Shown here in pieces: positions 1-64,000 of a DNA stretch of 64,000 nt. The position numbers were made by a program, and so were the translations under genes. The number at the start of each line of letters is the position of its first letter. Positions within the stretch are counted from its first letter, which is position 1. This stretch comes from Catajapyx aquilonaris (taxonomy: Eukaryota), in NCBI GenBank assembly GCA_000934665.2, contig KZ537962.1, forward strand, positions 1-64,000, read 5' to 3'. The notes below the pieces were generated by a model, which saw only the letters and a program-made list of their open reading frames with translations, was not told where the DNA came from and searched no databases.

Positions 1-3000
1 GGGGGGAACTTGAAGCGTGCCTGAATATTTTAACCGAGGTCCCTTTGTAAAAATTTTTGCCCGGGGCTCCCTGAAGGCGGTGAGGTGTAATGATTTCCGT
101 CTGGTAACAACCTCGTGCCGATAATGTCGCTGGTCCCGACTTAATAATTAACCAGATTCTCTTGCCTTTTGATGGCACACGTGTGATAACATTTTGGACC
201 AGGACGATAACTTGTTCGATCAGTTTTTGGGGCGGATGGGACAAAAAATCTCAATCTGGCTGAGATTTCATTATGAGGAAAGCGAGGAATATTTGCAGGG
301 GTGTAATTCACATCCAGCATATTATTGGCTGTGTTCTATGGGGTGTTTTGTGAGCTAGGGAACAAATTTGATCCGACAGTAGTCCGGTCTAAAATGTATG
401 GTGGTATTGATTTATGTACATATGTGAAAAAGCATTTGTTGGGAGGGGTAAATTTTCACGAGGCTGCTGAATTATACAACCAAACAGTACCGAATTCGGC
501 GAGTCACGGTGAGACAAGTTAATTAATTGTGCTTACTCATGCATCGGTCGGATCTGCGAACGTGTTGAAAATAGCGCCACACCTGTTTACAGTTTAATAT
601 TTTACTCGGGCGCAAAGTGCAATCTGGGCATGCCTGCATCGGGTGGGAATATGGGGGAAAACCACATTTCAGTAGTGGAAAGGTCATGTCTGTGAAACTT
701 TTTCAATGTATTTTTTTTTTCGAGGGTAGTGTGAAAACCAGCTGTCATATTAGCACTTGAATCAGCGGTGAATTCATCAATGCAGATTACAACCCTAGAT
801 TCGCACGCTTCAAGAATAAAACTTTCCCCCCCTCAACCTGCCAGTTATTGTGATTGCGTATAGCACCCCTCAACATTCCGGGCCTTGAAAAGTGTGGGAA
901 TGCTCGGGGCAAATCTCCCAACCTTGTCCTTTGAAACCCCGATTACTGCATTTCCGGCCGCATTTAGCCGGGCTGTACCTTGTGCTCACAAGGTACAGCA
1001 GAGAGAGCTCATCCCACAGACGCATCCACCAGAGCAGTAAACAGCACTTAAGTCCCTCTTTGAAAGGCACTGTTTGGGATTGTAAGGAGACCGCAGGACG
1101 ACTGTGTGTGATGTTGTCCTAGTGGAAAAAAAAGAGTGTGGTACTAGTGAGATGGGAGCTCTCAAAGGCTGCTGAATAGCATACAGTGCTTGAGTAGGAG
1201 AATAGATTCCCACGAGCCTATAATAATAATCATAATCATAATGCCCTGGTGGTCAAAATATCAGACAGGTCATTGGGAATCAGATATGCTCATGAATGGG
1301 AGTGAGCGCCGGCCGTCAAAAATGATTGACGCAACATCGAAAGAGAATTATCTACCGCCTTCTCTTTTTATCTGTGCACCGGTACCTTCCTGCGTCATAC
1401 GGAGAATATGCAGAAGGTGATTTACCTTGCAGCTAAAGGTCACGGGTCTTCGATTAGCCTTCCGCCTCACCTTCTTCCGTAACCGACCGTCAGATAAAAG
1501 CTCCCATCAAGTTTTTGGTTTTGACTATTCTTTGAAGTTGCAAGGGAGGAAGTTTGGTCTGGGCAGGAAGAACGTCTGGATTAGACATTTTAAAAGGGAG
1601 GAAGTAGGGGGCTTACCAGGCCGGAAATGGTGCCCATGTATTTTTGTGTCGGCAGTTACTCCCAGTATGGCTCTTCTGACAAACCCTAGGTTATGAATTT
1701 TGGGGCAGGCTAATTATGTACGTATGCCCAACCGGAAGTGGACGTTCTAATTTTAAATAAATTATCTGGTTTAAAAAAAACAATATATAAATAATAAACT
1801 GAATTGCTGAAGTGGTTGTGACGGTTGGTCTGAATGGTGAGTTTGTCATCTTCCCCCTCTGTCGACAAATGTTTGTGTAATATTCCGGACAGGATTAATG
1901 AGATTGCAATTTGCAGTAGGCGTGTGCCGGAGTAAGGAACCTTGCTAAGGTCCACAACGAGATGGAGGGGAAACCCTCATTTTGGTGGGGAGAGGGAATG
2001 GCTTGTGCTCCGGAACATTTCATTCTGACGGGAAGAAAAGGGAAAGAAAGAGGGTGGAGGGACCCTCTCTGTTCGAAGGGGAAGAGGAGATGGTATGATT
2101 TCAGCAAGGGAGGGGATGATGTTGAGAGNTTGGTGGGGTTGGTAGAAGAAGAAAAAATGAAGCCAACTGTGTTGCTTCTTGACTCGACGTTATTCGCCGC
2201 CGTGGCATCGTCGAAAACTTTTTTTATTGCGTTTTGTGCCAATTGTCGATATGAATGTTTGTCAAGTGTGAGGGAAAAAAAGAGGGGTGACCACTTCCAG
2301 AGGCACTTGGGATGGTGAATGGAAGTGGCTGGGAATGAATGGGCTCTCATACTGGGTTGTCAGATGCAGAAGGGGTATTGTTCTGTGGAGATGGGCAAGA
2401 CATTTTTGATGGAGATGCCTATAGCTGATGAGTACAATATTTCAACGTGGCCAGTCGTAAAGGAAGTGCCTTTATGATGGTTAATTCACCGACGCCTGCT
2501 GTGGGAAAAAAGTTTTCTTCTAACTTGGGAACTGTAATTTCGAATTAAGAGCCCAGTGAGTGAAAGCACTCGATACCAAATTGACCGTGGTGGGATCTTG
2601 TCGACCAGAAAGCGAACCCCATTTCTTTTTAAAAAAAAGTTTTTTCACATTTTTTTGTGGACTCCCTCCACATGTCTGAAGCCCAGCAATTTTCAGAGTA
2701 CGAGGACCCTAGTGGAACCCACCCAACCCATTTATAGGTCTGAAAAATATTTCCAAGCGCTGTCAGGAAAGTGGGAAGAAAGGGCCTTTTTCTCCTCTGA
2801 AAAACTGGGATTGACGGGGCTTCGCCAAAGTTTGAGGATAAGAAGAGCCTTGGACTTTTTTTTAGATGGGTATAAAAAAAGGCACCGAAAAATATATAGG
2901 CAGGAAGGGGTTGGCCTAGGTGGCGGGATGAATGCGGTTGTGGTTTTTAAGATCAGCCACAGTTGCAGCACGTTAAGGATCTGAAGGCAGCAAAGAGCAC

Positions 3001-6000
3001 CCGAGGAGGAGAAGAAAAGAAGGGGCCTGAATGGCCCAGGGGCAGCTGGCTGGGAGCCACGGAAAGGGGCTGGTTCCGTGAGAAGAGCTGGGTTGGTGAG
3101 GAGACCCCCAGCCCTATGACCAAGACTACAAGAATGGGAGCTGGATTCTGCACTGCTTGGCTGATTCGAATAGGGGGCATGGGGACACATTCCTGGCCTT
3201 GGTGACATTCTGGTTGATGAGAAGCGGAATGAATTGCTATGGTTTTTTAGCCACATTCACTGTACGGGAGAGCCAACTCAATAGTGCATTGCGGCACAAC
3301 CTCCCACTGTTGACGTACATTGATGTGTATAATTGCACGACCCCAAATTGCAGTTGTCGCTCTAGCCTGGGCCGAGTTCGTCATATTATATAGCGTGCTC
3401 TGAATATGCGGAGCTGGAGGGCACCGGGTAATCAAACCGGGCTGAATTGCAGTTGTCCAGTGTTTCCTCCGGATGTGTCTGGAATGAAACTGGTCCCCGG
3501 AGGAACGTGGGAAAAGCTATCCTTGCGGACTGAAAGTTCATTGAGGAGGAGGTGGCCTGGGGGACCTTTTTGCAGGCCGAGAGAGGGACATTGAGATCCC
3601 TGCCACGGGCTTAATCTGGAGTAAATGCCCCGTGCCAGGTACGCCATTTTGGTGACCATTGGCCTCCTGGAAAATGAGGTTGAATTGGGAACAACTGGGA
3701 ATCACAGCCAGGTTGGAGTCAGGAGGTACAAGAGGCTGATTATGGGTGCTCACGTGTGTTGGAATGGTGGCTTGGCACCTTCTGCTGGGAATATACAGGG
3801 TGTGCTGAAAATGAACCGTTTTCTACCATTTCTACAGGAAGGACCTATACCATGCCTGAGTCATTGCAGCAATGCACACCATTTCTGGCCGTACTTTCAG
3901 ATCAATCGGACCGCTATCGCAATGCATTTTTTAAACTTCGTCGCCTCTGATAAGGACATTTGTCGCTCCATTGGAGTTAACGAGGAAGCCTGTTCCTATA
4001 AACTTCTGATGCGAATCCAGTTGGATGCTGTTATTGTGCAAACTCGGCCCTCATTTACGGGCGCTGTATCATAATTCACTTTAAGTGGATTACGAGTCCA
4101 GCGGCAGTTCTGCCAGATTACCAGGCGCCGTTTGAAGTGCTCATGAGCACCAGATGTCACAGTTTTGGCGGAAACTCCCGGAGGAACTTTTTTTTTGGTT
4201 TTGTTGTTTTTTTTTGGCCATGGGCGTATACAGGGGAGGTCTGGCAGAACGTTGCTAGGTTGTCGTTGTCACCGTCTCTTCAGTCCGGGTAATAAAACTT
4301 ACCTTGGGGGCAATAAAACTCTGGAGAGATCTTCTGACAGTGTAAGATGTAATCGGAGATGAGCCATTTAATTGAAGTACTTGCAGAATGAGGAGGAGGA
4401 TAAGGAGATGAAAAGGGCGTTTCTTTTAGAGAGGCTATAAGAGGATGAAGAGGGTGGGACGAATTGCTGGCACGTGTCAGATTCTGGTTATATACAAGTA
4501 CATTTGGGATGAGTCATAATGTGCTGACTGAGACTGAGTCGATATTGTCCTAATGTATCATTTTAACAATGTTTTTGTGGTCCATTTTGATATATTGTTA
4601 TTTTCGTCCTGATGATACTGCACAGCCCTGCTTCCCTGTGTAATGCATTGATCTATTGAAGGAAAACTTGTCACTTATGGTTAGGGCTGCTCTTGTAGTT
4701 TCCACAATTAGTGTTTTGTTCTCGGGGTTTTTTGAGAGAGGACTCGCCAGGCGGGATTGAGTTCTTTGATGCCGAGGGTAGTTGAGCAAATATAGCGTGA
4801 TGGCTTACCAGCTGAACTTGTGTGAAAGCTTCCCCAGTCCGGGTTTTGAGCCATGATAGATGAGAATCGATTGCCGGCAGCTGATCGAGTGAAAAGTGGA
4901 CGTCGTGTTTACTGGCAAGATCCGCCCATTCAGCTAGGTGCTGGAGAGGGAGTGAAATGATTAATGCTTAGTCCCCTCCCCATTGTATGAGCAGATTAAT
5001 AATTTCGCGATTCGGTTCTCCATAGAGCCCATACCTGTTTCGCAGGAATTGCAGAGGCCGAAGTGGCGGCTTTCCCCAAGGACGATAGCTGCCTATAGGT
5101 GCATTACATGCAAGAGATGCACTAAAATTCTCGTATGGCAGCAGTTGGCTAGGGGGAAACGCGGCTATTAAGCAACGAGTGACGTATGCAGCGAGGGCAT
5201 AGAATGACCTTCACGTTCGAGATTTTACTAACACTGAAGTTGGTTGTTTGGCTATGAACTGTGTAAAGGTGCTTTTTCCAGGACGCGGTGTAAGAATTTG
5301 GGAGGGGAAAACAGCGTGTGACGTCACTGAAACCGGTCTTGACGCAGGAGTATGGTGCGCAGTTGGAAGACAAAAGGCCATGTGTGTTGAGGAGGAAGTT
5401 GCGTATTTATTATTTTTTCCATGTACAGTACTCAACTTGTAATATGTGACGCACTCGGTTAGGACACCCGGAAATTAAGTAAATATGTCAAATGTAATTT
5501 CCCGAGGTCAGCTTGTTGTTGAAGTATGTTGACGGATATTTTCCATTGAAACAGAAAATGGGAAGTGATTTTGATTCTTTGACATTGGGTTCTTGCGGGG
5601 TCAGAGAATGACGATGGCTTCTTTTGTTAGTGTATTTCCCGACACTATAGTTTTTTGTTTGTTTTTTGTTTACATTCTAGGCGGGGTGTGTAATGAGGTG
5701 GTTTCAACCCTTGCGATATTCTCATAATCATTGCCCATGTAGTGAGACATCGTGCAGCTTTGTTCGGTGGGAATTACGTGGTAAGGCACGAAACGAAGCC
5801 TGAAATTAAGGAAACTGAAGCATGAAAACAATAATTTGGAAGCAGCTGCAGACTGAATAAAGTAAATATTGCTCTAGTAATGCTTTTGTTACAGCCAAAT
5901 TATGGGGTTTAAAAAGGGGGAATATTACCAAGGATAATAGACACATGCTTAAATATTAATTTATTATATATATTGCCAATGAAATGCGCGATGTAAATAT

Positions 6001-9000
6001 CTCGTAGAATGAAACCCTCAGAAGCATTCATACGATATTCCTTGCTGTATTCGCATGAATGTGCTACTGGTCAGGTGTTTCCTTCATTGAGCAAATGCAT
6101 CGGTCACATGTTTTGACTACACATTTTTTGCTTCTGCTGATGAAAATACGCGCACAATGAGTCATGACACCATATATCATAACAGGAGGTGCACACCACG
6201 GACATTTACATCACACATATTCTGACCATGTAAATTTATTTTTGAGCATGCTTTTATTTCCTGGTAATATTTTTCCATTTTCCTCCCCATAACAAAGCCT
6301 CTAATGAGCTTTCTGCCTATTGTCTTAATTCAGTGAACCGTTGTCAGTACATATTAGATTATTGCGCCATCAAGTAAAATTATCCCTTTTACTATTCATC
6401 ATTCTTATTGCTTATGCGCTTTTTGTTGTAATATGCACCGCAGAAATGAGAAAATAATTATGTACTTCATTATATGCTGAATTTTTTTGTTTATGGTATG
6501 ATGAGGATGAAGACGTACGGTGAAGTTATTTACGACGTAGAGGTCGAACCCACCTGATTTATATGTTAATGAAGGTTCAGGTATTTCCCCTTTCTAAGAG
6601 ACCCGAGGCAGTTGCGTGTTTTATGAGTATATATCACTGCCTGTGTACACTGCATGCATGTAGACTTATCATCGCATATTATGTTGCGTAAAGGACACTG
6701 AGTACACCATAATAAGCAGAATAAAAGAATGCGTATGTCCGCATATACACTTCGAGCCCTTTAGATTAAAGAGAGAGAAAAAAGTCAATTCCCATATTAC
6801 TGTGCACACGCACCCATATAGGCGTACTATTTATGAATGCAAAATGCCCATTTCTCCCAACTGTTGCATTTTAGGGTAGTTACAGTAGACAATATGGGAT
6901 ACCATAAATCATCACACAAAATACTCACGCTGAAGGGCTTTGAAGTAAAAAGCACTGGTTTACTTGACCAAAATGGACCTATCAGGGACTAATTGCATCA
7001 GACAGGAGCACCCAGCAGTTTTTGAGAGCTGACCCTTAATTTTAGGTGTGGTTTTCCGCAAAGTTCTCCCACCGAGTGCATCCCGCTCCCAGCATAATCG
7101 TTAGATTCATTTGTAAGCGATAGTAGGGCTAATAAATTGTTCCATAGCGTGACAGCATTCGTCACGCAGCTAGTGGTTGTAAGCGTAGAATCCGCCTCAT
7201 AAAAATCAACGATAGCCATATTTTATAGTCGCCCCACCTAATGTTGGATAAATCGGTTTTTGAGCGTACATCACGCCATATAAAGAGGGATAAAATGCGG
7301 AGCTTTACGTGTTTTTGGGTTTGAATTGACGTATCCCACTTAATTGGCAATTATGAAGGACGACCATTGACACATGGAATGCCACAAATGAGTTCATTGG
7401 CATGTCGAAGAGGCGAGCTTCACAAGCGACAGGTGGAATTAGTTGGGAAACGTTGTTTCCGTTCTGACGTCGTCCCAGCACGTCAACCGTGTCTACTCAG
7501 CGAATGACACACGACCTCGGTTGGGAATTTTCCAACCCCCGACGGATCATCTCCGGGTCCAATAACCGCAGATGTAAGCCATGCCGCCAATGCCAATGGA
7601 AACCCGGTTGAACGGATTTGGAGTTTGCAAACCAGAGTTTGTGCATATACAACTCATCATGGTGGGTGAATTGTAAAACATGGATAGGGGAAACTATGGA
7701 GGTTCACGCTGTGCATTACTTGAAATTTGATTTTTTTTTTCAATGGGAAGTCTCCTAAGGGTGTGCTGAAGTGTAAGGCCTGGAGCGAGGAGAAAGGCGC
7801 CATGTGGAAGGTATGGAGGAGCCACCTGGTGAGGAGGCAGCTGCTGATGGTCCTTCCCAAAGGGCACGCGCCTCCTGTCACAAGAACATCTGCTCTTGAA
7901 GATGAATTCTTGCTGAGGAAGCATCAGATTGCAGGGTGCTCAAGAGTGCGGCTCTGACCCCATAGGGTTACTTAGGGTCATTGTCCAATAATATTCTACA
8001 GATTAGTCTCAACTCAGGCTGCCAAATGATTGATTACATCGCATCATAGTTTCCTCAATAGCAGGTTCGAAGGGACTATTGCAAATAAGTGATGCAATTT
8101 TCGTGCCACAGAGGCTTTGTAACGGGTAAAAATACCAGTCAGTTAATATCCCATACTGCGCATATGGCGGTTTCAGCTGAAAATTTTGCACTGCTGTGCA
8201 GTGATACTTATCTGGGTGATAATACAGTTTGTGCATGTAAATCGTGCCTGTACAATGCAGAGTGCAGTACCAACCTTCCACCAATATAGCGTTGCACATG
8301 CGATTAGCGAAGCACGAACCGACCCAAAATTAGATGATTATCCCCTTGTGTGTTTGGGCTTTAGAATTGATGCGTATCTGTAGGTTTCTAAATGAGCTAG
8401 AGCGATGGGTATACGCTGCACTATGGCAGTAAAAAAAAAAGTATAATGACATTTATAACGTGATGAATGTAAAAGTTCACTTGTTTTTGAACCATCATTC
8501 GCTCTATACCTGTGCTAGTGCGTCTGTAAGCCGACGTCTATTTTTGGGCCAAGGCCGGGTTTAAATATTTGCACAAAGAACGGATTCACGTCCTTTGAAT
8601 GCAGACTCTGGACCACTAAATGCATCCGAACTTCATGCCACAAATGAGACGGGTTTTTTAAAAAGGTGCGAGATTAAGTCTGGGCTGTCAGTCCTGTCCT
8701 AGTGGAAAATTTGCAGCCTTGATATTAAATATTCAACTTTCTCCTTTTGAACTTACACTCCCGCGTATACGTAATTTGCTGCAAAATTTACATCACAAAG
8801 AGTGCAAGTTCAGTAATCCTGCATGCAGTTTGCTTGACCTGCCAGATGCTTACTGTACACATATGTTCACACTTGAATGGAATCGAAAGGAAATCCCAGC
8901 AGCAGTTTATGGCTAGTTTTAAAATGAGTTACGATTCAGGTTTTGATTGAAACCCCCAATATTCGTTAAGGATTTGCCTGGGTGCAATATAACGTTTTAT

Positions 9001-12000
9001 TCGTCTCCCTTGGTGGTTTTGCTTAAACTTTGCGGAGGGGGCCATCTCGCACATTCAGGTTGGATTTGTGAAAGGCTCTTTTTGTCTTGAAGGGCGCACC
9101 TGCTCGAGGGATCAACTTCTCGAATTATTCGGCGGGCCATTTGCCGCGGCGAATTCCTGGCGTGATTTGCATATAGAAATGAGGCGAAGGAATGGAGAAT
9201 AGGAAGCACTTCACTGTCGATTCAGAAATTAAGCTTATAATGGCGTCGTTCTGTTTCCTCCGGGGCGGAGCATTGAATGGGATGAAGCTTTTTTGGCTAT
9301 TTCGGCGGAAAAGTTTTACTCCCGAAGAAGAAATCCTGCTGATGGAGAGGATTTAATTCGGATCTAATTTCTAGCCGTGTTATATCCCAGTGCTCCTTCC
9401 GTGGTTTTATCCGTAATAATTGGGCAAGTTTTTGCGATATTGTTATCGTAATGGTGAGGGATGAAACGGGAGATTTAATCTGTAAGTGAAACTGAATCGC
9501 TATTATAGCGTCGTAAGTGAAATACATTTTTATGAGCTATTGTGTAACTTCTGAGAGGGAACCTGAAATAACTACCGTCTCGAATTTTAAATGGCTTTAG
9601 ATTATCACTTCATTTGCGAGCATTATCATTTGAGACACGTATAATGATCGGTTTCGCTGTTTTTAATGCAGCAGTGCGTAAAATTTGGCTATTTGCATTC
9701 TGCTCAACGTGTAGGGGATCGTGAAGGGTTATCTTTTTCATGCGAGTGGCATGGCCGTTTATCGGTTTGAAGCCGCATTTGCATCGGGTTTTAAGTGGCA
9801 CAGTTTCATTCACACTTTAATCGGCCAATGGTTTCAGTGTCATTTCCATCTGCGTATGGCAGCATGGGCCGGAACCAGAGCATGCTTTGATGGCAACAAG
9901 CCGGACTAAAAAAAAGTGCATTATTGAAGCTACTGACTGTTGGGGCGATGGCAGCCAACAAAGGCAGACAGCTCAAAGGGCGAATGTCCTTTTGTCGCAT
10001 AGAAGAGGTAAACCCTCTCCAAAACCATGTGTCCACATGAAACGGGGCTGTGAGGGCGTACGTAAATTTGCGCATCTGGGTATGTGACGGGCGTAATCGT
10101 CGACACAGCTGTCATGGTCGGGGCAACGTGACGGTAAATAATTGAGTTGCTCGCACGTGACTCGTCACACTTGCTGCCAAGTTTGTGGGTACGGCCATTT
10201 TGTTGACATGGAGTGATATGCAGCTAGTGGTAAATTAACCCCACCTACANNNNNNNCCCCCCCCCCCCCCACCATGCCCATCCGATACGAATGGTCCATT
10301 TGTGTCAGGGTGTGATGAACACTGTTAATTAGGGGATTATTGTCGCAAGCCAGGTGCGGAATTGATTGCGAGGATTTGCACGACCTAGTGCGTCGTAATG
10401 TGGCTGTTGAACGCTTTTAAAGCTGTCGCCCAGAAGTTATTTTTGAGCTAGATAAATGCAGGGGCTTGACAATAGCGATTGAAGTTGGATGTTCTTAAAA
10501 TATGAAGTCAATCTGTTCATTCTGGGATGCCAAGTGTGTCATACGTGACGCATTGTATGCAATGTCAATGGGGAATTATGTGGCAGTGAGGTACGCAGGC
10601 ACAGTTTCAGGAAATAATTTCATGCTTCAAATATAGAAAACCTTCCGACAACGCGACGGTGTAAATATACACGATGAGCTCTATATAATATTTATGTTTA
10701 TGCTGTATTTATAGATGTGCAAGTGTTTGGAAAGGTGAATTATCCTGTTGTAAATCATTCTGAAAAAGAAGTCTTTGGTTAAATTACGTAATACAAGACA
10801 TTACATGACATAATTATCTGCATACATTACTGAATCATTACGTATCCGTGGAATTTAGCCTTGAGAATGGAAATCGCTAAGTACAGGTAGCCAATTATCT
10901 CCTCCCCCCAACTTTATCTCCACCCACTACGTCCTATATATGCGGGAGTATACCGTCGTAGTCCCTTGCTCTACCGGCATTGATGTTATCTGCATTTACA
11001 CGATATTTTCTCTCCCTTAAAGGAAACCAAACTTCCTTCCTATATTTCCCGTTGTGTGTACTGCACGTTATGTTTTCAAAGAGGTCATATTATTTCCTTA
11101 TTCTTTCTGCTTTAGATGCTTTTAAAAGCTCTTTGAGACTATGCCAGAAAATCTTCTGCTTCTGTCCTATCATTTTGCGAATATTGATATGTCATTTCTC
11201 ATGAGTTGTTTCAATAGGGCCTTACGCTTGCATTTCCTGTAAACGGTAGTTGTTTGCCAGTTACGTTCGTGACTCAAGGGATTATGCTTCTCGTCGAGCA
11301 TAAAAAGGGGCAATTAGAACCTTGAAAGTTTCTTAGGGGCATCCCCCTTCACGCCTCCAGGGCACTAAAGTACATTTGAACATCTAACTCCTTACCATAT
11401 CTCATTGGCATTCCAAGGGAGCGTCTTCCATCAGTAGGATGATACTCCCCGAAATGAAACAAAAGCTCTAGCATGAAACCTGAGTTGCACCTTTGGGACC
11501 TAACTCCAAATTAACTTGTCACAAGGCAAGAAGGGCGGCTCTTTCCCTTCTCCAGGTATTACAATATGTATGTGAGTCGGCGCGTACATACACGCCTTTA
11601 GGGCAAATTATACATCAACATAGTTATGTGGCACGCGCAGTATAGAGTTTGATGTTGACTTTGGAGCAAAATTGCAGGGCTGCTGAGGGTGCCCATCATC
11701 TCTGGATTTACAGTAATGAGAGTGGACCTCTGGTGCGACACGTTCATTGAGCCGGCCTCACAATCCCGCAAGCTTGTTTGAATTGGGGGTATAATTAGAC
11801 CACCTTGAGTAGACGATAGTGTTGGGATAGGGGATGACCGGAAATTGGAGTCAATTTTATTTTCGCTGACGTAATTAAATCCGGAATGATTCCGACAGGT
11901 AGTGCCTATATAGCCGGTAATCGGTCACCGTCAGCAAATCAGCAACAAATTATTATTATTATGTGTCTTCCTGTCTTGTACCGACTTTCAGCCTGTTTCA

Positions 12001-14235
12001 CCCTTGGTATTTTCCATGTCGTGGGGGATCCGGAATAATTCCTTAACAAAATTCCTTGATATCATCTAACATTCAGGAACTACGTTCCAAGTCATCTGTT
12101 TGGCATTACCGTTACCGCAACAAAACTGTGCAAATAATTACCGTAATCCCCGTTGAAGGCACCTGGTGTAATTGCACGATGCACTTAGCGGGTTGAATGC
12201 TAATGTTAGGCCATTACTGTCTACCCATTGGCATCATGCTACACAGTGCCATCCATATCTGGAGCTTCTCAGGCAGGAGAATCACTTTGTTTAATAACAC
12301 CCATTATCACTTGGCGCCTGGCAATATTCTCGGTATCAGTCATTTTGCACCTCTTGTGACTGCTCCAAACATGCATAATAAGCCGGTCACGTCGGTTTTG
12401 TTTGCATGAGCAGGTTGCAGAGACCTTACATGGCGAGAGGCGGTGTATATAGGAATCGGTCGTAATATTCAAGAACTAGTTCCTGCCGCTGTCAGAATTG
12501 CCGGGCGCAATAAGCTCCTACACCTCATTAACTGGTCTAATAAGCCTTTCGGGTTTTCACAGTTCCACGACGAGATTGCATCGTGCATTTGCGTAGCCGA
12601 AGAAATCTGGTTCAGAGTCTGCTTGCCTCTGGTGAATGTGCTGCACGATGTTTATATATGTAGCGCTATACACCAGTGGGCAGGTTGGGGGATGGCACAA
12701 ACTATGTGCTCCATCTTTTAGATTTTTTACTTCCGGGCGGGGACAAAAATTTCCCGGGCTCAAAATTGAGCGGGGCCTGAGCTTCGGGCTATGGCTGCTG
12801 CAGATGTAGTAAAATGTAACGTATAGTGGCATGCCCTGCAATACAGTGTACGAGTATATGGAGAAATGAGAAATGGTGTCCAGGGAATATGGGAGTTTTT
12901 GTGTTAGTCTGGGTAGGTGGACTGGTTAATTGCTTTTAGGATATTTGTACTTTTCAATTAATATTTGAAGCAATATTAGTCCCACATGTAAGGATTTTCT
13001 CTATGGACACTATTTTTTACGCTGGTCGAGAGACCTTTTGATTGGGAATGATGCCCTAATGCTATTTAAAGAAATGCACAAACTGGCATGATTGTTTTAT
13101 GAGTATATCTTGTAGGTGGAAAATTGAGATGTAACTGGTGATGAGGGGGAGGGGAGGAATGGAGATTTTTTACTACGTCATTCAGCAATAATGCTTTCAA
13201 ACATCTAAGGCCAAGTTTTGAAGGTTACTCATCTATAGCATTTGACTCAACTGCAAGCCGTATTTGAGCAGGAAAGGTTCTTTCTCGGAGGGAGCAAGGA
13301 ATCGTGCTTAATGTTCTGGCCGAGAAAATTTTGTTCCGGTTAGTAAACCCATGCATAACGTTTCCGCTCAATGCTTCTCTTGTTGGAAAACGAAAGTTTT
13401 GGAACCTGAGGAGATCTTCAACTGAGCCAATCAATAAAATCGATACCCAATACTTGGTTCTTTGTTACTGTGTCCTCCTCATTCAAGTCTGATACGGTCA
13501 TTGATAATAATCCAAAGTGGTAGTCTAAATTATAAATAAATAAAGTATAAATTACTCCATCGTCCATGATTTAAAAATCATTGCACTGCTTTTATATGTA
13601 ATGTGCTGCATATAGGGTCCAAAGCAAGTAGCGTAATGACACTTTCAAGAAATTTTCCAGGATTATTTTTGAATGAACTCATTTTGCCTTTGACTGTAAT
13701 GCTTCATATAGGCCTGCGTAATTGTCAGGTCTTTCAAAAGAGACTTATACTTTTAAAACTGCTAATGCGCGAATAAATTATGAAAATCTCTACGAGAAAT
13801 TAATTAGCAATTAGTATGGCATTATTGGAGAATACTGTAATGGCTGTGGCACAGAATTTAACCAAAGGCCAAGGCATACTTTCCTGAATTAACCTCCCAC
13901 TTCCTGACTTCAGTAAAAGCCGCACTTTTGATCCCCTAACGACCTCCTGCGCAACCAATAACGATAATTGACCTTTCCGTAAAAAAAAAAACGACAATAA
14001 AAGGTTCCTTTTTATGGGGTCGTGAAGGCAATGCAACGGTGGGGTGAAAAATGATTTAAGGTCTGAGCAGATTGGGTGTGCCCCCGATTAAATTTCGCTT
14101 CCGGAAAAATCCGGGCCATCCGGGGGATAGATCGATGATGGCACGGCCGGTGCTGAGACTGTTCCAATACCAATACGCTCTAATGACATCGGTTAAGACG
14201 TGTGTGAGTAACTGCTTTTTTCGATCTGGTTTCAG

Positions 14236-14292
14236 ATTGGAGACGTCGTAGTCTGGTGTCATCTATAAGGCTGGTTCACCAGCGACGACAGG
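14236..14292 (+). other. krz: 5' UTR part of the first coding exon of beta-arrestin (an upstream non-coding exon is implied)
   Basis: Acceptor-like ctgcttttttcgatctggtttcag ends at 14235. An in-frame TAA lies upstream of the ATG at 14293, so that ATG is the start codon. Confidence 0.6.
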
Positions 14293-14324
14293 ATGGACGA
14301 CGGTAACAAGCGGCAAGGAACAAG
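14293..14324 (+). CDS. krz: beta-arrestin coding exon 1 (MDDGNKRQGT-R)
   Basis: ATG GAC GAC GGT AAC AAG CGG CAA GGA ACA AG|gtaggt. Phase 2 joins exon 2 to give ...KRQGTRVFKK, the typical beta-arrestin N-terminus (human MGDKGTRVFKK). Confidence 0.85.
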
Positions 14325-14513
14325 GTAGGTTGTCTGCCCCCCCCCNNNNNNNNNNNNNNNNNNNCCCCCCCCCAAGTCATATTCTGCACATTACGCAATT
14401 GTACAGCTTAAATTATCGTACAGTAGTGGCGTAAGCTAACACAAATCATGAGTGAGGATTTTAAACAGGTGACATTGTTCGTCATTTTCAAAGGGTATAG
14501 TTCTGGCAAAATG

Positions 14514-14533
14514 GAGAGAGAGAGAGAGAGAGA
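14514..14533. repeat. (GA)n microsatellite
   Basis: About 10 GA units, roughly 190 nt downstream of the exon 1 donor. Confidence 0.9.
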
Positions 14534-17500
14534 AATGTCGGGAACAGAGCAGTCAGTTTTTCAGGTATTTCTGGGTAAAAGACCTGAATAAGTGAAGCGT
14601 GCTGATCCAGCATCAAAAGGATGTGATGAGGTTTTTCGGAGGGGAGGGAAAAGGGGTGGGTTCTGCGCAGGGATAGAGGCGGAATTATTCATGAAATCCA
14701 CCTAGGCTTCCCACAGACTTCGACCACATAAAACACTCACGTCGGGATTATTAAATAGATTTTTTTTAAAAACAAAAATGGGGGACTGGTGCAGTGAGCA
14801 TGTGCAATTTTATGGCGTATTATTGAGAAGACTGCAATTTGAAGGCATATGTTCAGTGCATGACTGACCGTGTGACGTGGATGAATGGTCCGGAATATTT
14901 TGACATGGGTGCCATTTAGTTTGCTATACTTAACACTCGCTTTTAACGCTAGTAAAATGATAATTGTGGTGCACCGTATTATTAAAGAGGCTTTTATAAG
15001 CATTCGCCCTGTAAATATCGTTTGACCTACTACAAACCTCCGAGTTGCAGTCTAGAAGTGTACAGTAATTTCCATGTTCACTTGGATGTTTAGAAATAAC
15101 GGATTTCTAGAATAGGGCTCTACGGCTACAGTTATCATTTGCAGTTTGAAATACTTGTATAGTTGTTCTTGCATGATATCGCACAAGTAGCTGTAAATTC
15201 GCCGATATTTTTTCTAGACTATTGAATAACATTATATAGCCTACCTACATATCATTGGCATATACAGGTCTAGGCTTGGGCTGCATTACATTCATGAGCT
15301 CATTACAGACCCCATGTTTTACCGTAACAAAATTACATATAGTGAATGTAATTAAAGGGACAATATTACAGCCATATAATGTGCCCCTCACTGCAGGGAT
15401 ATTCACATCTCGGTTATTATGAACGCCCTTATACAGTACCAGTTCATATCAGGCTGCTGCTAAATTAGTTTCTGTGGTGGTCATGAACCTGGTGGCCCAT
15501 GATTCCCAGGGGATCGAGAGATGGAAACCGAATGTGGTCATAAGAAGCGCCGCTAATTTGCCTGTGCGCCACCCAAATTCATTTGGAGCTCTCCCGAATT
15601 TAGGTAGGGTGAACAGGGATGAAAGATCAAACTGCCATCCGTTTCTGTGAGTTGTAATTAATCCCTCTGGATATCTCGAGAGACATGTACCAAAAATGGC
15701 TGCCAGTGTACTTGTCCACATCGTATTCGGGTGTGTCTGATGCGACGACTGATGACACTTGGGATTTTTTTTTTGTTTTTTTTCAAAAAAACGTCAACTT
15801 GATCCACGTCAACTAACGCGCTTTGATGTCGAACACCGATTTCCTATTAGGATCTCAGCAAGGAAGAGAAAATGGGGAAAAGGCCAGCGACCCTTCCATC
15901 ACGGGCTAGTCCGGTAGTGTGCGTTAGTGCCCCATAAACGAGATCTGGGAAAACGAGGCCGGCTCCTGCATATACTATATATTTTTCTACGGGTGCACTC
16001 GAGCCACTGCGGATGCTGCATTTGGGAAACTGACTTCAAAGGGAGTCTGGAGTTCCTGTTAGTTGAGATGCGGCACGACCCTAAGGGTCAAGATGAGAGG
16101 AGAGAGCCTCCGGATAATGGCGTCCATTCAAGAGGGTTACGGCTCAAGACGCCGGAGAACATGCGCACTCAGAGGACTTGAGATGTTATTTTGCGATTTG
16201 ATGTGTAGACCGTGTGGAATATTTGCTTTCTTTGGTAAGGTAGGGTGCCGTTAGGTTAGTACCGCTGCGGTAGGTCATAAGGTCGTGGACGTGTCGGTTT
16301 GGAACGAAAACGACTGCTCTGATTGTAAATCACGTATTTTGATATCCGGCTTTCACATAGAGCGAATACTATACCCCGACAAGTATAAAATCCAACAACA
16401 GTAGAGTCATTCTGAAGCCAATTTTTAAGTAATTCCTGCAGCTCCTTCTAACAAGGTTTGGGAAGTAATTTGACAGGGACATTAAGCAGGTGACAAAGGA
16501 GGTGCTAGCTGCACACTTAGGAAAGGCGCAGAATTCCACGCGGCTTTTATTCGCAGGAATCGATGGCCAAGGGGGCTTCTTCGGCGCAAGAATTTGTGCA
16601 TCCCCCACCCATCTGATATGCATCTTGGCTATAAATTGTCGCGGAAACTAGGGCTAATGGCTCGCGTGCCTGGACTCCAGCTCGATTGAGGTCTCGTTCT
16701 AATCAATTACAGCATTTCCCTTGGATGCCTTATAAACCGGAGCCAACTTCCAACCGCTTGTCCTCACCTCTTGGCTGGGCTGGTGGGAGTGGTGATTGCC
16801 GCGGAATGCCCAAAGATATCCGGACCATTCCGCTGATTCCGGAAAAGGAATTGAAATGGACTAATGAGCAGTTAAAGCACTGGAAGTGCGCAGATTAACG
16901 GGGGCCGATTCATATTCGGAAGCTGGGGATGAATTGATGACGCGTGTGAAGGATAATGGCTACCACGTGGAAGATAACGTCAGTTTATACGATCCAGTCA
17001 AATTCTGATGACGTGGATGTTCATGGAAGGGTTTGCTTTAAACCGGAGCTAATTGGATGCGTAATTCATTGCGGCCTGAAGTGCTATTGTTATGGCGTTG
17101 CAGAGCGTGGCGAAATAAAATCTGTTGACTTTGCGACGCCAGTCGTGCAAGTGGCGATATGAGGCGAATGGGACAACCAAGGAGTTGGCTTGTTTTTGGT
17201 GAAGACTGTATGTGTCTTGCATTGTGATCTAGTGCCAGTTCCATTGTGTTGTGTCGAATCAATTTATAGTGCACTCTAACAAGCGGATTCCTTTTTATAG
17301 AAAATTTGTCATGCATTGATTGGGTGGTTGACATACTCCTAATATTTGTTATCTGGGGTATGCTGGTCAAGCAATAATAGTCTGAGTATATAGGCGCTTC
17401 TGACGGGTTGACAGTATGATGTAAAGAAAATTCGCATAATTTGGAGCGAGATGAAAGCAACGAGCAGTTTGCGAACCTTTTTCCCATTTTCAAAAGGAGG

Positions 17501-20500
17501 CCATGGCTAGCCGCGTGAATTGCCTTTTATGGACATATGATGTGCGGGTGATCAATAGTCTACTTACAGCTTGTTATAGACTATTCGCAAGATGGTAATG
17601 GTTGGACTTTTTCGCAAAAAAACGTGACATTAACGAGGTTTAATCGCATTTGACATGGTACATTATGGAGCGAGAGCCCTGGGACAATGTATAAATTATG
17701 ACTTCCTTACATGAACTACAGTATTCAGTTTGTGTTATCCGAGAGTGCTTCGTGTGAAGAGGAGCTTTCCTGGGTTCTCCACGAAGAAAATTTTGTTTGG
17801 AATTGTCCAGATGAATGTTATTTGATGCGTTTAGAACATTATTGAGGCTTTAGATTAGTTGGTGTTTTATTCCAATAATTAGACCGTGACTGCCTATACA
17901 GTGCCGCACCTATTGAGTAAATGGGAGTATTCATCAGCCTCAGGTAGAAGTACTTCACTACCTAGACTGTTATAGGCTTGGTCATAGATTTCACCCCGTG
18001 CCACTTGAGTGGCGACAAGGCGATTTAGGTAATTTTCGCCCGGCAGAACCACTCCAGATCTGCCACTGTAAAGAAGAGCAAAGTAAATTCGATAATTGGG
18101 TTCATGCATTGCTGATGAGCCCTTAGCCCCACCCGCACCTCTCGTCGTCCTGGAAACGCACAATGACATACCGTATTCTGGGTACATTTTTAATTTCTGA
18201 ATGTTTGAACGGGCCTTCGGCTCCCAGGTTCGTCGAGGGAGCTGAGTGAAAGGGGGGTAATCTCGTGGAATGGACCGGAATAAATTCATGCCCCCNNCCC
18301 CCCCCCCCCCCTCAATCCCAGGTGATCGAAGGATTCGATATCCGGGCAGGCTGGGCTGAGGAAGAGTAGTGCAGGGAAAAGCAGCCTTGCATTTTCTTTC
18401 GGATGGGCTCCTCTTTCACTATAAGGAGAGCCCAAAACAAAGCCCTGAGCAGCATTTCCTTCATGGGCGAGCACTTCCCCTTTGCTATTGATCTTGGAGA
18501 ACAGGCGTTGGGCACTGTTTACACTACATGACACTGCGTTTCAGGGGGCTTCAACGAAAGGAAAAATATTTGATGGACATATTTACACTGTGGGGGGCAA
18601 TATGACAAAAGGCGGGCATGAATATTTGAATGGGCATTTCGTTCTCCGGGCATTGATAGAAGGAGATAGGGACTTTCATTCGCTTTAAAAGCTTTTTTCC
18701 AGGTGGAATTGGGGTCGATAATTGGGCCATCGCCCAGTGGGGACAACAGTCTCGGCTAGGGATAGAGATAACCTGGGTGCTTGTCACTCCTGATCTAAAG
18801 CGAGGGGATTTGACCACGCCCAGTGGTTACTGATTGCGGAGGCTGCCATCGTCGAAAACTTTCCGCGCCAGCACTTTTGCTGGGTCAACGGTGCACTGGA
18901 CCTTTTTGGAGAAATTGTGGGTGTGAGTGCGTGAAGCGTGGCAGCCCTTGGAAACGCTTTTATGTACTGTATACAGTGCACGCGCAAATGAGCACCTATT
19001 TGACAAAAACATTTCAGTGTTACATATGGTTTTCAATAATTTCCAAACCTTTAAGATCTCTTTAAATCTGTAGATCTATACCTTTAGACAAGTTGATAAG
19101 TACATCCAAGCGTAATTAGGATAATTTTTACGTATGTCCTAAAGCATGATATAGATTGAGAATACCGAGATGGCAGTTACAACTTTCTGGTGACGTCAGA
19201 TGATTGTTGTTAAGAAAGTGCGAGATGAGCGAGGATGGTGTCGCCCACACGGTTGAGAATGTGACGTGAGAAACAGCAGATCATTGCTGGCTGCAAGGGA
19301 ATCGCTCCAATTAGAGCCTCGGAGTAATTAAGTTCCTGCTGGCGATCACCGTCAGAGTTCTAGCTGTTTTCCATCAGTCAGGCTGAAATACGCGCAGGTT
19401 GGATTACATTGGAAGTCCTGCATCCAGCGCTTTAACGGAATTAAGGGGCTTTGAAAAATGCCCAGTGCGAAAAGGGGTTGGGTCTCTGTCTTCTTCACTT
19501 TTCCGGGCCTGACGCTAGGATCCCAAATCGAAAGAGACGTTCGACCTTCTTTTCTTCCAGGGCTGACAGCCCGAGATAGTCATCTTTGTCTGCCTCCTTA
19601 CCATTCAATCTTCTGCATGCTATTGAGGATGTTGAGATTTCGTGCACTGCTGTTTCTTGTATCACTTTTGTGACACCATTCGCTGGGCGTGTAGTGTAGA
19701 ATGACCTGCTTGCGGTGTAATGTGTACTTAAACTTGCTTTGTGGTTGTGAACAAGGAGTTATTGATGTTCTGCTAATACCCTAACTGAGATTTTGGTAGA
19801 AATTATCGATTGGATTTGAGGGCAAACAAGATGTTTGCGAAATGGTGTCCTGAATAACTTAGCCTTCCTTTGGCGGGGGTCCATAGAAAAAGTGGAGCTC
19901 CCAGAATTTTGATTCCTCATTTCGGACCTTTTTGGCTCTGGCGCTGTTCTGAGGAGAGGAATATTCATCACATTATAAAGATAGCAGTAATAATAACGAA
20001 ACTTAAGGAAAGTTCGACCTAACTAATTTGTCCTGGGCGATGTCTAATTAATTAAGCAACTTAATTAAAATACCGATGTATAGGCTAAAAGTTATCTGAC
20101 TTTGAGTTGACTGCAGGATGGTGTGTGCAGCGTTAGACAGCGATAGGATCGTCGGATGTGAGTAACACCGTGCCACTTTGATTGCGAATAAGCTCTATAC
20201 TGCCTTATCTGACTTCCTCCGTGCCATACGCAGTGACTGGCTTTCAGCGTTTGTTATGGAACACGAATAGGCACCAGAGGGAAATGTTCCGCGAGGCTAA
20301 TGCAAAAGCCCCTTGTCCTTATTTCTTGTTGGCAAAACCGCATAGACGTTGGGAGAAGTCGGGTCTTAGACAGCGTCGAAGTTAGTTCCTGGCAACGGAG
20401 ACATAATTAGCCCCAAATTGGATTTAATAATTATTATGGGAGTGTAATGGTGACTGTCAGGCCTGTGTATAGTCTGCACCGTTGCTGCTTCCGGACCATT

Positions 20501-22981
20501 GCAGTCAGATCGGACCACCAAGTTATTCTGCTGCGTGGCACATTTAGGACGTTCGTGTCACCAAGATCATCAACCCACGCGTATACCCCAGGCCGTCTCG
20601 TTCTAAATATAAGATGAATTATTCTTGTTTCATGTTGTTTCAGCAATATACTGTTCACATGGACTTTTGACTAATTCTGCTGTTATTGCTTTCCATATCG
20701 GATTGCGAGTAAAATTTCCTCAGACCTCTTGTATCTCCGGTGATCCCTTACCCCCCTCCCTTTGTTTCCCCCCAATTGTTAGGCGTATTGACTGAATGAG
20801 AATAGATAGAGACAATGGGTGTTTAAAAGTAGCGCTTGTTACGACTGAAGATAGTCTAACTGAATCTACATACAATACAATGTATTAGCTCTTTCAACAT
20901 GCACCGGCTACTTCCTATACTCATTCAGGGACGAATGTAGACTAACCAAAAGCGTATATGATAAGCATTATTGAACAAGCATGTGCTATTTTCCTTCAAT
21001 CACTGTTCATTACTACTTGTATATCCGGCAGTAAGATTGGGTATACGAGGAAATTCAACTGCCTGGCTTTACGCATCTCCGAGGCATACCTTATGCACAT
21101 GACACCTAAGCTTGGTGCAGGTACGATGTGCCTCGTGGCGTACAGTACAGAGAGGCTTAGAGGAAGAAGTATATAACTGTCAAGTCACTTGTAGCTACCA
21201 CTAAAAGAATTCCGCTCTATACGTAGAAGACAGAGCTAAGGCAAATTCAGTGGAGTGCATCACAGGTGGAACTTGTAATCGTTTATGTACCGTGGCGTAC
21301 GAAGCAAAGTGAAAAAAAGAGCAATGAACTGGAAATGGACTGGTGATTGGAGCAGCCATGTTTGGGGGGTTTGGGCGTGTCCTTTGAAGAAGCCCTTTGA
21401 GAGCATCAGAGTAAATTTTAGTACCTCCACTCCCCTCCCCCTCCCCCCCTTGCTCTTTGTGAATTTCGAATTTGCATTCCTTTGAAGCACATTGTCTCGC
21501 GACCTGGGTAGTGTGATTGCTTTGCCAAGCCAGTCACCTTACGTAAGGTGTGTACCATTAGAGCTTTCACCATCAGGCGGATTTTGGTTGTCGACAGGGG
21601 CTGCCGATGAGATCAATTAAGGGGTGCAATACCGTGGCATTATTTGATGGAAGCGTTACAAAGGTTGAACACCATGCACATTGTGAGCTAAATATGCGAG
21701 GATACATTCAGGGGATTATGGGGTGACGATTTCGCGTAACAAGAGAGCAGCGTTGGTCCTGTACGGCGGTGCTTTTAACGTGTGAGAGAGAAGCCAGAGT
21801 GTCCATATGAATGACAAATTATGTAATGTTACCCGCTCGAATCCGGAGGTAAAAACACCTGTGTACTGTACATTTGTGTTTGGCTGTAATGGCTGACATA
21901 CCATACGAGAATAGTGCCCTTTATTTGTGGTAATATTCAGGCGCTCCGAGAAATGCAATAAATATAATCCCCTGCAAGGCGGCTTTGGGAGTGACAAGAG
22001 AGACGCCTGGATAACTTTCAGGATGAAGACGAATCGTACAGTTGACAGGAAAATGCAGATTTATCTGGATGATGCACGCTTTGACGTTCATCTACGTTAG
22101 CTTATACAGTCATATTTCACATTTTTGCATATTCGCTGCGTATAAAAACTGATGTGGAACGTTTGCACCTATGGCTTTACGTTGTCATATCTCGAAAATT
22201 TGACTTTCGCTGCTGTTCAACATTGGTGAATTTTAATGCCAACCCCGTCATGAATATTTTCAGGCAATGAATAGTGAAATTAAACTCTGTGCAGTTATAC
22301 GACGTTCCTTCTCTTAGTGAGATTAAGCCCTTTTCTTTCTTAGCCCACGTAATGAAGGACGCCTTACAAAGGTAGAAACGAATAAAAAAGAAGAAAGGAA
22401 CGGAGAAAGAAAGAGTCTGGGAGGTATAGGCCTTTAAAAAGAAAGAAAATGTGCTTGCAGGAAGCTTCGGCGGTTGGACAAAGAGAACCTTTTTTCGCTT
22501 CCTTTACCCTTTTTTTTAACGATTCGCATTTGTCATTCTGTGCAAGTGCGGTCGTTACCTGTTTTCTAACAGGTCCAGCGTAATTACGACGCACCTAACA
22601 TTCCCGCTAAGTAACATCCCTGAGTCTCCCAAGTAATTACCCCCGAGAAGATCCAATTCATGTGCCGACGGGTTCCGGTCCAACACTATTATACCCACAC
22701 TCGGTGTCTCTTGAAAAAGGCCACCGGGTTGACGGCCCCGAGGTGTCTCAATTTTCGGACCACCGGTCTTGATTAAGACGAATAATGAGCCCGGTGGATC
22801 TGCAATGCAGGTGCGAAGTGACACGCGACCCGTGTAATTGGAAGGAGAATCCCGGGAGCCTTGATTGGAATGGTAATCTTAGGCCTCAGCATGGGTGTGT
22901 GATTCTTCTGGACCACGAACACTATACGTCGGAGGTTGGGACGAGCAAGGGTGTGTGGTAGAAAGTTTTGGATTTCGCGAC

Positions 22982-23002
22982 ACACGACACGACACGACAC
23001 GA
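22982..23002. repeat. (ACACG)n pentanucleotide microsatellite, about 4 units
   Basis: acacgacacgacacgacacga read directly. Confidence 0.8.
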
Positions 23003-26000
23003 ACGTCATCCCTTGTTCACCAACATATGTGATATCAGAGGTCATTTTTATCTTAAATAAAATGCGCCATTTGGAGCATCAAAAGCGACATACTTGATAG
23101 TCTAGGACCCTATTAATTGTAGCCGACTAATTTGTCATCGGGTGCGTCAGCAACTTTTGCCATATCATTGTGGTCATTGCAGGTAGGATGAAATTTAGCG
23201 CTCTTGTTCATAGGAGTTGAATTATGGAGTGACCTCGGCGATGACATGTTCAGGAAAATTAGGAGCGGATGAGTTGGAATATTGCGACATGTCTTGCTGG
23301 GGGTATCCAGTTGCGAAATAATCATGGGCCAGGAAAACGCAGCCAGATATGAGATGACAGAATGAGAATTGATTGCCTCCCGCAGTACCGCTTGGCGAAA
23401 TGAAGTATTACTTTTTAGGGACGATGTTATTATGGGGGAGGGGAAGCGCAGGGCAGGATAAGACAGTGTCAGAGCTATTTAGCTTGCAAGGGCTTGTAGA
23501 AAAGGTGAATTATGTGAGACTGACACTGCCATATTGGCTATGTGATTATATATGGTTAATGTGTAATTCTAAAAGTGGCATTTCTTGTGCATCAATAATA
23601 ATATCGATATTGTCGTCACTCATTGTATGGTCAATATTAATTTTTGTGTGGTCGGCACACAGCGGTTGTCAGCCGAACCATCACTGTCGGCTTACATGTG
23701 ATATGTACTCAGTACGCTATTCACAGCATGGAATGGTTATTGACATGTTGCAGAAATTTTAATCCATTAATATTCCAACCCACAAAAATATAGATTAAAT
23801 TGTTATATAGACTCGAGCACATGATAATTGCAATTATGATGGACTACTTGCATTAACTAGTACCCCACTTATCATTTTGATGAGCATGAGCGTGACCCTG
23901 CAGATTAAATTGGAACTGGGTGATTTAACACCTGAATTTTAGTTGTGGGGGTTGAATTGAAAGGCATGGACCGTATTCGCAATTTTAGTCAATATTGTTG
24001 AAGTTCCACACAAAATTTTCTGTTGTTGTTGTGTTTATAAGGCCTTGTAACATTATTGTGACACAAGTTACCATTCATGTCACGATAGTACATGACAGGA
24101 AGATGGTGCTTTTAATATTTTACTAATAATAAACCACACTAATTAGCGCTCATAATTATGCAGTGGATGCGGATGTCGATATGCTGTTGACTCTTGCATG
24201 ATGAATACAACTCGTCGATGCGCAGGATTACAGTAGGCTCTTGTACCTAGATTGTTAAAATTCATGTGCAACCTATAAAAGCTATTGTTTAGTTTTTTCG
24301 ACGCAAATACATGACCTTTAAGTAACCACGCTTTTTTGCACTAACTACCCACTTTTATAGGAACTGCTGTTTTTTGACATACTTTTAAAGTTATTTGGAA
24401 GAAACCTTAATTATCGCCGATTGTACTGTCGAAGTGTGTGGGAGTTACGAAAGAAGTAGTCTTGATTTACCCTGCGAACCTCGCTGCGAACTGTTCAGGA
24501 AGTTGTCGAATAAAATCCCTGCTGTATTGTGGGTTTTTTCTCTCCAAAGTAAGAAACGTAACCTGCCTAATCATAATGTGTTTCTTCAAGGACAGACCAT
24601 ACGAAATATAAGGTTGTAAATCCTGTTAATCTTGAAATTTTCTGTGTAAACAAGGAAGAGGAATTTCATAACTTGTAGAGGCACACATATTGTGTAAATT
24701 CCACACGACTGTTATGTGGGAATTTAGAACAATTACATTTGTAACAAGCATGACACATTACTTTTAGGCGTAAGCGTATATAGGAGTGTTTTGAAAAATT
24801 GATAGTCTATAATATAGACGGATTTGTCCAACGTTTTCATAGTGTTGTGTCCTGTCTGCCACAGCCAATTCGATACTGTACACCTCTGACATGTTTGACT
24901 AACATTTCCATGAATGTTGACATATTGAAGGCCCAACACTCGTCATCATGGCGAGGCTGTTATTCACAAAATTGGCTGCAGTCATTTGGGGCAGCGTGGT
25001 AATCCACCGGATTATTGGAACCCGGTGATTGGGGTGGCTTGTGTGCCCAACTACGTCGCGCAGGGTCGTTTCATATTAGCTTTTTTTTTTAATCTCCCCC
25101 TTTTTAGCAGGGTAGGGGTACCTATATGACGGAAGTAACTCTTTTGGATGCAGGCTGAACACTCGATTACTTCGAATTTGGTTTAGCTGAACGGGCCTGT
25201 ATCTCGGAATTAGAACGTGGCGAGATCAGCCCCCCAATCAGCAGAACCATCGCTTTAAATGGCGCCCATCGATTCGGGAGCCATTTGGGTGCGGAAATGG
25301 ATCGAGATTCTGCCATAAAGAGAGAACTTGTCTGAGGATGGACGGTAACCAACTGCGACGTCAGCTACGCGGAAATTGCTGGACGCGCATTCATTATGGC
25401 GGGGAACTTTGGACGCTATACCTGTTAGCCTTGAGCTGTGGGGGGGTTGGGATGTCGTTTTTTTGCGGTATCTATGACTCTTGGCATTCATTTAGTGCTC
25501 TTTGTGTATCAGTTTACAGCGAGTATATGATAACGTGATGAGTGTCTTGGAAATAATTGGGGACGAAAGACGAGTAGGCTGTGCAATGAGGGATGTGGCA
25601 AAAACCGGTGTCGGTGTTTACCACAGGTTTGGAGATGGTGTAGCCCCAGGGCTTCCATCAGGCACGGCTGTTTTTGCGTCAAACATCCCACGGAGTTTCT
25701 TGGATGGAATGTTTTTTCCTAATTAATTTGTCAACTTCGTGTTTTCCAGTTGCATCGCAAATTAGTTGCGTCACTCTCGGGATTGAGAAATTATCTCGGT
25801 ATTAATCGAGGCGAGAGGTGCACACAAACATGCACATGATTAATGTAACGAGTCTGGGATTTTCCGTAATAATATGTTTGGGGGTACACACTAGCGCGTG
25901 GTAGCAGAGGCGAGATGGAATTGAATGATCCGGCAGCCACCCAATTGCTGATGAAGAGCTTTAAATCCCACCCTTAGCTGAAAATAACATCCGCCCAAGT

Positions 26001-29000
26001 CGTGGTTACGATCGCAAAGAGTAGGTCAAAGCTATTAGAGCAGTGTCCTCCGAGAGCCAAAGCCTGGGAGTGAAAGAGGCCTGAGACCTAGTTTATCTGA
26101 TTGGAAGTCGTGTGGGAGGCGGTAGTGATTGCGTTACTCATCCATTTAGGGGATGCCCTCGACTAAAGGGGGGAAATGTAGAAGCCGGCGAAGACCTTCA
26201 GGACCTCGGTTCTCTTCCTCTTCCTCTCGTTAGGCAGAGTTGATCCACAGGCATTTCCGCCAGGATCAAGCTCTAGGCCACACTTCTGGGGTCCTTGTAT
26301 TCGTCAAAGTCTGGATCTGCCAGGTATAGGCCTGGTCTTATCTACAGCGTTAGGACGTGTCTTCGCCGCACTGGCAGTCACTAAATGGTGTTCGAGGCTT
26401 CCCATTGTGATGGTGAACGATTTGCTGGCCATTTCCCATCACCATTGGCGTTATCGTTGGAGCGGTGCTGTGGAAATTTTCCTTGCAAGTCTGCAGACGA
26501 GTGATCCTATATATAGTTGAGCAGACTGAAAGTTTTCTCATCAGTGCAGAAATATTATGTAGCCTAGGCATGTACACTGCAAGAAAGCAAATCTGCAATA
26601 TCCGTTCTTGCAGTAGGGGCGGAGTCAAGTTGATGCGGTTGTAATCTTCCTTGTAGATCAGGAAGCCATCCGGTTCTTTCATTCCTAATCCCCCGATGTA
26701 ATTACCCCATGTAGATTGTTTATGTTGGCTGGAGCTCCCCGGAATTTGTGTCTTCCGGGAAATTTTCTAGGATGAAGGAGAATGTTTCTGTCACTGGAGA
26801 TTGCGGCTGTCACTTTTTTAGTTCAAACTGCGTGAGCCGCATTCAAGGAAGCACAGTTTTAATAACTTTTTAATAGTCGGATAACATCCGCGAATGGGCT
26901 GGAGTGACAGTGATATGGCGGTTCGTAGAGGGTAAGAACGGGGTTAAATGTAACATGCTCTGACAGTATCGCGAGTTCGCGACAGTGACCAGCGGAGGGT
27001 AAAAGGAAAGGATTGGGAAGCCATATGACTCAATCATACGTAAGAACCTCGGCACGAGAAAAGTAAGATTGGAAAATGAGACTGCAGTGATCCAGAACGA
27101 CCATCTTACAACTCTTTTTCTAGAAATTCTGAGAGGGAAGGTCCAAAGTTGAGTGTGGGTATACCCATCGAAGGAGTCTTCGGATTTTGATGGGATTCAG
27201 GTGATAAATGGAGCGATGGGAACGACAGGTGTTTATTGGAGGAGGTGGTACACTGAAGAGAGGACGGAGGCATTGAAACGGACAAGAAAATCCCTGGGAT
27301 TTACTGTCGAAAAGAAGATTACACTGACATACTTTTCAAAGCTTACTGCGAGATCAGAGAAAGAAGAGGTCAATTCAGTTTTTAGGCTCAGAGCTGTCAA
27401 AACACAATTTTTCAAACAGAACTGGACATGTGCTACGTGTTTTATGTGTTCCTCCATTAGTCGTGTACTTCAGCAGGTGGTTGTCGTTCGAAACTGTTGC
27501 ATGCAGTAATTTGAGCTGTGACTCGGTTTTTACTGAGAATTAATTGTATACTCACCATAATACCAAAACACACTGCAAGTTCCGGGGAACAAACCTGGTG
27601 GTGGATTTGCATGACAGATTTCTGCAGCTGCGGTTTGCTGAGTGAGGGTAAAATATGTACCGGGCAGTATTAACCAAGTTGTGCGTTGTGCTGTGCATAA
27701 ACACTGCAATGTTTTCATCGTCAATTATGTGTCACATTCATAAGGGCCGCTATTTCTGTCCGGGCAAATGGCCTGGAATAATAGTCTGCGTTTAGTCTTG
27801 TTCAGGTCATTGGGCTGTCGGGTCGGAGGGAAATGGTCGAGGAATGCGAGATGAGACAAGACAATATTCATTAGTCCTTGTCGCACACACTTCTTGGCGT
27901 GAAGCCAGGCGGAAGTGTTCTTGTTTGAATAGACTGGGCGCTTCTTAATCATTCAGAGGGTGTCTTTTGTCTTTCCACACGAATTCAATTCTCCGTCACT
28001 CGTTAAAGGACGCTGATCTCGTTCAGTGTACTCAGCGGGTGGAGATAACCAGGCAAATCCCATACTGTCAGGTTATAAAACATGATGGCTTATCTTCTGG
28101 TGACGTCCGATCCCAACTGTTGGAAAGGGTGTCATCCTTTGGTTTCTGGGAAGAGTCCGCTGGATCCGCGAATTGCGTTTCATTGGAAGTTCAGAGAAGC
28201 ACCACGGGGGGTACTGAACCAAAAGCAGCCCAACTAATATAACATTGTGTAATATATCCTTTGGACTAGAGAGCGGAAGGAAAACCTTACCCAAAATAGA
28301 CTCGGACCTTAAAATGTCGAGGGTACGGTTGGGTGCTCGGCAGTTGTGTGCCATGAGGATTCTATTGGCTTAGACCTCCTGATTAAAATCCTCGAAAAGT
28401 CCCAAGGCAGGCAATCCTCCGGAAGAAGAGTCGCGGCGTCATGGCTCCGGGTTTTTATAATGGAACCCGTGAAGCTCCGTGGTCTGGAAGCCTTTTGCTC
28501 AGAGAGATTTTGGAGGCCGGCCTTGCAGCTAGGGTCTGTTAGTGCTCTCCTCTTTGTCTATTTACCAGGCTTTGCGTTGCCGACCTTGTGTGGAATTAGT
28601 GCCAGAGCACAGCAGCCCTTCTGTCTTGGGTTCTAGAATAAGTCGTGAACTGACGATCCTGAGGAAAAGAAAAGAATGCGGGATTATTCTGGGGTGATTC
28701 AATAATATGCAGATTACGTGGTTGTTGAAGCCTTCACTCACTGGCCAAAGATGGGCAGGATCAGGGTTGGTTTATTGACTGAATATCTGTTAGCAAGTCT
28801 TGAAGACTCTCCATTCCAAAAATATCAAGGGTACGAAGCCGATGTTGTACACACTGTTCACAAACGTTGTGGATTGATGAGAGGAAGTCTGCACATGCTG
28901 CTTCTGCTAAGGGCGGATGAAGGTTAATTTTTCGGTGCAGGAAATGGAAGCTGGACAAGTGTTGGCAAGCCAAGCATCATATGTACGTCTTTTGAGTGCA

Positions 29001-29788
29001 ATGCGTCATTTCCAGTGAAGTTTCATAGCCCCCCTTTCATTCTAACTGGACATGCAGTTGGAATGAGGGGTTCAATTTCAGAATTGTTTCTATTCTTGCT
29101 GGGGGCAGGATTTTTACAAAATGATGATGTAGACTTCAATATCTCAAGAGTTATACCCTTTGGGCTTAATTCACTTAGAGTGCAGGCCCATGAGTTGACC
29201 AGGGAATTCCTTTTGAAATATTGACGGAGGGCTTTTTCAGAGAAATCTCTGGAGGGAAATCTGCGAAACGTATACCCGTGGACGAATGTCAATACAACCT
29301 GAGTTACATGCAGCAAGTAGTTTGTCAAATTATTTTGTGCTCCTTCCTATCCCGGTGGGAAGAGGGCAAGTAGAAAATGCATTTTGCATACTAACCTGTC
29401 ATTTGATGCTATATGTGCTATTTTTGTGTACGCTGTGTAATATGTTTCATTATCTTGTACACACAATATAACACTAAGCTGTCACTTTTAGTGTCATGAT
29501 GCGATAGGGTTATTAATAATGGATATCGATTTTTATGCATATTACGGATTTAACCTGCATTTCAGATGCGGAGTGCAAATGAAGTTCTGGAGGTCGCGTT
29601 GGCCGTGAGCTTTATACTGTATATGATCGTTTCATCGATCCGGCGGTAGTGTTTTGTACGTCCTTCAGTTTTGTAGATCCTGCGCCGGAATGTAGCTTCT
29701 GGAGAAGCAAATAATAACAGCGCCCAATATTAGAATCAGATGTCGTTCAATGAAACTGTATTTTGTTTCCTCATTAGTTGTGCATTGT

Positions 29789-29822
29789 CTGACGTTTCTT
29801 TTTGTTTCCGTTACAGGTAAGT
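29789..29822 (+). promoter_or_regulatory. candidate recursive splice site (ratchet point), AG|GT at 29816/29817
   Basis: CTGAC branch point (A at 29792), then gtttctttttgtttccgttaCAG, followed immediately by a perfect GTAAGT donor, inside a 34-kb intron. Confidence 0.7.
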
Positions 29823-32800
29823 GTCAGCTTCAATGTCGCAGAGATGAGATGTCGAGAGAGCCTCCTGTCGTGTGTCATAGGCCTACATCCTGGACCGGAG
29901 AACGAGGTCATAATGGCCAATTTGTATGCTGTAGCTCAGCAGCCTGTAGGGTGCAGAATTATGGAATGCACTGCATATTTCACACTCACTGGTTGGTAAA
30001 GATGGTTGATGACTCCATGTCATGGTGAGTTTTTGATCATGTTTGCTAGCAGGGATACCATAGATATCATGCTCCGCATCTTATTCTATTTTAATGTACA
30101 ATACGTATTGTCTTGAACAAATCGCTCCAAGGCATTTCTACATTGTAGGCGTTTATGTAAGCTTATTTGCTCTCAATTCAGATTTACTTACAACTTGTGA
30201 ACAGCTTGTAACTCATCGTATTTCCGTTTTTCTCCTCGGCTGGAGCTCCGAAAATCAGATCCGACCAAACTATTCTTATCTCTTACCCACACCCGTCGAA
30301 CTTGCTCCCTGTTTTGCCACGGCCTTCTGGGTCCATTGTACTCGAGGACGGTTTTCTGGGTGAGCGCGATACATGGCAATTCCTCGTAATCCGCATTGTT
30401 ACGTCTGAGCTGGCACAAGGGGATTTTTACCTCCTTGCAACTTGCAAGTATCACCCGCCTCCTCGATGTTCCTTTCGAACTTTGCAGACGTCAACTTTTT
30501 ATTACCGGGAGAATCGATAAGGGCCCTTGAGAGGCAGGGCTTTAATTAACACGTGCCTGTAGATAGTTACGGTCCTTTCACACTATTCTATTTCGCTGCT
30601 TGAGATAGTAACCCTTTGGGATCAGTAAAGTTGAAAACGAATTCTATTGCAGGGCTAGAAGTATTATATAGGGTCAACGTGGGTTTTAAGATCGTGTCTC
30701 AGCTTGTGCAAACTGACACATTTAATTAGGAACGTGAAATTAAAGAATCCGTCGTTACGGAAATGAGTCGCTCGCAGTATAAACTTTACATGTCGTTTGG
30801 GTAGAATGGGCATGCTTCGAAGCGAGTGATAACACAAGCAACAATGGAAACTGCTATGGCCTTATTCCCTGATTCTTCTCGGGTAATGCAATAAAATTGT
30901 ACTTGAAGGCTTAGAGGGCATTACAGTACCCTTTCAAGCAGCGTTTATGTCTGACAGAATTATTTTGGACGAACCGTGGGCTTGGTCAAGTACTGGATTT
31001 CAGCACCATGCTGGCGTAAACGTCGAAGATGGCTTCCTGACTGTAAAGTCGCACGGTGATAATGCTGGTTTCAAAATACATCCACTTCAGTGTACTGTAA
31101 CTGCTAACTAACAACTATCTCATTAGGACTATATGTTCCAAGGTGCGCAGAAGCTCATTGTAAACGCTGGTCGAGAGATACAGCCTGGAGTGTGTTGCAT
31201 TTACATAGGCTGGACCCCAGAGGACGCCACTCAACCTGTGTCCTAATCTAAATCGGATTGGGCGCTGCTTTAGTGCGGTCTGTGCGACTGCGGAATCGCT
31301 GCGATTTCATATTCATGAGTCGAGGGCCTAGACCAAATTGTAATTTATCTGACAGTGTAGTTTACTCCATGGATTTAGCATGGGGTCCGTGTTTTTGTAC
31401 TTGTCATACTGTTTGACTCGGTACTTATGAAAGGGATTAACATCACGGCCGTGTTTTGCACCAGACTTGTATTTTGAGATTTTGAGTATTGGGATCACGT
31501 ACAAAGACAGCACCATCACGCCTAGGTATATATGCAAAGCCTGCGAGCAGAATTCATATGTTGCATTAAAGGGCGCCTGCTGCTCAAAATGAGGCGCAGT
31601 CACCTTCCTGAAGGTGACATCTTGGCCCCCAACAGAGTAAGAAAAATGGCCACTCTGGTGGGCACACATAATCTGGTTAGGCGCAATGGCCCGATGTTTC
31701 TCAATTTCCAGGTGGCATTTGCACGTATGAAAAACCCTCCTACCACACACCTGAAAAGCAAAGGAAAATGCTCATGGGGCTGGCACTATTTCCAGGGTAT
31801 CATTAAGCGACACGTTTTTAATAAGCCTGAAAGTGTCGTGCGTTGTGGTCAGCTCCGTCGGGGAACCCAAATGAAGCTGGACTCGGTGGGGCGTCGCCTG
31901 CATGCAAGTTATATAAGTCCAGTCAACGAAGGAATACGAATTCTGGAATGCAATTTGAGCCGGATTTAACAATGGGCAGTATTGGGTCCAACTTCAGTAA
32001 CATCAATCCTGGACTTAATATTCAAGGAAACGCCTCCCTAGACTGGATGACCACCTGAAAAATGGCTTGACATACTGAATTCGATCCTTCATTTGTAACC
32101 GGAAAGCTCGCTCCTTTTGCACCAGGTTGGGTGAATAGTTGCGTTTCGAACTGAAATCGATGGACTTTTTTCGACCATTTTTTGGGGGAGTTGTATTCCA
32201 TATCTACCAGGCGTGGGAGCCCACAAGAATTCGCCGGCCCTTCCTGATGAATGGGTGCGCATTGTTCCATGTTGGTCCGTTCCAGATATTCCAAGGGCGT
32301 TTATCAGACCGACTTGGTAAGAAATTTAGCGGAGATTATGACAATAAATCTTTTGCGGTTGCTGCGCACTCGTAGGCCCAGGGAAAATGCGGGGAGGGAA
32401 CTTAATGAAAAGTTAGTCTTTCCTGGCGAGCTGACTTCGGTTGTTTGGAGCTTGCGAATCATCAGTCAGGTAGAGCACGGAATGTAATGCCTGAGGGGTA
32501 ATGTGGTGCATTAATTAGCCTGCGATTTATATCCGCACCTTCCGGTTATACGTCGCTGTAATCATTATAATGACCTTTAAAAATTGCCAATTTTCTGCAT
32601 ATGGCAGCGCGTGTAATTTTCAGACTTTTTGGAAGTGTTAAGATGCCAACGAACTGTGATGAGAAAAAAAAAACAGGGCAAGAAAAATAATTATGGTGGG
32701 GATTTTTTCCCTTCCACAGCAAAGGGCTATTGCCATTAATTTTTATGATGGTGGTGCTGCCTCTATTCTCTTATGTGCAGAAAAATAAGGCAGAGACCCC

Positions 32801-35800
32801 CTAGGGAGACTCATTTCTTAGAAAAAAGTCTTTTGCAACTTTTCCTGGTAGTGAACCGGTATAGCTCCGTATGAGATCAAGTTTAGGCCCTTTCATGATA
32901 GTGATTTTTTTTTTTTCTTGGGCTTTTCCTCTGAAAATCTTTCGTAGAGTCTAAAACACGCGATTTGAAATCTCCTCCCCCCTCGATTCCTATTCTCCAG
33001 CCTGCCATTCTTCCACCTCTTCCACCCATTTCAATTCTTGCAGAATTCGTACTGTGAAATAGCAGAAGGGAAAAAAGGAACGGAAATTGAAGTCTGAGTG
33101 AATAATAATTTATCGGAACGGGGCGTGGGAGAAGGTAGTTTGCGAGGATTCCAATATAACTGGAACGAGTGTTGGGAGAGCCCAGTTTTCGTATCCAGAG
33201 TGGCTTCACTTATTTTTTTTCCGCCGCACTTTCACGGTGGCTTATTGTTGTCGAAAGGGTCTGAATCAAAGTGTGAATTTCAAGAGAGAAGACTCATGCA
33301 GTTGTAGCGATTGTCCAAAGAGGTCAGCTTTCACAAATTCCCATATTTGTTCAATGGATTTTGAATTGCAAGCAAGTTGGCACACCCTGTATTTTTTAAA
33401 ATTGAGGGGGGGGGGGGGGGTNAGGGGAAGAAGCTTCTATTTGGATTGCAGCTGAAATGGATAGTGACCCGTGCTCGTTTGTTCGAAACCGATGATAAAC
33501 GAGTAGGAGAAGTGAAAGTAAAAATGGTCAAGTAGGAGGTTGCGGAAGACGAATGGGGCCAAACTGTTGAAGTAGACGGAACATGCTGAGAAATGATTTG
33601 TTGGTCCGTCAAGAGTGGCTGAAAGCACTTGGGCGAGAATTGATCGGAGCTAGGTCCGGGTAATTGAAGATAACTTCCTCTTTCTTTCTTCCACAAATGC
33701 GACGTGAGGAGAGCCCCACTCATAACGGTCGACCTGCGTCGCGTCGTCTTGTCGGGTTTGTTTTGAAGGGAAGTTGCGTCTATCTCTATGGAAAACAATT
33801 TCCTAATTGCTTTACAACGCGATTGTCCCGGGATGCAAATTTCGCCTGCTTGTGCATTCAGTGTGCAAAGTGGAACGAGGTGCTAATTGATCACAGCCAG
33901 AAGTGGGTAGCAGAAAATTGTGGATGAAATATACGCCCAGTGCACAGTTACAGCGATTACTGAAACGTAACACTCTGCACTGGAGTTGGTAGGCAGCGGA
34001 TAATGACGGAATAATTTATTAGTCTAATTGGGTGAGGAGGGTCATGATGCACTTCTGGGGCTGTGTGGTTGAAACATGGGTCGCAGGGGATGCTGTTGTA
34101 GCTCAGAAAAGCTAATGTATCAAGTTGCTAATTCAGGAGATGCTTTCAGTTGCCTGCAAAGAAGCATTTAAATTTAATATTCCGCTCGAGCGATTTTCGG
34201 AGAATAATTTTTTTGCCCATAACTTGAGACAATCTAACTGAAATTTAAAGGATATGTGAACTGCAGGATGTTTGCAGTTTGGAGTTTCTAGATGCCATGC
34301 ACAAAAACTCCCATTGCTGAAAGTTTTTCCATGGGACAAGTCAGTGCCATCCGCGAACAATGCCACTGTCTAGCAAACATTACTAAGCTTTTTTTGACAG
34401 TAGGCTGCCCAAGGGATTTTTCTACCGTGGCAAGAAGGCTGGAAGGGGGCGGAAAACTGCAACTCATCCTTTGGATGGATTTTTGGCGGGGTTTAGTAGC
34501 TGAACGATGGGATGGCGTGCTGTGGGTTTTAAAGCGAGATGGAAGCTGCCTCTGTTGAGAGTGATGAATTACGAGAGGATGGAAGTAGCTGGTGTAGAAG
34601 TTGGCGGGGAGGAACAAGCTTCTGGTATTGTAACACGTCTTCGTCGGGATTGCATGAAGACCAGGACCGTATTTCACCGCCAGCGAAGTTTAGAAAATGT
34701 GGGCAAAGTTTTCTTTGGCTCTCCAGAATGATCGCGAAAAATGAGCCAATATCTGGCACTTCTGAAGGTTTTAGAGCCGAAATGTGTGCCAGAGGCTGGA
34801 AACGAGTTTCCAACCTCTCTAGCTGCTTCTTTTGAGCAGTGTGCGTAAATGCATCGCTCCCTGGGGCCTGCTCTTCCGTGTAATAAAAATGGACTTGTGA
34901 GACTATCAACATCGAGTTAAGTAGTTCATTAATCGCTGCAGGAAAAGTTGATTTGATCAATAATTTTATCTTAGGGTAACTGTAAATGATTTTTTTCTCT
35001 AGTGAGCCCCGGGCAGACTCGTGGGGTACAAAATGAATGTGGAATGTGGCTACTAATTGTTACGATTGGGCCAGTTGCTTCTGAATTATACATTCGTTGG
35101 GACGTTGATAAATCGCTTGAGCGGGCTTATTCAGTATGAGTTGAGTTCGATTTCAGTTACGATATAAAAGCGGCAGTGTCCTTCCAGTCAGATGGTTGAG
35201 TGGTGAGTCACCAAACTTTTACAGCCATTATCGCCCAATTGATCTTACAGTGATCGTTGCTGCTTATAGGCTAACTGATCAGTGCCGTTGGCAATGGAGA
35301 ATGAAGTATCACATCTTCAGTGCACTCCATCGCGGAGAGTCTTATCATAGTGTCTGATAAGAAGCAAAGCGCATATTAGCGATGAAAGGGCACAGAGTAT
35401 AAATATTTGTTCATTGCACTATGAATGTGTAGTTAGGTAAGCGCATTATGACCTCTATTATGTGTGCGCGGCAGAGAGTGCCTGGGAGAAAATCAGAAAA
35501 TTATCTCTGAAATGTAGTCATTGGAGCATGCACTGACGTAAAACTGTAGGGAAACTTAATTGGAACTCCGTTGGGTTCCTCCAGGCCATGCTCTTATCCA
35601 CAGTATGAAATAGCGAACAAAATTAGTTTAAAGGATCTTTGTATAAAGCAATATTTTCTCTGGCGGATGCCAGCAAAAAAAGGCGCAATTGCCTGCCCCA
35701 AGACAGAAATATTGGGAATGGAATCCCTACGTTGACGGAAGCTGCTGTATATGTATAGCAAACATCGGATGCAGAGGTTTAATATCATTTTCCTACAAAG

Positions 35801-38800
35801 TGGCCGCATAGCGGAAAAGCCCCTTTGGTTCTTGATTGGTAGGACAATGAGATTTTTCGTCCCCCCTTTGTGTAGGCGTATCGGAAGCTGCTTTTTTTCC
35901 TTCGTATTCACCTTAAAAGTAGGCCTGGAGGTTGCAGAACAGTATAGAGCGACAGAAGCTTGTCACGAACACATCGCTGCACATGTGGGTTCGAGGCATC
36001 ATTATAGGTCAAACGAAATCTAGAATTTATGATATAGGTTGGATCAGTTGTCTAGTGTGAACGACCCGTCAGAGAGTAGCGACCTCTGGTGTGACATGAG
36101 CAAGTGTAAGAGTTGCGAGGATCTAAGTGTGCTGAGGAAGCAAGGCAGGCCCATAACCAGAAGCAGCCTGAGATTTCCCGGGAGACGCCATCCGTCGCTG
36201 AGGAAACGCTACAGGTAAATGGGGATCGATCCCCACAGATATAATGACGAATGCGGTGCCAGCAGCATATAGGATAAAAGCATAGCGTGCACCAGAGGTC
36301 GGCAAAAGGGTTGTTCCCAAGTGAAAACAAGAACACCCCTCGAGAGCGGGAAAAGGACCGGAAGGGCATCCGCAAGCGTGACGGTCACGCTTCTTGAAAT
36401 AATCATGAGGCGAGTAAAAAGAAGGGTTTCGTGAAAGTAACTTTTCGTTGGTCCAGGGAGCATCTCATGAGGCTTCATCGGGGGTTGTTGTTTTAAAATT
36501 CGGCGCTAACTTGCGCGTAAATAAGGGCACGAAATGCCTGGGGAGTGGGCTGGTATGATGGGAGTTTTTTTTTCTGGTCATGGCCCTCGGGGGGGGGGGT
36601 GGGGGGGGTAGGTTACTGTGCAATTTTTATAGGATGAAGAGGTACTGTTTTGGATGTTCCTAACGGGACTGCGCTGTTGTTGAATAAAAAATATGTAAAT
36701 AGTACAGTGCATCTCTAACCGTATTGTTGGTTTTCGTAAGCATAATATTAGGGTGTATACTGTACAATTCGTGTGCTGCCAGGGGGAGAACGTATTCAAT
36801 GAATTCTAAAGTTCATTTTGGAATCTAATATCGCACAGCGAAATTGTAAAGTCGGGAGACATTTTTTTGTCATTTCAGAATATTCTAGTCCGATGCGGAA
36901 AATGTTAATATCCGTCTGCTTTTCCAAGTTGGATTTTTGCGACAGTAAAATTGTACGAATATATTGAAGTTTTCTTAATATTGCTTAATTTCTTTTTGGC
37001 GTGATTTACAGTTTAGAGCATTATGTGCCATTTAAAATATGTACACCCAACCGGCGAATGTATACCTGATTTTGACGCTAGTCTTGCTCTCTGTTGGTGT
37101 GTATGATTAGGCATATTTTGAAATCCAATATGTCAGTTGAAATGTGGCTATTTATTCAATTTTCGCGATTTTATGTTACACACTGCAATGTACTGTAAAT
37201 GTTCAAAACATTGTCAATGTTGTGGCATGTGCATAAACAAAACTTGGTCGAGGCATGGTGTCATACAACGTTGCGATTTTTTTTGTGTATGTAACATTTC
37301 ATTATGCCCTCTGCCCGTGCAAGTTACGCGAAATTAACGTGACGAGCACGCTGAAAACCACAGCCTGTTCCATCGGTTACTGTACTCGACGTTTGTTCCA
37401 GTGTCCCCCGGCAGCGACGCAATTTCGCCATTAATCAGCATTCCACGCCCGTGCTAATTTCAATTAACCGTGGAAACCTTCCTCGTTGCCCTTCTCTCTC
37501 TCTCTTTCTCTTTCCACCTCTCTACGAAAAGTGCCTGTCCGGATGTCTTGAGTTTCGCGTGATGGATGACTGCGAGCGAGCCAATCTGGCTCTGGCGGAT
37601 AGTGTTTTTCTGGAGACCTTTCAGAGAATGATGCAGGCGTGGGAGGATCCGGGCCTGATGTAGATCCGTGTAGATGCGAACTTGTCACAAAGCGTCGTTC
37701 TCCGACGTCCAAACAGCGAATTTTTAGGCGGAAAACACGTCATTATGAACTGGCGGCAGTTGACACTGATTCTCCATAACGGCGTGTTTTCCTGGGTGTT
37801 TTTCAGACTAACTTGTTTATTAGCGACGTTCCGTCGTTCATGGTTTGTAAACAAGTGGAGGCTGCCAGCCGTGTTTTGACTCATCTTGCCCCTGCCCACA
37901 CGGCCGCATGTGTCTCATGTGAAGCGCTTGGGTTGCGGGTTGCCCAGGATGAACGGTGGTCACTGAATAAGGTGGTGTTTGTTTCATTCACGGAATAGCT
38001 GTGGATACTGCACATATGGGGTGGTTGAACATATATGCACTGCTGGGTTTTGCTATGACAGCTGAAATTGTCCACATCTGAATGAGTATACTTTGTTTAG
38101 GGAAACAGGTTATAATCGGGGCAGAATTATTGTTGACCGTCATGCTTTTCCTTTGTGCCTGCATGGAGATCGATATTGCTGATGTTGGGGGGGAGGGGGG
38201 GGGGCATATGTGATCCGGCTGACTCACGCTGAATGTCGAATGGGTCTTTTTGGTGAGGGGGAACGGGTGTGAGGGTCGTGAAGGGTGCGACAACCCCTTG
38301 GCACTTCTACATGGATGTATTTTGCCGGCTGTTATTACTCCGCTAGTGTATTACCGCAGCTCTTAGCTTCTGTTTTTGTTTTTTTTCACTTTCGTGCTTC
38401 TTCAGGAATCAACCAATCGGGGGCTGTCAACATCCCGACACTTAAGGGCGTATATATGCAGCGTAATTTTTGAAAGAGTTGTCGCATGAAGGTAGGAAGC
38501 CGCTTTTGGCCATGTCGGCGAAGGGCTGTTGTCACCTCGGAAAAGCCTCCGACTGCTGGAGCTGCATAATGGAGTATATTGACAAAGTTCCAGGGCTGGC
38601 TTTGCCGGCGCCTCCTGCGGCAGAGGCATGCCAATGACGTTGATATGGTGAAAAGAGCGGCCTTCTCGCAGTTCAAGTGAGTCGACGGAGAGTATGGAAG
38701 AAGAGTTGCGTAATATTCCCTTACACATTGCATTTTATCCAAATGTGTGGTTGAAAAGCAAATATCTGACTCTACCTGCTAAGGTGCGTGTGTAGCATTC

Positions 38801-41800
38801 ACACAGACATTAACGTAATTCTGTTTATATTAGAGCCAATTCGGCGTCCCCCAGGCGTCCATATAGTATGGAGTTTATGCAAGGACTGCGTCAGGGTGAG
38901 TCCATAAGAAATACGCAGCCGAGTCTGAATATGGCCCTTGGGTTTCCAAAAATGGGACCCGAAAGTGCAGTGCGGAAGAAGAACGTGGACAGTTTTATGC
39001 TCCCCGTTTTTATTTTGCTTCTTGGGCAACTTCGCCAGAGGTTAATTACCTTAGAGGAGGGGGACGCTTTCTTTAATCCTCCCCGTCAGCCAATCAAGAC
39101 TTCCACCATGTCGATTGAGGCGTGCAGAAGCCGTAGGGTACACGTGGGCGGTAGCTACGTGCTTGGATTTCATGTGTTTAAACAAGGTGGAGAGATGGGG
39201 GAGATAATGACGGGTGTAGTTCCCGGTTGATGTTTGACAGAGACGATGCGGACAATGTCGCTTCGGGTGTCACTGTGTTCGGCGAGTTGCATTTTAAAAA
39301 GGAGATAACTAGGACACTGTAGCTTGCAGCGCGCCCCGTTGAAACCATCGGGCTGCTGAAACGTACTGTATGGAGTAATTAGGGCATAAAGTATTGGGTA
39401 TGGGTTCTTTCAAGGAGAGGAATATGGGCGTTGGAGAAACGGTGTCAGGTAGAGTCGTGAAATTCAGTAATTTGGTAGTGATTAGCGAATTTCCGGTGTT
39501 GTGTAACTGAGTACAGGATCCCTTAATGTGATGACACCATTGCGGCTGGAATGTCCACGATGCACATTCGCTTAGGCTCTCACATCCTCTCGTGTTGTGC
39601 TTGAAAGCCGATATGCTTTATAACTACGCTCATGCACCGCTTAGGCTACAGTAAACCATCAAGTTATACAGTACATTTGCTCCTAACTAGTGGTGTGCGT
39701 ATACAACATCCGAGCATGCACCTCCATTTACTGTTACAAAATATTATACAGCATGTCCCCGTGCGCTTTCCGTCTGTATACGAACCAAACTTTGAAATAT
39801 GCACCCTGGCTGTGCAATTAGAGCTTGAAATGATGCATTTCGCACGTCCCTACAGTATATAGTACCAGACAGGCGTGCATGCGAGACAAAGCGTCGGATC
39901 TGGCCTTCTTTGCCCTGCCACTTCCTGGAATCTCAGCTCCATGTTTGACGTTCCTTTCCGCAATTCCAGGGATTCTTACATATCTTTTCCAGGGGCTAAT
40001 TAGGTACTGGGATGCTCTGAGTAGGGGCAGGGGAGTGACAGGGGATGGCGGGAGGCTATTGGAGATGCTGCGGGGTTCAGGGGCCCTGAAACTTTCCGGA
40101 AGGTGAAATGGCTGCCCACGCTCTCATTAATCTGCACTGCATTGCAGATTGTCAGGGCTTCTCTGGGAGTTATATGGGGGTAACTATATCTTGTGGAATG
40201 GGAGTTGAGAGGGTTTTGTTCGGTGGGTTTTGAGGGATTTTGAGTGGCTGATGCGAAACACAACCTAGCTTTTGCAGGCACAAATTAGCGTCTTAATTAG
40301 CGCGTGGTAGCCATTAGTGCGCAGTTTGTTTGCGAAAATTGAGTCGGGTGTTTTTTTTTGGCGGTGCATCGGCTCGACTTGCAGGTTAAGATGCACACAA
40401 GAGCTAGTCAGACTGGAAATCTGATGCTTTGACATGTTGAGTAAAGATGTAATCAAGGACCCCCAAACTTTAGGAGCCACAGTTCGACCGAACGATCAAT
40501 TACGACGTCACTGATTTTAGGCTCTTCATTTCAGATTCTAACTCGATATCGCTAATATACACTAATGCAATATGTAAACAATGACCTGAATTGTAACATG
40601 CATAGTCAATAGCATCCTTGAGGAGTTGGAAAGCTTAACGCAATCTACTCGGTTAATTAGCCTAATTTTAGTAACTAATCGCGCAGTTGGGCTGCACGTA
40701 GGCCTTGGAGCTTTGATGATGCTATTCAAGATGTTATACAGTTTGTGCGGCGGAATGGTTTGGTACACAATCTGTTTTTGAGTGGTTCCGCCTTTTAAGC
40801 GGCTAGCTTCCTTGATAGCCCGGAATTGCTTTTGATCTTTACGTCATTTTGAGAGCTCTTGCCATTTGTCCTTCAGTGCCTCAAAAGCAAACGCCATTTC
40901 AATTTGCTGGACAAAACCAGCCAAGTTAGATGCTACAGTAGAACTGGATCTCGTTTACTCGGGCAGCAGATTGTGATTGCTTGTACACTCGCGGCACGAT
41001 GAAAGGTACAAGCGGCACATTTACGGCCTGAATTAGCATGAGGGCTGCTCTGTATATTCTTCGTGAAATCTATGGCAAGTTTTAATGTGCGGATAGGTCA
41101 ACAGGTCGTCATTACATCACCCAATTATTAGAGCTGTCCAGATTCACATTCCGCACTTAACCCGTAACCATCAGGTCGAATGATAAAAAAAATCGGGTCG
41201 ATTTCATTACCCTAATTAGAATTTTAAAGCGATGGGTCAGCCCTCCCAAAAATGTGACGGGGTATAAACTAATCAGCTTTACGGTATACTGGAGTGTTGC
41301 GGTGACTTAAATCGGAACCATCATGAAGAGGGGGACCTCCCAGTGTTGATTTAACCGCGTCCGCCGCGTGCTATTTGCATTGAATTGGCGGCTGGCCAGA
41401 ACGGCAAAAGGATGAGGAGGTACGTGTGTTTGTACGAGGACCGAATGGTATGGACAGGACCGTCGATGCGGAATTTTCGAGACCGGGGAGCTCGAGTAAC
41501 AAGTGCGATTTTCCCCGGGACCCATGTCTCTCATTACACGCCGATTTGGTGTCCACTGTCAGATACTCCTGATGGATTTTCATCCCAGCACACCTCACAT
41601 TTTCCCCGCACTTGTGTGGGAAACCCAGCATGTTCATGTTCACGCTGGTGGTCTTCCTGTGACGTGGAATAGGGGCTCCGCCGTTGTCATTGATATTTGA
41701 TGAGGGATGGACACTTTTAAAGAGGAAGTCAGCTTTTATGGAGCGATACTTAATTTTTGAATTATTGCGTACAATTGTGGAATTTGTAGACTATCGCGGT

Positions 41801-44800
41801 ATTACAACTAGTCGTTTGGTTTGATCTAAGTAGCCCGTGTTTGTTTGCGGTTGGCAGTAAAATCTGTTCTTGTGGCGTCACTGCTGTGTCGTCGTATGCT
41901 TGAACCGTCTATTTTTCTAATACCCGCACAGCCATAAACCGTCCCTGAGAGCTCGATACTGCGCTATATGGGCATCTGAAAGTAGAGTTCAATAAAAGAG
42001 CAATAAATCTGTAACTGGTACCCTCTCCTCTCGGCAGAAGCTTCGTCGTAAAATCCATAGTGGGGCAGAATAAATACTAAAATATTCATGGTTTTGCCCT
42101 ATACATGGCTTATATTTTTGAACTAACGTAAGGAAGTACATTTCGTAGACTATTGGAGTCATCGAGAGCCTCATTAGCATGCAGGTATGAAACCCGTAGG
42201 CGAAAAGCTATATGCCCACTTTTGGATCGGTACTTGACCTTTTTTTTGGCTGAAACTGGAAATACGGCTGATGTTTCAGTAGGAATCAAGTAGGCCTGCA
42301 CCTATAGAAACCTGATGAGTTTGCTAGACGGTGGCCTTTCCACTCCAGATCCAGGATAAATATTTTATTCCGGAAATTCCTTCGGGAAGCAGGCCCAATG
42401 AATTACTTGCTCCTGGAATTTAATCCCCGTACTTGCTAGTGCAGGTTTGCAATTATGCAAGACTGCCAAACCTTTAAGAGGGCCAGAGTATATGGATGAA
42501 AAAAAGATGGGGTTATGTGGGGGTGCTGGCAAGAGGGATGACTTAATTAGCCTAGGGATGTGGGTGCATTTGGGGGAGGAATAGAGGTGGGTGATGGGTG
42601 GGGAAATGCCAATCGATTGATTTACATCCGTTGGGGAAAGGCAGCCATGTCAGGTGTATACCTGAACCCACATCAAAGGGAAGGTCGTTCTGGGGGGCAT
42701 GGTGATCATGATGGTGTTGGGTAGGCTGGTTCCTTCTTGGTCGTGCGATGATGTACCGATGCGTGCACAAATGGTTACGTGCCCGCTTTTGGGAGAACAC
42801 CAGGATGTTTTGATTTTGGGATCGGCCGTCGTCATAGGGACCGCTAGCCTAATATCGACCAGTACGACTCCATTTTTGTACCGAATTTTGAAGTGGATGA
42901 CACGGGGGTTACGCCTATGTAACCGCAGTCAGCATGCGGGCTCAGTAGGAAAACAGTCGTATGTGCAGCCCCCAGGCTTCCGATACGTCGAAGACCGACC
43001 GACCATCCTTTCATGGAACACGACAGAAACAATGCCGCGTGGACAACTTCATAAAAGCGAGACATGCTTGGAGCGGTCGGGCGACAGTAAACGCTCACTT
43101 TTGGGAACCCATTCAAGAAATGGCGCCTGCAGGGGACATTTTTACCCCTGCACGGCACAGATAAACAGTCGGACTATAGGCTACATAGCGGGGGGTGGTT
43201 ACCGTCATTAATGACATCAACCACACGGGTAATGTGCAAACGTGGGACCAAGGGGTGGTGGGGGCCGCTTTCGATTAGCGAACCAAATGACAGCTGCAAG
43301 TTTTGGGGGGACAAGCCACGCGTGGGTTGTCCCTAATCTAGTTTCCCCCCAACCGCAACCTGCGGGTACTCCACTTAATTGAAGTGTGTCCCTTTGGTGA
43401 TGAACTGTTATCTCAATGAGCCCAGCAAATATTTGCGGACTCATTTTTAAGGGGGGGAGAGAAAACGAAAGTGCTAGGTCGTGGGTAAGAATGTGACCAA
43501 AATTAAAAATTCAAGAACATTGTTGCATGCACATCTTTTGGCCTGCTTGTGACACGGAACATTATTGATGACACCAAGAGGCGTCGCAGCGGAATTATCT
43601 TGGCGAAAGAGTTGGAACCTTAGTCGTTAGTTTATAAATTCTGGGGTGCGGTCTATGGATTATTGAAGATCGAAAAGTGTGCTGGGGTGATAAAAGCCCT
43701 TGCCAAGCGTTTTCATGTCGCCCATGATGGAAGATTATCTCAGGATCCGTGTCAAAATATATGAATGGAGATGGGGAGGGGGTACGGTGTAATTTAGGGT
43801 CTCGGAAAAAGCTTTTTCAGAGTGCGGGGTTGATTTTGCAATAATTCGGATCGATACCGTTCATGATGGGTATTATTTCCGCGCCTCTTGCTCATTAATA
43901 TTCATTGTATGAAAGCACATGCCTCTACAAATCCAATAACGTAATTGCATTCGCTTTCAAATGTCTGGGCTAAAAAGTATCACTCTTGATGGACGAAAAT
44001 TGGTTGCTGGGCACAACAGTTCGTACAAGTCTGGAACTTTGAGCGGTCCTCTGCACAGTAGTACAGTACGTACAACTTTTACAGCGAAAGTCTGGGTGGT
44101 GTCAAAGTTATGCCATTCAAAGTGGCAGGATTGCCAATACCAACATGCAGATAGTAGCCTTCATTTTGCACGATTTTTTTAAGCCCGAAGTTTTAACCTC
44201 GTTAAACGTTCCTCATCCTACAGAAGAGCCTTTCATTTTTGAAATATTGGCCGGCGGGCGAATTATGCAGAAGTTTTCTCCAAAATGAGAGGGCAAAAAG
44301 TGCGGTACTTTCTGAGCGAAATTGGTAAGTTCACTCGGTGTCCGCCGACTGCGCTGCAAAATTAGCCTAAAGCAACAATACAAAGTTTAGGGCCGACTAT
44401 TTGGAGAATGTTGTAGTGGGGGTAAGGATGAGCATAATGGTCCTCCCTGCAAGTCAAAAGAGGAGCAGCTGCCCTCCAGTTACATGCATCGAAAGAGGAG
44501 GCGCATTAAAGGAAATCGTTGAGCCACGAGCACGGACTACACACTATCGGGTACAAAGACATTTCCGGATCGGATGGGGCGCCCGGATATATACGGGCTA
44601 CGATGCCAGCACCTTCCGGACCGCCTAATTATCGGTAATTAGACTTTGAGGTATCGATTGGGGCGCACTCTCTCGATCTTGACGTCCATGCGGAATATGA
44701 CGTCATTGGTGTTGTACGAACAAGCCTGCTATTTTTACGTGCGGAATGTTTTTCTTTTAGGTGATATTTATACAACGTAAACTGCTTGATCTGGGATCCG

Positions 44801-47800
44801 TCCATATGTTTTTTTAGGAAGTGGTGGCCATCTTGGGATCATTCTAGTACCATCTGGGACCCCCCTGCGCGATATCATATTGGGTGGACTCCTGAGACAA
44901 TTTTTCTTTTATCTTTCTTTTTTTCTAGGGGGTCCAAAATGGGTCTGAACGTCGTAAGGTTTTGCTAACAGCCCACTTTTATTTACCAAGCTCTCCCCTC
45001 GTCTTGGGTGGGTCGTAAAGGGATCCATTGGACAGTTAGGAACGAGGACCGAATTTAGGATGCGATGCGAGTAGGCCACCGAGAGTGATTCTGAAGCTCA
45101 ATCACGGCAGGGCTGGCATTATTCGTGAAGACAGGTGATTTTCGGCAGGGGACAAATGCATGGACCTTTACGGACTACTTGTTATGGGGAAAGATACGCT
45201 TCGTTTCAAACTACAAGCTGCAGAAAGCATATCATGTGACAATATTTTCGCTGATTTTGTCCAACAGGCTCAAATGCCTGTATCGGTTTGTGGTGAGCTG
45301 GTCTGGGCAAGACCACTTTGGCGGTTGGGTTCCCACAGGCTGGGATGGTGTGGCAATTGGAGCCTATCAGTCTGAGGGCAAGTTGGAAACACGCTGCGGA
45401 TGCTGTCCGAGATGTTTTGGCGCAATTACGTCGCTGGGAAAGGTGCAGCGATGCGTGGTTCACGGTTGATTAGATTTCGTCTGTCGGCCATAAAAAAAAA
45501 GTCGGATGCTGTACCTTCCGAGTGAAATTTTTGCTCCAGCTCTAACGGCAGGGGAAAAAAATAACATACTTTCGGGGCTGGTGTTTGATCAAAGCTCAAA
45601 TATTGCCATTATGCGACCGCGTTTTGTGGGTATAATAATCAAGTTATAAATATGCATCGCATTTTTATGTGTGTTTCGCTCCAAAACCAATTATAAACCA
45701 CGAATACTCTATTATCAGTTGAACCGAAAATGTTTGAAAACGGACGCCAAGGCAAATATCATGCGGCTAAAACTGATGAACGCCTCTTGTGCGAAATTCC
45801 GATTTTGCGAGAATTTCAACACAGGAATGTACCGGTGAAGATTGAAACGCGGCAAGCCGGCAACCATTCTGGGCAAACTCGGTAGACCTATAGGTTTGTG
45901 CCCAGGACAACGTCCCCAATCCTGGCGGATTACCGGGCTGGTTCCTCCTCATCACGGCGATGAAATAATGCACCCGACGCAGCGGTAAAAGCCGCCATGT
46001 CCGCCTGAATAAAATGGGTTCTCTTCAGGCTTTTGAACAAAAGCTGCGGGACAATTAATTGTTCCAATGGGTGGGGGATTACGCTGCAATGTTGTCATTG
46101 ACATTCCGATCTTGTTACCATGACTACCACTGGCGTTTTGATTCCCTCCATTCCTCTCGTGCCATCGCATCGGGGAGTAGGAAGTGATGCCAATTATTAT
46201 TCCAGTTATTTTAAGGTAATTAACCGTAGCAAAGGGCAGCTTTTTCCTATGGTCTGCAGTAAAACTACATCGCAATAATGGACCGTAGCGTTTGTCTGAA
46301 TGGTATGGAATACTATTGGACTTTGACAGCCGATTTTTTTGCTGAAGAAGGGTATTCTGAAGACGTGGTTAATTAGATGATAACGCTAGGCCATTTGCAG
46401 TCAGACCGACTTCTTTCGAAACATTAGTAATGAAGGCACTTGCGAAGGCCCTTTGTTTGTGTCTAGAGCCAAGCTGGAATAAAAAATGCCTGGCTTTAAA
46501 TGGAAAGCGAGAGACTAATGAGAAATACTGCAGGTCACATTGTCGCCTCTCTCTAACGATCGAGGAGCTTCTGAAAATTGTGCTTATTGCGTTTAGCTGC
46601 TTCTGGAAGAGGAGGTTGTAAAACAGAAAGTGGCATAGTCTGAAGTATGGCGGTCGATTTCCCAGCGAGCTTCAGCGCACTAATTGTTGCATATGCACTT
46701 CATTTTGACGGGGAGGCAAAAATGGATAAATTGGGCTCGGGGTTTTTTTTGGGGGGGGGGGGGGGGGGGGCTGTGTATATATTTGAGCTATTTAATTATT
46801 TCCGCAGGTTCGCTGGTTCGGAACGAAATACTGGTGGTTCCATGTTGTTATTTTTGAGCCCTTATTTCATTTGTAAGCGTCCATAGCTGAGCTTGTTATT
46901 AGTTCGAGCCTTTTTTTTCGTACAAGATATTACACTGGCTCTGTGCTTGATAACTAAGGTAAACCTACCAATTTATATACCATGTTAAGGGAAAAAATAT
47001 GTATTTTGGGTTCTGCACGTAACCGGCACCCAAAAGAAAAAAATATAATGTTACAGACATGTCTGGATAGTCCACTTCGTGCTCTACCTGAATCAGTGTT
47101 TTACTTTCCTTAATGTATACTGATTACCGCAGGAAGTTAATTTTGCTATCATGCTGCATCTCGACCCTTTTGTGACACCCTCAACCCAATTGGTGATACC
47201 TGGTTTTGGCCATTTTATGACACCAATTTTTTCTTTCTGAATTTTTTAATTTTAATTTTTATTGTTAAAACCAGTTTTTCCGGTATGATGGCGGTTCTGG
47301 ATTTTGTCCGAGTCTGGCTCACTCTATCACTGATGATTTTATGCCTCTTTCTGAAGAGTATGTACATTGCACTTCCTATTATCCCTGTTGCGGATTATCC
47401 GTGCATCGGCAAAAAGTCCAAAAAGTCAAAAAAAAAAAATGTCAGTATGTCTCGAAAACGCATGAAATACCAAATCATGACAGCCTAACATCTTATTTAA
47501 AACAGAGGATGTCATTAATATATTGGATCCGATCATCGTAAACGACTGAAAAGGCTATTCATCGAATGTTCCTTTTAGATCCTTTTCATAATCATAAAAC
47601 TAGTACAATACGATTGTAACTGTAACAATTCGAACGGTTGTCATCAATTGGCAAATGACAGATTTCAGTACCCAATTTCCGACACCCAGAATAACTCTTT
47701 AAATGCATCGGTACGATTAGAACAAACATTCACAAGAGGAAAAGGACATCTTCATTACTAATTGTAACCTTCCCCATTTTAAAATAAACGTGTAAAAAAT

Positions 47801-48225
47801 TTCGAAACGAAACTCGGCTCTTAACGGAATTGGCACTTTTCGCACCATATTATACTGTGGCTGTGCAGCACTTGACAGGCTAATTTATTTCTTGAGAACC
47901 AACTCACCACTGACCTTCACCTCACTGCAGATTGTTAAATAAAGATAGGAAGTGCTTCCAAAGTGGTTAATTACATGTTTTGAATTCTTGTTATTTAACT
48001 TCTTCCATAGGGGGGCACAAATTGGTGGATTTACCTTAGTAAGTTATTTTTAAAATGGCGCATAAGCTGCCAGTGACATAACTCCCGTTTGACATCAAAC
48101 CACGCTTTATCTAGGCAGACTGCTAAAGCGGCTGTCACCCAAGGCACACGACACGAGGCTTGTTTTGCATCTCCCCCGAGCAAGGTGTCTTGATGATAAC
48201 GTCTGCTTTTCTTCTTCCATTGCAG

Positions 48226-48256
48226 AGTTTTCAAGAAGAGCTCGCCTAATGGGAAG
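48226..48256 (+). CDS. krz: beta-arrestin exon 2 (R-VFKKSSPNGK), 31 nt
   Basis: cttttcttcttccattgcag|A GTT TTC AAG AAG AGC TCG CCT AAT GGG AAG|gtaagt. Encodes the conserved phosphate-binding KK. Confidence 0.95.
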
Positions 48257-50352
48257 GTAAGTCGAGGGAATTAATCCGGAGCGGCGTTGCCTAGTGGGCA
48301 AAAGTGATTAAGGAACCCGGAAGTGATTGGCAGCCATGGAGCAAAGTGTTTGCCTTAGGAAAGGTATTGGTTCCTTGCAAGGTCCCAGGGCTAATTTATC
48401 CGAACGACTTGGGATTAACAGGGCACCGAGCCGCCTTTTTTCAACTCTTGTCTTCAGTTGCTCTTTTTTTTTGTGTGGCCGGGGAAGATGGGATGTGACA
48501 CCTAAAGGCTACAGGATGGCCTTTTCGCCCTTGGCCTCATGTAAAATGGCCAAGAGTGATGGCTGTAGGGTGACAGTTTCGTCTTCAGGGATGCAGGAAG
48601 GACGCTGAAGTAATTGGAATACATGGCTGCGTCTTGTGCCACGTAACACTTTTGTCCCCAAATATTTGTAGGTGTTGCCATCATGGCCAAAAGTGGGGCA
48701 AGTTTTTTCCATTTACAAATTGCGATGCGGCCTTGCGTTTCGTAATTTGGACAAACGCAGTTGGTTTTTTAATCCGGGCCTGCAGCACATACAGATTTCT
48801 GAGCGGAAGCTTTCTGATAGCAGCGTCAATGGGCATCAACAGATAATCCCTTGTCTAAATATTTCTCTTTCATTGCGCCACTGCCCCCACCTTTTAAGCT
48901 GATTAACTAATTTATTGTCAAATGGGGCGCGAAAAAAAAGGAAGTTATCTCTCTGCTGGAGCGAAATTGTCGGAGCCGTCTTTCTTTCCTGGCGGCTATA
49001 AACGTCCGCACAAAGGTCACCATTGCGGCCTGCCGACGACCAAACTGGCTGGAATGACGGTACTCTGACTCCGGTTGGCGACTCATAGACTCAATCAAGG
49101 CAGTGAAAAGTAATCCGTATTTTATTTTTTTATTTGCCATTTAGGAGCAACAATCGTGGAAAGAATTGCGTTTTTTTTTCTCTCTATATACTTTAGGGCG
49201 CATGTGTGGATTAACAAAAACAGGCACTGTACTTTGTCTTTGCACGCATTTATCCAATGTGAATGCCCCATTGCATGCCGGCTCTTCATTACTTTGATCC
49301 GGATATCCGCCCAAATTACAATGCTCAGTTGGCATATATTCGGTGGCATTAATTCCCGCATAAGCTGGCCGTAAAAATGGGCTTGACCATTTCTCACACT
49401 GGTTAATGGGTCATAGGAGTTGGGGGTAGAAATTGAGCGTAACAAAATCTGGGGATATATTGTATGAGAGGGATGCAGGTGAGGACATGGGTGAGGGTAT
49501 AACATGATGAACCGCCCGGTGGAAATCGATAGCCCAGTTAGTTGGAGGCGGGAGAGAAAATCCGCATCAGATGCCCTCCGTGTGTTGGTGACAGTTGCCA
49601 GGACGACGAAGCTCTCCTTCCACCTTTCTGTCCACCCTACATGATATGCAAAGTGGGTTTGGCCACACAGGGACTCTCAAAGGGTTGCAATTTATTGTAG
49701 GGATGTACTAGCATATTGGATTCGTGTTTAAAATCCATGTCGTGGGCTTGAAGAACTACAGTCGTTGGTGACCAGTTGAGGTCCGAAGCAAAGGTCCGAA
49801 GTCCGTCCCATTTTTTATCTGGGAACTAGAGTGCTGTTGGAAGTTGTTCAGAAGTGGAGCAGACATTTTGGAGGTGACAAATTGTTGGACGGGACCCACT
49901 TGTGGACCCGGTCACAGAGAAATGGAAAGGAAACAACGGCGAATGGTGACATGTACTCAGTGGCTATATGCCACAAGTTGGGTTGTAGGACTTTCTGCAC
50001 TCGGGTCGGGCGGAGTTTGAAACTGTTTGGTGGAGATAACCAAGACGTTATCGGATTAGAGACGTGTCCAAAATGTAGGTGGGTGATATTGACTGATAGG
50101 ATATCGTATACAAAATTTATCAGGATTATTATTAAGATTATTTCCAGTTTCAAATGCGCTATTTGAACACGTCCATTGACATTTTAGGCCATAAAATGTA
50201 AAACTGCGTATGATTTAAGGACACATACTGTACTTCAAAAGCTGCAAAATTGAATCACAACTGATCGTGTGAAAAGGCAACGCCGCTCCGTTTCACCCCT
50301 TTTTTGTTATTGAAATAGTTGTTTTTGTTTCTGACCATGTGTGTCATTTCAG

Positions 50353-50413
50353 ATTACAGTGTACCTTGGCAAGCGAGACTTTGTTGACCATGTCACTCAC
50401 GTGGATCCAATAG
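50353..50413 (+). CDS. krz: beta-arrestin exon 3 (ITVYLGKRDFVDHVTHVDPI-D), 61 nt
   Basis: ttcag| and |gtaagt boundaries. Contains the arrestin signature YLGKRDFVDH. Confidence 0.97.
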
Positions 50414-50650
50414 GTAAGTGGCACTAAAGAACTGCATGGGGGGGAAAGGAGCATGACTAAACTGTATAGCCAAAAGACCGGATTAGCTTATAGAGCACGC
50501 CCTGGATGCATGCCTATATAGCTGGTGACGTGAGTGGAGGAATTGGTTTTCGGGCTGGGTGTAGCTGATTGCGGTGCAGCCTCCAGAAAGCAATATTGGG
50601 GAAGCGCGTATAGTGGACCTGATGTAAAGAAAACGTGATGTGTGTTCCAG

Positions 50651-50844
50651 ACGGAGTGGTTCTGATTGACCCTGACTACGTGAAGGACAGGAAAGTGTAT
50701 GGGCATGTCCTGGCAGCCTTCCGGTATGGCAGGGAGGATCTGGACGTACTGGGGCTCACCTTTCGGAAGGACCTGTACCTGGCGTCGGAAAGGATCTTCC
50801 CAGCCGACCCCGATGTCGCCAAACGTCCACTCACCCGACTGCAG
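50651..50844 (+). CDS. krz: beta-arrestin exon 4 (GVVLIDPDY...[18 protein letters not shown]...LTRLQ), 194 nt
   Basis: Contains the finger-loop motif [14 protein letters not shown]. ccag| and |gtaaat boundaries, phase 1 to 0. Confidence 0.97.
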
Positions 50845-53342
50845 GTAAATTCATCCGCATAGTAGCTAATGTACAGCCCCAGTTGGAGCCAAATCTACAC
50901 AATTAAGATTGTGATTTGATATATTGCACATATCCAAAGATGGCCACCTGTATGATTTTTGTGGAATTTCTGACCCGTTGTTACAATGTACCTTGTTCTC
51001 GAATAGGGTTGTGATGAACTATGCATAAGATGAAGAGGGTGCTGTGTAGTACTAATTCATTGCGAGTTATTTATTTATGAAAACCGCGCTAAGCAAGTTC
51101 CAGTTTGCAAGTTTTTGGGGGTATAATTTGTCTGCGGGGGACGATGGTGGTTGTGGCCCATTGAAAATTAATGCGATTCAGGGAGTGATTTGCTGACTGA
51201 GGCAGTGAGGCTTCCGGATCCTTTGACGTCAGCGCAAGGTGTTATAAAATTGATATCTCTGGTTTAATCTGGTGTCCTATTTTAGATTTGAAGGCCCATA
51301 AATAGTGCGACACATGTACATGTTTAGGTTTGAAAATATGATACACGTTCTGTTCTAGAGATATCACATGGTGATGAGGGATTGCATTAGTGTATAGGAC
51401 ATACCATGTAGTGCTCAAGCACAATGACGAATTTCAGAAAGAGTCGAGGACTAACAGCAAGCTTTGGCACAATTGGAGCCCAGCAGGTTCAACGTTTTAT
51501 AAATCACTCAGCAATATTTCCAGTTTACCATCTGGAGCGTTTCCAAATGGCGCAATTTATCATCTGGAGTACTCTCAGTGACATCTCTGCCCTGATTTAC
51601 CGCACAATTGTTTCAGCGATAATATCAGTCCAATACCGAATCCAAATAATGCATTAAAACCGGAGGAATGATTGATCGTACCTGTCCTGGAAAAGGGGCA
51701 GGTGGCAGCAGTTGAACAGTCGTTTCTCTCAAGATTCATTGCTAGATTACGCACTTCCGCCTGTAAATTAAATGCACACATTCTGTGGAGAGTTGGTTGG
51801 GTTACAATGTTGTTCTGTGGCAATGACAAAACATAAATTATGCAATTTCGCATCTATCACATTTGTGAGGCCATTACCAGTGCTACAAACTTTGTCAGCA
51901 GGCGGTTAAAAAATTTAACTGGTGTACAATCATCCATTATTTTATTATTGTTGACCGACTGTAGTGGCTGACAAGACCTTCTGTATCCTGGGAGTTAGGC
52001 TGTGTCGGTAGTATAGTTGGGCACAGTTGGTTGCTTCCAGGCCAGGATGAAATGTGGTTTCTTGAGGAATCCTCCACTGGCACGCCTGGAATCTTGCGGG
52101 GCGAATTCAATACAACCAGTCTTGCGGCTCTTTACAGCCTGCTTCTAGGTGTAGAGTTAGAGCTAGTATATTTTTTACCCCCCTCTGGACGAGACCAGGC
52201 ATCCGGCAAATTGAAAGATTAGAGCTTCCTGGTTGGAGAGAGGAAGAGGATTTTTACTGGGTAGGAGTGGGGATGGGTATAGAGCCCGATGGTTATTCTC
52301 TTTCTTTTTTCCCCCCAACCGTGCGACGTTTGCGTCGACTTAGGAGCAGTTTTTCCTAGGTCCCGGAAAAGCCCTCGCAGCAACCAAATTGAGTTTGGTA
52401 GAGCAGCCGGGACGTTTTCGCCAAAGAGGAACGGATCTCAGGAGTTACTTGAAAACTCGAATTTGCCTTTTTTCTACTTGCTGGGTTGCGATCTTTACTT
52501 TTTATGGCTTGCATTTAAGTAATATTTATGGAATTACTTTATATTTTGTACAAGTAAATTATATTATGCTCTGAGTGACACCAGAAGATTAAGTGAATAA
52601 TACTTACAAGCACAATGTAATTAATGTGATTTTGCACTTGCTGGCCAGCATATCACATCATGGAATGGAGTCTGGCCTTGGTATTTTCTCTGGGATCTTG
52701 GAGGAGAGAAGCTACTCCACAGAGTATTGATCTTAATTTGGGGTATGAACTAAGTCATAAAAACCATTGGGATCCTCTGGTGGCATCATTTCAGTAGCGA
52801 TAACCATATGTTGTGGCCCTAGCTCCTCAGGGAGAGCTTTGGGCTTGTTGATTGTTTTAATTAAAGCCGATGGAAGTCAGCCTGCTGAGCGCAAAATGCA
52901 AATCTGCTAGCTTATTATACAGAACTGAGTGATCCTCAACAAAGTTGAAGCCCCGGGACTGACTTGGTCATGCCTCAGCTGTAATAATGATCCATAAGAA
53001 GTGCATCAAAGAGAAGGAAGTGTTGTTTCTGTGCCTACTGCAATATCCGTAATAATTTATTATCATTGAGTTGAAAGCACAAGAACTAATCAGTATTCTC
53101 CGTACTCAAATATCAGTGTTGTAGAAAAGTACAAACATACCCAGCTGAATCGTGTCAGTTTCACTATAATAAATTTTTACTGGGGTTCACAAATGCCTGT
53201 CATCTCTTGCCATGCTGAACTGGACTTCAAATTCCACCTTCGGCACCAGAATTTAATTGTTGGGTGCATCTGGGATAAGTGTGGAAGTTTGAAAGTTGTG
53301 GTGCTTAAATGGCCATCATCTGTTTGTCTCCCCCCATTGCAG

Positions 53343-53521
53343 GAGCGACTCATAAAGAAGTTGGGGCCAAATGCTTACCCATTCTACTTTGAGCTCCCAC
53401 CACACTGTCCTGCTTCTGTGACACTTCAACCTGCCCCAGGAGACACTGGTAAACCCTGTGGAGTGGATTACGAGCTCAAGGCCTTTGTGGGTGAGACTCC
53501 TGATGACAAACCACACAAAAG
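53343..53521 (+). CDS. krz: beta-arrestin exon 5 ([14 protein letters not shown]...KPHK-R), 179 nt
   Basis: Matches arrestin N-domain sequence [24 protein letters not shown]. gcag| and |gtcact boundaries. Confidence 0.97.
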
Positions 53522-53602
53522 GTCACTTTTTCTCCATTAGTACTTCATCCCCTCTTGTGTGGGTCCTTGCAGTGACAATTCATTTCCATTATTCTGATGC
53601 AG

Positions 53603-53738
53603 GAATTCCGTCCGTCTTGCCATCCGGAAGATCATGTATGCTCCTAGCAAACAAGGAGACCAGCCGTCAGTTGAAGTTAGTAAAGAATTTATGATGAGCC
53701 CCAACAAGTTACACCTTGAAGCTTCACTGGATAAGGAG
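53603..53738 (+). CDS. krz: beta-arrestin exon 6 (NSVRLAIRKIMYAP...LHLEASLDKE), 136 nt
   Basis: Polar-core arginine motif SVRLAIRK, the hinge, and LEASLDKE. gcag| and |gtaagc boundaries. Confidence 0.97.
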
Positions 53739-53847
53739 GTAAGCAATGTGTTGTGAGCATCTGTAGGCAATCAGTAATGTAGTAAGGGAGAACAATTAGC
53801 ATTTAATGGAACGCAGAGTCTATAAATTATTGTTCTGTTAATTTCAG

Positions 53848-53932
53848 CTGTACCACCATGGCGAGAGTATCGCCATCAATGTACATATTGCAAATAACTC
53901 TAACCGAATTGTCAAAAAAGTCAAAATTTCAG
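53848..53932 (+). CDS. krz: beta-arrestin exon 7A ([29 protein letters not shown]), 85 nt, alternative copy 1
   Basis: ttcag| and |gtacag boundaries, phase 0 to 1. Homologous to vertebrate [27 protein letters not shown]. Confidence 0.95.
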
Positions 53933-54102
53933 GTACAGTATGTGTTTTATGCCAGGCTTAACTTTATCTTTCTTCTTCCTTCTCACTGTTGCTCGTACAT
54001 GTGAAAGTGGTGGCAGGCTGGATTGGGTAGTTTACAGTGTCATGCCATGGGTGCTCTGTACCTGGAGCAAGGAAGAAAAACTTTCTCTTTTCCTGCATGT
54101 AG

Positions 54103-54187
54103 CTTTACTGCCATGCCGAGACCATCTCAGTCAATGTCCATATCCAGAATAATTCCAGCAGAAGTGTTAAAAAGATTAAAGTGTCAG
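54103..54187 (+). CDS. krz: beta-arrestin exon 7B (LYCHAETISVNVHIQNNSSRSVKKIKVS-V), 85 nt, alternative copy 2
   Basis: ctttctcttttcctgcatgtag| and CAG|gtatgt boundaries. Same length and phase as 7A, no stops, 18/28 aa identical to 7A. Confidence 0.9.
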
Positions 54188-54833
54188 GTATGTGTCACAT
54201 TCTATGTTTTTGCATTGGTAGTTGTGCAAAGAGTAGTGAACAACTTAATTATGACTGACAAGACTGACAAAGGTCACAGCATCGCTGCTTACTGCACTAC
54301 GTAGCATTTTCTATCGTTTGTCGTATGGATCAAGAGTAGAATGTGTCTCCTATGTTTGGGATGTACTTTATGTTACTGTTACACTGAGATGCACGTAAGG
54401 GATTTTGGTAGTCATAGACAGCTTGGGACTGATGAAATGTATCTCATTGTAATTAATCATAAAATTCAAGTATTCCAAACTCGATATCCATTCCTGTTTG
54501 CTGTTTTTCACACTAAGCTGCTGGTTTTTAAGCATTCTTTAGAGAGATAACAAAATTGGTATCTTCACTCAAGCAAGTGGAAAGGAAACAAATGTCAGTA
54601 ACCAAGTGCATAAATCAAAGTAAATTAGAGATGATATTAACTGTAAATATTTTTGTTAGCTCTTAAATAAATGCTTGAAAGTTAACGCTAAGCTGAATAT
54701 TAGTCGACAGTTGCATGCTAATAAACAGCATAGTGGGGAAAATTCTTAACTCAAGCAAATGTAGGGTTTGGAATACTTTGTGCACGTGTTAAAAACTACT
54801 GATTAACGTGACCTAAATGTTTTTCCTTTATAG

Positions 54834-54906
54834 TGCGTCAGTTTGCAGACATCTGCTTATTTTCTACTGCTCAGTACAAATGTACAGTAGCAGAAATTGA
54901 GAGTGA
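54834..54906 (+). CDS. krz: beta-arrestin exon 8 (RQFADICLFSTAQYKCTVAEIES-E), 73 nt
   Basis: Conserved VRQFADICLFSTAQYKC. tatag| and |gtaagt boundaries. Confidence 0.97.
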
Positions 54907-55732
54907 GTAAGTATCAGGTACATCAGGTATGAGGGGGGATAGGCTTAGTGCAATATGCAGTGACAAATCATGGGTGCAGTCATAGAGTACCGGTACCTGA
55001 TAATGTGAAATGCTGTCCCCTTCCCAAGGCCTGTTTATGGAAACTTTGCAGTTGTGACCTGAAATGTACATTTGCATATTTCATCAGACATTGACCATCT
55101 TGGGAGGGCTCATGATCCATGTAGCATTCATTGTGTTCTTACACTGAAGTTACTGTAATTTTGTTAGGTATAATGACCTTTTTCTGGTGTAATGAGTTCA
55201 GTCTCCAGATCAAGTGAAGGATTATTATCGAATATACAGTAGTAAAATTTTGAGGAGTTATCTCTGGACTTTCCCCTAGCCCTTCTTGGGTTTTACCATA
55301 ATCTCCTAGTTTCCTTGCCTTGTTTCCTCCAATGGACCGAACTTCCCTGTGGCAAAATTTTAACTACACCCATGATCATAGTAAATGATGAACAATTTGT
55401 GGAAGAGAAAGTACGGTAATTCAACCACTGTCAATAAGAGTCTTGGAATTTTAGTGAGTGCAAAAAACAATTTGAAGTGTAGCATACAAGTTGTTCATCA
55501 TTAATTTTCACTGCAGGTTAGTAATATGTGTTAATTAAGACAGGTTTTGCCAGTACAGTGCTTGAGAAACACTTTCAGTCGGTGCAGTAAAACCTAATGC
55601 ACTGAAGTGTCATGGTGGCATGATGCTTTTATAGCAGCTCGAAATTGTAAGTAAATTTCAGGCATTGGTGCGACTGGTTCTTACATTGCACTTTGTATCC
55701 ATGAGCAGTGGAGACTGACGTCTCAGCTATAG

Positions 55733-55946
55733 ATTTTTTATTGCTGGCTAAGCACGTCTCTGAAGAATTGATATCCTTCCTTTTGTATAGTAAGAAAATG
55801 ATTGACAAAAGTAGATGATTGCTATCAAGCTTCAACCTGATGGATTTGCTGTAAATTTTTTATTGCCTGCTAAGCTTATTGCACAGAATTGATGTCCTAC
55901 CTCTGTAGGAAGCAAAATGATTGACAAATATGAATGATTGCTATCA
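55733..55946. repeat. degenerate direct duplication (two copies of about 93 nt, offset about 120 nt) in intron 8
   Basis: attttttattgc..ctaagc..agaattgat.tcct.cc...aaaatgattgacaaa...atgattgctatca occurs at about 55733-55827 and again at about 55855-55946. Confidence 0.75.
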
Positions 55947-56784
55947 GGGCACAGCTTATTCGTCACAGCGGACATTGGAATAGAGTTGTGCATTAACTAT
56001 GCTTTTCACGTAATAACAGTATTAGCCATTCAATTGCCATAGTCGCATCAGAGAATGGATGGAAGTGCACTGTATAATGATTTAGAAGGCTTCTACGGGT
56101 GGGACATGCTATTAATTGCGTCATCCTTTCATTTTAAGATAATGCATGCAATCTGAGGAGTATCTCAAGGTAAATCAATCTAGATGCTGCACATGAACTT
56201 CACAGGTTCAGAGCTTCTCACTTGGGTCCAACTTGTTAGTGTGTGCTATGAATATGTTTCCTAAACTAGTCCATTGCTATAGTAATCTCAGTATCGTATC
56301 CATTGAGATGGAAAGCATTTTGCTTCATAATTCCGGAATGTAATTTATGAGCTAAGAATTCTTTTATTTAATTTGTACAGAGAATTCCCACAGCATTTCA
56401 TTCATATGAATGAGTATCACCAAGAGGACCAATAATATTCCTATAACATGACACAAAGTGTTTTCACATCTCTGCTCATGTTTCCTACTAACTCTAAACA
56501 GGACATTATTTATGGACATGCAGTAGGCCATTGACTCAATTGCAGATGTTAGTTTTATTAGTAGAGAATATGGAAGGATGACAGTAAATTTGTTAACTTT
56601 AAGTCCAGTAAATGCCATTTCCAAGGTCCCTTCATGTCACAGGAGAAATATAATTAGAGAAAAGTAGAACAAAAAGAAAGACTGAGATTTGGGGAAAAGA
56701 GTTGGCAGCAGAGTAGCTTAGCCCCCTGAAATTATTTTGCAAACGTCTGCTGCCACCATCACTGGAGCTGCGGTGTTGTTTCAG

Positions 56785-56928
56785 ACAAGGATGCCCGGTA
56801 GGCCCTGGCTTCACTTTGTCCAAGGTTTTCTATCTGACCCCCCTGTTAGCCAACAATAAAGATAAGCGAGGGTTAGCGCTAGATGGTCTCCTGAAACATG
56901 AAGACACTAACCTGGCGTCCTCAACAAT
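56785..56928 (+). CDS. krz: beta-arrestin exon 9A ([47 protein letters not shown]), 144 nt, alternative copy 1
   Basis: tgttgtttcag| and |gtaagt boundaries, phase 2 to 2. Carries the lariat/gate-loop motif [19 protein letters not shown]. Confidence 0.95.
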
Positions 56929-56993
56929 GTAAGTAGGATTCGGAAACGTAGGTATGGTAGCAGAGTAGTAACCGGTGGGCTTTTTTGTTGCAG

Positions 56994-57137
56994 AGAGGGC
57001 TGCCCAGTTGGGCCAGGCTTCACCCTCTCCAAAGTGTTCTCTTTAACTCCATTGCTGGCCAACAATAAGGACAAGTGGGGCTTGGCCCTTGATGGGCAGC
57101 TTAAACATGAGGATACTAATTTAGCTTCCAGTACCAT
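56994..57137 (+). CDS. krz: beta-arrestin exon 9B ([47 protein letters not shown]), 144 nt, alternative copy 2
   Basis: cttttttgttgcag| and |gtaagt boundaries. Same length and phase as 9A, 43/47 aa identical. Confidence 0.95.
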
Positions 57138-58846
57138 GTAAGTATGGTGCGCACACACTTACACGGCCCAGTAACAATAACTTGTCATCAATGGCAACAG
57201 CCGCTTCAACAATTAACTCACTCTCACTATATGTTAGGGGCCTCATGATGACACTTGCCGTAACTGACACTGTATTTCACTTAATCAAATTCACTCACGC
57301 CCATATGTCATTATGTTGGCCGCATCCTGCATGTTTCGCTAGATTTGTGTCTGTAGCTTTTGGTTGCGAATGGGGAGTAGCACTCGAGGTTTTTATGTGT
57401 GTGTGCATGTAATATGCAGTATTGGGCTGTGCAGAAATGTTGCCTGAAACGAGAAGAAATGGGTCTAATTAAAGTCGTAAACAAATATATAAAATAAATG
57501 GTATGTTTTTAAAATAAAGCATCTCATCACAGCCCACTACTGTACTAGGAGTCTGTGTGACGCACTCAAATCAGTAGTCATGTTGGAAAATGTGGCACAT
57601 AATAATTATGATAAATCTTGGCATTCGGACATGGGTCATGTGAGGCATTATTATGCACTTATCTGAAAATGATTCCACTAAGATACATATATTTGGTTTC
57701 TTTTTTAAATAAAAATGAAATCTGCTGATCTGAGTGTGATTTGGGCTTAAGGATGCCAGCAGGATGCAGAAGCTGTCATAAATATGTATGCAATAGTGTA
57801 AAGTTATAAATTATGCAGTTCCATTTTGCATACCTGCTGGTACCAACCTTTGACCCTTGCACTGGAGAAATCTATTGTTCATTTTTGATATTTGCTATCA
57901 TATTTATCATTGTAAATCTTAACTTTCCAGTTTCACACGTATGTCTGTCAGAAGTTTTATTATTTAGCAGTAGCTGACATTATAATTATTAGACATTGCC
58001 TTCTGTGGATTTCAGTGATGCCAGGAATTCTCTAAATCGTACAGTATGAGAATGGTTTGCAGACCATTCTGGGCACAGTTATAGAGGAAAATTGTCACTA
58101 TCTGCATCCATAATAATCAAAGTTTCTGTGAATGTGTTAGGCACATAAGATATACATGTGCTATTTGCCTGGCGAGATTATTGCCAAAACCAAAGTGTTT
58201 GTTCACTTTTATGTATGTCATTTTAGCGGTCAAAGGTTACCATGGGGTGTTCAGTAACACACACAAATCAACTGTCACATCATACAGAAACCGTAATATC
58301 AAATATTGCATCTAATCCTATTACAAAAACACCTGGATGCATTAGGTTTAATACTCAACTCCAACATGATATAGAAAGAATATGGGATAATAACATGCAG
58401 ACCATTGTGCAGAATTAAATTATCCATTAAATAGAAACTGGAAAGTGTGTAAAGAGAAGTGATACTGCACTGCAGCATGTATGGTATTGATAACCTAATG
58501 ATTCATTAGAACATGAAATCAAGGTGTGCATTAACATTGATTACTTGTCTCAACTTCATGAGAAATACCTTCAATGCAGGTATTTTGTAATGTTACCTGT
58601 ACCATCCATCCAGCAGTGTGGCACATGCCATGAAATGTTTTGCTCTTTGATTAAATATTATATGTTGCAATTAAAGTAATATCTTACAATGTGTTACATT
58701 TTCCTTGATGAATTCAAGGGTTGCAATCAAATGTTGTTCTAATATCAGAGTAAATGACAAGTTGATGTTTGAAATATTTTTGCCCTTGAATCCTGCTTGA
58801 ATGTTATTGCAATTACTGTATAATTCAGTGAGGGCTTAAATTGCAG

Positions 58847-58876
58847 GTTTGATCGGGATCAATCCGGTACTTCAAA
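58847..58876 (+). CDS. krz: candidate 30-nt cassette microexon (M-FDRDQSGTS-K)
   Basis: ttgcag|G TTT GAT CGG GAT CAA TCC GGT ACT TCA AA|gtaatt. Phase 2-2 matches the flanking exons and there is no stop. The pyrimidine tract is weak and I have no homology support. Confidence 0.35.
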
Positions 58877-58955
58877 GTAATTGCTTTTCTTAACTTAATT
58901 ATCATATCACAAAGAATGTAGCATATTAATATCGAAGCCATCAACTTTGTTGCAG

Positions 58956-59042
58956 AATCACTGAGCCATCTCAGAGAGAAAACTTGGGCATTATTGTCCA
59001 ATATAAAGTGAAGGTGAAGCTTTGCCTCGGACCCCTTTCAGG
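58956..59042 (+). CDS. krz: beta-arrestin exon 10 (ITEPSQRENLGIIVQYKVKVKLCLGPLS-G), 87 nt
   Basis: Conserved RENLGIIVQYKVKVKL. tgcag| and |gtaagt boundaries. Confidence 0.97.
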
Positions 59043-59118
59043 GTAAGTTCTTGTGAGACTTACGTGACTGTGCTTTTGATGCAGTTAAATATTCATGCGC
59101 ACTTCACTCTTGTTTCAG

Positions 59119-59265
59119 GGATCTAGTAGCAGAGCTGCCCTTCATCCTAATGCATCCAAAGCCAGAAGAGGAGCCCTTGCCTCCACTCCGTTTAAGTCCT
59201 GCCATGACCTATGACAATGATGGCCACAACGTTCCAGTGGACACCAACTTGATCCAACTTGACAC
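59119..59265 (+). CDS. krz: beta-arrestin exon 11 ([18 protein letters not shown]...[10 protein letters not shown]), 147 nt
   Basis: Contains [11 protein letters not shown] and the clathrin box LIQLD. ttcag| and |gtatgt boundaries. Confidence 0.97.
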
Positions 59266-59520
59266 GTATGTATACATCCTGTTGAACGTTTTCAAAACAT
59301 GTTCACTCGTATGACTTGCACAATGACATTCACATAAAGTGAGTTTGCAAAGATCATGTAATTTAAATAATAATCAGTAAATTACATTTCCAAGATTCAG
59401 TATTTGAATTGCGGCATTTTGTTGGTTACTTCTCACTTTCTCAGTGTTGGAGTTGGTGTAATAATTTCTAACACAAGTGCAGCGGTAGATATATCTAATT
59501 ATCACAAATTTTTGTTGCAG

Positions 59521-59641
59521 AGATGGCCAAGGTGGCATAGCAGACCCTGATGATGACATCATCTTTGAAGATTTTGCACGATTACGGCTAAAAGAACAAG
59601 AGACAGAAGATGGTTGGGAAGTGAGACAAGACCCTTTTTAG
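59521..59641 (+). CDS. krz: beta-arrestin last coding exon (DGQGGIADPDDDIIFEDFARLRLKEQETEDGWEVRQDPF*)
   Basis: AP-2 beta2-binding motif DDIIFEDFARLR. TAG stop at 59639-59641. Confidence 0.95.
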
Positions 59642-61810
59642 CTGAAAAAACACTCTTTGCACTGAATAACGTTCCGCATCTTCAGCAGAGTAATGTTCTG
59701 ACTGTTTTATGAAAGACGAGAAGCCAGCAAAAGCTTCTCATGAGTGCCATGACTCATGCTGAGTGACACTTGTACAGAAGAAGTGCAGGGCATTGGTAAT
59801 TTTTTTTTGCTTAGTTTTAAATATTTTCTTGCCCAGAAATGACGGGTATGACATAAACTGGGTTACACAACAATGTTTTGTATGATTATAATCATCTTTG
59901 TTCCCTTGCGACCTGCAGGGTCCTCCCTTTCCATATTTGTAATGTCTTTGTAATTCAGATGTTTGGTTTCTGTCCTACAAAGTTATATTTTGCTCAGCTT
60001 GTCTTCCATGTCCAACAACCATTTAGCTTAATCTTTTGTGTTGTTCTTATTGTATTCTACTTGTTATTGTATACTTGTGAGGTACTCCACACTTCTGTGG
60101 CCATATGTGATGCATTTGCTCAGTGTACTTTTCATCTACACTGATAGCGTCAGTAAAGTGCGCCTACAGAGGAACATGGTTGTTCCAAAAACTGAGTGTT
60201 TCTCCTTTTCAGTTTTAGCTCAGTCAAATTTTTAATTGGTAGGGTCGAAAAATCTTGCACAAACACCAAATGAAATATTTAAATTGGCATTAAAATACCT
60301 GACTTCACAAGACCTATTCCAAGAAATGAGAGAAGCAATGACTTATTACAAGGTGTTGCTCCGATGTGTGCACATCCGTAGCATCCAATGGCAATCACTT
60401 AGGACCACGTGAAGGTTACGTGCCAATAGCAAGAATTTAGCTGGACCTTGCTTGCCCTTCAGTTGTCTTATTCTGTGGTCTAGTCTTTTTGTCAAATATC
60501 GCGTCCTCTAAGGAAAGGGAGGATGACTGCATATACTCTCAACAACTGCAGTAGTCACTCTTTGTGATGCCCGCATGTAAATTGCTGTGAACAATTTTTT
60601 TTTGCATCTGTGACTTGCAAGTTACCTGGTTCTTTGCACTGTACCAGTGAATCAATGTACTGTACTGTATAGCGATGCTTGTTGTTTTGTAACAATGGTA
60701 TTTTAGAACGGCACTGATACATTAGGAACGCATTTGGAGGTTCTTTTGAATGTGTTGGCTAGGAGATGAGATTAGCTGCTCTTTTGTAAAGGAGGGCATT
60801 GTCATTCCATTGCTGCGAAATGCTAACTGAAGCAATTTGGCAACAAGGGTCCAATTTTTATCTCAGTAGTGGAGTACAGGGATGAGATTCAATTCAGATT
60901 GAAGAGTTCAATTGTAGGGAAAAGAGTTTTATATGCAACTGCCTTTTCAACTACCTGACATATTGGATGACCTCCATTGGAAACTAATTAATTTTGTCAA
61001 ATACTGCTTGTTTGTTGGTGGGCAGAGAAAAAATTGAGATGTATTCTTTAGAAGGAGATAATAATTGTTCAACACGTGCAACACATCAGTTAGCATCAGC
61101 CAACTAGGTGTTCCTGTAGGCGAGGAAAATATTTTCTTTTTTCTACATCTGGAACTGAACTTAAACTTGAAGAAAAGAGGCCAAAATACTGCTCATTTTG
61201 TATCGATTTTGACATAAGTAACCTTGTAGGGGCACGAACAAACTTGGCAAAGGTACAATGTATGCATTTGTATGTAACAATGCAGTTTTGGAAACGGGAG
61301 GCAACAGAAATGTATTAGTGAAATTGGTGCCAGGGCTTGGAGCTATGATGATGTATTTTAGTGCATACCTTTTTAACTGTGTAGGCAAAATTTTGAGAGG
61401 CATATTTCATATCACATCGATTTTCATCAGTTGTTTGCAAAGGTTGTTTAAAGATATTCCTTTATACATTGGAAAGGTGAAAGATGGCATTGTAATGAAA
61501 TGTTGTGCAAAATATTTACCAAGTGACTGCACCCAAATGCTTAACATAGAGTAATTTCGATAAATATGATGAGCTGCACATGCTGTAAAGCACCTGTGGA
61601 CTAATGGTCACTTGTATATTTTTTGAATGAACATGGCATGAATGTGATTTAGGATAACTGATTGTACTTGAGTTGCTGCTGCAGTATTTCAATGTGTAAT
61701 AATACCTTCTGCACTGAATTTATTTGCAACAAAGTTTGTTATATGTTGTATGGTAATCAATCATGTAAAGTAAGGTAAATTATTGTCAATAAAATTCTTT
61801 CCTGTAATGT
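59642..61810 (+). other. krz: probable beta-arrestin 3' UTR (about 2.1 kb)
   Basis: AT-rich non-coding sequence between the stop codon and the first canonical AATAAA I found. Confidence 0.55.
61788..61793 (+). terminator. polyadenylation signal AATAAA
   Basis: Several TGTA elements upstream and U/GU-rich sequence downstream. Lies about 440 nt before the next gene's ATG. Confidence 0.6.
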
Positions 61811-62178
61811 TTCAGTTGGCCAAAGATTCACCTTGATAAATATCACCTTAGATTAGAAAGTAGGCTATATATATTTCCATGAATCAAACCTTCTCGTGGC
61901 ATATAAAATAATGATTTTTTTCACATCATCTCAATAATCCCAGCTAATCGCAATGTGCAGGAGCTCCCAATCACATTACAGCGATGTAGTATCACAAAAT
62001 TTTCGTCTGAAACTGTTTGTGAATTTCAAGAACTTGAATGTTGCAAAGTAGAGCAAAAATATGGCACAAAATATAGCATCGACAATGTCCTTGGTATGGA
62101 CTCGCCAACTCTCTCAAAAAATTACAGAATTTAAAAAATAACAATAACAAAAAGTCAACAAAAAAACAAAACAAAAAA

Positions 62179-62240
62179 TATCGATCAAGTGCGGAGGGTC
62201 ACGTGATCAGGACACGTGACCGTCCAGCAAAGATGGCGGC
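62179..62240 (+). promoter_or_regulatory. NOMO proximal promoter and start region: DRE-like TATCGAT, two CACGTG E-boxes, YY1/TISU-like AAGATGGCGGC
   Basis: TATCGAT at 62179-62185, GGTCACGTGA at 62197-62206, CACGTGACC at 62213-62221, and AAGATGGCGGC spanning the ATG at 62233. Confidence 0.55.
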
Positions 62241-62402
62241 GTCCGAGTCGGCGAGTGCGGCCAGGATGCACCGCATTTTGCTTCTCCTCCTGGCCATAAC
62301 CGCAGCCAGTGTGGGTCCCACTGGAGCCGACGACATCCTGGGCTGCGGGGGATTCGTCAAGAGCGACATTGACCTCGATTTCGTACGGGTCGAGATCAAA
62401 CT
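62233..62402 (+). CDS. NOMO1: Nodal modulator (NOMO) coding exon 1, with signal peptide
   Basis: MAASESASAARMHRILLLLLAITAASVGPTGA-DDILGCGGFVKSDIDLDFVRVEIKL matches human NOMO GCGGFVKSDVEINYSLIEIKL. CT|gtaaga donor. An alternative Met lies at 62266. Confidence 0.92.
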
Positions 62403-62693
62403 GTAAGAACAACGCCGACACTCTTTTTTGCGGGTAGTGTTTCGGAGGGAATCGCAACTGTTCTATCCATTCGCAAGTCTGGGCCTTTTAAATAGGCCTA
62501 CCCGTTGGCTGAGGCCAAAAATAACGAGAACCACTCGCATTGTTGGGATGGTGTATATGTCCCTGATACATGATGTGATTAGAATTTGTGATTGCGTAAT
62601 TCACCATGAGGTAGTTATTTTCGGATCATTATGTTGTTGCCCCTCCCCCCAATGCTCCAGTTGCTTTTAGTAACACAGTATAATTCATTCCAG

Positions 62694-63492
62694 GTTCACC
62701 AAACAGGGGAGTCTGAAGTACCAGACTGACTGTGCCCCAAACAACGGCTACTATTTCCTTCCTCTGTATGACAAAGGCGAGTACATCCTTCGCGTGTCCC
62801 CTCCGGATGGATGGACCTTTGATCCTGCGGAGGTCCCTCTCAAAATAGATGGCTCCACTGACCCCTGCAGTAGGGGACAGGACGTCAATTTTGTCTTTCG
62901 GGGATTCTCTATGACTGGACAAGTCCTCAGCCATGGTCTGGACTCAGGCCCAGAAGGTGTGCCAGTATTTTTGATGCAGAAGGGTGCCACACTAGCAAAG
63001 ACAACAACCGGACCTGATGGCCAGTACAGCTTTGAAAAGATCATGCCTGGATCCTATGAGGTCAGGGTAGATCCACCTACTGGCTGGAAGATGATGCGGG
63101 CCAAGGCAGATGTGCACGTAAAGCGTGACAATGGGAAGGCAGTGGACCCCATTGTTGTTGCTGGATACGAAGTGTCTGGTCAAGTCGCTAGTGACGATGA
63201 ACCTGTACAAGGAGTGCAGTTTGTGTTGTTTAGCACTGATGGCCATGACCGCAAAGTGGATGGATGCAACAAAGCTCTTTTGACTGGATTCGTGCCTCCT
63301 AAAGACAAAGGAAAGCTGCTGTGCCACGTGTCTTCGAAAGCATCTGGCACCTTCACCTTTCCATCTGTTCCACCTGGAAGCTACAGGATCATACCATTCT
63401 ACAATTCTGAGCACATACGATTTGATGTGGCACCAACTGAGGTGGACTTTCAGGTCACCCATCATACTATTGACCTGCCCAGCAAGTTTCAG
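62694..63492 (+). CDS. NOMO1: Nodal modulator (NOMO) coding exon 2; the gene continues beyond the window
   Basis: FTKQGSLKYQTDCAPNNGYYFLPLYDKGEYILRVSPPDGWTFDP... matches NOMO YTKHGTLKYQTDCAPNNGYFMIPLYDKG. ccag| and CAG|gtatgt boundaries, phase 2 to 0. Confidence 0.95.
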
Positions 63493-64000
63493 GTATGTGG
63501 TTTGATGCGAAAAATTGTTCAATTAATGCAACCATTGTGTAGGGATGTATCAAAGGTTACTTTATTCCTAGGTTACCACAGTTGCTGCTGCCCCTGTTTC
63601 AGAAATTCAGGTTTCTCTTTTCCCAGCTCTCAAACTTTGTACTGTAAGCGTGATTGGTCACAGAAAAACCTTATAACAGAAATGTGACTTCCAAGGTGAA
63701 ATTGAGCACTGCTTGATCCAATTGTGTGTATAAAAAGTCACCAGAAGCTTTGTGATATCTGTTGGCACCGAATTTGTGTGAAAATTTAATTTTGCCGAAC
63801 AGATTAGCTGTTTGTAACAGTAAACTACCATTTTCTGTATGACTAATATAACTTTGTTAATGTTATACTACACCATTAATTCTGGTGCCACTTCATTAAC
63901 ACACTCACTGCTGTTAAGCCTTTTGTTCAGAGTGTCTCTGGTCAAAAAGATTGCTACCAGCATAATCTTTTGCCATAATAATAAGTCTAAAATGTTGGTG

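Follow-up and report, generated by a model that had tools for sequence, protein, structure and literature searches.

Drosophila ratchet points, in Ubx, kuz, Bx and luna among hundreds of others, were reportedly described by Burnette 2005, Duff 2015, Joseph 2018/2021 and Pai 2018; vertebrate RS-exons are said to go back to Sibley et al. 2015, and the rat alpha-tropomyosin pseudo-exon, or zero-length exon, to Grellscheid and Smith 2006. The idea of a "poison RS-exon" has its source in the vertebrate RS-exons.

The published ratchet-point consensus is quoted as (y)nncag|gtaagt (PMC2773006). In introns longer than 50 kb, ratchet-point motifs were 4- to 22-fold commoner on the sense than on the antisense strand in five of five invertebrates tested (urchin, fly, mosquito, bee and beetle, with more than 10-fold in mosquito), and the sense/antisense ratio was just 0.9-1.5 in eight of eight vertebrates (PMC2773006, Table 2). 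According to the Duff preprint, Drosophila recursive introns span 11.3-132.7 kb with a median segment of 16.4 kb, TT stands at -5/-6 in 196 of 197 fly ratchet points, and recursive introns made up just 6% of those longer than 11.3 kb in this first Drosophila survey (bioRxiv 10.1101/006163). Two further sources add that single ratchet points in Drosophila lie near intron midpoints and that first introns are enriched (PMC6110457), and that the cryptic RS-exons of flies, with a typical length of ~50 nt, are out of frame, poorly conserved and subject to competition between two donors (PMC8605326).

In vertebrates, according to PMC5126111, the RS site is itself the start of the RS-exon; whether the exon is included depends on which of two competing GTs wins, the rebuilt one or one further downstream, and RS-exons that are included bring premature stops with them. 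The rat alpha-tropomyosin pseudo-exon, as PMC2773006 describes it, can behave either as an exon of zero length or as an alternative exon that induces NMD. For the locust gene NPF1, a recursive site has been predicted by the Burnette matrix in the 230-kb intron 2 (PMC8892266); beyond Drosophila and vertebrates, the literature searched offered support from transcripts, or of an indirect kind, for this locust gene only. A literature search by title and abstract found no relevant report on recursive splicing of arrestin, and in the main text of the Duff preprint kurtz and krz have 0 and 0 occurrences (bioRxiv 10.1101/006163).

Here we describe a candidate ratchet point at 29816/29817 in the first intron of a beta-arrestin gene of Catajapyx aquilonaris, within a stretch of 64,000 nt of contig KZ537962.1 that was analysed as a whole (the window). 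The site matches the published consensus (PMC2773006) and resembles the Drosophila sites in having (Y)nNCAG|GTAAGT with TT at -5/-6, in being single, on the sense strand of a first intron and near its midpoint, and in the second donor that lies downstream, which is no stronger than that of the ratchet point and could delimit a cryptic exon out of frame. The intron, of 33,901 nt, falls within the published Drosophila range of 11.3-132.7 kb, and its two segments, of 15.5 and 18.4 kb, are near the Drosophila median of 16.4 kb (bioRxiv 10.1101/006163). Like the vertebrate sites, the candidate would also start an RS-exon with a premature stop; those sites, however, are small in number, belong to brain genes with much longer introns and show no genome-wide motif enrichment. 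With rat alpha-tropomyosin it shares an intronic 3' splice site that directly abuts a 5' splice site; unlike the present site, that is a single mammalian case unlinked to the removal of a long intron. The locust NPF1 site is a predicted site in a non-Drosophila arthropod, and upstream of it lie a branch point and a poly-T/C tract (PMC8892266). The present site differs from the Drosophila ones in its host and in an RS-exon that would be 208 rather than ~50 nt long, and from the locust site in that U2AF65 RNA immunoprecipitation provides indirect backing for the latter (PMC8892266).

Results

Judged by homology, the gene that contains the intron encodes an invertebrate beta-arrestin of the kurtz type. 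Searches by tblastn with three arthropod beta-arrestins matched 12 exon positions from residue ~11 to the C-terminus, homology to Arrestin_N and Arrestin_C runs along the exons, and the proteins that match the host gene carry PF00339/PF02752. The N-terminus encoded by exon 1 matches arthropod kurtz/beta-arrestin (MDDPSSKRQATRVFKK in homologue P0016). Identity of arthropod proteins to one arrestin exon was at most 89%; for NOMO, identity to brachiopod, tick, locust and mussel proteins was at most 53%. The 5' part of the gene is laid out as follows.

14293..14324, + strand: coding part of beta-arrestin exon 1, 10 residues then AG, with the donor AAG|GTAGGT at 14324/14325 (8/9 to consensus)
14325..48225, + strand: intron 1, 33,901 nt, GC 44.7%
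48226..48256, + strand: exon 2, 11 residues, preceded by ...CCATTGCAG and with the donor AAG|GTAAGT

The candidate site divides intron 1 into segments of 15,492 and 18,409 nt, at 45.7% of its length, and is made up of the following elements.

29789-29793, + strand: CTGAC branch-point-like motif, with its A at 29792, 24 nt 5' of the 3' splice site
29794..29813, + strand: pyrimidine-rich tract GTTTCTTTTTGTTTCCGTTA, with 14/17 Y at -20..-4 and TT at -6/-5
29814..29822, + strand: candidate ratchet point CAG|GTAAGT, CAG ending at 29816 and GTAAGT beginning at 29817, donor 6/6
29817..30024, + strand: putative cryptic RS-exon, 208 nt, 1 mod 3
30022..30030, + strand: downstream donor ATG|GTGAGT, ATG ending at 30024 and GTGAGT beginning at 30025, 8/9 to MAG|GTRAGT

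An earlier note on this DNA had read these elements as a recursive splice site with a poison RS-exon. Its branch point, its tract, its CAG|GTAAGT at 29816/29817 and its ATG|GTGAGT at 30024/30025 all lie where it had placed them, and recomputation from the exon bounds returned its segment lengths and its 208-nt cryptic exon. The "long U-rich tract" of that note held in part, in that the tract is pyrimidine-rich but interrupted by three G. Its 14 pyrimidines compare with a range of 8-15 among the 13 true acceptors of the arrestin gene, one of which surpasses it and two more equal it; ~21 AGs in intron 1 (1.03% of 2038) have an equally rich tract. The TT at -6/-5, expected of a fly ratchet point, carries no information in this gene, where 11 of 13 ordinary acceptors share it. 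No YTRAY other than CTGAC falls in -50..-10, where one would turn up by chance with a probability of ~0.24 and a CTRAC with one of ~0.04; the zone from CTGAC to CAG is free of AG. GTRAGT occurs 10 times in intron 1, which puts the chance of finding one within 250 nt at ~0.07. The branch point, the AG-free zone, the downstream donor, the higher score of the rebuilt donor and the out-of-frame exon with its stops are supporting features picked post hoc.

Intron 1 contains 106 AG|GT sites on the sense and 98 on the antisense strand, and the donor is a 6/6 GTRAGT at 29816 only, which bears out the further statement that no other strong acceptor in the intron is directly followed by a perfect donor. 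Across the window, AG|GTRAGT occurs three times on the + strand (29816, 48256 and 50413) and once on the - strand, 48256 and 50413 being true exon donors; the exon 10 donor of the arrestin gene, at 59042/59043, reads AGG|GTAAGT. When splice matrices were built from the gene's own 13 donors and 13 acceptors, the strongest acceptor in intron 1 was that of exon 2, the donor of the candidate site ranked first among 2130 GTs and its acceptor sixth among 2035 AGs. Its joint score of 24.6 bits tops all 204 AG|GT sites on both strands, the runners-up reaching 18.5 bits (sense) and 16.2 bits (antisense).

How often such a motif arises by chance was estimated from Markov simulations of intron 1 (orders 0, 1, 3 and 4, with 4000-5000 simulations each). 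The bare AG|GTRAGT is expected 1.54, 1.08, 0.68 and 0.52 times per simulated intron at these respective orders, AG|GTRAGT with at least 14/17 upstream pyrimidines 0.0052-0.0075 times, and the latter motif with Y at -3 in addition 0.003 times. Chance would produce the full motif only rarely (p ~0.003-0.008 per intron), and a chance origin is unlikely. With relaxed thresholds (at least 11 Y, donor at least 5/6), three sense and three antisense sites were counted, which indicates no general enrichment in intron 1.

As to the identity of the surrounding sequence, no direct or inverted repeats of at least 40 nt were found in intron 1 and no long conserved ORFs, and on these grounds a repeat or transposon origin was rejected within the window. 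Rfam had 0 matches in the whole window, and the exact 24-mer spanning the site had 0 matches in metagenome contigs. A 110-codon open frame at 29696-30025 was likewise rejected as a coding exon for lack of credible protein homology. In Pfam it matched CyRPA only, at E 0.056 and with 13.1 bits against a cutoff of 38.1, and phmmer returned three matches at E<=0.001 among 1.84 billion representatives, the best of them with 21% identity across 11 stretches. That best match itself matched nine unrelated Pfam families with no stretch passing, and BLASTP gave no alignment; on these grounds it is taken as a composition artefact.

Discussion

We consider it on balance probable that 29816/29817 is a zero-nucleotide recursive splice site, or ratchet point, by way of which intron 1 would be removed in two steps. 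The anatomy fits this part of the earlier reading, with a donor of 6/6, a 14/17 tract and the first joint score among 204, on the sense strand of a long intron with multi-kb segments and with a weaker donor downstream that could define a cryptic RS-exon, and the motif would seldom arise by chance. The steps of its use are drawn from the work on Drosophila and vertebrates, the sequence elements alone being directly seen. After ~15.5 kb of the intron had been transcribed, U2AF/U2 would recognise CTGAC (A 29792), the pyrimidine tract and CAG, and binding of U1 to the 30025 donor would define the 208-nt cryptic exon. Exon 1 would then be spliced to 29817, which would release a 15,492-nt lariat and restore AAG|GTAAGT where the two meet. 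With its 9/9 match to consensus, this rebuilt donor would outcompete ATG|GTGAGT (8/9) and be spliced to exon 2 at 48226 with release of an 18,409-nt lariat, and the resulting mRNA would be identical to the product of one-step splicing. If the 30025 donor won instead, the 208-nt exon would be included and the reading frame would stop at once (R-TAA).

Several observations speak against this two-step removal. First, the exon 1 donor (8/9) and the acceptor of exon 2, the strongest in the intron, look fit for splicing in one step. Second, the intron of 34 kb falls below the >50-kb class in which the strand enrichment was measured, to apply insect base rates to this host is an assumption, and even in Drosophila the first survey put recursive introns at just 6% of those above 11.3 kb. 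Third, three G break the pyrimidine tract, and the putative RS-exon of 208 nt is about four times as long as the fly-typical ~50 nt.

The explanation that competes best is that acceptor and donor were juxtaposed by chance, as a non-functional pseudo-site that the spliceosome would ignore or use as noise; we regard this as unlikely, if well worth keeping in mind. An intron of this kind should contain 0.5-1.5 bare AG|GTRAGT by chance, ~21 of its AGs have a tract as rich, and the counts under relaxed thresholds are the same on both strands; moreover, the site was picked from very many scanned windows, so that some chance matches at p ~0.005 are to be expected. Against this, the joint motif is expected just 0.003-0.0075 times per intron, the top donor among 2130 GTs coincides with a top-6 acceptor among 2035 AGs, and the site is accompanied by a branch-point motif, a stretch free of AG and, downstream, a strong donor. 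Sense-strand counts of the motif lay mostly above the antisense background in the invertebrates tested (PMC2773006), which likewise argues against chance.

It is also conceivable, if quite improbable, that 29817-30024 is an ordinary cassette poison exon that enters some transcripts and lowers arrestin via NMD, that its GTAAGT start is a coincidence and that it is not re-spliced. This would account for an acceptor and a donor of normal strength around a segment of ordinary exon size, the inclusion of which would bring an immediate stop and a frameshift. A perfect GTAAGT at the start of such an exon would, however, arise by coincidence with a chance of roughly 1 in 2000-4000, and the rebuilt donor beats the exon's own donor, so that under donor competition re-splicing would be expected.

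The candidate ratchet point would bring a premature stop along with it. Joined to 29817, exon 1 reads AG|G TAA, that is R and then stop, straight after its own last residues, just as the earlier note had it; the 208 nt are 1 mod 3, and the putative RS-exon joined to exon 2 gives TG|A at the junction. On the precedent of the recursive systems described, this stop codon would be a consequence of GTAAGT, not a sign of regulation, and we read the included exon as a probable error product rather than an established regulatory device. The NMD-coupled control of arrestin level that the earlier note had attached to its reading finds no support. A regulated two-way switch, in which the rebuilt GTAAGT would as a rule remove the 208-nt exon but the 30025 donor would win in certain cells or signalling states, or in transcripts that start elsewhere, and send arrestin mRNA to NMD, seems to us very improbable. 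If it were true, GPCR desensitisation capacity would be tuned by it, and recursive splicing would be proved from transcripts in an invertebrate lineage other than the Diptera.

We give very little credence to the possibility that an internal promoter drives an alternative first exon, with GTAAGT as its donor. From ATG 29740, a run of 25 codons (MSFNETVFCFLISCALSDVSFCFRY) extends to AG at 29816, in phase with exon 2 via AG|A, and CAG|GTAAGT is an ideal donor. This peptide, however, merely translates the T-rich tract, and such an N-terminus occurs in no listed homologue, those inspected beginning with MDD...RVFKK; neither GC content nor CpG ratio at the site stands out within intron 1, and the branch point, the tract and CAG would be left unexplained. 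Scarcely credible, too, is a U1 snRNP-binding site that shields the intron from premature cleavage/polyadenylation (telescripting) with no role in splicing: the 9 nt of CAG|GTAAGT are, we presume, fully complementary to the 5' end of U1, and 18 AATAAA and 12 ATTAAA stand on the sense strand of intron 1 (the nearest downstream at 30739 and 30890), but the juxtaposed acceptor elements are left unexplained.

Taken as a ratchet point, the candidate is a probable, if far from assured, new instance of an already known mechanism, the understanding of which would stay unchanged. If the site is used, it would slightly strengthen the claim, made computationally in 2009, that invertebrates generally, and not flies alone, subdivide their long introns (PMC2773006). 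For annotation, it gives warning that a 208-nt exon with a premature stop could turn up here in transcript models. And, again provided that it is used, it would extend the list of recursive splice sites by one, from a broadly expressed signalling gene in an invertebrate that has been little sampled.

The arrestin gene and its surroundings

The kurtz-type beta-arrestin gene that hosts the candidate site was mapped by tblastn with three arthropod beta-arrestins as queries, and the boundaries of its coding blocks were refined afterwards.

Coding blocks of the arrestin gene, placed by tblastn
14293-14324, + strand: exon 1 coding block, ending ACAAG, with donor GTAGGT at 14324/14325
48226-48256, + strand: exon 2 block, with CCATTGCAG preceding its start at 48226
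50353-50413, + strand: arrestin block
50651-50844, + strand: arrestin block
near 53343-53521 and 53603-53738, + strand: two arrestin blocks
53848-53932 and 54103-54187, + strand: duplicated exon pair
54834-54906, + strand: arrestin block
56785-56928 and 56994-57137, + strand: second duplicated exon pair
58956-59042, + strand: arrestin block
59119-59265, + strand: arrestin block
from 59521, + strand: last arrestin exon

The joined translation of exons 1, 2 and 3 agrees with the kurtz/beta-arrestin N-terminus, and one 65-aa arrestin exon matched 1859 proteins at E<=0.001 (out of 1969 candidates), with 80-89% identity in the best 120 of these 1859 matches, where the species names noted are all arthropod. 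The tandem copies of the first duplicated pair, 85 nt each with AG/GT borders, encode peptides containing LYHHGESIAINVHIANNSNRIVKKVKIS and LYCHAETISVNVHIQNNSSRSVKKIKVS, respectively; as this length is not divisible by 3, the two appear to be mutually exclusive exons. Those of the second pair are 144 nt each. The 469-aa isoform of planthopper kurtz holds both copies in identical order and the 421-aa isoform holds one, and this duplication is thus older than the split of the host lineage from that of the insect.

A gene for NOMO, a BOS complex subunit (~62200-63540, +), begins on the same strand some 2.5 kb past the arrestin stop. It has a long exon and a start resembling a signal peptide (MHRILLLLLAITAASVG); its best relatives among the matches listed are 43-53% identical and belong to a brachiopod, a tick, a locust, a mussel and vertebrates. 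The identities and spread of the arrestin and NOMO matches therefore point to an invertebrate host without a close relative in the protein collection. Neither strand of 1-14000 contains a long conserved-looking ORF, and none of its 6 stop-to-stop ORFs of at least 120 aa is recognisable by eye. At 14337-14373, 18296-18297 and 33422, short N gaps are bordered by runs of C (or G), one of which begins just 13 nt past the exon 1 donor; these runs look like homopolymer stretches beyond assembly resolution.

Anatomy of the candidate site

Intron 1 spans 33,901 nt and is split by the candidate recursive splice site into 15,492 and 18,409 nt. The coordinates and arithmetic of the earlier note, which had proposed this site together with a poison RS-exon, all proved correct when the sequence was read again.

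Candidate site and downstream donor, from sequence reading
junction 29816/29817, + strand: candidate site, CATTGT CTGAC GTTTCTTTTTGTTTCCGTTA CAG, then GTAAGTGT
junction 30024/30025, + strand: downstream donor, CCATGTCATG, then GTGAGT

Among the features around the site, all picked out post hoc, CTGAC is the sole YTRAY within -50..-10 (chance expectation for such a zone ~0.24, and ~0.04 for CTRAC), and 24 nt separate its branch-point-like A from the splice site, with no AG between. The sense strand of intron 1 carries 10 GTRAGT, including those at 29817 and 30025; the chance that another would fall within 250 nt of the site is ~0.07. Likewise chosen post hoc are the rebuilt donor and the reading frame. 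A first splicing step would leave the donor AAG|GTAAGT at the junction, and at 9/9 to MAG|GTRAGT this surpasses both the native exon 1 donor AAG|GTAGGT (8/9) and ATG|GTGAGT (8/9). The 208-nt segment forming the putative RS-exon is 1 mod 3, and its inclusion would place R-TAA directly after exon 1, the immediate stop that had been claimed, and TG|A at the exon 2 junction.

The motif against chance

By itself, the 8-mer AGGTAAGT is no more than chance. It occurs three times on the + and once on the - strand of the window, and Markov models of intron 1 predict AG|GTRAGT 1.54, 1.08, 0.68 and 0.52 times (orders 0, 1, 3 and 4). The other two + strand copies of AG|GTAAGT, at 48256 and 50413, are the authentic exon 2 and exon 3 donors; the single - strand AAG|GTAAGT, at 4302, lies upstream of the arrestin gene. 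At least 14 pyrimidines in the 17 positions -20..-4 are found at only 1.03% of the 2038 AGs of intron 1, and AG|GTRAGT with such a tract arises 0.0052-0.0075 times per simulated intron (4000-5000 simulations per Markov order), or 0.003 times if position -3 must also be a pyrimidine. Only the site at 29816 has a 6/6 donor among the 106 sense and 98 antisense AG|GT enumerated, which bears out the earlier description of it as the only such site in the intron.

The 13 donors and 13 acceptors of the gene itself were also used to build matrices, with the candidate left out; by these matrices, which are small and overfit and penalise GTGAGT (absent from all 13 donors), the candidate reaches a joint score of 24.6 bits, against 18.5 for the next sense site and 16.2 for the best antisense one. 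Its donor ranks 1st of 2130 GTs in intron 1 and its acceptor 6th of 2035 AGs, the 1st being the true exon 2 acceptor. The weaker AG|GT at 23182/23183 (+), CATTGCAG then GTAGGA, is the one with 18.5 bits and, given the best antisense score, is not clearly over background.

Intron 1 contains no repeats of at least 40 nt and the window no Rfam families, and the site does not stand out from the intron in GC content or CpG ratio. The open frame of 110 codons that spans the site was rejected as a coding exon: its only Pfam match is sub-threshold, and phmmer, run against 1.84 billion representatives, gave just 3 matches, all of them composition artefacts, leaving no credible relative. An exact search of metagenome contigs for the 24-mer that spans the site gave no match.

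Discussion

The published consensus of recursive sites is (y)nncag|gtaagt (Shepard et al. 2009, PMC2773006). Table 2 of that paper, which compares motif densities in >50-kb introns with the complementary strand, gives sense and antisense values of 0.540 and 0.066 for sea urchin, 2.196 and 0.101 for fruit fly, 1.029 and 0 for mosquito, 0.484 and 0.122 for bee, and 0.807 and 0.101 for beetle, and sense/antisense ratios of 0.9-1.5 for eight vertebrates; from its invertebrate densities, some three quarters to more than nine tenths of sense matches would lie above background. Drosophila recursive introns measure 11,341-132,736 bp, with a segment median of 16,368 bp, and account for just 6% of the introns exceeding this lower limit in the survey of Duff et al. 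(10.1101/006163), the main text of which mentions neither "kurtz" nor "krz". Ratchet-point sites are conserved there, and 196 of 197 have TT at -5/-6, a feature without weight here because 11 of the arrestin gene's 13 ordinary acceptors share it. Pai et al. 2018 (PMC6110457) report ~4x more sites, which are present in the majority of introns >40 kb; single sites lie close to the middle of their intron, and first introns are enriched. Joseph et al. 2021 (PMC8605326) state that recursion needs a downstream donor together with a cryptic RS-exon of ~50 nt, that the exon is "subsequently always skipped", and that donor competition sets the outcome. The candidate agrees with these published sequence-level traits except in the length of its RS-exon, 208 nt vs ~50 nt in Drosophila.

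We therefore regard a selected and used recursive splice site as the most likely reading of 29816/29817, since chance would produce such a site only 0.003-0.008 times, published invertebrate motif densities are 4-fold to >10-fold higher on the sense than on the antisense strand, and the Drosophila positional rules are obeyed. Our confidence is only slightly better than even, because enrichment was measured in introns longer than this one, the RS-exon is long, and the site emerged from a scan of very many windows. Pure chance, which suffices for the 8-mer but would seldom supply the pyrimidine tract as well, is unlikely, if still to be reckoned with. An ordinary poison cassette exon, for which the stop-bearing 208-nt segment could serve, is improbable. 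Scarcely to be expected is an alternative first exon (29740-29816, +), in which ATG 29740 opens a 25-codon frame that ends in AG at 29816 and would continue in frame into exon 2, but whose peptide is a translated T-rich tract with no counterpart in homologues; a U1 site with a telescripting role, which the strong donor might provide, is just as doubtful.

The earlier note had further suggested NMD-coupled control of arrestin level. Nothing found supports this, and the constitutive skipping described in flies speaks against it; we therefore retain it solely as a low-probability novel case. As a recursive splice site, the candidate is plausibly a further instance of an already known mechanism, and the finding would become useful mainly if transcript data for Catajapyx aquilonaris appear.

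What the first reader, a model, noticed from the sequence alone, without database searches (positions are those of the whole stretch)
53848..57137. One beta-arrestin gene with two independent duplicated-exon cassettes: a combinatorial (2x2) arrestin isoform system
Seen in the sequence: two separate tandem exon pairs, 7A/7B and 9A/9B, each with equal length, equal phase, intact GT-AG sites and no stops, separated by single-copy exon 8. Established: vertebrates diversify beta-arrestin through paralogous genes (ARRB1/ARRB2), whereas Drosophila has a single non-visual arrestin, kurtz. Inference: this lineage diversifies one gene internally into up to four 429-aa isoforms (7A9A, 7A9B, 7B9A, 7B9B) that differ in the C-domain and could differ in receptor or partner preference. 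I do not know of a description of double mutually exclusive splicing in beta-arrestin, but I cannot search the literature here.
Basis: partly seen in the sequence, partly recalled or inferred. Interest (0 to 1): 0.9.

Follow-up and report, generated by a model that had tools for sequence, protein, structure and literature searches.

The report
Beta-arrestin gene with swappable duplicated exons
An arthropod beta-arrestin gene carries two pairs of duplicated exons; one pair is an ancient, widely shared either/or splicing switch that changes a key receptor-sensing loop, while the second pair is intact and conserved but has not yet been seen in RNA.

Summary
The structure is real. Exons 7A/7B (85 nt each) and 9A/9B (144 nt each) lie at the stated coordinates. 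All have AG/GT sites and open frames, and all four combinations give 429 aa.

Spliced contigs of the one run found show 8→9A, 8→9B, 9A→downstream and 9B→downstream, with no 9A→9B joint. So exon 9 is used in an either/or way.

The exon 9 pair is not special to this lineage. The same Arg-type and Trp-type copies occur in insects, decapods and ostracods, and public gene models of several insects list R-only and W-only isoforms of one gene. The switch residue aligns with beta-arrestin-1 R285 and bovine arrestin-1 R291, the first gate-loop residue.

Exon 7B was not seen in RNA or in any database protein. Its sequence is nevertheless as conserved as 7A, with saturated silent sites.

A third variable element turned up: an optional 30-nt microexon at 58847-58876.

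I found no paper describing this in 8 searches.

Verdict: a new member of a known kind, of moderate interest.

The parts
14293..14324 (+). Exon 1: ATG plus 32 coding nt (MDDGNKRQGT...), followed by a first intron of about 34 kb
   Evidence: A regex on the translation found the N-terminus typical of the homologues, followed by GT. No RNA cover was examined here.
48226..48256 (+). Exon 2 (31 nt)
   Evidence: tblastn of homologues; AG/GT checked.
50353..50413 (+). Exon 3 (61 nt)
   Evidence: tblastn; joint to exon 4 in a spliced contig.
50651..50844 (+). Exon 4 (194 nt), Arrestin_N
   Evidence: Pfam Arrestin_N, 22.9 bits; joints.
53343..53521 (+). Exon 5 (179 nt), Arrestin_N
   Evidence: Pfam Arrestin_N, 41.9 bits; joints.
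53603..53738 (+). Exon 6 (136 nt)
   Evidence: tblastn; joints 5→6 and 6→7A.
53848..53932 (+). Exon 7A (85 nt). It aligns to beta-arrestin-1 residues 207-234 and is the copy seen in RNA.
   Evidence: Joints 6→7A and 7A→8; Pfam Arrestin_C, 24.8 bits; PDB alignment of the sister copy.
54103..54187 (+). Exon 7B (85 nt): intact duplicate with its own AG, pyrimidine tract and GT. Not seen in RNA.
   Evidence: 60/85 nt and 18/28 aa identical to 7A. pS 0.70 against pN 0.19. 21.0 of 28 residues match orthologues, against 21.5 for 7A. Pfam Arrestin_C, 25.1 bits.
54834..54906 (+). Exon 8 (73 nt), single copy
   Evidence: Best other match in the window is 37/73.
56785..56928 (+). Exon 9A (144 nt), Arg type (KDKRG). 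It encodes about beta-arrestin-1 residues 258-305: a beta strand plus the lariat/gate loop.
   Evidence: Joints 8→9A and 9A→microexon. R at the switch position, as in 41 of 41 distinct first copies of other species.
56929..56993 (+). 65-nt intron between 9A and 9B; no joint removing it was seen
   Evidence: Sequence. No 56928→56994 joint among the 13 joints listed.
56994..57137 (+). Exon 9B (144 nt), Trp type (KDKWG)
   Evidence: Joints 8→9B, 9B→microexon and 9B→exon 10. W as in 27 of 29 distinct second copies. 100% identical to the exon of several Hymenoptera and Lepidoptera.
58847..58876 (+). Optional 30-nt microexon. It is in frame and adds 10 residues just after the gate loop (439 aa).
   Evidence: Joints 9A→58847, 9B→58847 and 58876→58956, and also 9B→58956 skipping it. 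AG/GT checked. Frame checked.
58956..59042 (+). Exon 10 (87 nt)
59119..59265 (+). Exon 11 (147 nt); ends in NLIQLD
59521..59641 (+). Coding part of the last exon (DDDIIFEDFARLRLK..., stop TAG). The exon runs on as 3' UTR beyond 60500.
   Evidence: One 2534-nt contig covers 59521-60500 without a joint.

Best explanation
This is the non-visual arrestin gene (beta-arrestin, the kurtz orthologue) of an arthropod. Its C-domain is diversified by splicing at up to three places.

(1) Exon 9 (shown). Exon 9 exists as two tandem copies, and the spliceosome takes one or the other. The two proteins differ mainly at the first residue of the gate loop: Arg in 9A, which is the state also found in vertebrate arrestins, and Trp in 9B. 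They also differ in the strand just before that residue. This pair arose before insects, decapods and ostracods diverged, and both copies have been kept by selection ever since.

Inferred: swapping Arg for Trp at this position changes how tightly the resting state is locked. That would change how much the arrestin depends on receptor phosphorylation, or which receptors it prefers. One gene would then do part of what ARRB1 and ARRB2 do in vertebrates.

(2) Microexon (shown). An optional 30-nt microexon adds 10 residues immediately after the gate loop, and it occurs with either exon 9 copy.

(3) Exon 7 (inferred, not shown). Exon 7 is also a functional either/or pair. 7B would be chosen in a tissue, stage or condition that the single available run did not sample. 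It re-tunes a beta-hairpin (beta-arrestin-1 residues 207-234) whose lysines are kept in both copies.

Exclusivity (inferred). For exon 7, the 85-nt length enforces it: taking both copies or neither shifts the frame and gives an early stop. For exon 9, the 65-nt intron between the copies may be too short to be removed efficiently.
For: Exon 9 usage. One search lists 13 GT..AG joints. They include 54906→56785, 54906→56994, 56928→58847, 57137→58847 and 57137→58956. None runs from 56928 to 56994, and none skips both copies.

Selection on exon 9. pS is 0.98 against pN 0.07. In 20000 neutral simulations with the same 42 changes, none gave 4 or fewer residue changes without a stop.

Age of exon 9.
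- 87 database proteins hold two blocks exactly 48 residues apart.
- The first block has R in 41 of 41 distinct sequences; the second has W in 27 of 29.
- The species include termite, mayfly, bugs, beetles, wasps, ants, sandfly, shrimp, crab, crayfish and ostracods.
- Of 303 arrestin-like proteins, 124 are W-only, 85 carry both, 47 are R-only and 42 are none or unscored.
- R-only and W-only isoforms of the same gene occur in 7 of the 14 species I tabulated.

Switch residue. Query position 28 aligns to 285 of full-length beta-arrestin-1 chains and to 291 of bovine arrestin-1. In passages read from PMC12733242, residues 291-307 are called the gate loop. There, Arg291Ala, Arg291Glu and Arg291Gln raise binding to unphosphorylated active rhodopsin, more than doubling it for Ala and Glu.

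Exon 7.
- pS 0.70 against pN 0.19.
- 25 random changes give no stop and 10 or fewer residue changes in only 0.075% of 20000 trials.
- 7B matches 19 distinct orthologous exon-7 peptides as well as 7A does (21.0 against 21.5 of 28). At 3 of the 10 differing sites, 7B is the copy that keeps the consensus residue.
- Equal Pfam Arrestin_C scores and intact splice sites.

Frame logic.
Against: Exon 7B.
- There is no transcript evidence for it. The one contig through this region runs 6→7A→8 and joins across 7B. In an assembly graph, an abundant 7B form would have split that contig, as happens at exon 9.
- No second exon-7 type appears in 269 database proteins with a readable exon 7. This includes members of 10 clusters opened for hidden isoforms.
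- G211, invariant in all 19 distinct orthologous peptides, is Ala in 7B.

Function of the Arg/Trp switch. This rests on mutagenesis of a different arrestin (visual arrestin-1) with different replacement residues. Trp was not tested there (no occurrence of 'Trp').

Steric exclusion at exon 9. This idea is weakened by 85 of 303 database models that include both copies. I cannot tell whether those models are real transcripts or prediction artefacts.

Breadth of RNA evidence. Only one run, of unrecorded library type, was available. Contigs show presence, not absence or proportions.
Confidence: 0.6

Rival explanations
1. Only exon 9 (with the microexon) is alternatively spliced. Exon 7B is a silent relic of an old duplication that is no longer, or hardly ever, spliced into mRNA.
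For: No joint to or from 7B, and one unbroken contig 6→7A→8 in the only RNA-like run. No 7B-type exon in any of 269 database proteins. The otherwise invariant G211 is replaced by Ala in 7B.
Against: Silent sites between 7A and 7B are near saturation (pS 0.70), yet only 10 of 28 residues differ. There is no stop or indel, and both splice sites are intact. The neutral expectation is 15.6 residue changes and a stop in 53% of trials, with a joint probability of 0.00075. 7B is as close to orthologues as 7A. A copy silent for that long should have decayed.
Confidence: 0.28
2. Exon 7B acts as a 'poison' exon. It is included together with 7A to shift the frame and send the mRNA to decay, so it regulates arrestin level rather than making a protein variant.
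For: 7A+7B gives a frameshift with the first stop at codon 255. 85 nt is not a multiple of three.
Against: A poison exon needs no protein-level conservation. Yet 7B keeps an arrestin-like open frame with pN/pS of about 0.27 and an Arrestin_C match equal to that of 7A. No 7A→7B joint was seen.
Confidence: 0.07
3. The two exon 9 copies are normally both included, giving a longer arrestin (477 aa here), as many database models suggest.
For: Including both keeps the frame. 85 of 303 database proteins carry both blocks.
Against: No 9A→9B joint in this organism, while both 9A→downstream and 8→9B joints exist. Many species have single-copy isoforms of both types. Inference: a second copy of a strand plus gate loop has no place in the arrestin fold as solved. 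Chains of 347-418 residues align once to the block.
Confidence: 0.05

Closest known systems
Beta-arrestin / kurtz genes of other insects and crustaceans, as annotated in public databases
   Same: The same gene and the same exon 9 pair, with the Arg-type copy first and the Trp-type copy second, 48 residues apart. Predicted isoforms carry one, the other, both or neither.
   Different: None of the 269 proteins with a readable exon 7 has a second exon-7 type. None of the proteins with a readable linker has the 10-residue microexon insert. This gene's 9A keeps T275 and L277, which resemble the second copy, and has Leu where all 41 distinct first copies have Gln. I found no paper that describes the pair (8 searches).
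[quoted passage not shown]
   Same: Adjacent homologous exons of equal length and phase. One is chosen per transcript, both are kept by selection, and several independent clusters can sit in one gene.
   Different: The gene here is an arrestin. No docking or selector RNA pairing could be shown. For one of the two clusters, use of the second copy is not shown.
Vertebrate non-visual arrestins: the paralogues ARRB1 and ARRB2, and the ARRB1 splice form '1B' (named in PDB entries)
   Same: More than one non-visual arrestin protein per organism, with differences in the C-domain.
   Different: Vertebrates use gene duplication plus a small cassette exon. From recall, that cassette adds 8 residues at the position of this gene's exon 10/11 border. 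This gene instead substitutes whole homologous exons and puts its cassette at the exon 9/10 border.
Rotifer beta-arrestin with two tandem 73-nt exons
   Same: A tandem-duplicated, either/or exon in the C-domain of a beta-arrestin of an invertebrate.
   Different: A different exon (73 nt, the length of single-copy exon 8 here) and a different phylum, so it is presumably an independent event. I did not re-examine that locus.

Membership tests
Arrestin family, non-visual (beta-arrestin / kurtz) type | Arrestin_N and Arrestin_C domains | tested here: met
   Single exons match Arrestin_N (41.9 and 22.9 bits) and Arrestin_C (24.8 and 25.1 bits); single exons are short, so some fall below the whole-protein cut-offs. 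Full-length homologues at about 81-87% identity carry both domains.
Arrestin family, non-visual (beta-arrestin / kurtz) type | Gate loop with the two polar-core aspartates (beta-arrestin-1 D290 and D297) | tested here: met
   Both 9A and 9B keep D at the positions aligned to 290 and 297. The role of these aspartates is taken from passages of PMC12733242.
Arrestin family, non-visual (beta-arrestin / kurtz) type | C-terminal tail motifs for clathrin and adaptor binding, which separate non-visual from visual arrestins (motif meaning recalled, not from a call) | tested here: met
   Exon 11 ends in NLIQLD and exon 12 encodes DDDIIFEDFARLRLK, as in the database beta-arrestins. That these are the clathrin box and the adaptor motif is recalled.
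Cluster of mutually exclusive, tandem-duplicated exons: exon 9 pair | Adjacent homologous exons of the same length and phase, each with its own splice sites | tested here: met
   144 nt each, 102/144 identical, AG/GT on both.
Cluster of mutually exclusive, tandem-duplicated exons: exon 9 pair | Transcripts carry one copy or the other, not both | tested here: met
   Joints 8→9A, 8→9B, 9A→next and 9B→next, with no 9A→9B joint among the 13 listed. This is one run of contigs only, so rare double inclusion is not excluded.
Cluster of mutually exclusive, tandem-duplicated exons: exon 9 pair | Both copies conserved across species | tested here: met
   87 proteins with both blocks. The R/W difference is fixed in 41 of 41 distinct first copies and 27 of 29 distinct second copies.
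Cluster of mutually exclusive, tandem-duplicated exons: exon 7 pair | Adjacent homologous exons of the same length and phase, each with its own splice sites | tested here: met
   85 nt each, 60/85 identical, AG/GT on both.
Cluster of mutually exclusive, tandem-duplicated exons: exon 7 pair | Transcripts carry one copy or the other | tested here: inconclusive
   Only 7A was seen, and a contig joins 7A to exon 8 across 7B. This is one run, and contigs drop rare variants.
Cluster of mutually exclusive, tandem-duplicated exons: exon 7 pair | Both copies under purifying selection | tested here: met
   pS 0.70 against pN 0.19; simulation P = 0.00075. Equal likeness to orthologues.
Cluster of mutually exclusive, tandem-duplicated exons: exon 7 pair | Both copies conserved across species | tested here: not met
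   No second exon-7 type in 269 database proteins. No close relative of this organism is in the database: the best identity on the variable exon 11 is 73%. No arthropod genomes could be searched, so the test is weak.

The most novel reading that the evidence does not exclude
One arthropod beta-arrestin gene encodes a three-site combinatorial code concentrated on the C-domain and lariat loop: exon 7A or 7B, exon 9A or 9B, and with or without the microexon. That gives up to eight proteins. At its core is an Arg/Trp switch at the first gate-loop residue, kept since before insects and crustaceans diverged. The switch would set how strongly the arrestin depends on receptor phosphorylation. Arthropods would then have solved by splicing what vertebrates solved by duplicating ARRB1 and ARRB2.
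Probability: 0.25. Interest if true: 0.7.

Novelty: new member of a known kind. Interest (0 to 1): 0.48.

Why it matters
Flies and other arthropods are usually described as having a single non-visual arrestin (passage in PMC9624432). Work on kurtz therefore treats it as one protein.

If the Arg-type and Trp-type forms differ in receptor choice or in their need for receptor phosphorylation, results from single-cDNA rescue or overexpression would describe only one of two conserved proteins.

The switch residue lies in the gate loop. Point mutations there in visual arrestin change selectivity for phosphorylated receptor (PMC12733242). Nature's own substitution would therefore be a ready-made test case for arrestin activation.

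The exon 7 pair and the microexon, if both are used, show that the same gene can be diversified repeatedly. The rotifer note of this scan suggests that arrestin C-domains are a recurrent target of exon duplication.

Tried and rejected
RNA evidence.
- The look-up of sequencing runs: no RNA holder listed. It returned one run (X1) of unrecorded kind holding 0.48 of the words. Its contigs turned out to be spliced.
- No contig of X1 covers 7B. The depth of that bin (1.84) is what 7A alone gives (85 x 9.02 / 417).
- The exon 1-2 region had no cover.

Search for 7B-like exons elsewhere.
- One search used 7B plus 23 read-through codons and found only 3 candidates, none scoring.
- Opening 10 protein clusters to look for hidden isoforms gave no second exon-7 type.
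- A search with the variable exon 11 found no close relative: the best identity was 73%.

Whole genome: none is held, so paralogues and relatives' genomes could not be searched.

RNA pairing that could explain exon choice.
- Inverted repeats were found, for example 55671-55688 with the 9A donor and 54189-54204 at the 7B donor with 54337-54352. They are short and unvalidated.
- Folding around 7B and around the 7A-7B intron gave z-scores of -0.18 and +0.10, so there is no signal.

Placement of the organism. A one-protein tree put the window weakly (85/76) beside non-insect arthropods. Placement is unresolved.

Shrimp 'beta-arrestin 1 and 2' (PMC5080627, PMC5222524, PMC6683665; passages read). 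These are treated as two genes with separate primers and accessions. Nothing there links them to this exon pair.

Literature. 8 searches gave no description of duplicated or mutually exclusive exons in an arrestin. I also read passages of PMC5501109, PMC5896119, PMC9741552 and PMC9624432.

Papers not held:
- Sun 2016 (JBC)
- Hatje & Kollmar 2013
- Johnson 2008
- Roman 2000
- Chai 2019
- Molnar 2011
A description there, or in their supplements, cannot be excluded.

Tandem Repeats Finder found nothing in 53000-60000.
Full report
WHAT IS THERE

The window's + strand carries a beta-arrestin gene of 12 constitutive exon positions. It starts at an ATG at 14293, has a first intron of about 34 kb, and ends at a TAG at 59639-59641. 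All borders are AG/GT.

- The exons match Pfam Arrestin_N and Arrestin_C.
- Homologues in the protein collection are beta-arrestin/kurtz proteins of insects and crustaceans, about 81-87% identical.
- No close relative is in the collection. On the variable exon 11 the best identity is 73%.
- A one-protein tree places the gene only weakly (85/76) beside non-insect arthropods.
- Downstream, from about 62.2 kb, a NOMO-like gene begins.

- 7A (53848-53932) and 7B (54103-54187) are 85 nt each, 60/85 nt and 18/28 aa identical.
- 9A (56785-56928) and 9B (56994-57137) are 144 nt each, 102/144 nt and 43/47 aa identical.
- Exon 8 (73 nt) lies between the pairs.
- In a scan of both strands of the window, each copy is by far the best match of its partner: 60 against a next best of 40 of 85, and 102 against 65 of 144. 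Exons 6, 8 and 10 have no partner.
- All four combinations give 429 aa. Two or no copies of exon 7 shift the frame. Two or no copies of exon 9 do not.

RNA EVIDENCE

Only one public run holds the stretch. Its library type is not on record, but its contigs are spliced. Laid on 48000-60500, they give 13 GT..AG joints that reproduce the model from exon 3 to exon 12.

- Exon 8 joins to 9A and, separately, to 9B.
- 9A and 9B each join onward.
- No joint removes the 65-nt intron between them, and none skips both.
- So exon 9 is used in an either/or way in this organism.

The joints also reveal a 30-nt exon at 58847-58876. It is reached from 9A and from 9B, and is skipped in a 9B→exon 10 joint. It is in frame and adds 10 residues (439 aa).

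For exon 7, one contig runs 6→7A→8 and joins across 7B. Nothing covers 7B. Contigs drop rare variants, so this shows that 7B was at most rare in that sample, not that it is never used.

EXON 9 IS AN OLD, SHARED SWITCH

A search with 9B gave hits of two kinds. One kind scored about 97 bits. The other scored about 160-173 bits because those proteins contain the block twice.

- Among all sequences fetched, 87 have two blocks exactly 48 residues apart. The first block has Arg at the switch position in 41 of 41 distinct sequences. The second has Trp in 27 of 29 and Cys in 2.
- The species include termite, cockroach, mayfly, bugs, beetles, wasps, ants, bees, sandfly, fungus gnat, shrimp, crab, crayfish, lobster and ostracods.
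- Of 303 arrestin-like proteins, 124 are W-only, 85 carry both, 47 are R-only, and 42 are none or unscored.
- In 7 of the 14 species I tabulated, R-only and W-only isoforms of one gene are both on record. Several ants also have a form with neither.
- The window's 9A shares the FYLTPLL stretch with the first copies of mayfly and isopod. Its silent sites against 9B are saturated (pS 0.98, pN 0.07). It is therefore an old orthologue of the Arg-type copy, not a recent conversion.

The pair thus predates the divergence of ostracods, malacostracans and insects. By general knowledge of arthropod history, that is on the order of half a billion years. The one sea-spider model seen has only an Arg-type block, which says nothing about a second copy.

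WHAT THE SWITCH TOUCHES

- Exon 9 aligns to about residues 258-305 of beta-arrestin-1. The R/W site aligns to R285, and to R291 of bovine arrestin-1.
- Both copies keep the two polar-core aspartates.
- In passages I read from PMC12733242, residues 291-307 are the gate loop. Arg291Ala, Arg291Glu and Arg291Gln raise binding to unphosphorylated active rhodopsin and lower selectivity for the phosphorylated form. Trp was not tested there.
- My inference is that the Trp form is less tightly locked, or differently selective, than the Arg form.
- Further type-specific sites lie at 258, 275 and 277.
- The window's 9A also has Leu where all 41 distinct first copies have Gln. This position aligns to K292 of beta-arrestin-1.
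- The microexon inserts its 10 residues directly after this loop.

EXON 7

Exon 7 aligns to beta-arrestin-1 residues 207-234. From recall, not from a call, K232 belongs to the C-domain phosphoinositide site. The lysines at 229, 230 and 232 are kept in both copies.

For function:
- Silent sites are near saturation (pS 0.70) while pN is 0.19.
- Random changes of the same number give a stop-free copy with 10 or fewer residue changes in 0.075% of 20000 trials.
- 7B is as close to 19 distinct orthologous peptides as 7A is (21.0 against 21.5 of 28). At three of the ten differing sites, 7B keeps the consensus residue.

Against function:
- There is no RNA evidence.
- No second exon-7 type appears in 269 database proteins.
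- The otherwise invariant G211 is Ala in 7B.

I put a functional either/or exon 7 at about 0.65, and a silent relic at about 0.28.

HOW EXCLUSIVITY MAY WORK (INFERRED)

For exon 7, the 85-nt length makes any other outcome a frameshift with an early stop.

For exon 9, the frame is no guard. The 65-nt intron, with a likely branch point about 24 nt from its end (read), may be too short for efficient removal. The many database models with both copies weaken this idea.

Inverted repeats near the donors exist, but folding shows no excess stability.

WHAT IS KNOWN

Mutually exclusive tandem exons are a classic device. The exon 9 isoforms are already implicit in public gene models of other species.

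Eight literature searches and passages of several arrestin and exon-duplication papers gave no description of it (56-58, 60). Six relevant papers were not held.

I did not check it.

VERDICT

The finding is real. It is a new member of a known kind.

Noticed in passing
window 58847-58876: An optional 30-nt, in-frame microexon between exon 9 and exon 10. It is joined from both 9A and 9B and skipped in a 9B→exon 10 joint. No database arrestin with a readable linker has an insert there.
   Followed up: partly
window 55715-55946: A diverged tandem duplication of about 120 nt inside intron 8. The copies lie at 55715-55827 and 55837-55946, and the matching pieces are 77-88% identical.
   Followed up: partly
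window 62200-63700 (+ strand): The start of a NOMO-like gene, with three NOMO beta-sandwich domains in one 336-aa open stretch. It lies about 2.5 kb after the arrestin stop codon.
   Followed up: partly
window 56164-56814 and 57110-57462: Contigs of run X1 run from intron 8 into 9A, and from the end of 9B into the next intron. They may be unspliced precursor, retained introns or some DNA in the run. This explains why the run holds 0.48 of the words of a mostly intronic stretch.
   Followed up: no
database proteins P0239, P0245, P0278, P0279, P0262, P0313: Ant, bee and one unnamed arrestin model lack exon 9 altogether (407, 399 or 379 aa). Exon 8 is joined in frame to exon 10, which would remove the gate loop. 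These may be real minor transcripts or prediction artefacts.
   Followed up: no
window 14325-48225: The first intron is about 34 kb and contains short runs of N (14346-14364, 18296-18297, 33422). The window as a whole has a positive G-over-C skew throughout.
   Followed up: no
window 59593-59641: The C-terminus (…RLRLKEQETEDGWEVRQDPF) differs from the …RLRLKG(G)ETEA ending of nearly all database homologues inspected. A 2534-nt contig shows no further splice there.
   Followed up: no

Follow-up and report, generated by a model that had tools for sequence, protein, structure and literature searches.

A tandem copy of exon 7 as a candidate mutually exclusive exon in a predicted kurtz-type beta-arrestin gene of Catajapyx aquilonaris

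Introduction

Can a single arrestin gene supply two versions of its protein by exchanging one exon for a homologous neighbour? Most invertebrates have a single non-visual arrestin, which serves all G-protein-coupled receptors, and the question is raised here by a locus in the first 64,000 nucleotides of contig KZ537962.1 of Catajapyx aquilonaris (this whole stretch is called the window below). An initial annotation of the window proposed that exon 7 of an arrestin gene (7A) is followed by a hidden 85-nt duplicate (7B), that the two copies are mutually exclusive, and that the reading frame can enforce this, with nonsense-mediated decay (NMD) as a back-up. A literature search at abstract level, outside subscription journals and supplements, yielded no arrestin gene described as having duplicated or mutually exclusive exons.

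Results

The arrestin gene and its exons

The gene occupies 48.2–59.6 kb of the window on the + strand. Its exon 5 matches beta-arrestin-1 chains of the PDB (E 6.6e-24) and the Pfam Arrestin_N domain (41.9 bits), and 1163 database proteins were matched at E<=1e-10; the 120 of these that were listed include named insect beta-arrestin and kurtz proteins as well as unnamed records. The spliced gene model is 85–86% identical to insect beta-arrestins over 399–405 aligned positions, and in a tree built without exons 7 and 9 the gene is nested among insects (SH-aLRT 93), with mayflies and a damselfly close by. With Arrestin_N and Arrestin_C domains and similarity along its full length, its sequence identifies it as a non-visual (beta-)arrestin of the kurtz type.

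Exon limits were defined by 14 GT..AG joints in the spliced contigs of X1, the single run that covers the locus (32 million letters, kept as contigs; not on record as RNA). The features around exon 7 are collected in Table 1. For either copy of exon 7, exon 6 is the upstream and exon 8 the downstream partner. Open frames on the minus strand around 7A and 7B are short only, and a search of Rfam over 53000–55500 gave no matches (0).

Table 1. Features of the exon 7 region and the exon 9 pair, in window coordinates
Feature	Position	Strand	Description
Exon 6	53603..53738	+	136 nt, ends ...LDKE, phase 0; joints 53521>53603 and 53738>53848 in X1; tblastn with insect arrestins
Exon 7A	53848..53932	+	85 nt, insect-type; joints 53738>53848 and 53932>54834 at depth 9
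Intron 7A-7B	53933..54102	+	170 nt
Exon 7B, candidate alternative exon	54103..54187	+	85 nt, LYCHAETISVNVHIQNNSSRSVKKIKVS; same phase as 7A
Premature stop TAA of double inclusion	54150..54152	+	translation of 6+7A+7B+8
Intron 7B-exon 8	54188..54833	+	646 nt; short imperfect inverted repeats only
Exon 8	54834..54906	+	73 nt, VRQFADICLFSTAQYKCTVAEIESE; joints 53932>54834, 54906>56785 and 54906>56994 in X1
Exon 9A	56785..56928	+	144 nt, first copy of a tandem pair
Exon 9B	56994..57137	+	144 nt, second copy of a tandem pair

Elsewhere in the window, a NOMO-like gene (BOS complex) lies downstream at 62077–63684 on the + strand; in Pfam it matches the first (E 1.7e-39), second and third NOMO1-like domains, and its first intron, 62403–62693, is backed by an X1 joint. 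At 59935, 60028, 60632 and 62808 the X1 contigs differ from the window by one base each; these sites fall in the arrestin 3' UTR and the NOMO-like gene, and allelic or strain variation is the simplest explanation.

7A and 7B are tandem copies

The hidden 85-nt duplicate is present as described in the initial annotation, with AG before and GT after each copy. The two exons are identical at 60/85 nucleotides and, being open in the same phase, at 18/28 amino acids, which confirms the 10 substitutions in 28 residues that had been counted. Aligned as a pair, the exons score far above shuffled sequences (z = 10.2; 0/500 shuffles as good), and the intron flanks of 40 and 100 nt are shuffle-like (z -0.6 to 1.2). 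By itself 7B, which sits in an open frame at 54103–54258, matches PDB beta-arrestin chains (E 3e-6), and in Pfam Arrestin_C it scores 25.1 bits against 24.8 bits for 7A, both exons matching positions 16–42. When the complete 51-aa open frame of 7B was used as a database query, it returned 3 word-sharing candidates, none scoring.

Each copy has splice sites of its own: tttcag|C and CAG|gtacag for 7A, and for 7B an acceptor of 16 pyrimidines in 20 followed by tag|C, with the donor CAG|gtatgt. Compared with the 13 other tabulated exons of the gene, 7B has signals of equal or better quality. 7A and 7B are thus a tandem duplication: adjacent, homologous, equal in length and phase, each with its own splice sites, and 170 nt apart. 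Chance resemblance was rejected on the shuffle test together with the shared length, phase and splice dinucleotides and the PDB and Pfam matches, and because the two differ at 25 scattered positions they are not a duplicated assembly block.

Reading-frame consequences

The claim that exclusivity can be enforced by frame is borne out by translation. Exons 6+7A+8 and 6+7B+8 are both open, and including both copies or neither leads to a stop, since 85 is not a multiple of 3. With both, the frame meets a TAA 16 codons into 7B; with both skipped, it meets a TAG in exon 8 (54888–54890); at least four exon junctions lie downstream of each of these stops. The four combinations of 7A or 7B with 9A or 9B are each 400 residues long and free of stops from exon 3 to the end, so that either exon 7 copy alone is predicted to give an open protein homologous to arrestins. 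A product ending at a premature stop cannot make arrestin, and therefore only exclusive products would count at the protein level. Premature stops lead to mRNA decay in general, and the both- and neither-products would presumably be degraded by NMD.

Transcript data

In the X1 contigs exon 6 is joined to 7A and 7A to exon 8 at a depth of 9, which makes 7A the main form in this sample. The contigs hold no joint or cover at 7B (54103, 54187), no 7A>7B joint and no 6>8 joint. Averaged over the bin 53804–54370 the depth is 1.35, which the 85 nt of 7A at depth 9.02 would account for in full. Because contigs drop rare forms, X1 does not show that 7B is absent from transcripts. The junctions that the initial annotation had proposed for counting, 53738, 54103, 54187 and 54834, agree with the exon ends in the spliced contigs, with no X1 joint at 54103 or 54187. 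Its larger proposal, of mutually exclusive exons with an NMD back-up, thus stands as regards the tandem copies, their splice sites and the frame; splicing into 7B is the part for which X1 offers no joint.

Selection on 7B and the age of the duplication

By the Nei-Gojobori method, 7A and 7B differ at 12.5/17.8 synonymous sites (pS 0.70, saturated) and at 12.5/66.2 replacement sites (pN 0.19), giving an omega of ~0.11; a Fisher test gives p 3e-5 to 3e-4. When 25 differences were placed randomly on 7A, they caused a mean of 15.6 amino acid changes and 53% of the simulated copies gained a stop; as few as 10 changes or fewer with no stop arose in only 0.11% of 20,000 simulations (p 0.0011). Since the exons are alike and their intron flanks cannot be aligned, the duplication is old, and a neutral copy of such age would not have stayed intact. 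Taken together, the substitutions indicate protein-level purifying selection on both copies for most of the time since the duplication. The initial annotation had named neutral divergence as the pattern that would speak against it, and the pattern found (omega ~0.11) is against neutral decay. A long-dead or decaying pseudo-exon was rejected on the open frame, the intact AG, pyrimidine tract and GT, the omega of ~0.11 and the Fisher p <= 3e-4. Omega is measured between the two copies, however, so a recently silenced exon would look alike.

The individual residues can be set against exon 7 from arthropods (41 distinct sequences). Of the positions that match 7A and are invariant or nearly so in this set, 7B retains 17 of 18, and it keeps V10, I25 and V27, at which 7A deviates from both insects and crustaceans. 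On the other side, Gly5, replaced by Ala in 7B, is invariant in 41/41 of these sequences, and the Cys3 of 7B is unique. Changes specific to the lineage number at most 7 in 7B and 4–5 in the expressed 7A.

How exclusivity could be enforced

The sequence shows no enforcement other than the frame. Steric exclusion finds no support, since an intron of 170 nt, as between the copies, is of sufficient length for splicing in a gene with working introns as short as 76 and 81 nt (X1 joints). Incompatibility of U12 and U2 sites was likewise rejected, as both donors look U2-type by eye. The intron between 7A and 7B folds no better than its shuffles (z +0.72), and the inverted repeats of the surrounding introns have arms of 10–30 nt with 73–92% complementarity, AT-rich or of low complexity, none of them convincing for RNA pairing. 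A TGCATG, which we take to be an Rbfox-type motif, adjoins the 7B acceptor at 54094–54099, and another lies at 54712–54717; the window as a whole is not enriched in it (53 found against 52.5 expected), and we treat the one beside the acceptor as a lead only.

Relatives and the origin of the two copies

The initial annotation had suggested looking for 7B in related genomes, and as far as this was covered the outcome was negative: no 7B-type exon was seen in the annotated insect proteins examined, and none of 9 other loci holds a second copy. Among the 120 listed proteins, 104/104 of the insect proteins that have the region carry the 7A type, as do 60/60 with the region among 67 further cluster members read, multi-isoform RefSeq sets included; a 7B-type exon was seen in 0/166 insect proteins. 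A HMMER search of 1.84 billion cluster representatives with a 31-aa query gave 57 matches, all ordinary versions of exon 7; the best match to 7B among them reaches 22/28, and none has Cys3 or Ala5. In metagenome loci, an exon-7-like segment was present in 34/58, always a single one. A second exon-7 copy (>=10/28) was found in 0/9 other arrestin loci in which the intron between exons 7 and 8 is fully covered, two of them of insect type (L030, L033).

Two kinds of repeat were seen in other records. P0308 (residues 283, 354 and 385) and P0309 (1 and 60) each contain an exon-7-like peptide more than once, in two or three copies that are identical; artefacts of assembly or prediction, or very recent duplication, could account for this. 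Metagenome contigs also hold two exon-8-like segments after a single exon 7 (L019:2591 and 2766, likewise in L021 and L023; L046:5587 and 6219; L052:7234 and 8626), a sign that other animals may have duplicated the 73-nt exon independently.

The nearest likeness of 7B lies among crustaceans. A crustacean-type set was gathered by a region-restricted search with the metatranscriptome arrestin L001, in which 120 of 600 candidates were listed; the organisms named are Penaeus, Cherax, Scylla, Portunus, Oratosquilla, Daphnia, Lepeophtheirus, ostracods and isopods. Q15 occurs in 27/28 distinct crustacean-type sequences, typically LYYHGET[IV][SA]VNVHIQNNSNK.VKKIKVS, and in 0/13 insect ones; since the query was itself of the Q type and likeness to it governed the choice of the set, Q15 need not hold for crustaceans as a whole. 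7A is of insect type (HIANNSNR), with the insect states H3, A9 and A15. 7B resembles the crustacean type (ETISVNVHIQNNS), with which it has T7, S9 and Q15 in common, at up to 23/28 positions; its R20 is common to insects, and its C3, A5 and S19 are unique. The step from A15 to Q15 takes at least two base changes. In a tree of the 28 columns, 7A lies nearest to insect sequences and 7B nearest to crustacean ones. By sequence, then, an insect-like genome contains an insect-type exon 7 next to a crustacean-like one.

These likenesses allow a tentative reading, to which we give a low probability, in which 7B would be the ancestral pancrustacean exon 7, kept beside a newer insect-type 7A at an intermediate stage of exon replacement, with two arrestins expressed. 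An AU test does not reject 7A and 7B as sisters (delta lnL 5.03, p 0.364) and so leaves a recent, lineage-specific duplication standing, for which reason we offer the ancestral exon as a hypothesis. If it were true, other insects would have finished the replacement by losing 7B, and the gene would have two arrestins with different membrane- and phosphoinositide-proximal strands.

A second tandem pair, exon 9, and a micro-exon

Exon 9 of the same gene is also a tandem pair. Its copies are identical at 102/144 nucleotides and differ at 4/47 amino acids, including R/W in KDK[RW]G of the lariat/gate-loop region; in X1 each is joined to exon 8, and there is no 9A>9B joint. In insects, the differences between annotated isoforms of equal length (8/8 pairs) all lie within the exon 9 segment; exon 7 is the same in each of these pairs. 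Like 7A/7B, then, 9A/9B are tandem duplicates with both copies under strong protein constraint, and their separate joining to exon 8 in X1 supports mutually exclusive use of exon 7 by precedent in the same gene. Unlike 7A/7B, both copies of exon 9 have transcript support and annotated counterparts, and they stay in frame if both are included, because 144 is a multiple of 3; the annotated insect isoform P0013 (469 aa) holds both copies in tandem. The contrast fits the idea that the 85 nt of exon 7 make exclusivity compulsory at the protein level.

Further downstream, X1 shows an optional 30-nt micro-exon at 58847–58876, whose joints (56928>58847, 57137>58847 and 58876>58956) coexist with 57137>58956; its inclusion inserts about 10 residues behind ...NLASST and leaves the frame unchanged.

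Residues of the swapped segment

The peptides of 7A and 7B both align without gaps to residues 207–234 of natively numbered beta-arrestin-1 chains (e.g. 1g4m_A, 1jsy_A), a segment that comprises the opening strands of the C-domain, among them the one with the phosphoinositide-binding Lys232. By this alignment, exon position 26, the last Lys of KK.K, is the equivalent of K232, and the basic patch is kept in both copies, as the initial annotation had read it. By the same numbering the R of VRQ in exon 8 is the equivalent of R236. According to PMC10030194, K232/R236/K250 form the phosphoinositide-binding site of beta-arrestin-1, mutation of these residues (3Q) impairs function, and the site tunes the time that arrestin spends on receptors and membranes. 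The C-domain phosphoinositide site is thus predicted to be present, with K232 in both 7A and 7B and R236 in exon 8. The differences that had been listed for 7B are also correct: by alignment HG becomes HA (Gly5>Ala), a Cys is added (His3>Cys), and the Ser residues rise from 3 in 7A to 5 in 7B. The further idea of the initial annotation, that the Cys and Ser may be extra modification sites, is speculative.

Discussion

We consider it rather probable, with a good share of doubt, that 7B is a functional and selectively maintained mutually exclusive exon of this kurtz-type gene, derived from an old tandem duplication and used in a minor form or in one restricted by tissue, stage or condition. Splicing would link exon 6 with one of the two copies, and that copy with exon 8, so as to yield two arrestins that differ at 10/28 residues of the segment equivalent to beta-arrestin-1 207–234. 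Products with both exons or with neither would run into a premature stop and presumably be degraded. 7A would be the default form and 7B the minor, tissue-, stage- or condition-restricted one. What the data show is the homology, phase and splice signals of the copies, the consequences for the frame, purifying selection on both at the protein level, and use of 7A; that 7B is spliced in at all, that NMD clears the aberrant products and that the two forms differ in function we infer.

The most serious alternative, which we hold to be possible though improbable, is that 7B was once a working alternative exon and is now silent, a recently retired pseudo-exon that leaves 7A effectively constitutive. 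It would account for spliced contigs that show 7A alone and for the lack of a 7B-type exon in the annotated insect proteins examined and of a second copy in the 9 loci, and the replacement of the invariant Gly5, together with Cys3, could mean relaxed constraint. Against this, the frame, acceptor, polypyrimidine tract and donor of 7B are all intact, its Arrestin_C score equals that of 7A, and its lineage-specific changes are not many more than those of 7A; the contigs of one small run, moreover, cannot show that a minor form is absent.

We think it unlikely that 7B serves mainly as a poison exon, whose regulated inclusion after 7A would bring in the TAA and lower arrestin output through mRNA decay. 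The position of that stop, within 7B and with several junctions downstream, suits such a role, as does an inter-copy intron long enough to splice; a poison exon, however, has no need of the selection seen on the amino acids of 7B in the frame of 7A. The lack of a 7A>7B joint in X1 also speaks against it, weakly, as such products may be degraded. It is extremely improbable that 7B was never an exon and owes its likeness to 7A to chance or to the assembly, since the missing transcript cover in X1 that would agree with it is set against the z of 10.2, the identical length, phase and splice dinucleotides, the PDB and Pfam matches and the scatter of the 25 differences.

If 7B is the mutually exclusive exon that we favour, the pair is probably a known device, mutually exclusive exons from tandem duplication with frame incompatibility as a back-up. 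FGFR2 IIIb/IIIc is a tandem-duplicated, mutually exclusive pair with frame incompatibility and an NMD back-up. Like pairs of that type, 7A and 7B are homologous neighbours that share a phase and have a length that 3 does not divide, and either alone is in frame; they differ in belonging to another gene family and in that the use of 7B and the decay of the aberrant products are here predictions. In arthropods, Dscam1, 14-3-3 zeta and Mhc have exon clusters governed by docking-site/selector RNA pairing. These too are tandem alternative copies in an arthropod gene, but near 7A and 7B the short imperfect repeats and the fold give no convincing intronic pairing. Vertebrate beta-arrestin-1, with its isoforms 1A and 1B, is another non-visual arrestin whose C-domain is alternatively spliced, although there the isoforms differ by a cassette insert elsewhere in the protein, and no homologous exons are exchanged.

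If 7B is never spliced, the locus would be an example of an intact-looking duplicate exon that is open to over-interpretation by gene predictors and readers. If instead the exons can be swapped, they would give a single arrestin gene receptor- or tissue-specific variants without gene duplication, and a natural pair of variants around the Lys232 equivalent would amount to a ready-made structure-function experiment.

Follow-up and report, generated by a model that had tools for sequence, protein, structure and literature searches.

Candidate competing RNA pairings around a pair of alternative exons in an arthropod non-visual arrestin gene

The shut-off and re-routing of GPCRs are decided by arrestins. 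Judged from sequence similarity, the 64,000-nt stretch of Catajapyx aquilonaris contig KZ537962.1 that was analysed here (the window) harbours the 3′ half of an arthropod gene for a non-visual arrestin of the kurtz / beta-arrestin type. With three full-length arthropod arrestins as tblastn queries, 12 exon positions were mapped between 14293 and 59608. The peptide encoded by exon 9A matches beta-arrestin-1 at residues 262–304 with an E value of 4e-15; this 47-residue peptide gave no Pfam match on its own, and both PF00339 and PF02752 are present in its database relatives. We take the exon 9 stretch to be the part of the protein that goes by the loop names lariat/gate loop, which participates in arrestin activation. 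Exon 9 is found twice, as 9A and 9B, and the coordinates of both copies are collected in Table 1 together with the neighbouring exons and the intronic elements discussed below.

Table 1. Features around the exon 9 pair; coordinates refer to the window, and exon joints are those carried by RNA-derived contigs.
Feature	Position	Strand	Remarks
Exon 8	54833..54906	+	donor joined to either 9A or 9B (tblastn, RNA-derived contigs)
S1 ("selector 1", upstream partner), core TGGCAGCAGAGTAG	56703..56716	+	first 10 nt pair perfectly with D
D ("docking site"), TCTGCTGCCA	56746..56755	+	ends 29 nt before exon 9A; shared pairing site
Exon 9A, 144 nt, R type	56785..56928	+	beta-arrestin-1 residues about 258–305; joints 54906->56785, 56928->58847
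9A–9B intron, 65 nt	56929..56993	+	four TAG triplets, two of them TAGG
S2 ("selector 2", downstream partner), core TGGTAGCAGAGTAG	56955..56968	+	in the 9A–9B intron; first 10 nt pair with D, one G–U
Predicted 9B branch site, TAGTAAC	56966..56972	+	branch A 56971; 42 nt from 9A donor, 22 nt from 9B acceptor
Exon 9B, 144 nt, W type	56994..57137	+	joints 54906->56994, 57137->58847, 57137->58956
Exon 10	58956..59041	+	acceptor for exon 9 or for micro-exon (tblastn, RNA-derived contigs)

Exons 9A and 9B have AG/GT borders on both sides and share the same phase. The two copies agree at 102 of 144 nucleotides and at 43 of 47 residues, and among the four differences are Arg (R type) versus Trp (W type) where beta-arrestin-1 has R285, and Leu versus Gln where it has K292. 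Identical codons are used at 14 of the 43 same-residue positions. As only 17 of 48 third codon positions are identical, the duplication is old. The window holds only two duplicated exon pairs, and an alternative exon 7B is also present.

The use of both copies in RNA was evaluated with contigs from one public run. These carry canonical GT..AG joints on 53300–59700 and thus behave as RNA-derived. The donor of exon 8 is connected with either 9A or 9B, and each of the two is joined onward to downstream exons, so that the pair consists of real alternative exons, as originally predicted. Neither a joint between 9A and 9B (56928->56994) nor a double-skip joint is listed among the contigs of this run, which speak to presence only. 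It had also been argued that exclusion of one exon calls for a mechanism other than NMD. This holds in so far as NMD cannot police an in-frame pair of 144-nt exons; still, RNA pairing is not singled out by the argument, given that the 65-nt intron places the predicted branch A only 42 nt from the 9A donor.

A protein search with the 9A peptide gave 970 matches, and the following figures are from the best 120 of these 970. At least 31 of the 120 matches listed are gene models with both copies in tandem, the R type (...DKRGLALDG...) preceding a W or C type, and the sources of these two-copy models are insects, decapods, and an isopod. A doubled score was also obtained for ostracod models, though the pattern recognised only one copy in them, and the chelicerate, myriapod, and Daphnia proteins among the matches listed have a single R-type exon. 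All 31 two-copy models originate from genome annotation or UniRef and none from transcript-assembly sources. A second protein search returned R-only and W-only isoforms from the same species for Linepithema, Schistocerca piceifrons, Anoplophora, and Neodiprion; its proteins from transcript assemblies carry the R type alone (P0166, P0221) or the W type alone (P0130, P0133, P0152, P0210), never both. For Lycorma, an R-only isoform and a model with both copies were obtained, and some Hymenoptera models include both exons or neither. The occurrence of R-type-only and W-type-only isoforms in many insects argues that 9A and 9B form a mutually exclusive cluster of long standing. On the basis of these protein comparisons, the pair is older than insects and conserved from crustaceans to insects. 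The R/W isoforms themselves are already contained in public annotations; a full-text literature search found no description of a beta-arrestin exon pair or of a beta-arrestin case of competing pairings.

Three short intronic elements, denoted S1, D, and S2, surround exon 9A. A script confirmed that S1 TGGCAGCAGA (56703–56712) is the exact reverse complement of D TCTGCTGCCA, and that D pairs with S2 TGGTAGCAGA (56955–56964) over 10 bp including one G–U. The S1:D helix thus comprises 10 Watson–Crick pairs with an energy of -17.9 kcal/mol and the D:S2 helix 10 pairs with -15.9 kcal/mol, and the energy comparison that had been proposed for the two states finds them near-isoenergetic. Because the same 10 nt of D are used by both helices, S1:D and D:S2 are mutually exclusive. 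Past the 10 pairing nucleotides both S1 and S2 run on as ...GTAG, and reading of the sequence revealed no further base pair that extends either helix. The original prediction had described a shared 14-nt core beside exons with heavily diverged synonymous sites; the shared stretch and the divergence (third positions 17/48) are both there, and the cores are identical at 13 of 14 bases.

The geometry differs between the two states: the hairpin loop of S1:D measures 33 nt, and the D:S2 helix loops out 199 nt. D is located 29–38 nt upstream of the 9A acceptor (29 nt measured where about 30 had been predicted), i.e. in the expected 9A branch region, and is paired in either state. S2 lies 25 nt upstream of 9B. 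S1 is found upstream of D and not between D and 9A, with D in the intron preceding the cluster, which suggests a layout related to the canonical docker–selector order but not identical to it. The gap from S1 to 9A amounts to 68 nt versus 25 nt from S2 to 9B, and the excess of 43 nt equals the loop (33) plus D (10). This spacing would agree with the creation of D by an inverted templated insertion, or with a second D having been lost after duplication.

Folding of the locus gave a graded picture. The local fold is the S1:D hairpin with -19.7 kcal/mol and a z score of -2.33, and 5 of 200 shuffles were as good. The minimum-energy structure contains D:S2 whenever the folded stretch reaches S2; these long-range folds have z scores of -0.97 and -0.18, with 28 and 86 of 200 shuffles folding at least as well. 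Mean pair probabilities of S1:D and D:S2 were 0.41/0.52, 0.93/0.05, and 0.42/0.51 in three folding contexts, i.e. comparable for both states in two of the three. RNAduplex permits large internal loops, and in the shuffle-scored duplex tests its energies are meaningful only against their own shuffles, by which D scored p=0.057 against the 65-nt intron, p=0.005 against the 156 nt upstream, and p=0.13 against the whole upstream intron. The single helices are only marginally better than shuffles. In the downstream intron, no significant partner was detected for D (p 0.62) or S2 (p ~0.6). A 17-bp pairing of 56948–56964 with 57891–57907 (-19.7 kcal/mol) was considered as a downstream partner of S2 that would have rounded off a two-state model, and discarded, since shuffles were equal (p=0.66 and 0.59).

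How ordinary such features are was estimated across the window. Outside low-complexity sequence, it contains 21 perfect inverted repeats that are 10 bp or longer and fit within 270 nt, seven of them with a loop of up to 60 nt, and 11 clusters of 14-mers repeated within 300 nt with up to one mismatch. Taken singly, features of either kind are thus commonplace, at about one per 3–9 kb. Such counts, the marginal energy tests of the single helices, and the failure of the longer 17-bp pairing at the S2 flank to outdo its shuffles (p about 0.6) all speak for pure coincidence, with S1, D, and S2 being three short matches in a 64-kb window. We nonetheless regard this as very improbable, because the hairpin arm is itself the repeated motif and lies beside one of the two duplicated exon pairs. 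A third 10-bp partner within 300 nt is found for one of the 21 hairpins, namely S1:D. The similarity of S1 and S2 yielded p=0.006 with 2000 shuffles and p=0.004 with 500, and the S motif occurs in three copies with up to two mismatches against 0.45 expected, a number that 0 of 100 shuffles reached. The three-element arrangement as a whole is non-random and unlikely to have arisen by chance. The third S-like copy, TGGCAACAG near 57193, was tried as a partner of D and rejected due to broken pairing (p=0.44). A search of Rfam found no family at E values up to 1 across 55500–58000.

The likeness of S1 and S2 may also have been kept for reasons other than pairing, as candidate splicing-regulator sites or as decoy 3′ splice sites (UAG/YAG-rich: UGGYAG-CAG-AG-UAG), with the complementarity to D being incidental. 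Seven copies of AGAGTAG are present across the window, every one of them on the sense strand, and four of the copies fall within 54230–56968 beside the alternative exons 7B, 9A, and 9B. Moreover, half of the TAG triplets in the 65-nt intron are part of TAGG, and UAGG-type motifs are presumably binding sites of hnRNP A1-like proteins. Against an expectation of 4.44 copies, a count of seven is reached by 14 of 100 shuffles, however, and the clustering was noted post hoc. The perfect 10-bp complement between S1 and the exon would be left unexplained as well, which makes a role of S1 and S2 as regulator or decoy sites of this kind appear unlikely.

The conservation of the three elements was assessed in 47 related loci, defined as metagenome contigs with DNA coding DKWGLALDG. 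Both exon types are found in 11 of the 47: termite-like L004, L024, L027, L045, L028, L009, and L025, ant-like L011 and L018, L016, and mayfly-like L020. Six representatives were used (L004, L028, L009, L011, L016, and L020), the other five being dropped because each repeats the sequence of one of the six. In copepod-like genomic loci only one exon, of the W type, is present, and cDNA-like contigs account for 16 of the loci. The expectation that the elements are conserved in relatives failed, as both motifs are absent from all 47 loci; the available relatives are all very distant, with a best identity of 73% in the variable C-terminal exon 11, to insects of several orders. Short-word blastn of the window introns against the introns of the six two-exon loci revealed nothing co-located. 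A duplex test with mononucleotide shuffles, in which the 150 nt preceding 9A were set against the 65 nt immediately ahead of 9B, scored p=0.037 in the window and 0.11–0.85 in the six loci, and 30 direct or complementary alignment tests in the same six loci gave nothing below p=0.044. With the motifs missing from the 47 loci and no analogous pairing in the six, S1, D, and S2 are not ancestral to the exon pair. An 8-bp hairpin upstream of 9A in termite-like L004 was considered as an analogue and rejected because of two uncompensated changes in L028. Scans of genome and viral contigs with a 15-residue peptide pattern returned 0 matches, and short database ORFs compared with the translated flanking introns of the window gave no match.

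The very short intron between 9A and 9B introduces a further explanation. We take TAGTAAC as the 9B branch site, by its likeness to the consensus TACTAAC/CTAAY. Since only 42 nt lie between this predicted site and the 9A donor, steric hindrance has to be taken seriously as an alternative account of the exclusion itself. In the human survey of Hatje et al. (2017), as far as its account of close branch points goes, less than 50 bp from donor to branch point denotes potential steric interference, whereas introns of less than 65 bp are described for Drosophila as a normal, efficiently spliced class (PMC10946897, in its treatment of short introns). Between the two, 42 nt is borderline for an arthropod. 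Steric hindrance and ordinary splice-site competition could then control the pair, with S1 and S2 as leftovers of a local duplication, D as a templated inverted insertion, and their complementarity as a functionless by-product. Such an origin agrees with the 43-nt spacing difference, as the perfect S1:D repeat could result from a single mutational event, and with the lack of motif conservation. The absence of a 9A–9B joint from the contigs of the one run points the same way, as does mayfly-like L020, where the 9A–9B intron is 47 nt long and a CTAAT-type branch site lies about 21 nt from the donor.

Conversely, the Drosophila short-intron class (PMC10946897) indicates that an arthropod may tolerate 65 nt, or 42 nt to the branch A. 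Relatives with the exon pair do not share the short intron either, as it measures 809–1590 nt in five of six two-exon loci (L016, 809 nt; L011, 1537 nt; L028, L004, and L009, 1579–1590 nt). R-only and W-only isoforms occur in species with such introns, to which steric hindrance is inapplicable, and some other control is needed in those lineages. As to the by-product, a neutral remnant should not stay identical at 13 of 14 positions where third codon positions have decayed to 17 of 48, and since the exon pair is common to many insects and crustaceans one would not expect a neutral vestige of the original duplication to have persisted. We rate the combination of steric control and functionless complementarity as less likely than not.

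The position of S2 also bears on the direction of any pairing effect. S2 itself reaches to 2 nt before the branch site predicted for 9B, and this site is overlapped by the 14-nt core. The claim that the downstream pairing favours 9B is not upheld by the sequence: abutting the predicted branch site, S2 could equally block 9B when paired. Furthermore, choosing 9A removes D and S1 along with intron 8, and pairing alone cannot explain the skipping of 9B in that case.

In summary, we tentatively favour S1–D–S2 as a lineage-specific modulator of the choice between 9A and 9B, probably together with the short intron, and would put the chance of this somewhat below even. D would pair locally with S1 (33-nt loop) or with S2 (199-nt loop-out), one helix at a time, and this bistable element may bias which 3′ splice site, 9A or 9B, is joined by exon 8. 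The ban on joining 9A to 9B would be owed at least equally to the very short intron, with its 42 nt from donor to predicted branch site. We infer that the helices form in vivo and change the 9A:9B ratio. A bolder proposal is that in this lineage S1–D–S2 acts as a minimal toggle that sets the R/W choice, that this toggle, with its middle element placed between S1 and exon 9A, arose independently of the classic docker–selector systems, and that one gene provides two proteins differing in the lariat/gate loop; as a whole, this is rather doubtful.

An in-frame exclusive pair at the lariat/gate loop would provide two arrestin flavours from one arthropod gene. If the toggle is real, a single gene would offer a parallel to the vertebrate beta-arrestin-1/2 split, and its RNA switch would be of a size that permits base-by-base dissection. 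Should a 10-bp toggle set the ratio, it would be among the smallest competing-structure switches and would illustrate that such switches can be lineage-specific, not ancient. If it does not, the locus would still offer a clean natural experiment on steric hindrance versus other exclusion mechanisms, because the intervening intron spans 47 to about 1590 nt among lineages.

Several known systems lend themselves to comparison. Alpha-tropomyosin 2/3 is a steric-hindrance cluster. Clusters of this kind, OGDH 4a/4b being an example in the available description, share with the arrestin pair the number of two exons and a very short intervening intron, the predicted branch site of the arrestin pair being 42 nt from the donor. 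They differ in that arthropods routinely splice introns of less than 65 bp, in the account of PMC10946897, and in that the short arrestin intron is not conserved. Competing RNA pairings at mutually exclusive exons are already well known, and the beta-arrestin case is new if real. According to the overview in PMC6071210, mutually exclusive exons of arthropods are governed by intronic complementarity following a docker–selector logic. In Dscam1 exon 6, as outlined there, an upstream docker is complementary to a site just before a variant exon, the intervening exon is looped out, and the pairings are mutually exclusive, all of which resembles the arrangement described here. The arrestin gene has only two exons and 10-bp helices, however, and S1 is located upstream of D as a local hairpin, not between D and the first exon. 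Conservation led to the discovery of the Dscam elements, whereas S1, D, and S2 are without cross-species conservation, and the Dscam exon 6 model, as presented in PMC6071210, includes the repressor hrp36, whereas no repressor is known for the arrestin pair.

Other docker–selector systems are more remote. In the outline of PMC6071210, the docking site is downstream of the cluster in 14-3-3zeta, Mhc, and MRP1, whereas D is upstream, and srp relies on bidirectional pairing with two sets of pairs, unlike arrestin. The duplication model of Ivanov and Pervouchine (2018), as summarised in the same source (PMC6071210), is akin to the arrestin locus in that S1 and S2 resemble a stem-loop arm that was duplicated beside tandemly duplicated exons, one state including the first exon and the other looping it out. 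The model predicts the order docker – arm – exon – arm′ – exon, whereas the arrestin order is arm – docker – exon – arm′ – exon. Relative to the scheme in PMC6071210, this order would imply that a second docker was lost or that D was inserted, and the one-step partial-duplication path does not fit. Human ATE1 exons 7a/7b, in the part of the work described in PMC7797038 that concerns this cluster, likewise form a two-exon cluster where R1 and R4 are rivals for the middle element R3. The ATE1 elements are conserved and mutation-tested, whereas S1, D, and S2 are candidate elements, and the ultra-long-range helix R2/R5 reported for ATE1 (PMC7797038) found no counterpart at the arrestin locus. By analogy of layout, the arrestin arrangement appears to be closest to the R1/R3/R4 competition of ATE1 and to the systems with an upstream docker.

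Contigs of the public run X1, which carry GT..AG joints and so behave as RNA-derived, reveal an in-frame micro-exon between exon 9 and exon 10 of the arrestin gene (see the table below). The micro-exon is included downstream of both members of the mutually exclusive pair, 9A (56928->58847) and 9B (57137->58847), and joined onward to exon 10 via 58876->58956. It is omitted in a further joint of the same contigs, which connects 9B directly to exon 10 (57137->58956). When included, it contributes 10 residues directly after the lariat-loop exon.

Besides 9A/9B, the same gene holds another tandem exon duplication, with the copies 7A and 7B separated by about 170 nt. The run X1 contigs splice 7A to both neighbours (6 to 7A, 53736->53846; 7A to 8, 53930->54832), and depth is zero in the bins across 7B. 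The 7A type resembles the insect exon, and the 7B type its counterpart in arrestins from crustaceans and copepod-like sources.

Features of the arrestin gene and related arthropod proteins
Feature	Position or protein	Strand	Description
Exon 7A	53846-53930		...HIANNSNR...
Exon 7B	about 54103-54190		...HIQNNSSR...
Micro-exon	58847-58876		30 nt, in frame; joints in run X1 contigs
AGAGTAG, beside 7B, 9A and 9B	54230, 54333, 56710, 56962	+	
AGAGTAG, other copies	18363, 26018, 36073	+	
Hymenopteran, neither exon copy	P0136, P0150 and others		407 or 399 aa
Hymenopteran, both exon copies	P0027		501 aa

The final 620 nt of intron 8, including the candidate pairing elements S1 and D, are spanned by an unspliced run X1 contig (56164-56814) that enters exon 9A. 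This contig reaches about the same depth as the spliced joints and is attributed to either pre-mRNA or DNA carry-over. All copies of the heptamer AGAGTAG lie on the sense strand, and four of the seven are clustered beside alternative exons; the total is not significant for the 64-kb window (7 versus 4.44 expected, with at least 7 in 14 of 100 shuffles). The 65-nt 9A-9B intron (56929-56993) contains four TAG triplets, two of them within TAGG, a type of motif bound by hnRNP A1-like proteins. They could mark silencer sites of this kind.

Elsewhere in the arthropods, the R-type and W-type exons each occur as the sole form, in different groups. Copepod-like loci (L031, L032, L036, L039, L041 and L047, with cDNA-like loci entered alongside) hold one W-type exon only, and chelicerate, myriapod and Daphnia arrestins one R-type exon only, among the proteins listed (best 120 of 970 matches). 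Hymenopteran annotations comprise R-only, W-only, neither-copy and both-copy isoforms; exclusion may be leaky here, or the gene models over-predicted. Both exons also stand in tandem in annotated protein P0003, closely similar to the mayfly-like metagenome locus L020, and this tandem arrangement is probably a gene-model artefact. At L020 itself, the gap between the 9A-type and 9B-type exons is only 47 nt (L020:1878-1924), and a branch site of CTAAT type lies about 21 nt away from the donor of the upstream exon, an arrangement that corresponds to the textbook geometry of steric hindrance.

Follow-up and report, generated by a model that had tools for sequence, protein, structure and literature searches.

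Exons 9A and 9B of the arrestin gene described here are most probably (about 0.8) a tandem-duplicated pair of alternative exons, roughly as old as Pancrustacea, that switches a receptor-contact residue in a non-visual (Kurtz-type) β-arrestin. The analysis was performed on a window of 64 000 nucleotides from Catajapyx aquilonaris, i.e. the whole stretch of DNA that was analysed, and all coordinates refer to it. The anatomy of the pair, purifying selection on the copies, the use of each exon in spliced RNA and the presence of the ordered pair, with arginine (R) in the first copy and tryptophan (W) in the second, in insects, malacostracans and ostracods are established.

Exon 9A (56785–56928, + strand) encodes the R-type sequence KRGLALDG and exon 9B (56994–57137, + strand) the W-type sequence KWGLALDGQ found in Drosophila Kurtz. 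Both exons are 144 nt in length, are preceded by AG and are followed by GTAAGT. They are separated by an intron of 65 nt (56929–56993, + strand) that begins with GTAAGT and closes with CAG after a T-rich tract; as read from the sequence, it contains a TAAC branch-point-like site, the A of which is at distances of 43 nt and 22 nt from the 5′ and 3′ splice sites, respectively. The two exons share phase 1, each reading as 1 nt, 47 codons and 2 nt. The original prediction, made from the letters alone, was exact to the base, and in contigs of the public run X1 (see below) spliced joints coincide with both boundaries of both exons. Nucleotide identity between the copies is 102/144 within the exons, versus 20/60 in the upstream flank and 27/60 in the downstream flank. 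9A and 9B thus have the anatomy of a mutually exclusive pair: they are neighbouring homologous exons, alike in length and phase, each has its own splice sites, and their flanks are unrelated.

The 9A peptide matches β-arrestin-1 chains in the PDB (E = 4e-15). Numbering was taken from the full-length PDB chains, with query position p corresponding to β-arrestin-1 residue p + 257. In this alignment 9A covers residues of about 258–304, comprising one β-strand and the lariat loop, including the gate loop. The R/W difference between the exons falls on R285 and an L/Q difference on K292. The polar-core aspartates D290 and D297 and the gate-loop lysine K294 are the same in 9A and 9B. These residue correspondences had been given in the original prediction and hold in the PDB alignment.

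The pair lies within a collinear series of arrestin exons running from 48224 to 59608 on the + strand, placed there by tblastn searches that used five full-length arrestins as queries; these did not reveal the first coding exon. Translations of single exons match Pfam Arrestin_N (E = 1.3e-10 and 2.5e-04) and then Arrestin_C (partial matches, E = 3e-05 for exon 7A and 2.5e-05 for exon 7B), the domain order of the non-visual β-arrestin/Kurtz subfamily. Neither 9A nor 9B alone gave a Pfam match at E ≤ 0.01. The translation of the last two exons includes DDDIIFEDFARLRLK, and we take the C-terminal translations that include it to be the clathrin-box-like and AP2-binding-like motifs of non-visual arrestins. 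The constitutive exons have a best identity of about 76–77% to any arrestin protein compared.

The constitutive exon 8 (54834–54906, + strand, located by tblastn) lies upstream of the pair and, besides its joints to the pair given below, is reached by joint 53930>54832 (cut +2). It encodes VRQFADICLFSTAQYKC, including the equivalents of Y249, K250 and C251, and its last 2 nt form a Glu codon with the first A of 9A or 9B. The constitutive downstream exon 10 (58956–59042, + strand, located by tblastn) is continued by joint 59041>59118 (cut +1). Between 9B and exon 10 lies an alternative microexon of 30 nt (58847–58876, + strand) with AG/GT flanks, which adds ten residues in frame directly after the segment encoded by 9A or 9B. 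In Anopheles, Bradysia and Hermetia, too, there are annotated isoforms with a ten-residue insert at this point. The gene also holds a second tandem pair, the first exon of which, 7A (53848–53932, + strand, 85 nt), is used in joints 53736>53846 (cut +2) and 53930>54832. The second exon, 7B (54103–54187, + strand, 85 nt), has intact AG/GT sites and an open frame; no X1 contig lay on it, and the depth was 0 over 53936–54783.

A search of public sequencing runs listed none of RNA that contains this sequence. Splicing in this organism was analysed using the one run listed, X1, the library kind of which is not on record and which contained 0.48 of the sampled sequence words. The X1 contigs were placed on 53300–59650, and all 22 were at least 99% identical to the window. 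They contained 11 GT..AG joints, every one of which fits the exon model. On the + strand, exon 8 is joined to 9A (54906>56785, depth 5) and to 9B (54906>56994, depth 5.5). Exon 9A continues to the microexon (56928>58847, depth 5), 9B continues either to the microexon (57137>58847, depth 7.7) or directly to exon 10 (57137>58956, depth 11.2), bypassing the microexon, and the microexon is joined to exon 10 (58876>58956, depth 22.5). Each of the two exons is separately joined to upstream and downstream exons. Among the 11 joints, which derive from contigs that can miss rare forms, none led from 9A to 9B (56928>56994), none skipped both exons and none joined 9A directly to exon 10. Because the contigs show presence and not absence, rare forms with both exons or with neither may exist. 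The sides of the joints measured 28–30 nt, as expected of de Bruijn contigs broken at branch points. X1 also covers intronic stretches, indicating that the run includes unspliced RNA or DNA as well. The two alternative forms and the nine other canonical joints are best explained if X1 is cDNA of this species.

The divergence of the two copies was recounted codon by codon. The peptides differ at four of 47 residues (Q/E, Y/S, R/W and L/Q). Besides 14 identical codons, the 47 comprise 29 with synonymous changes only and four that change the residue, the synonymous set including a TCA/AGT serine at codon 46. These figures (four of 47 residues, 29 of the 43 conserved-residue codons and the serine switch) are those of the original prediction. 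In the 141 coding nucleotides there are 42 differences, distributed as 8, 3 and 31 over codon positions 1, 2 and 3, respectively. When 42 random substitutions were placed on 9A, a mean of 25.3 residue changes was obtained, with four or fewer in 0 of 100 000 runs. By NG86, dN between 9A and 9B was 0.085, and dS was saturated and not computable. Against orthologues of the window, dN ranged from 0.033 to 0.073 for the B (second) copies and from 0.075 to 0.132 for the A (first) copies, again with saturated dS. The B copies are more conserved over taxa than the A copies; 9B differs from the B copy of the metagenome locus L001 by one residue change. The pair in the window is the least diverged of the 56 pairs compared below: its copies differ at four positions, whereas the median is 10 and the highest count 24.

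Both 9A and 9B are under purifying selection. An old duplication with such selection on both copies had been proposed, and it is borne out by the saturated dS, the random-placement test and the orthologue dN values. Saturated dS rules out an assembly artefact or a recent duplicate, and likewise gene conversion as the cause of the likeness of the copies. That the pair is no assembly artefact, as had also been argued beforehand, is supported further by the splicing of both exons in RNA-derived contigs and by the same ordered pair in many arthropods. A dead exon is ruled out, since both 9A and 9B are spliced.

Residues were compared over 56 distinct two-copy pairs including that of the window; the pair of Cyprideis (F, 49-residue spacing) was left out. 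Position 28, equivalent to R285, is the only column in which the residues of the A and B copies are disjoint: every A copy (56/56) has R, and the 56 B copies have W in 53 cases and C in three. No A or B copy departs from D290 or D297 (56/56 each), and K294 is present in 56/56 A copies and 54/56 B copies, the other two B copies having R. The stretch G286–T304 is almost invariant in A and B copies alike. At the position of K292, the 56 A copies have Q in 54 cases, R in one and L only in 9A of the window. The suggestion that the pair swaps residues in the lariat/gate loop consequently stands in part: the R/W difference separates A from B copies in 56/56 pairs, whereas the L/Q difference reflects an L that is unique to 9A of the window, so that the gate loop proper is not swapped by the switch.

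R285 is described in the structural literature as a lariat-loop residue that contacts the receptor core in every solved GPCR–arrestin complex. According to PMC13489962 it lines a pocket formed by the middle, C and lariat loops, recently shown to bind a small-molecule modulator, and the R285A substitution cuts the affinity of the ligand 46.5-fold. Crosslinks of R285/G286 to ICL1 are reported in a preprint (10.1101/822957), and PMC7519161 describes a conformation of R285 that shifts with the receptor ligand and a proposed ERK interaction site. K292 contributes to polar-core stability according to PMC12733242. Of the two effects that had been offered for the switch, receptor engagement is favoured over the activation threshold, because the polar-core residues are the same in both exons and R285 is a reported receptor-core contact. 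The R and W isoforms would then differ in core engagement with receptors or partners and not in the polar core.

The distribution of the pair was assessed by a protein search with 9A, which gave 970 proteins at E ≤ 0.001 among 996 candidates. Among the best 120 of these 970 matches, 65 carry a single R-type segment, 15 carry a single W-type segment and 39 have two copies, the first of R type and the second, 48 residues further on, of W, C or F type; the remaining entry is unusual in that both of its copies are R. By the names that their sources give, the two-copy proteins come from insects (mayfly, dragonfly, cockroach, termite, bugs, lice, beetles, Hymenoptera and lower Diptera), malacostracans (Penaeus, Procambarus, Panulirus, Scylla and Armadillidium) and ostracods (Darwinula, Cyprideis and Notodromas). 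Genomic metagenome loci L001, L004/L005 and L015 contain two 144 nt exons with AG/GT sites in the same A-then-B order, separated by introns of 47 nt (L001), 809 nt (L015) and 1581–1590 nt (L004/L005). In L002/L003 the A–B spacing is 1530–1537 nt; at the bounds assumed, only the B exon has AG/GT sites, and the start of A is preceded by AC. A single R-type segment occurs in the listed protein models of chelicerates, myriapods, tardigrades and Daphnia, the Daphnia isoforms being R only in 8/8 cases. Copepod-like genomic loci L018, L019 and L022 and transcripts L025–L032 have a single W-type segment. Outside the metagenome loci, single-copy status is that of protein models. In a tree of 56 exon peptides over 47 columns, A copies group with A and B with B within decapods, ostracods and Diptera; 34 of the 51 inner branches are unsupported, and the peptides are too short for testing one origin of B. 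On this comparison of sequences, the likeliest date for the duplication is at or near the base of Pancrustacea, which would make it roughly as old as that group.

Alternative use of the copies is also apparent in other species. Eleven species of dipterans and sawflies (Phlebotomus papatasi, P. argentipes, Lutzomyia longipalpis, Bradysia coprophila, Anopheles albimanus, A. arabiensis, A. funestus, Neodiprion pinetum, Diprion similis, Hermetia illucens and Condylostylus longicornis) are annotated with an R-only and a W-only form of one gene, identical outside the segment save for a one-residue length change. Among 38 transcript-like full-length proteins, taken solely from Logan or JGI contigs of 1.5–6 kb, 20 are R-only and 18 W-only, and none has both copies. 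Both copies are present in one protein in many genome annotations, including models of about 462–470 residues in several well annotated Hymenoptera and Hemiptera, and in transcriptome-derived UniProt entries from Lygus hesperus (P0030 and P0211) and Cuerna arida (same sequence as P0012). Two sandfly annotations (P0222 and P0223) contain neither copy. As both exons are 144 nt long, a transcript with both or with neither keeps its frame, and no frameshift would eliminate it. The both-copy and neither-copy entries may be real minor products or artefacts of assembly or prediction, and the many both-copy models of 460–470 residues from Hymenoptera, Hemiptera and decapods are probably fusions of two alternative exons.

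These entries bear on a different reading of the pair, in which the usual transcript contains both exons and encodes an arrestin with an internal tandem repeat of 48 residues, and single-exon forms are minor. The in-frame length of 144 nt would allow this, and the 39 both-copy proteins among the best 120 matches, the hymenopteran and hemipteran models and the Lygus hesperus and Cuerna arida transcriptome entries are what it would produce. However, no 9A>9B joint was found in X1 despite the presence of 8>9A, 8>9B, 9A>downstream and 9B>downstream joints, 0/38 transcript-like Logan/JGI proteins have both copies and eleven species have separate R-only and W-only models. The 21 residues that include the polar-core aspartates are, moreover, almost invariant in both copies, as would be predicted for copies that each fill the single canonical position; for a supernumerary segment this is hard to explain. 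We therefore consider habitual joint inclusion to be very improbable.

Two further explanations accept that the exons are alternative, and both appear unlikely, if somewhat less so than joint inclusion. The forms could be functionally equivalent, the duplication having been kept for control of splicing or expression and the R/W difference being neutral. Outside position 285 the copies in the window are indeed nearly alike, and whole lineages have one form (W in higher flies and in the copepod-like loci L018, L019 and L022; R in Daphnia). Were the difference neutral, however, it would not have remained R in all 56 first copies and W or C in all 56 second copies from insects, malacostracans and ostracods, and R285 is a recurrent receptor contact, with R285A strongly affecting a cleft-bound ligand (PMC13489962). 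Alternatively, the switch could mainly tune the activation threshold, through how stable the polar core and gate loop are, and not the contact with the receptor core. In favour of this, 9A of the window has Leu at a position that is Gln in other arthropod copies and K292 in vertebrate β-arrestin-1, and K292 is reported to have a role in polar-core stability (PMC12733242). Since this Leu occurs in 1/56 A copies, it is not the conserved purpose of the pair, and D290, K294 and D297 are alike in both copies over the 56 pairs, save for the change of K294 to R in two B copies. An alternative exon pair that switches the receptor contact R285 is thus preferred to all three.

Several ways in which exclusivity might be enforced were considered. 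The length of 144 nt, a multiple of three, excludes frameshift and nonsense-mediated decay (NMD), in contrast to known pairs. For a mechanism of the docking/selector type, no pairing was found in a search that covered 54908–58955. A motif of 14 nt, TGGYAGCAGAGTAG, lies upstream of both 9A and 9B; no complement of it occurs in the gene within three mismatches, and the search of the window gave six matches versus 6.4 expected, the two exact ones being the motif copies themselves. The motif is absent from the other two-copy loci and was treated as chance or as a splicing-factor site. RNAduplex energies of the 65 nt intron with the two flanking introns were −40.3 and −40.9 kcal/mol, with medians of −41.1 and −40.9 kcal/mol for 30 shuffles, and comparison of the three introns with 76 metagenome loci (blastn-short) returned only chance matches of 12–16 nt (E = 0.1–0.8).

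The spacing of the two exons was also considered. In α-tropomyosin, exons 2 and 3 are kept apart because the 5′ splice site is too near to the next branch point, so that the intron between them cannot be removed. The shortest introns spliced in the present gene are 76, 79 and 81 nt in length (X1), versus 65 nt between 9A and 9B, and the 47 nt intron of L001 has a TACTAAT about 21 nt from its 5′ splice site. From these distances, steric hindrance is plausible in this genome and in L001, and the spacing of 65 nt may help to prevent splicing of 9A to 9B here. It cannot be a general mechanism, because the A–B intron measures 0.8–1.6 kb (809–1590 nt) in other lineages.

Mutually exclusive exons that arose by tandem duplication are known from Dscam1, Mhc, 14-3-3, sodium-channel exons 5a/5b and α-tropomyosin exons 2/3. 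The 9A/9B pair resembles these in being made up of adjacent homologues of equal length and phase with the same splice neighbours, which are ancient and both under purifying selection. Unlike docking/selector clusters of the Dscam and 14-3-3 type, it has no detected complementarity. Its two exons lie very close together here (65 nt apart) and in L001 (47 nt apart), whereas 0.8–1.6 kb separate them in other lineages. Exons of this class are reviewed in PMC9013439 and PMC9741552. PMC3303723 and PMC9013439 contain no mention of ‘arrestin’, ‘krz’ or ‘kurtz’, and a full-text literature search, with subscription papers outside its reach, gave no description of such an arrestin exon pair. Public databases already contain the isoforms as automatic annotations.

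Kurtz (krz) is the single non-visual arrestin of flies. The D. melanogaster protein (UniProt Q9V393; P0312), of 470 residues, is an orthologue by sequence in the same family, with Arrestin_N and Arrestin_C domains, and carries one W-type segment, KWGLALDGQ, so that 9B was rightly recognized beforehand as the Kurtz type. Two RefSeq records of it, NP_524988.1 and NP_001247400.1, have the same sequence, although the second is labelled isoform B. The length of 470 residues was considered as a sign of a two-copy protein and rejected: there is one copy, and in dipterans the length of about 465 residues comes from other extensions. In the protein records the R-type alternative of Kurtz is not represented, whereas the gene in the window has both. 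Clusters of higher flies (Drosophila, the Musca group, Bactrocera, Glossina and hoverflies) have W in 44/44 members with the motif. The R exon seems, from these records, to have been lost in higher flies, or at least to be unannotated there, which may be why the pair is missing from the literature searched.

The long and short forms of mammalian β-arrestin-1 (isoforms 1A/1B) likewise result from alternative splicing in the C-domain of a non-visual arrestin. They differ by a cassette insert in another part of that domain, and the lariat loop and R285 are unaffected. Parruti et al. (1993) is among the references of PMC12733242. ‘Isoform 1B of Beta-arrestin-1’ was among the names of the PDB entries matched. 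Vertebrate β-arrestin-1 and β-arrestin-2 are two non-visual arrestins of one organism with overlapping but distinct preferences for receptors and partners. There the diversity comes from duplication of a whole gene, whereas here one exon is duplicated and the variable residue is R285 itself. Both vertebrate paralogues are said to keep Arg at this position; β-arrestin-2 chains align over the segment, although the residue is not printed in the alignment.

Taken together, the pair would have arisen by tandem duplication of an exon in a Kurtz-type β-arrestin gene at or near the base of Pancrustacea. In the mature RNA, exon 8 would be joined to either 9A or 9B, each of these then being joined to the downstream exons, and one gene would yield two arrestins of equal length. 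The two forms would have the polar-core and gate-loop residues in common and differ at the equivalent of R285, which is Arg in A and Trp in B. As R285 probably lines the cleft between the middle, C and lariat loops that receives an intracellular loop of the receptor, the forms should differ in core engagement or in their receptors and partners, with no difference expected in the phosphate sensor or the polar core.

Arrestins govern the switching off, internalization and rerouting of hundreds of GPCRs, and an enduring question is how so many receptors can be served by one or two arrestins. In the present gene, two receptor-facing lariat loops are encoded. The R285-to-W change also offers a natural, evolution-vetted point variant for recruitment and bias assays. 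We suggest tentatively, as a conjecture that may well prove wrong, that Pancrustacea have used this splice switch for around half a billion years to sort receptors or outputs, such as ERK signalling and endocytic routes, between an R-arrestin and a W-arrestin. If so, the R/W switch would be the functional counterpart of the vertebrate β-arrestin-1/2 split and, together with 7A/7B and the ten-residue microexon, the gene could encode up to eight variants of the crest and C-domain. Half of the system would then have been lost from Drosophila, the one arthropod where Kurtz is known to have been studied. Results obtained with Drosophila Kurtz, which is W only, may not represent mosquitoes, sandflies, other insects and crustaceans that have both forms.

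The alternative region of the arrestin gene extends beyond the tandem exons 9A (R-type) and 9B (W-type). A 30 nt alternative microexon (58847–58876, + strand) was identified from joints in the spliced contigs of run X1, a public run of unrecorded kind, and adds ten residues immediately C-terminal to the 9A/9B segment. Joints to the microexon from both 9A and 9B, and from the microexon onward to constitutive exon 10, are present in X1, as is a direct 9B–exon 10 joint that omits it; no direct 9A–exon 10 joint was seen among the X1 contig joints, which can demonstrate a junction and cannot prove its absence. In Anopheles, Bradysia and Hermetia, annotated isoforms differ by the presence or absence of a ten-residue insert at the matching protein position.

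A second tandem exon pair was observed in the same gene. Exons 7A (53848–53932) and 7B (54103–54187) both lie on the + strand, are 85 nt in length and have intact AG/GT boundaries. Of 28 codons compared, ten are identical, eight differ only synonymously and ten change the residue (dN = 0.22, dS = 2.0). Since 85 is not a multiple of three, inclusion or omission of both exons would shift the frame. The spliced member of the pair in the X1 contigs is 7A only, and no X1 contig lies on 7B. The 7A type (`HIANNSNR') is found in insect, chelicerate and myriapod proteins and the 7B type (`HIQNNS') in crustacean models; insect-like loci have a single exon of this kind.

A 14 nt motif, TGGYAGCAGAGTAG, occurs on the + strand 69 nt upstream of 9A (56703–56716) and 26 nt upstream of 9B (56955–56968). 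Its complement was not found across the arrestin gene, and the motif was absent from the other two-copy loci searched. By a rough estimate, chance alone would yield about one motif pair of this kind in 4.3 kb.

Two-copy gene models were surveyed using the proteins matching 9A (P0001–P0042) and their cluster members. Many public models of approximately 462–470 residues from Hymenoptera, Hemiptera, Blattodea, Coleoptera and decapods carry both alternative segments in tandem. These models may represent merged alternative exons, given the RNA evidence for 9A/9B and the R-only and W-only isoforms of other species, but transcriptome entries from Lygus and Cuerna also hold both copies. In one report (PMC5222524), Kuruma shrimp is described as having two β-arrestins with unlike partner binding, a scavenger receptor tail being bound by `β-arrestin2' only; the two may be products of separate genes or the R and W splice forms.

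In copepod-like loci (L018, L019, L022 and L025–L032; genomic and transcript contigs), a single W-type exon lies amid the usual neighbours with short introns. The R-type exon has probably been lost independently here, as in higher flies.
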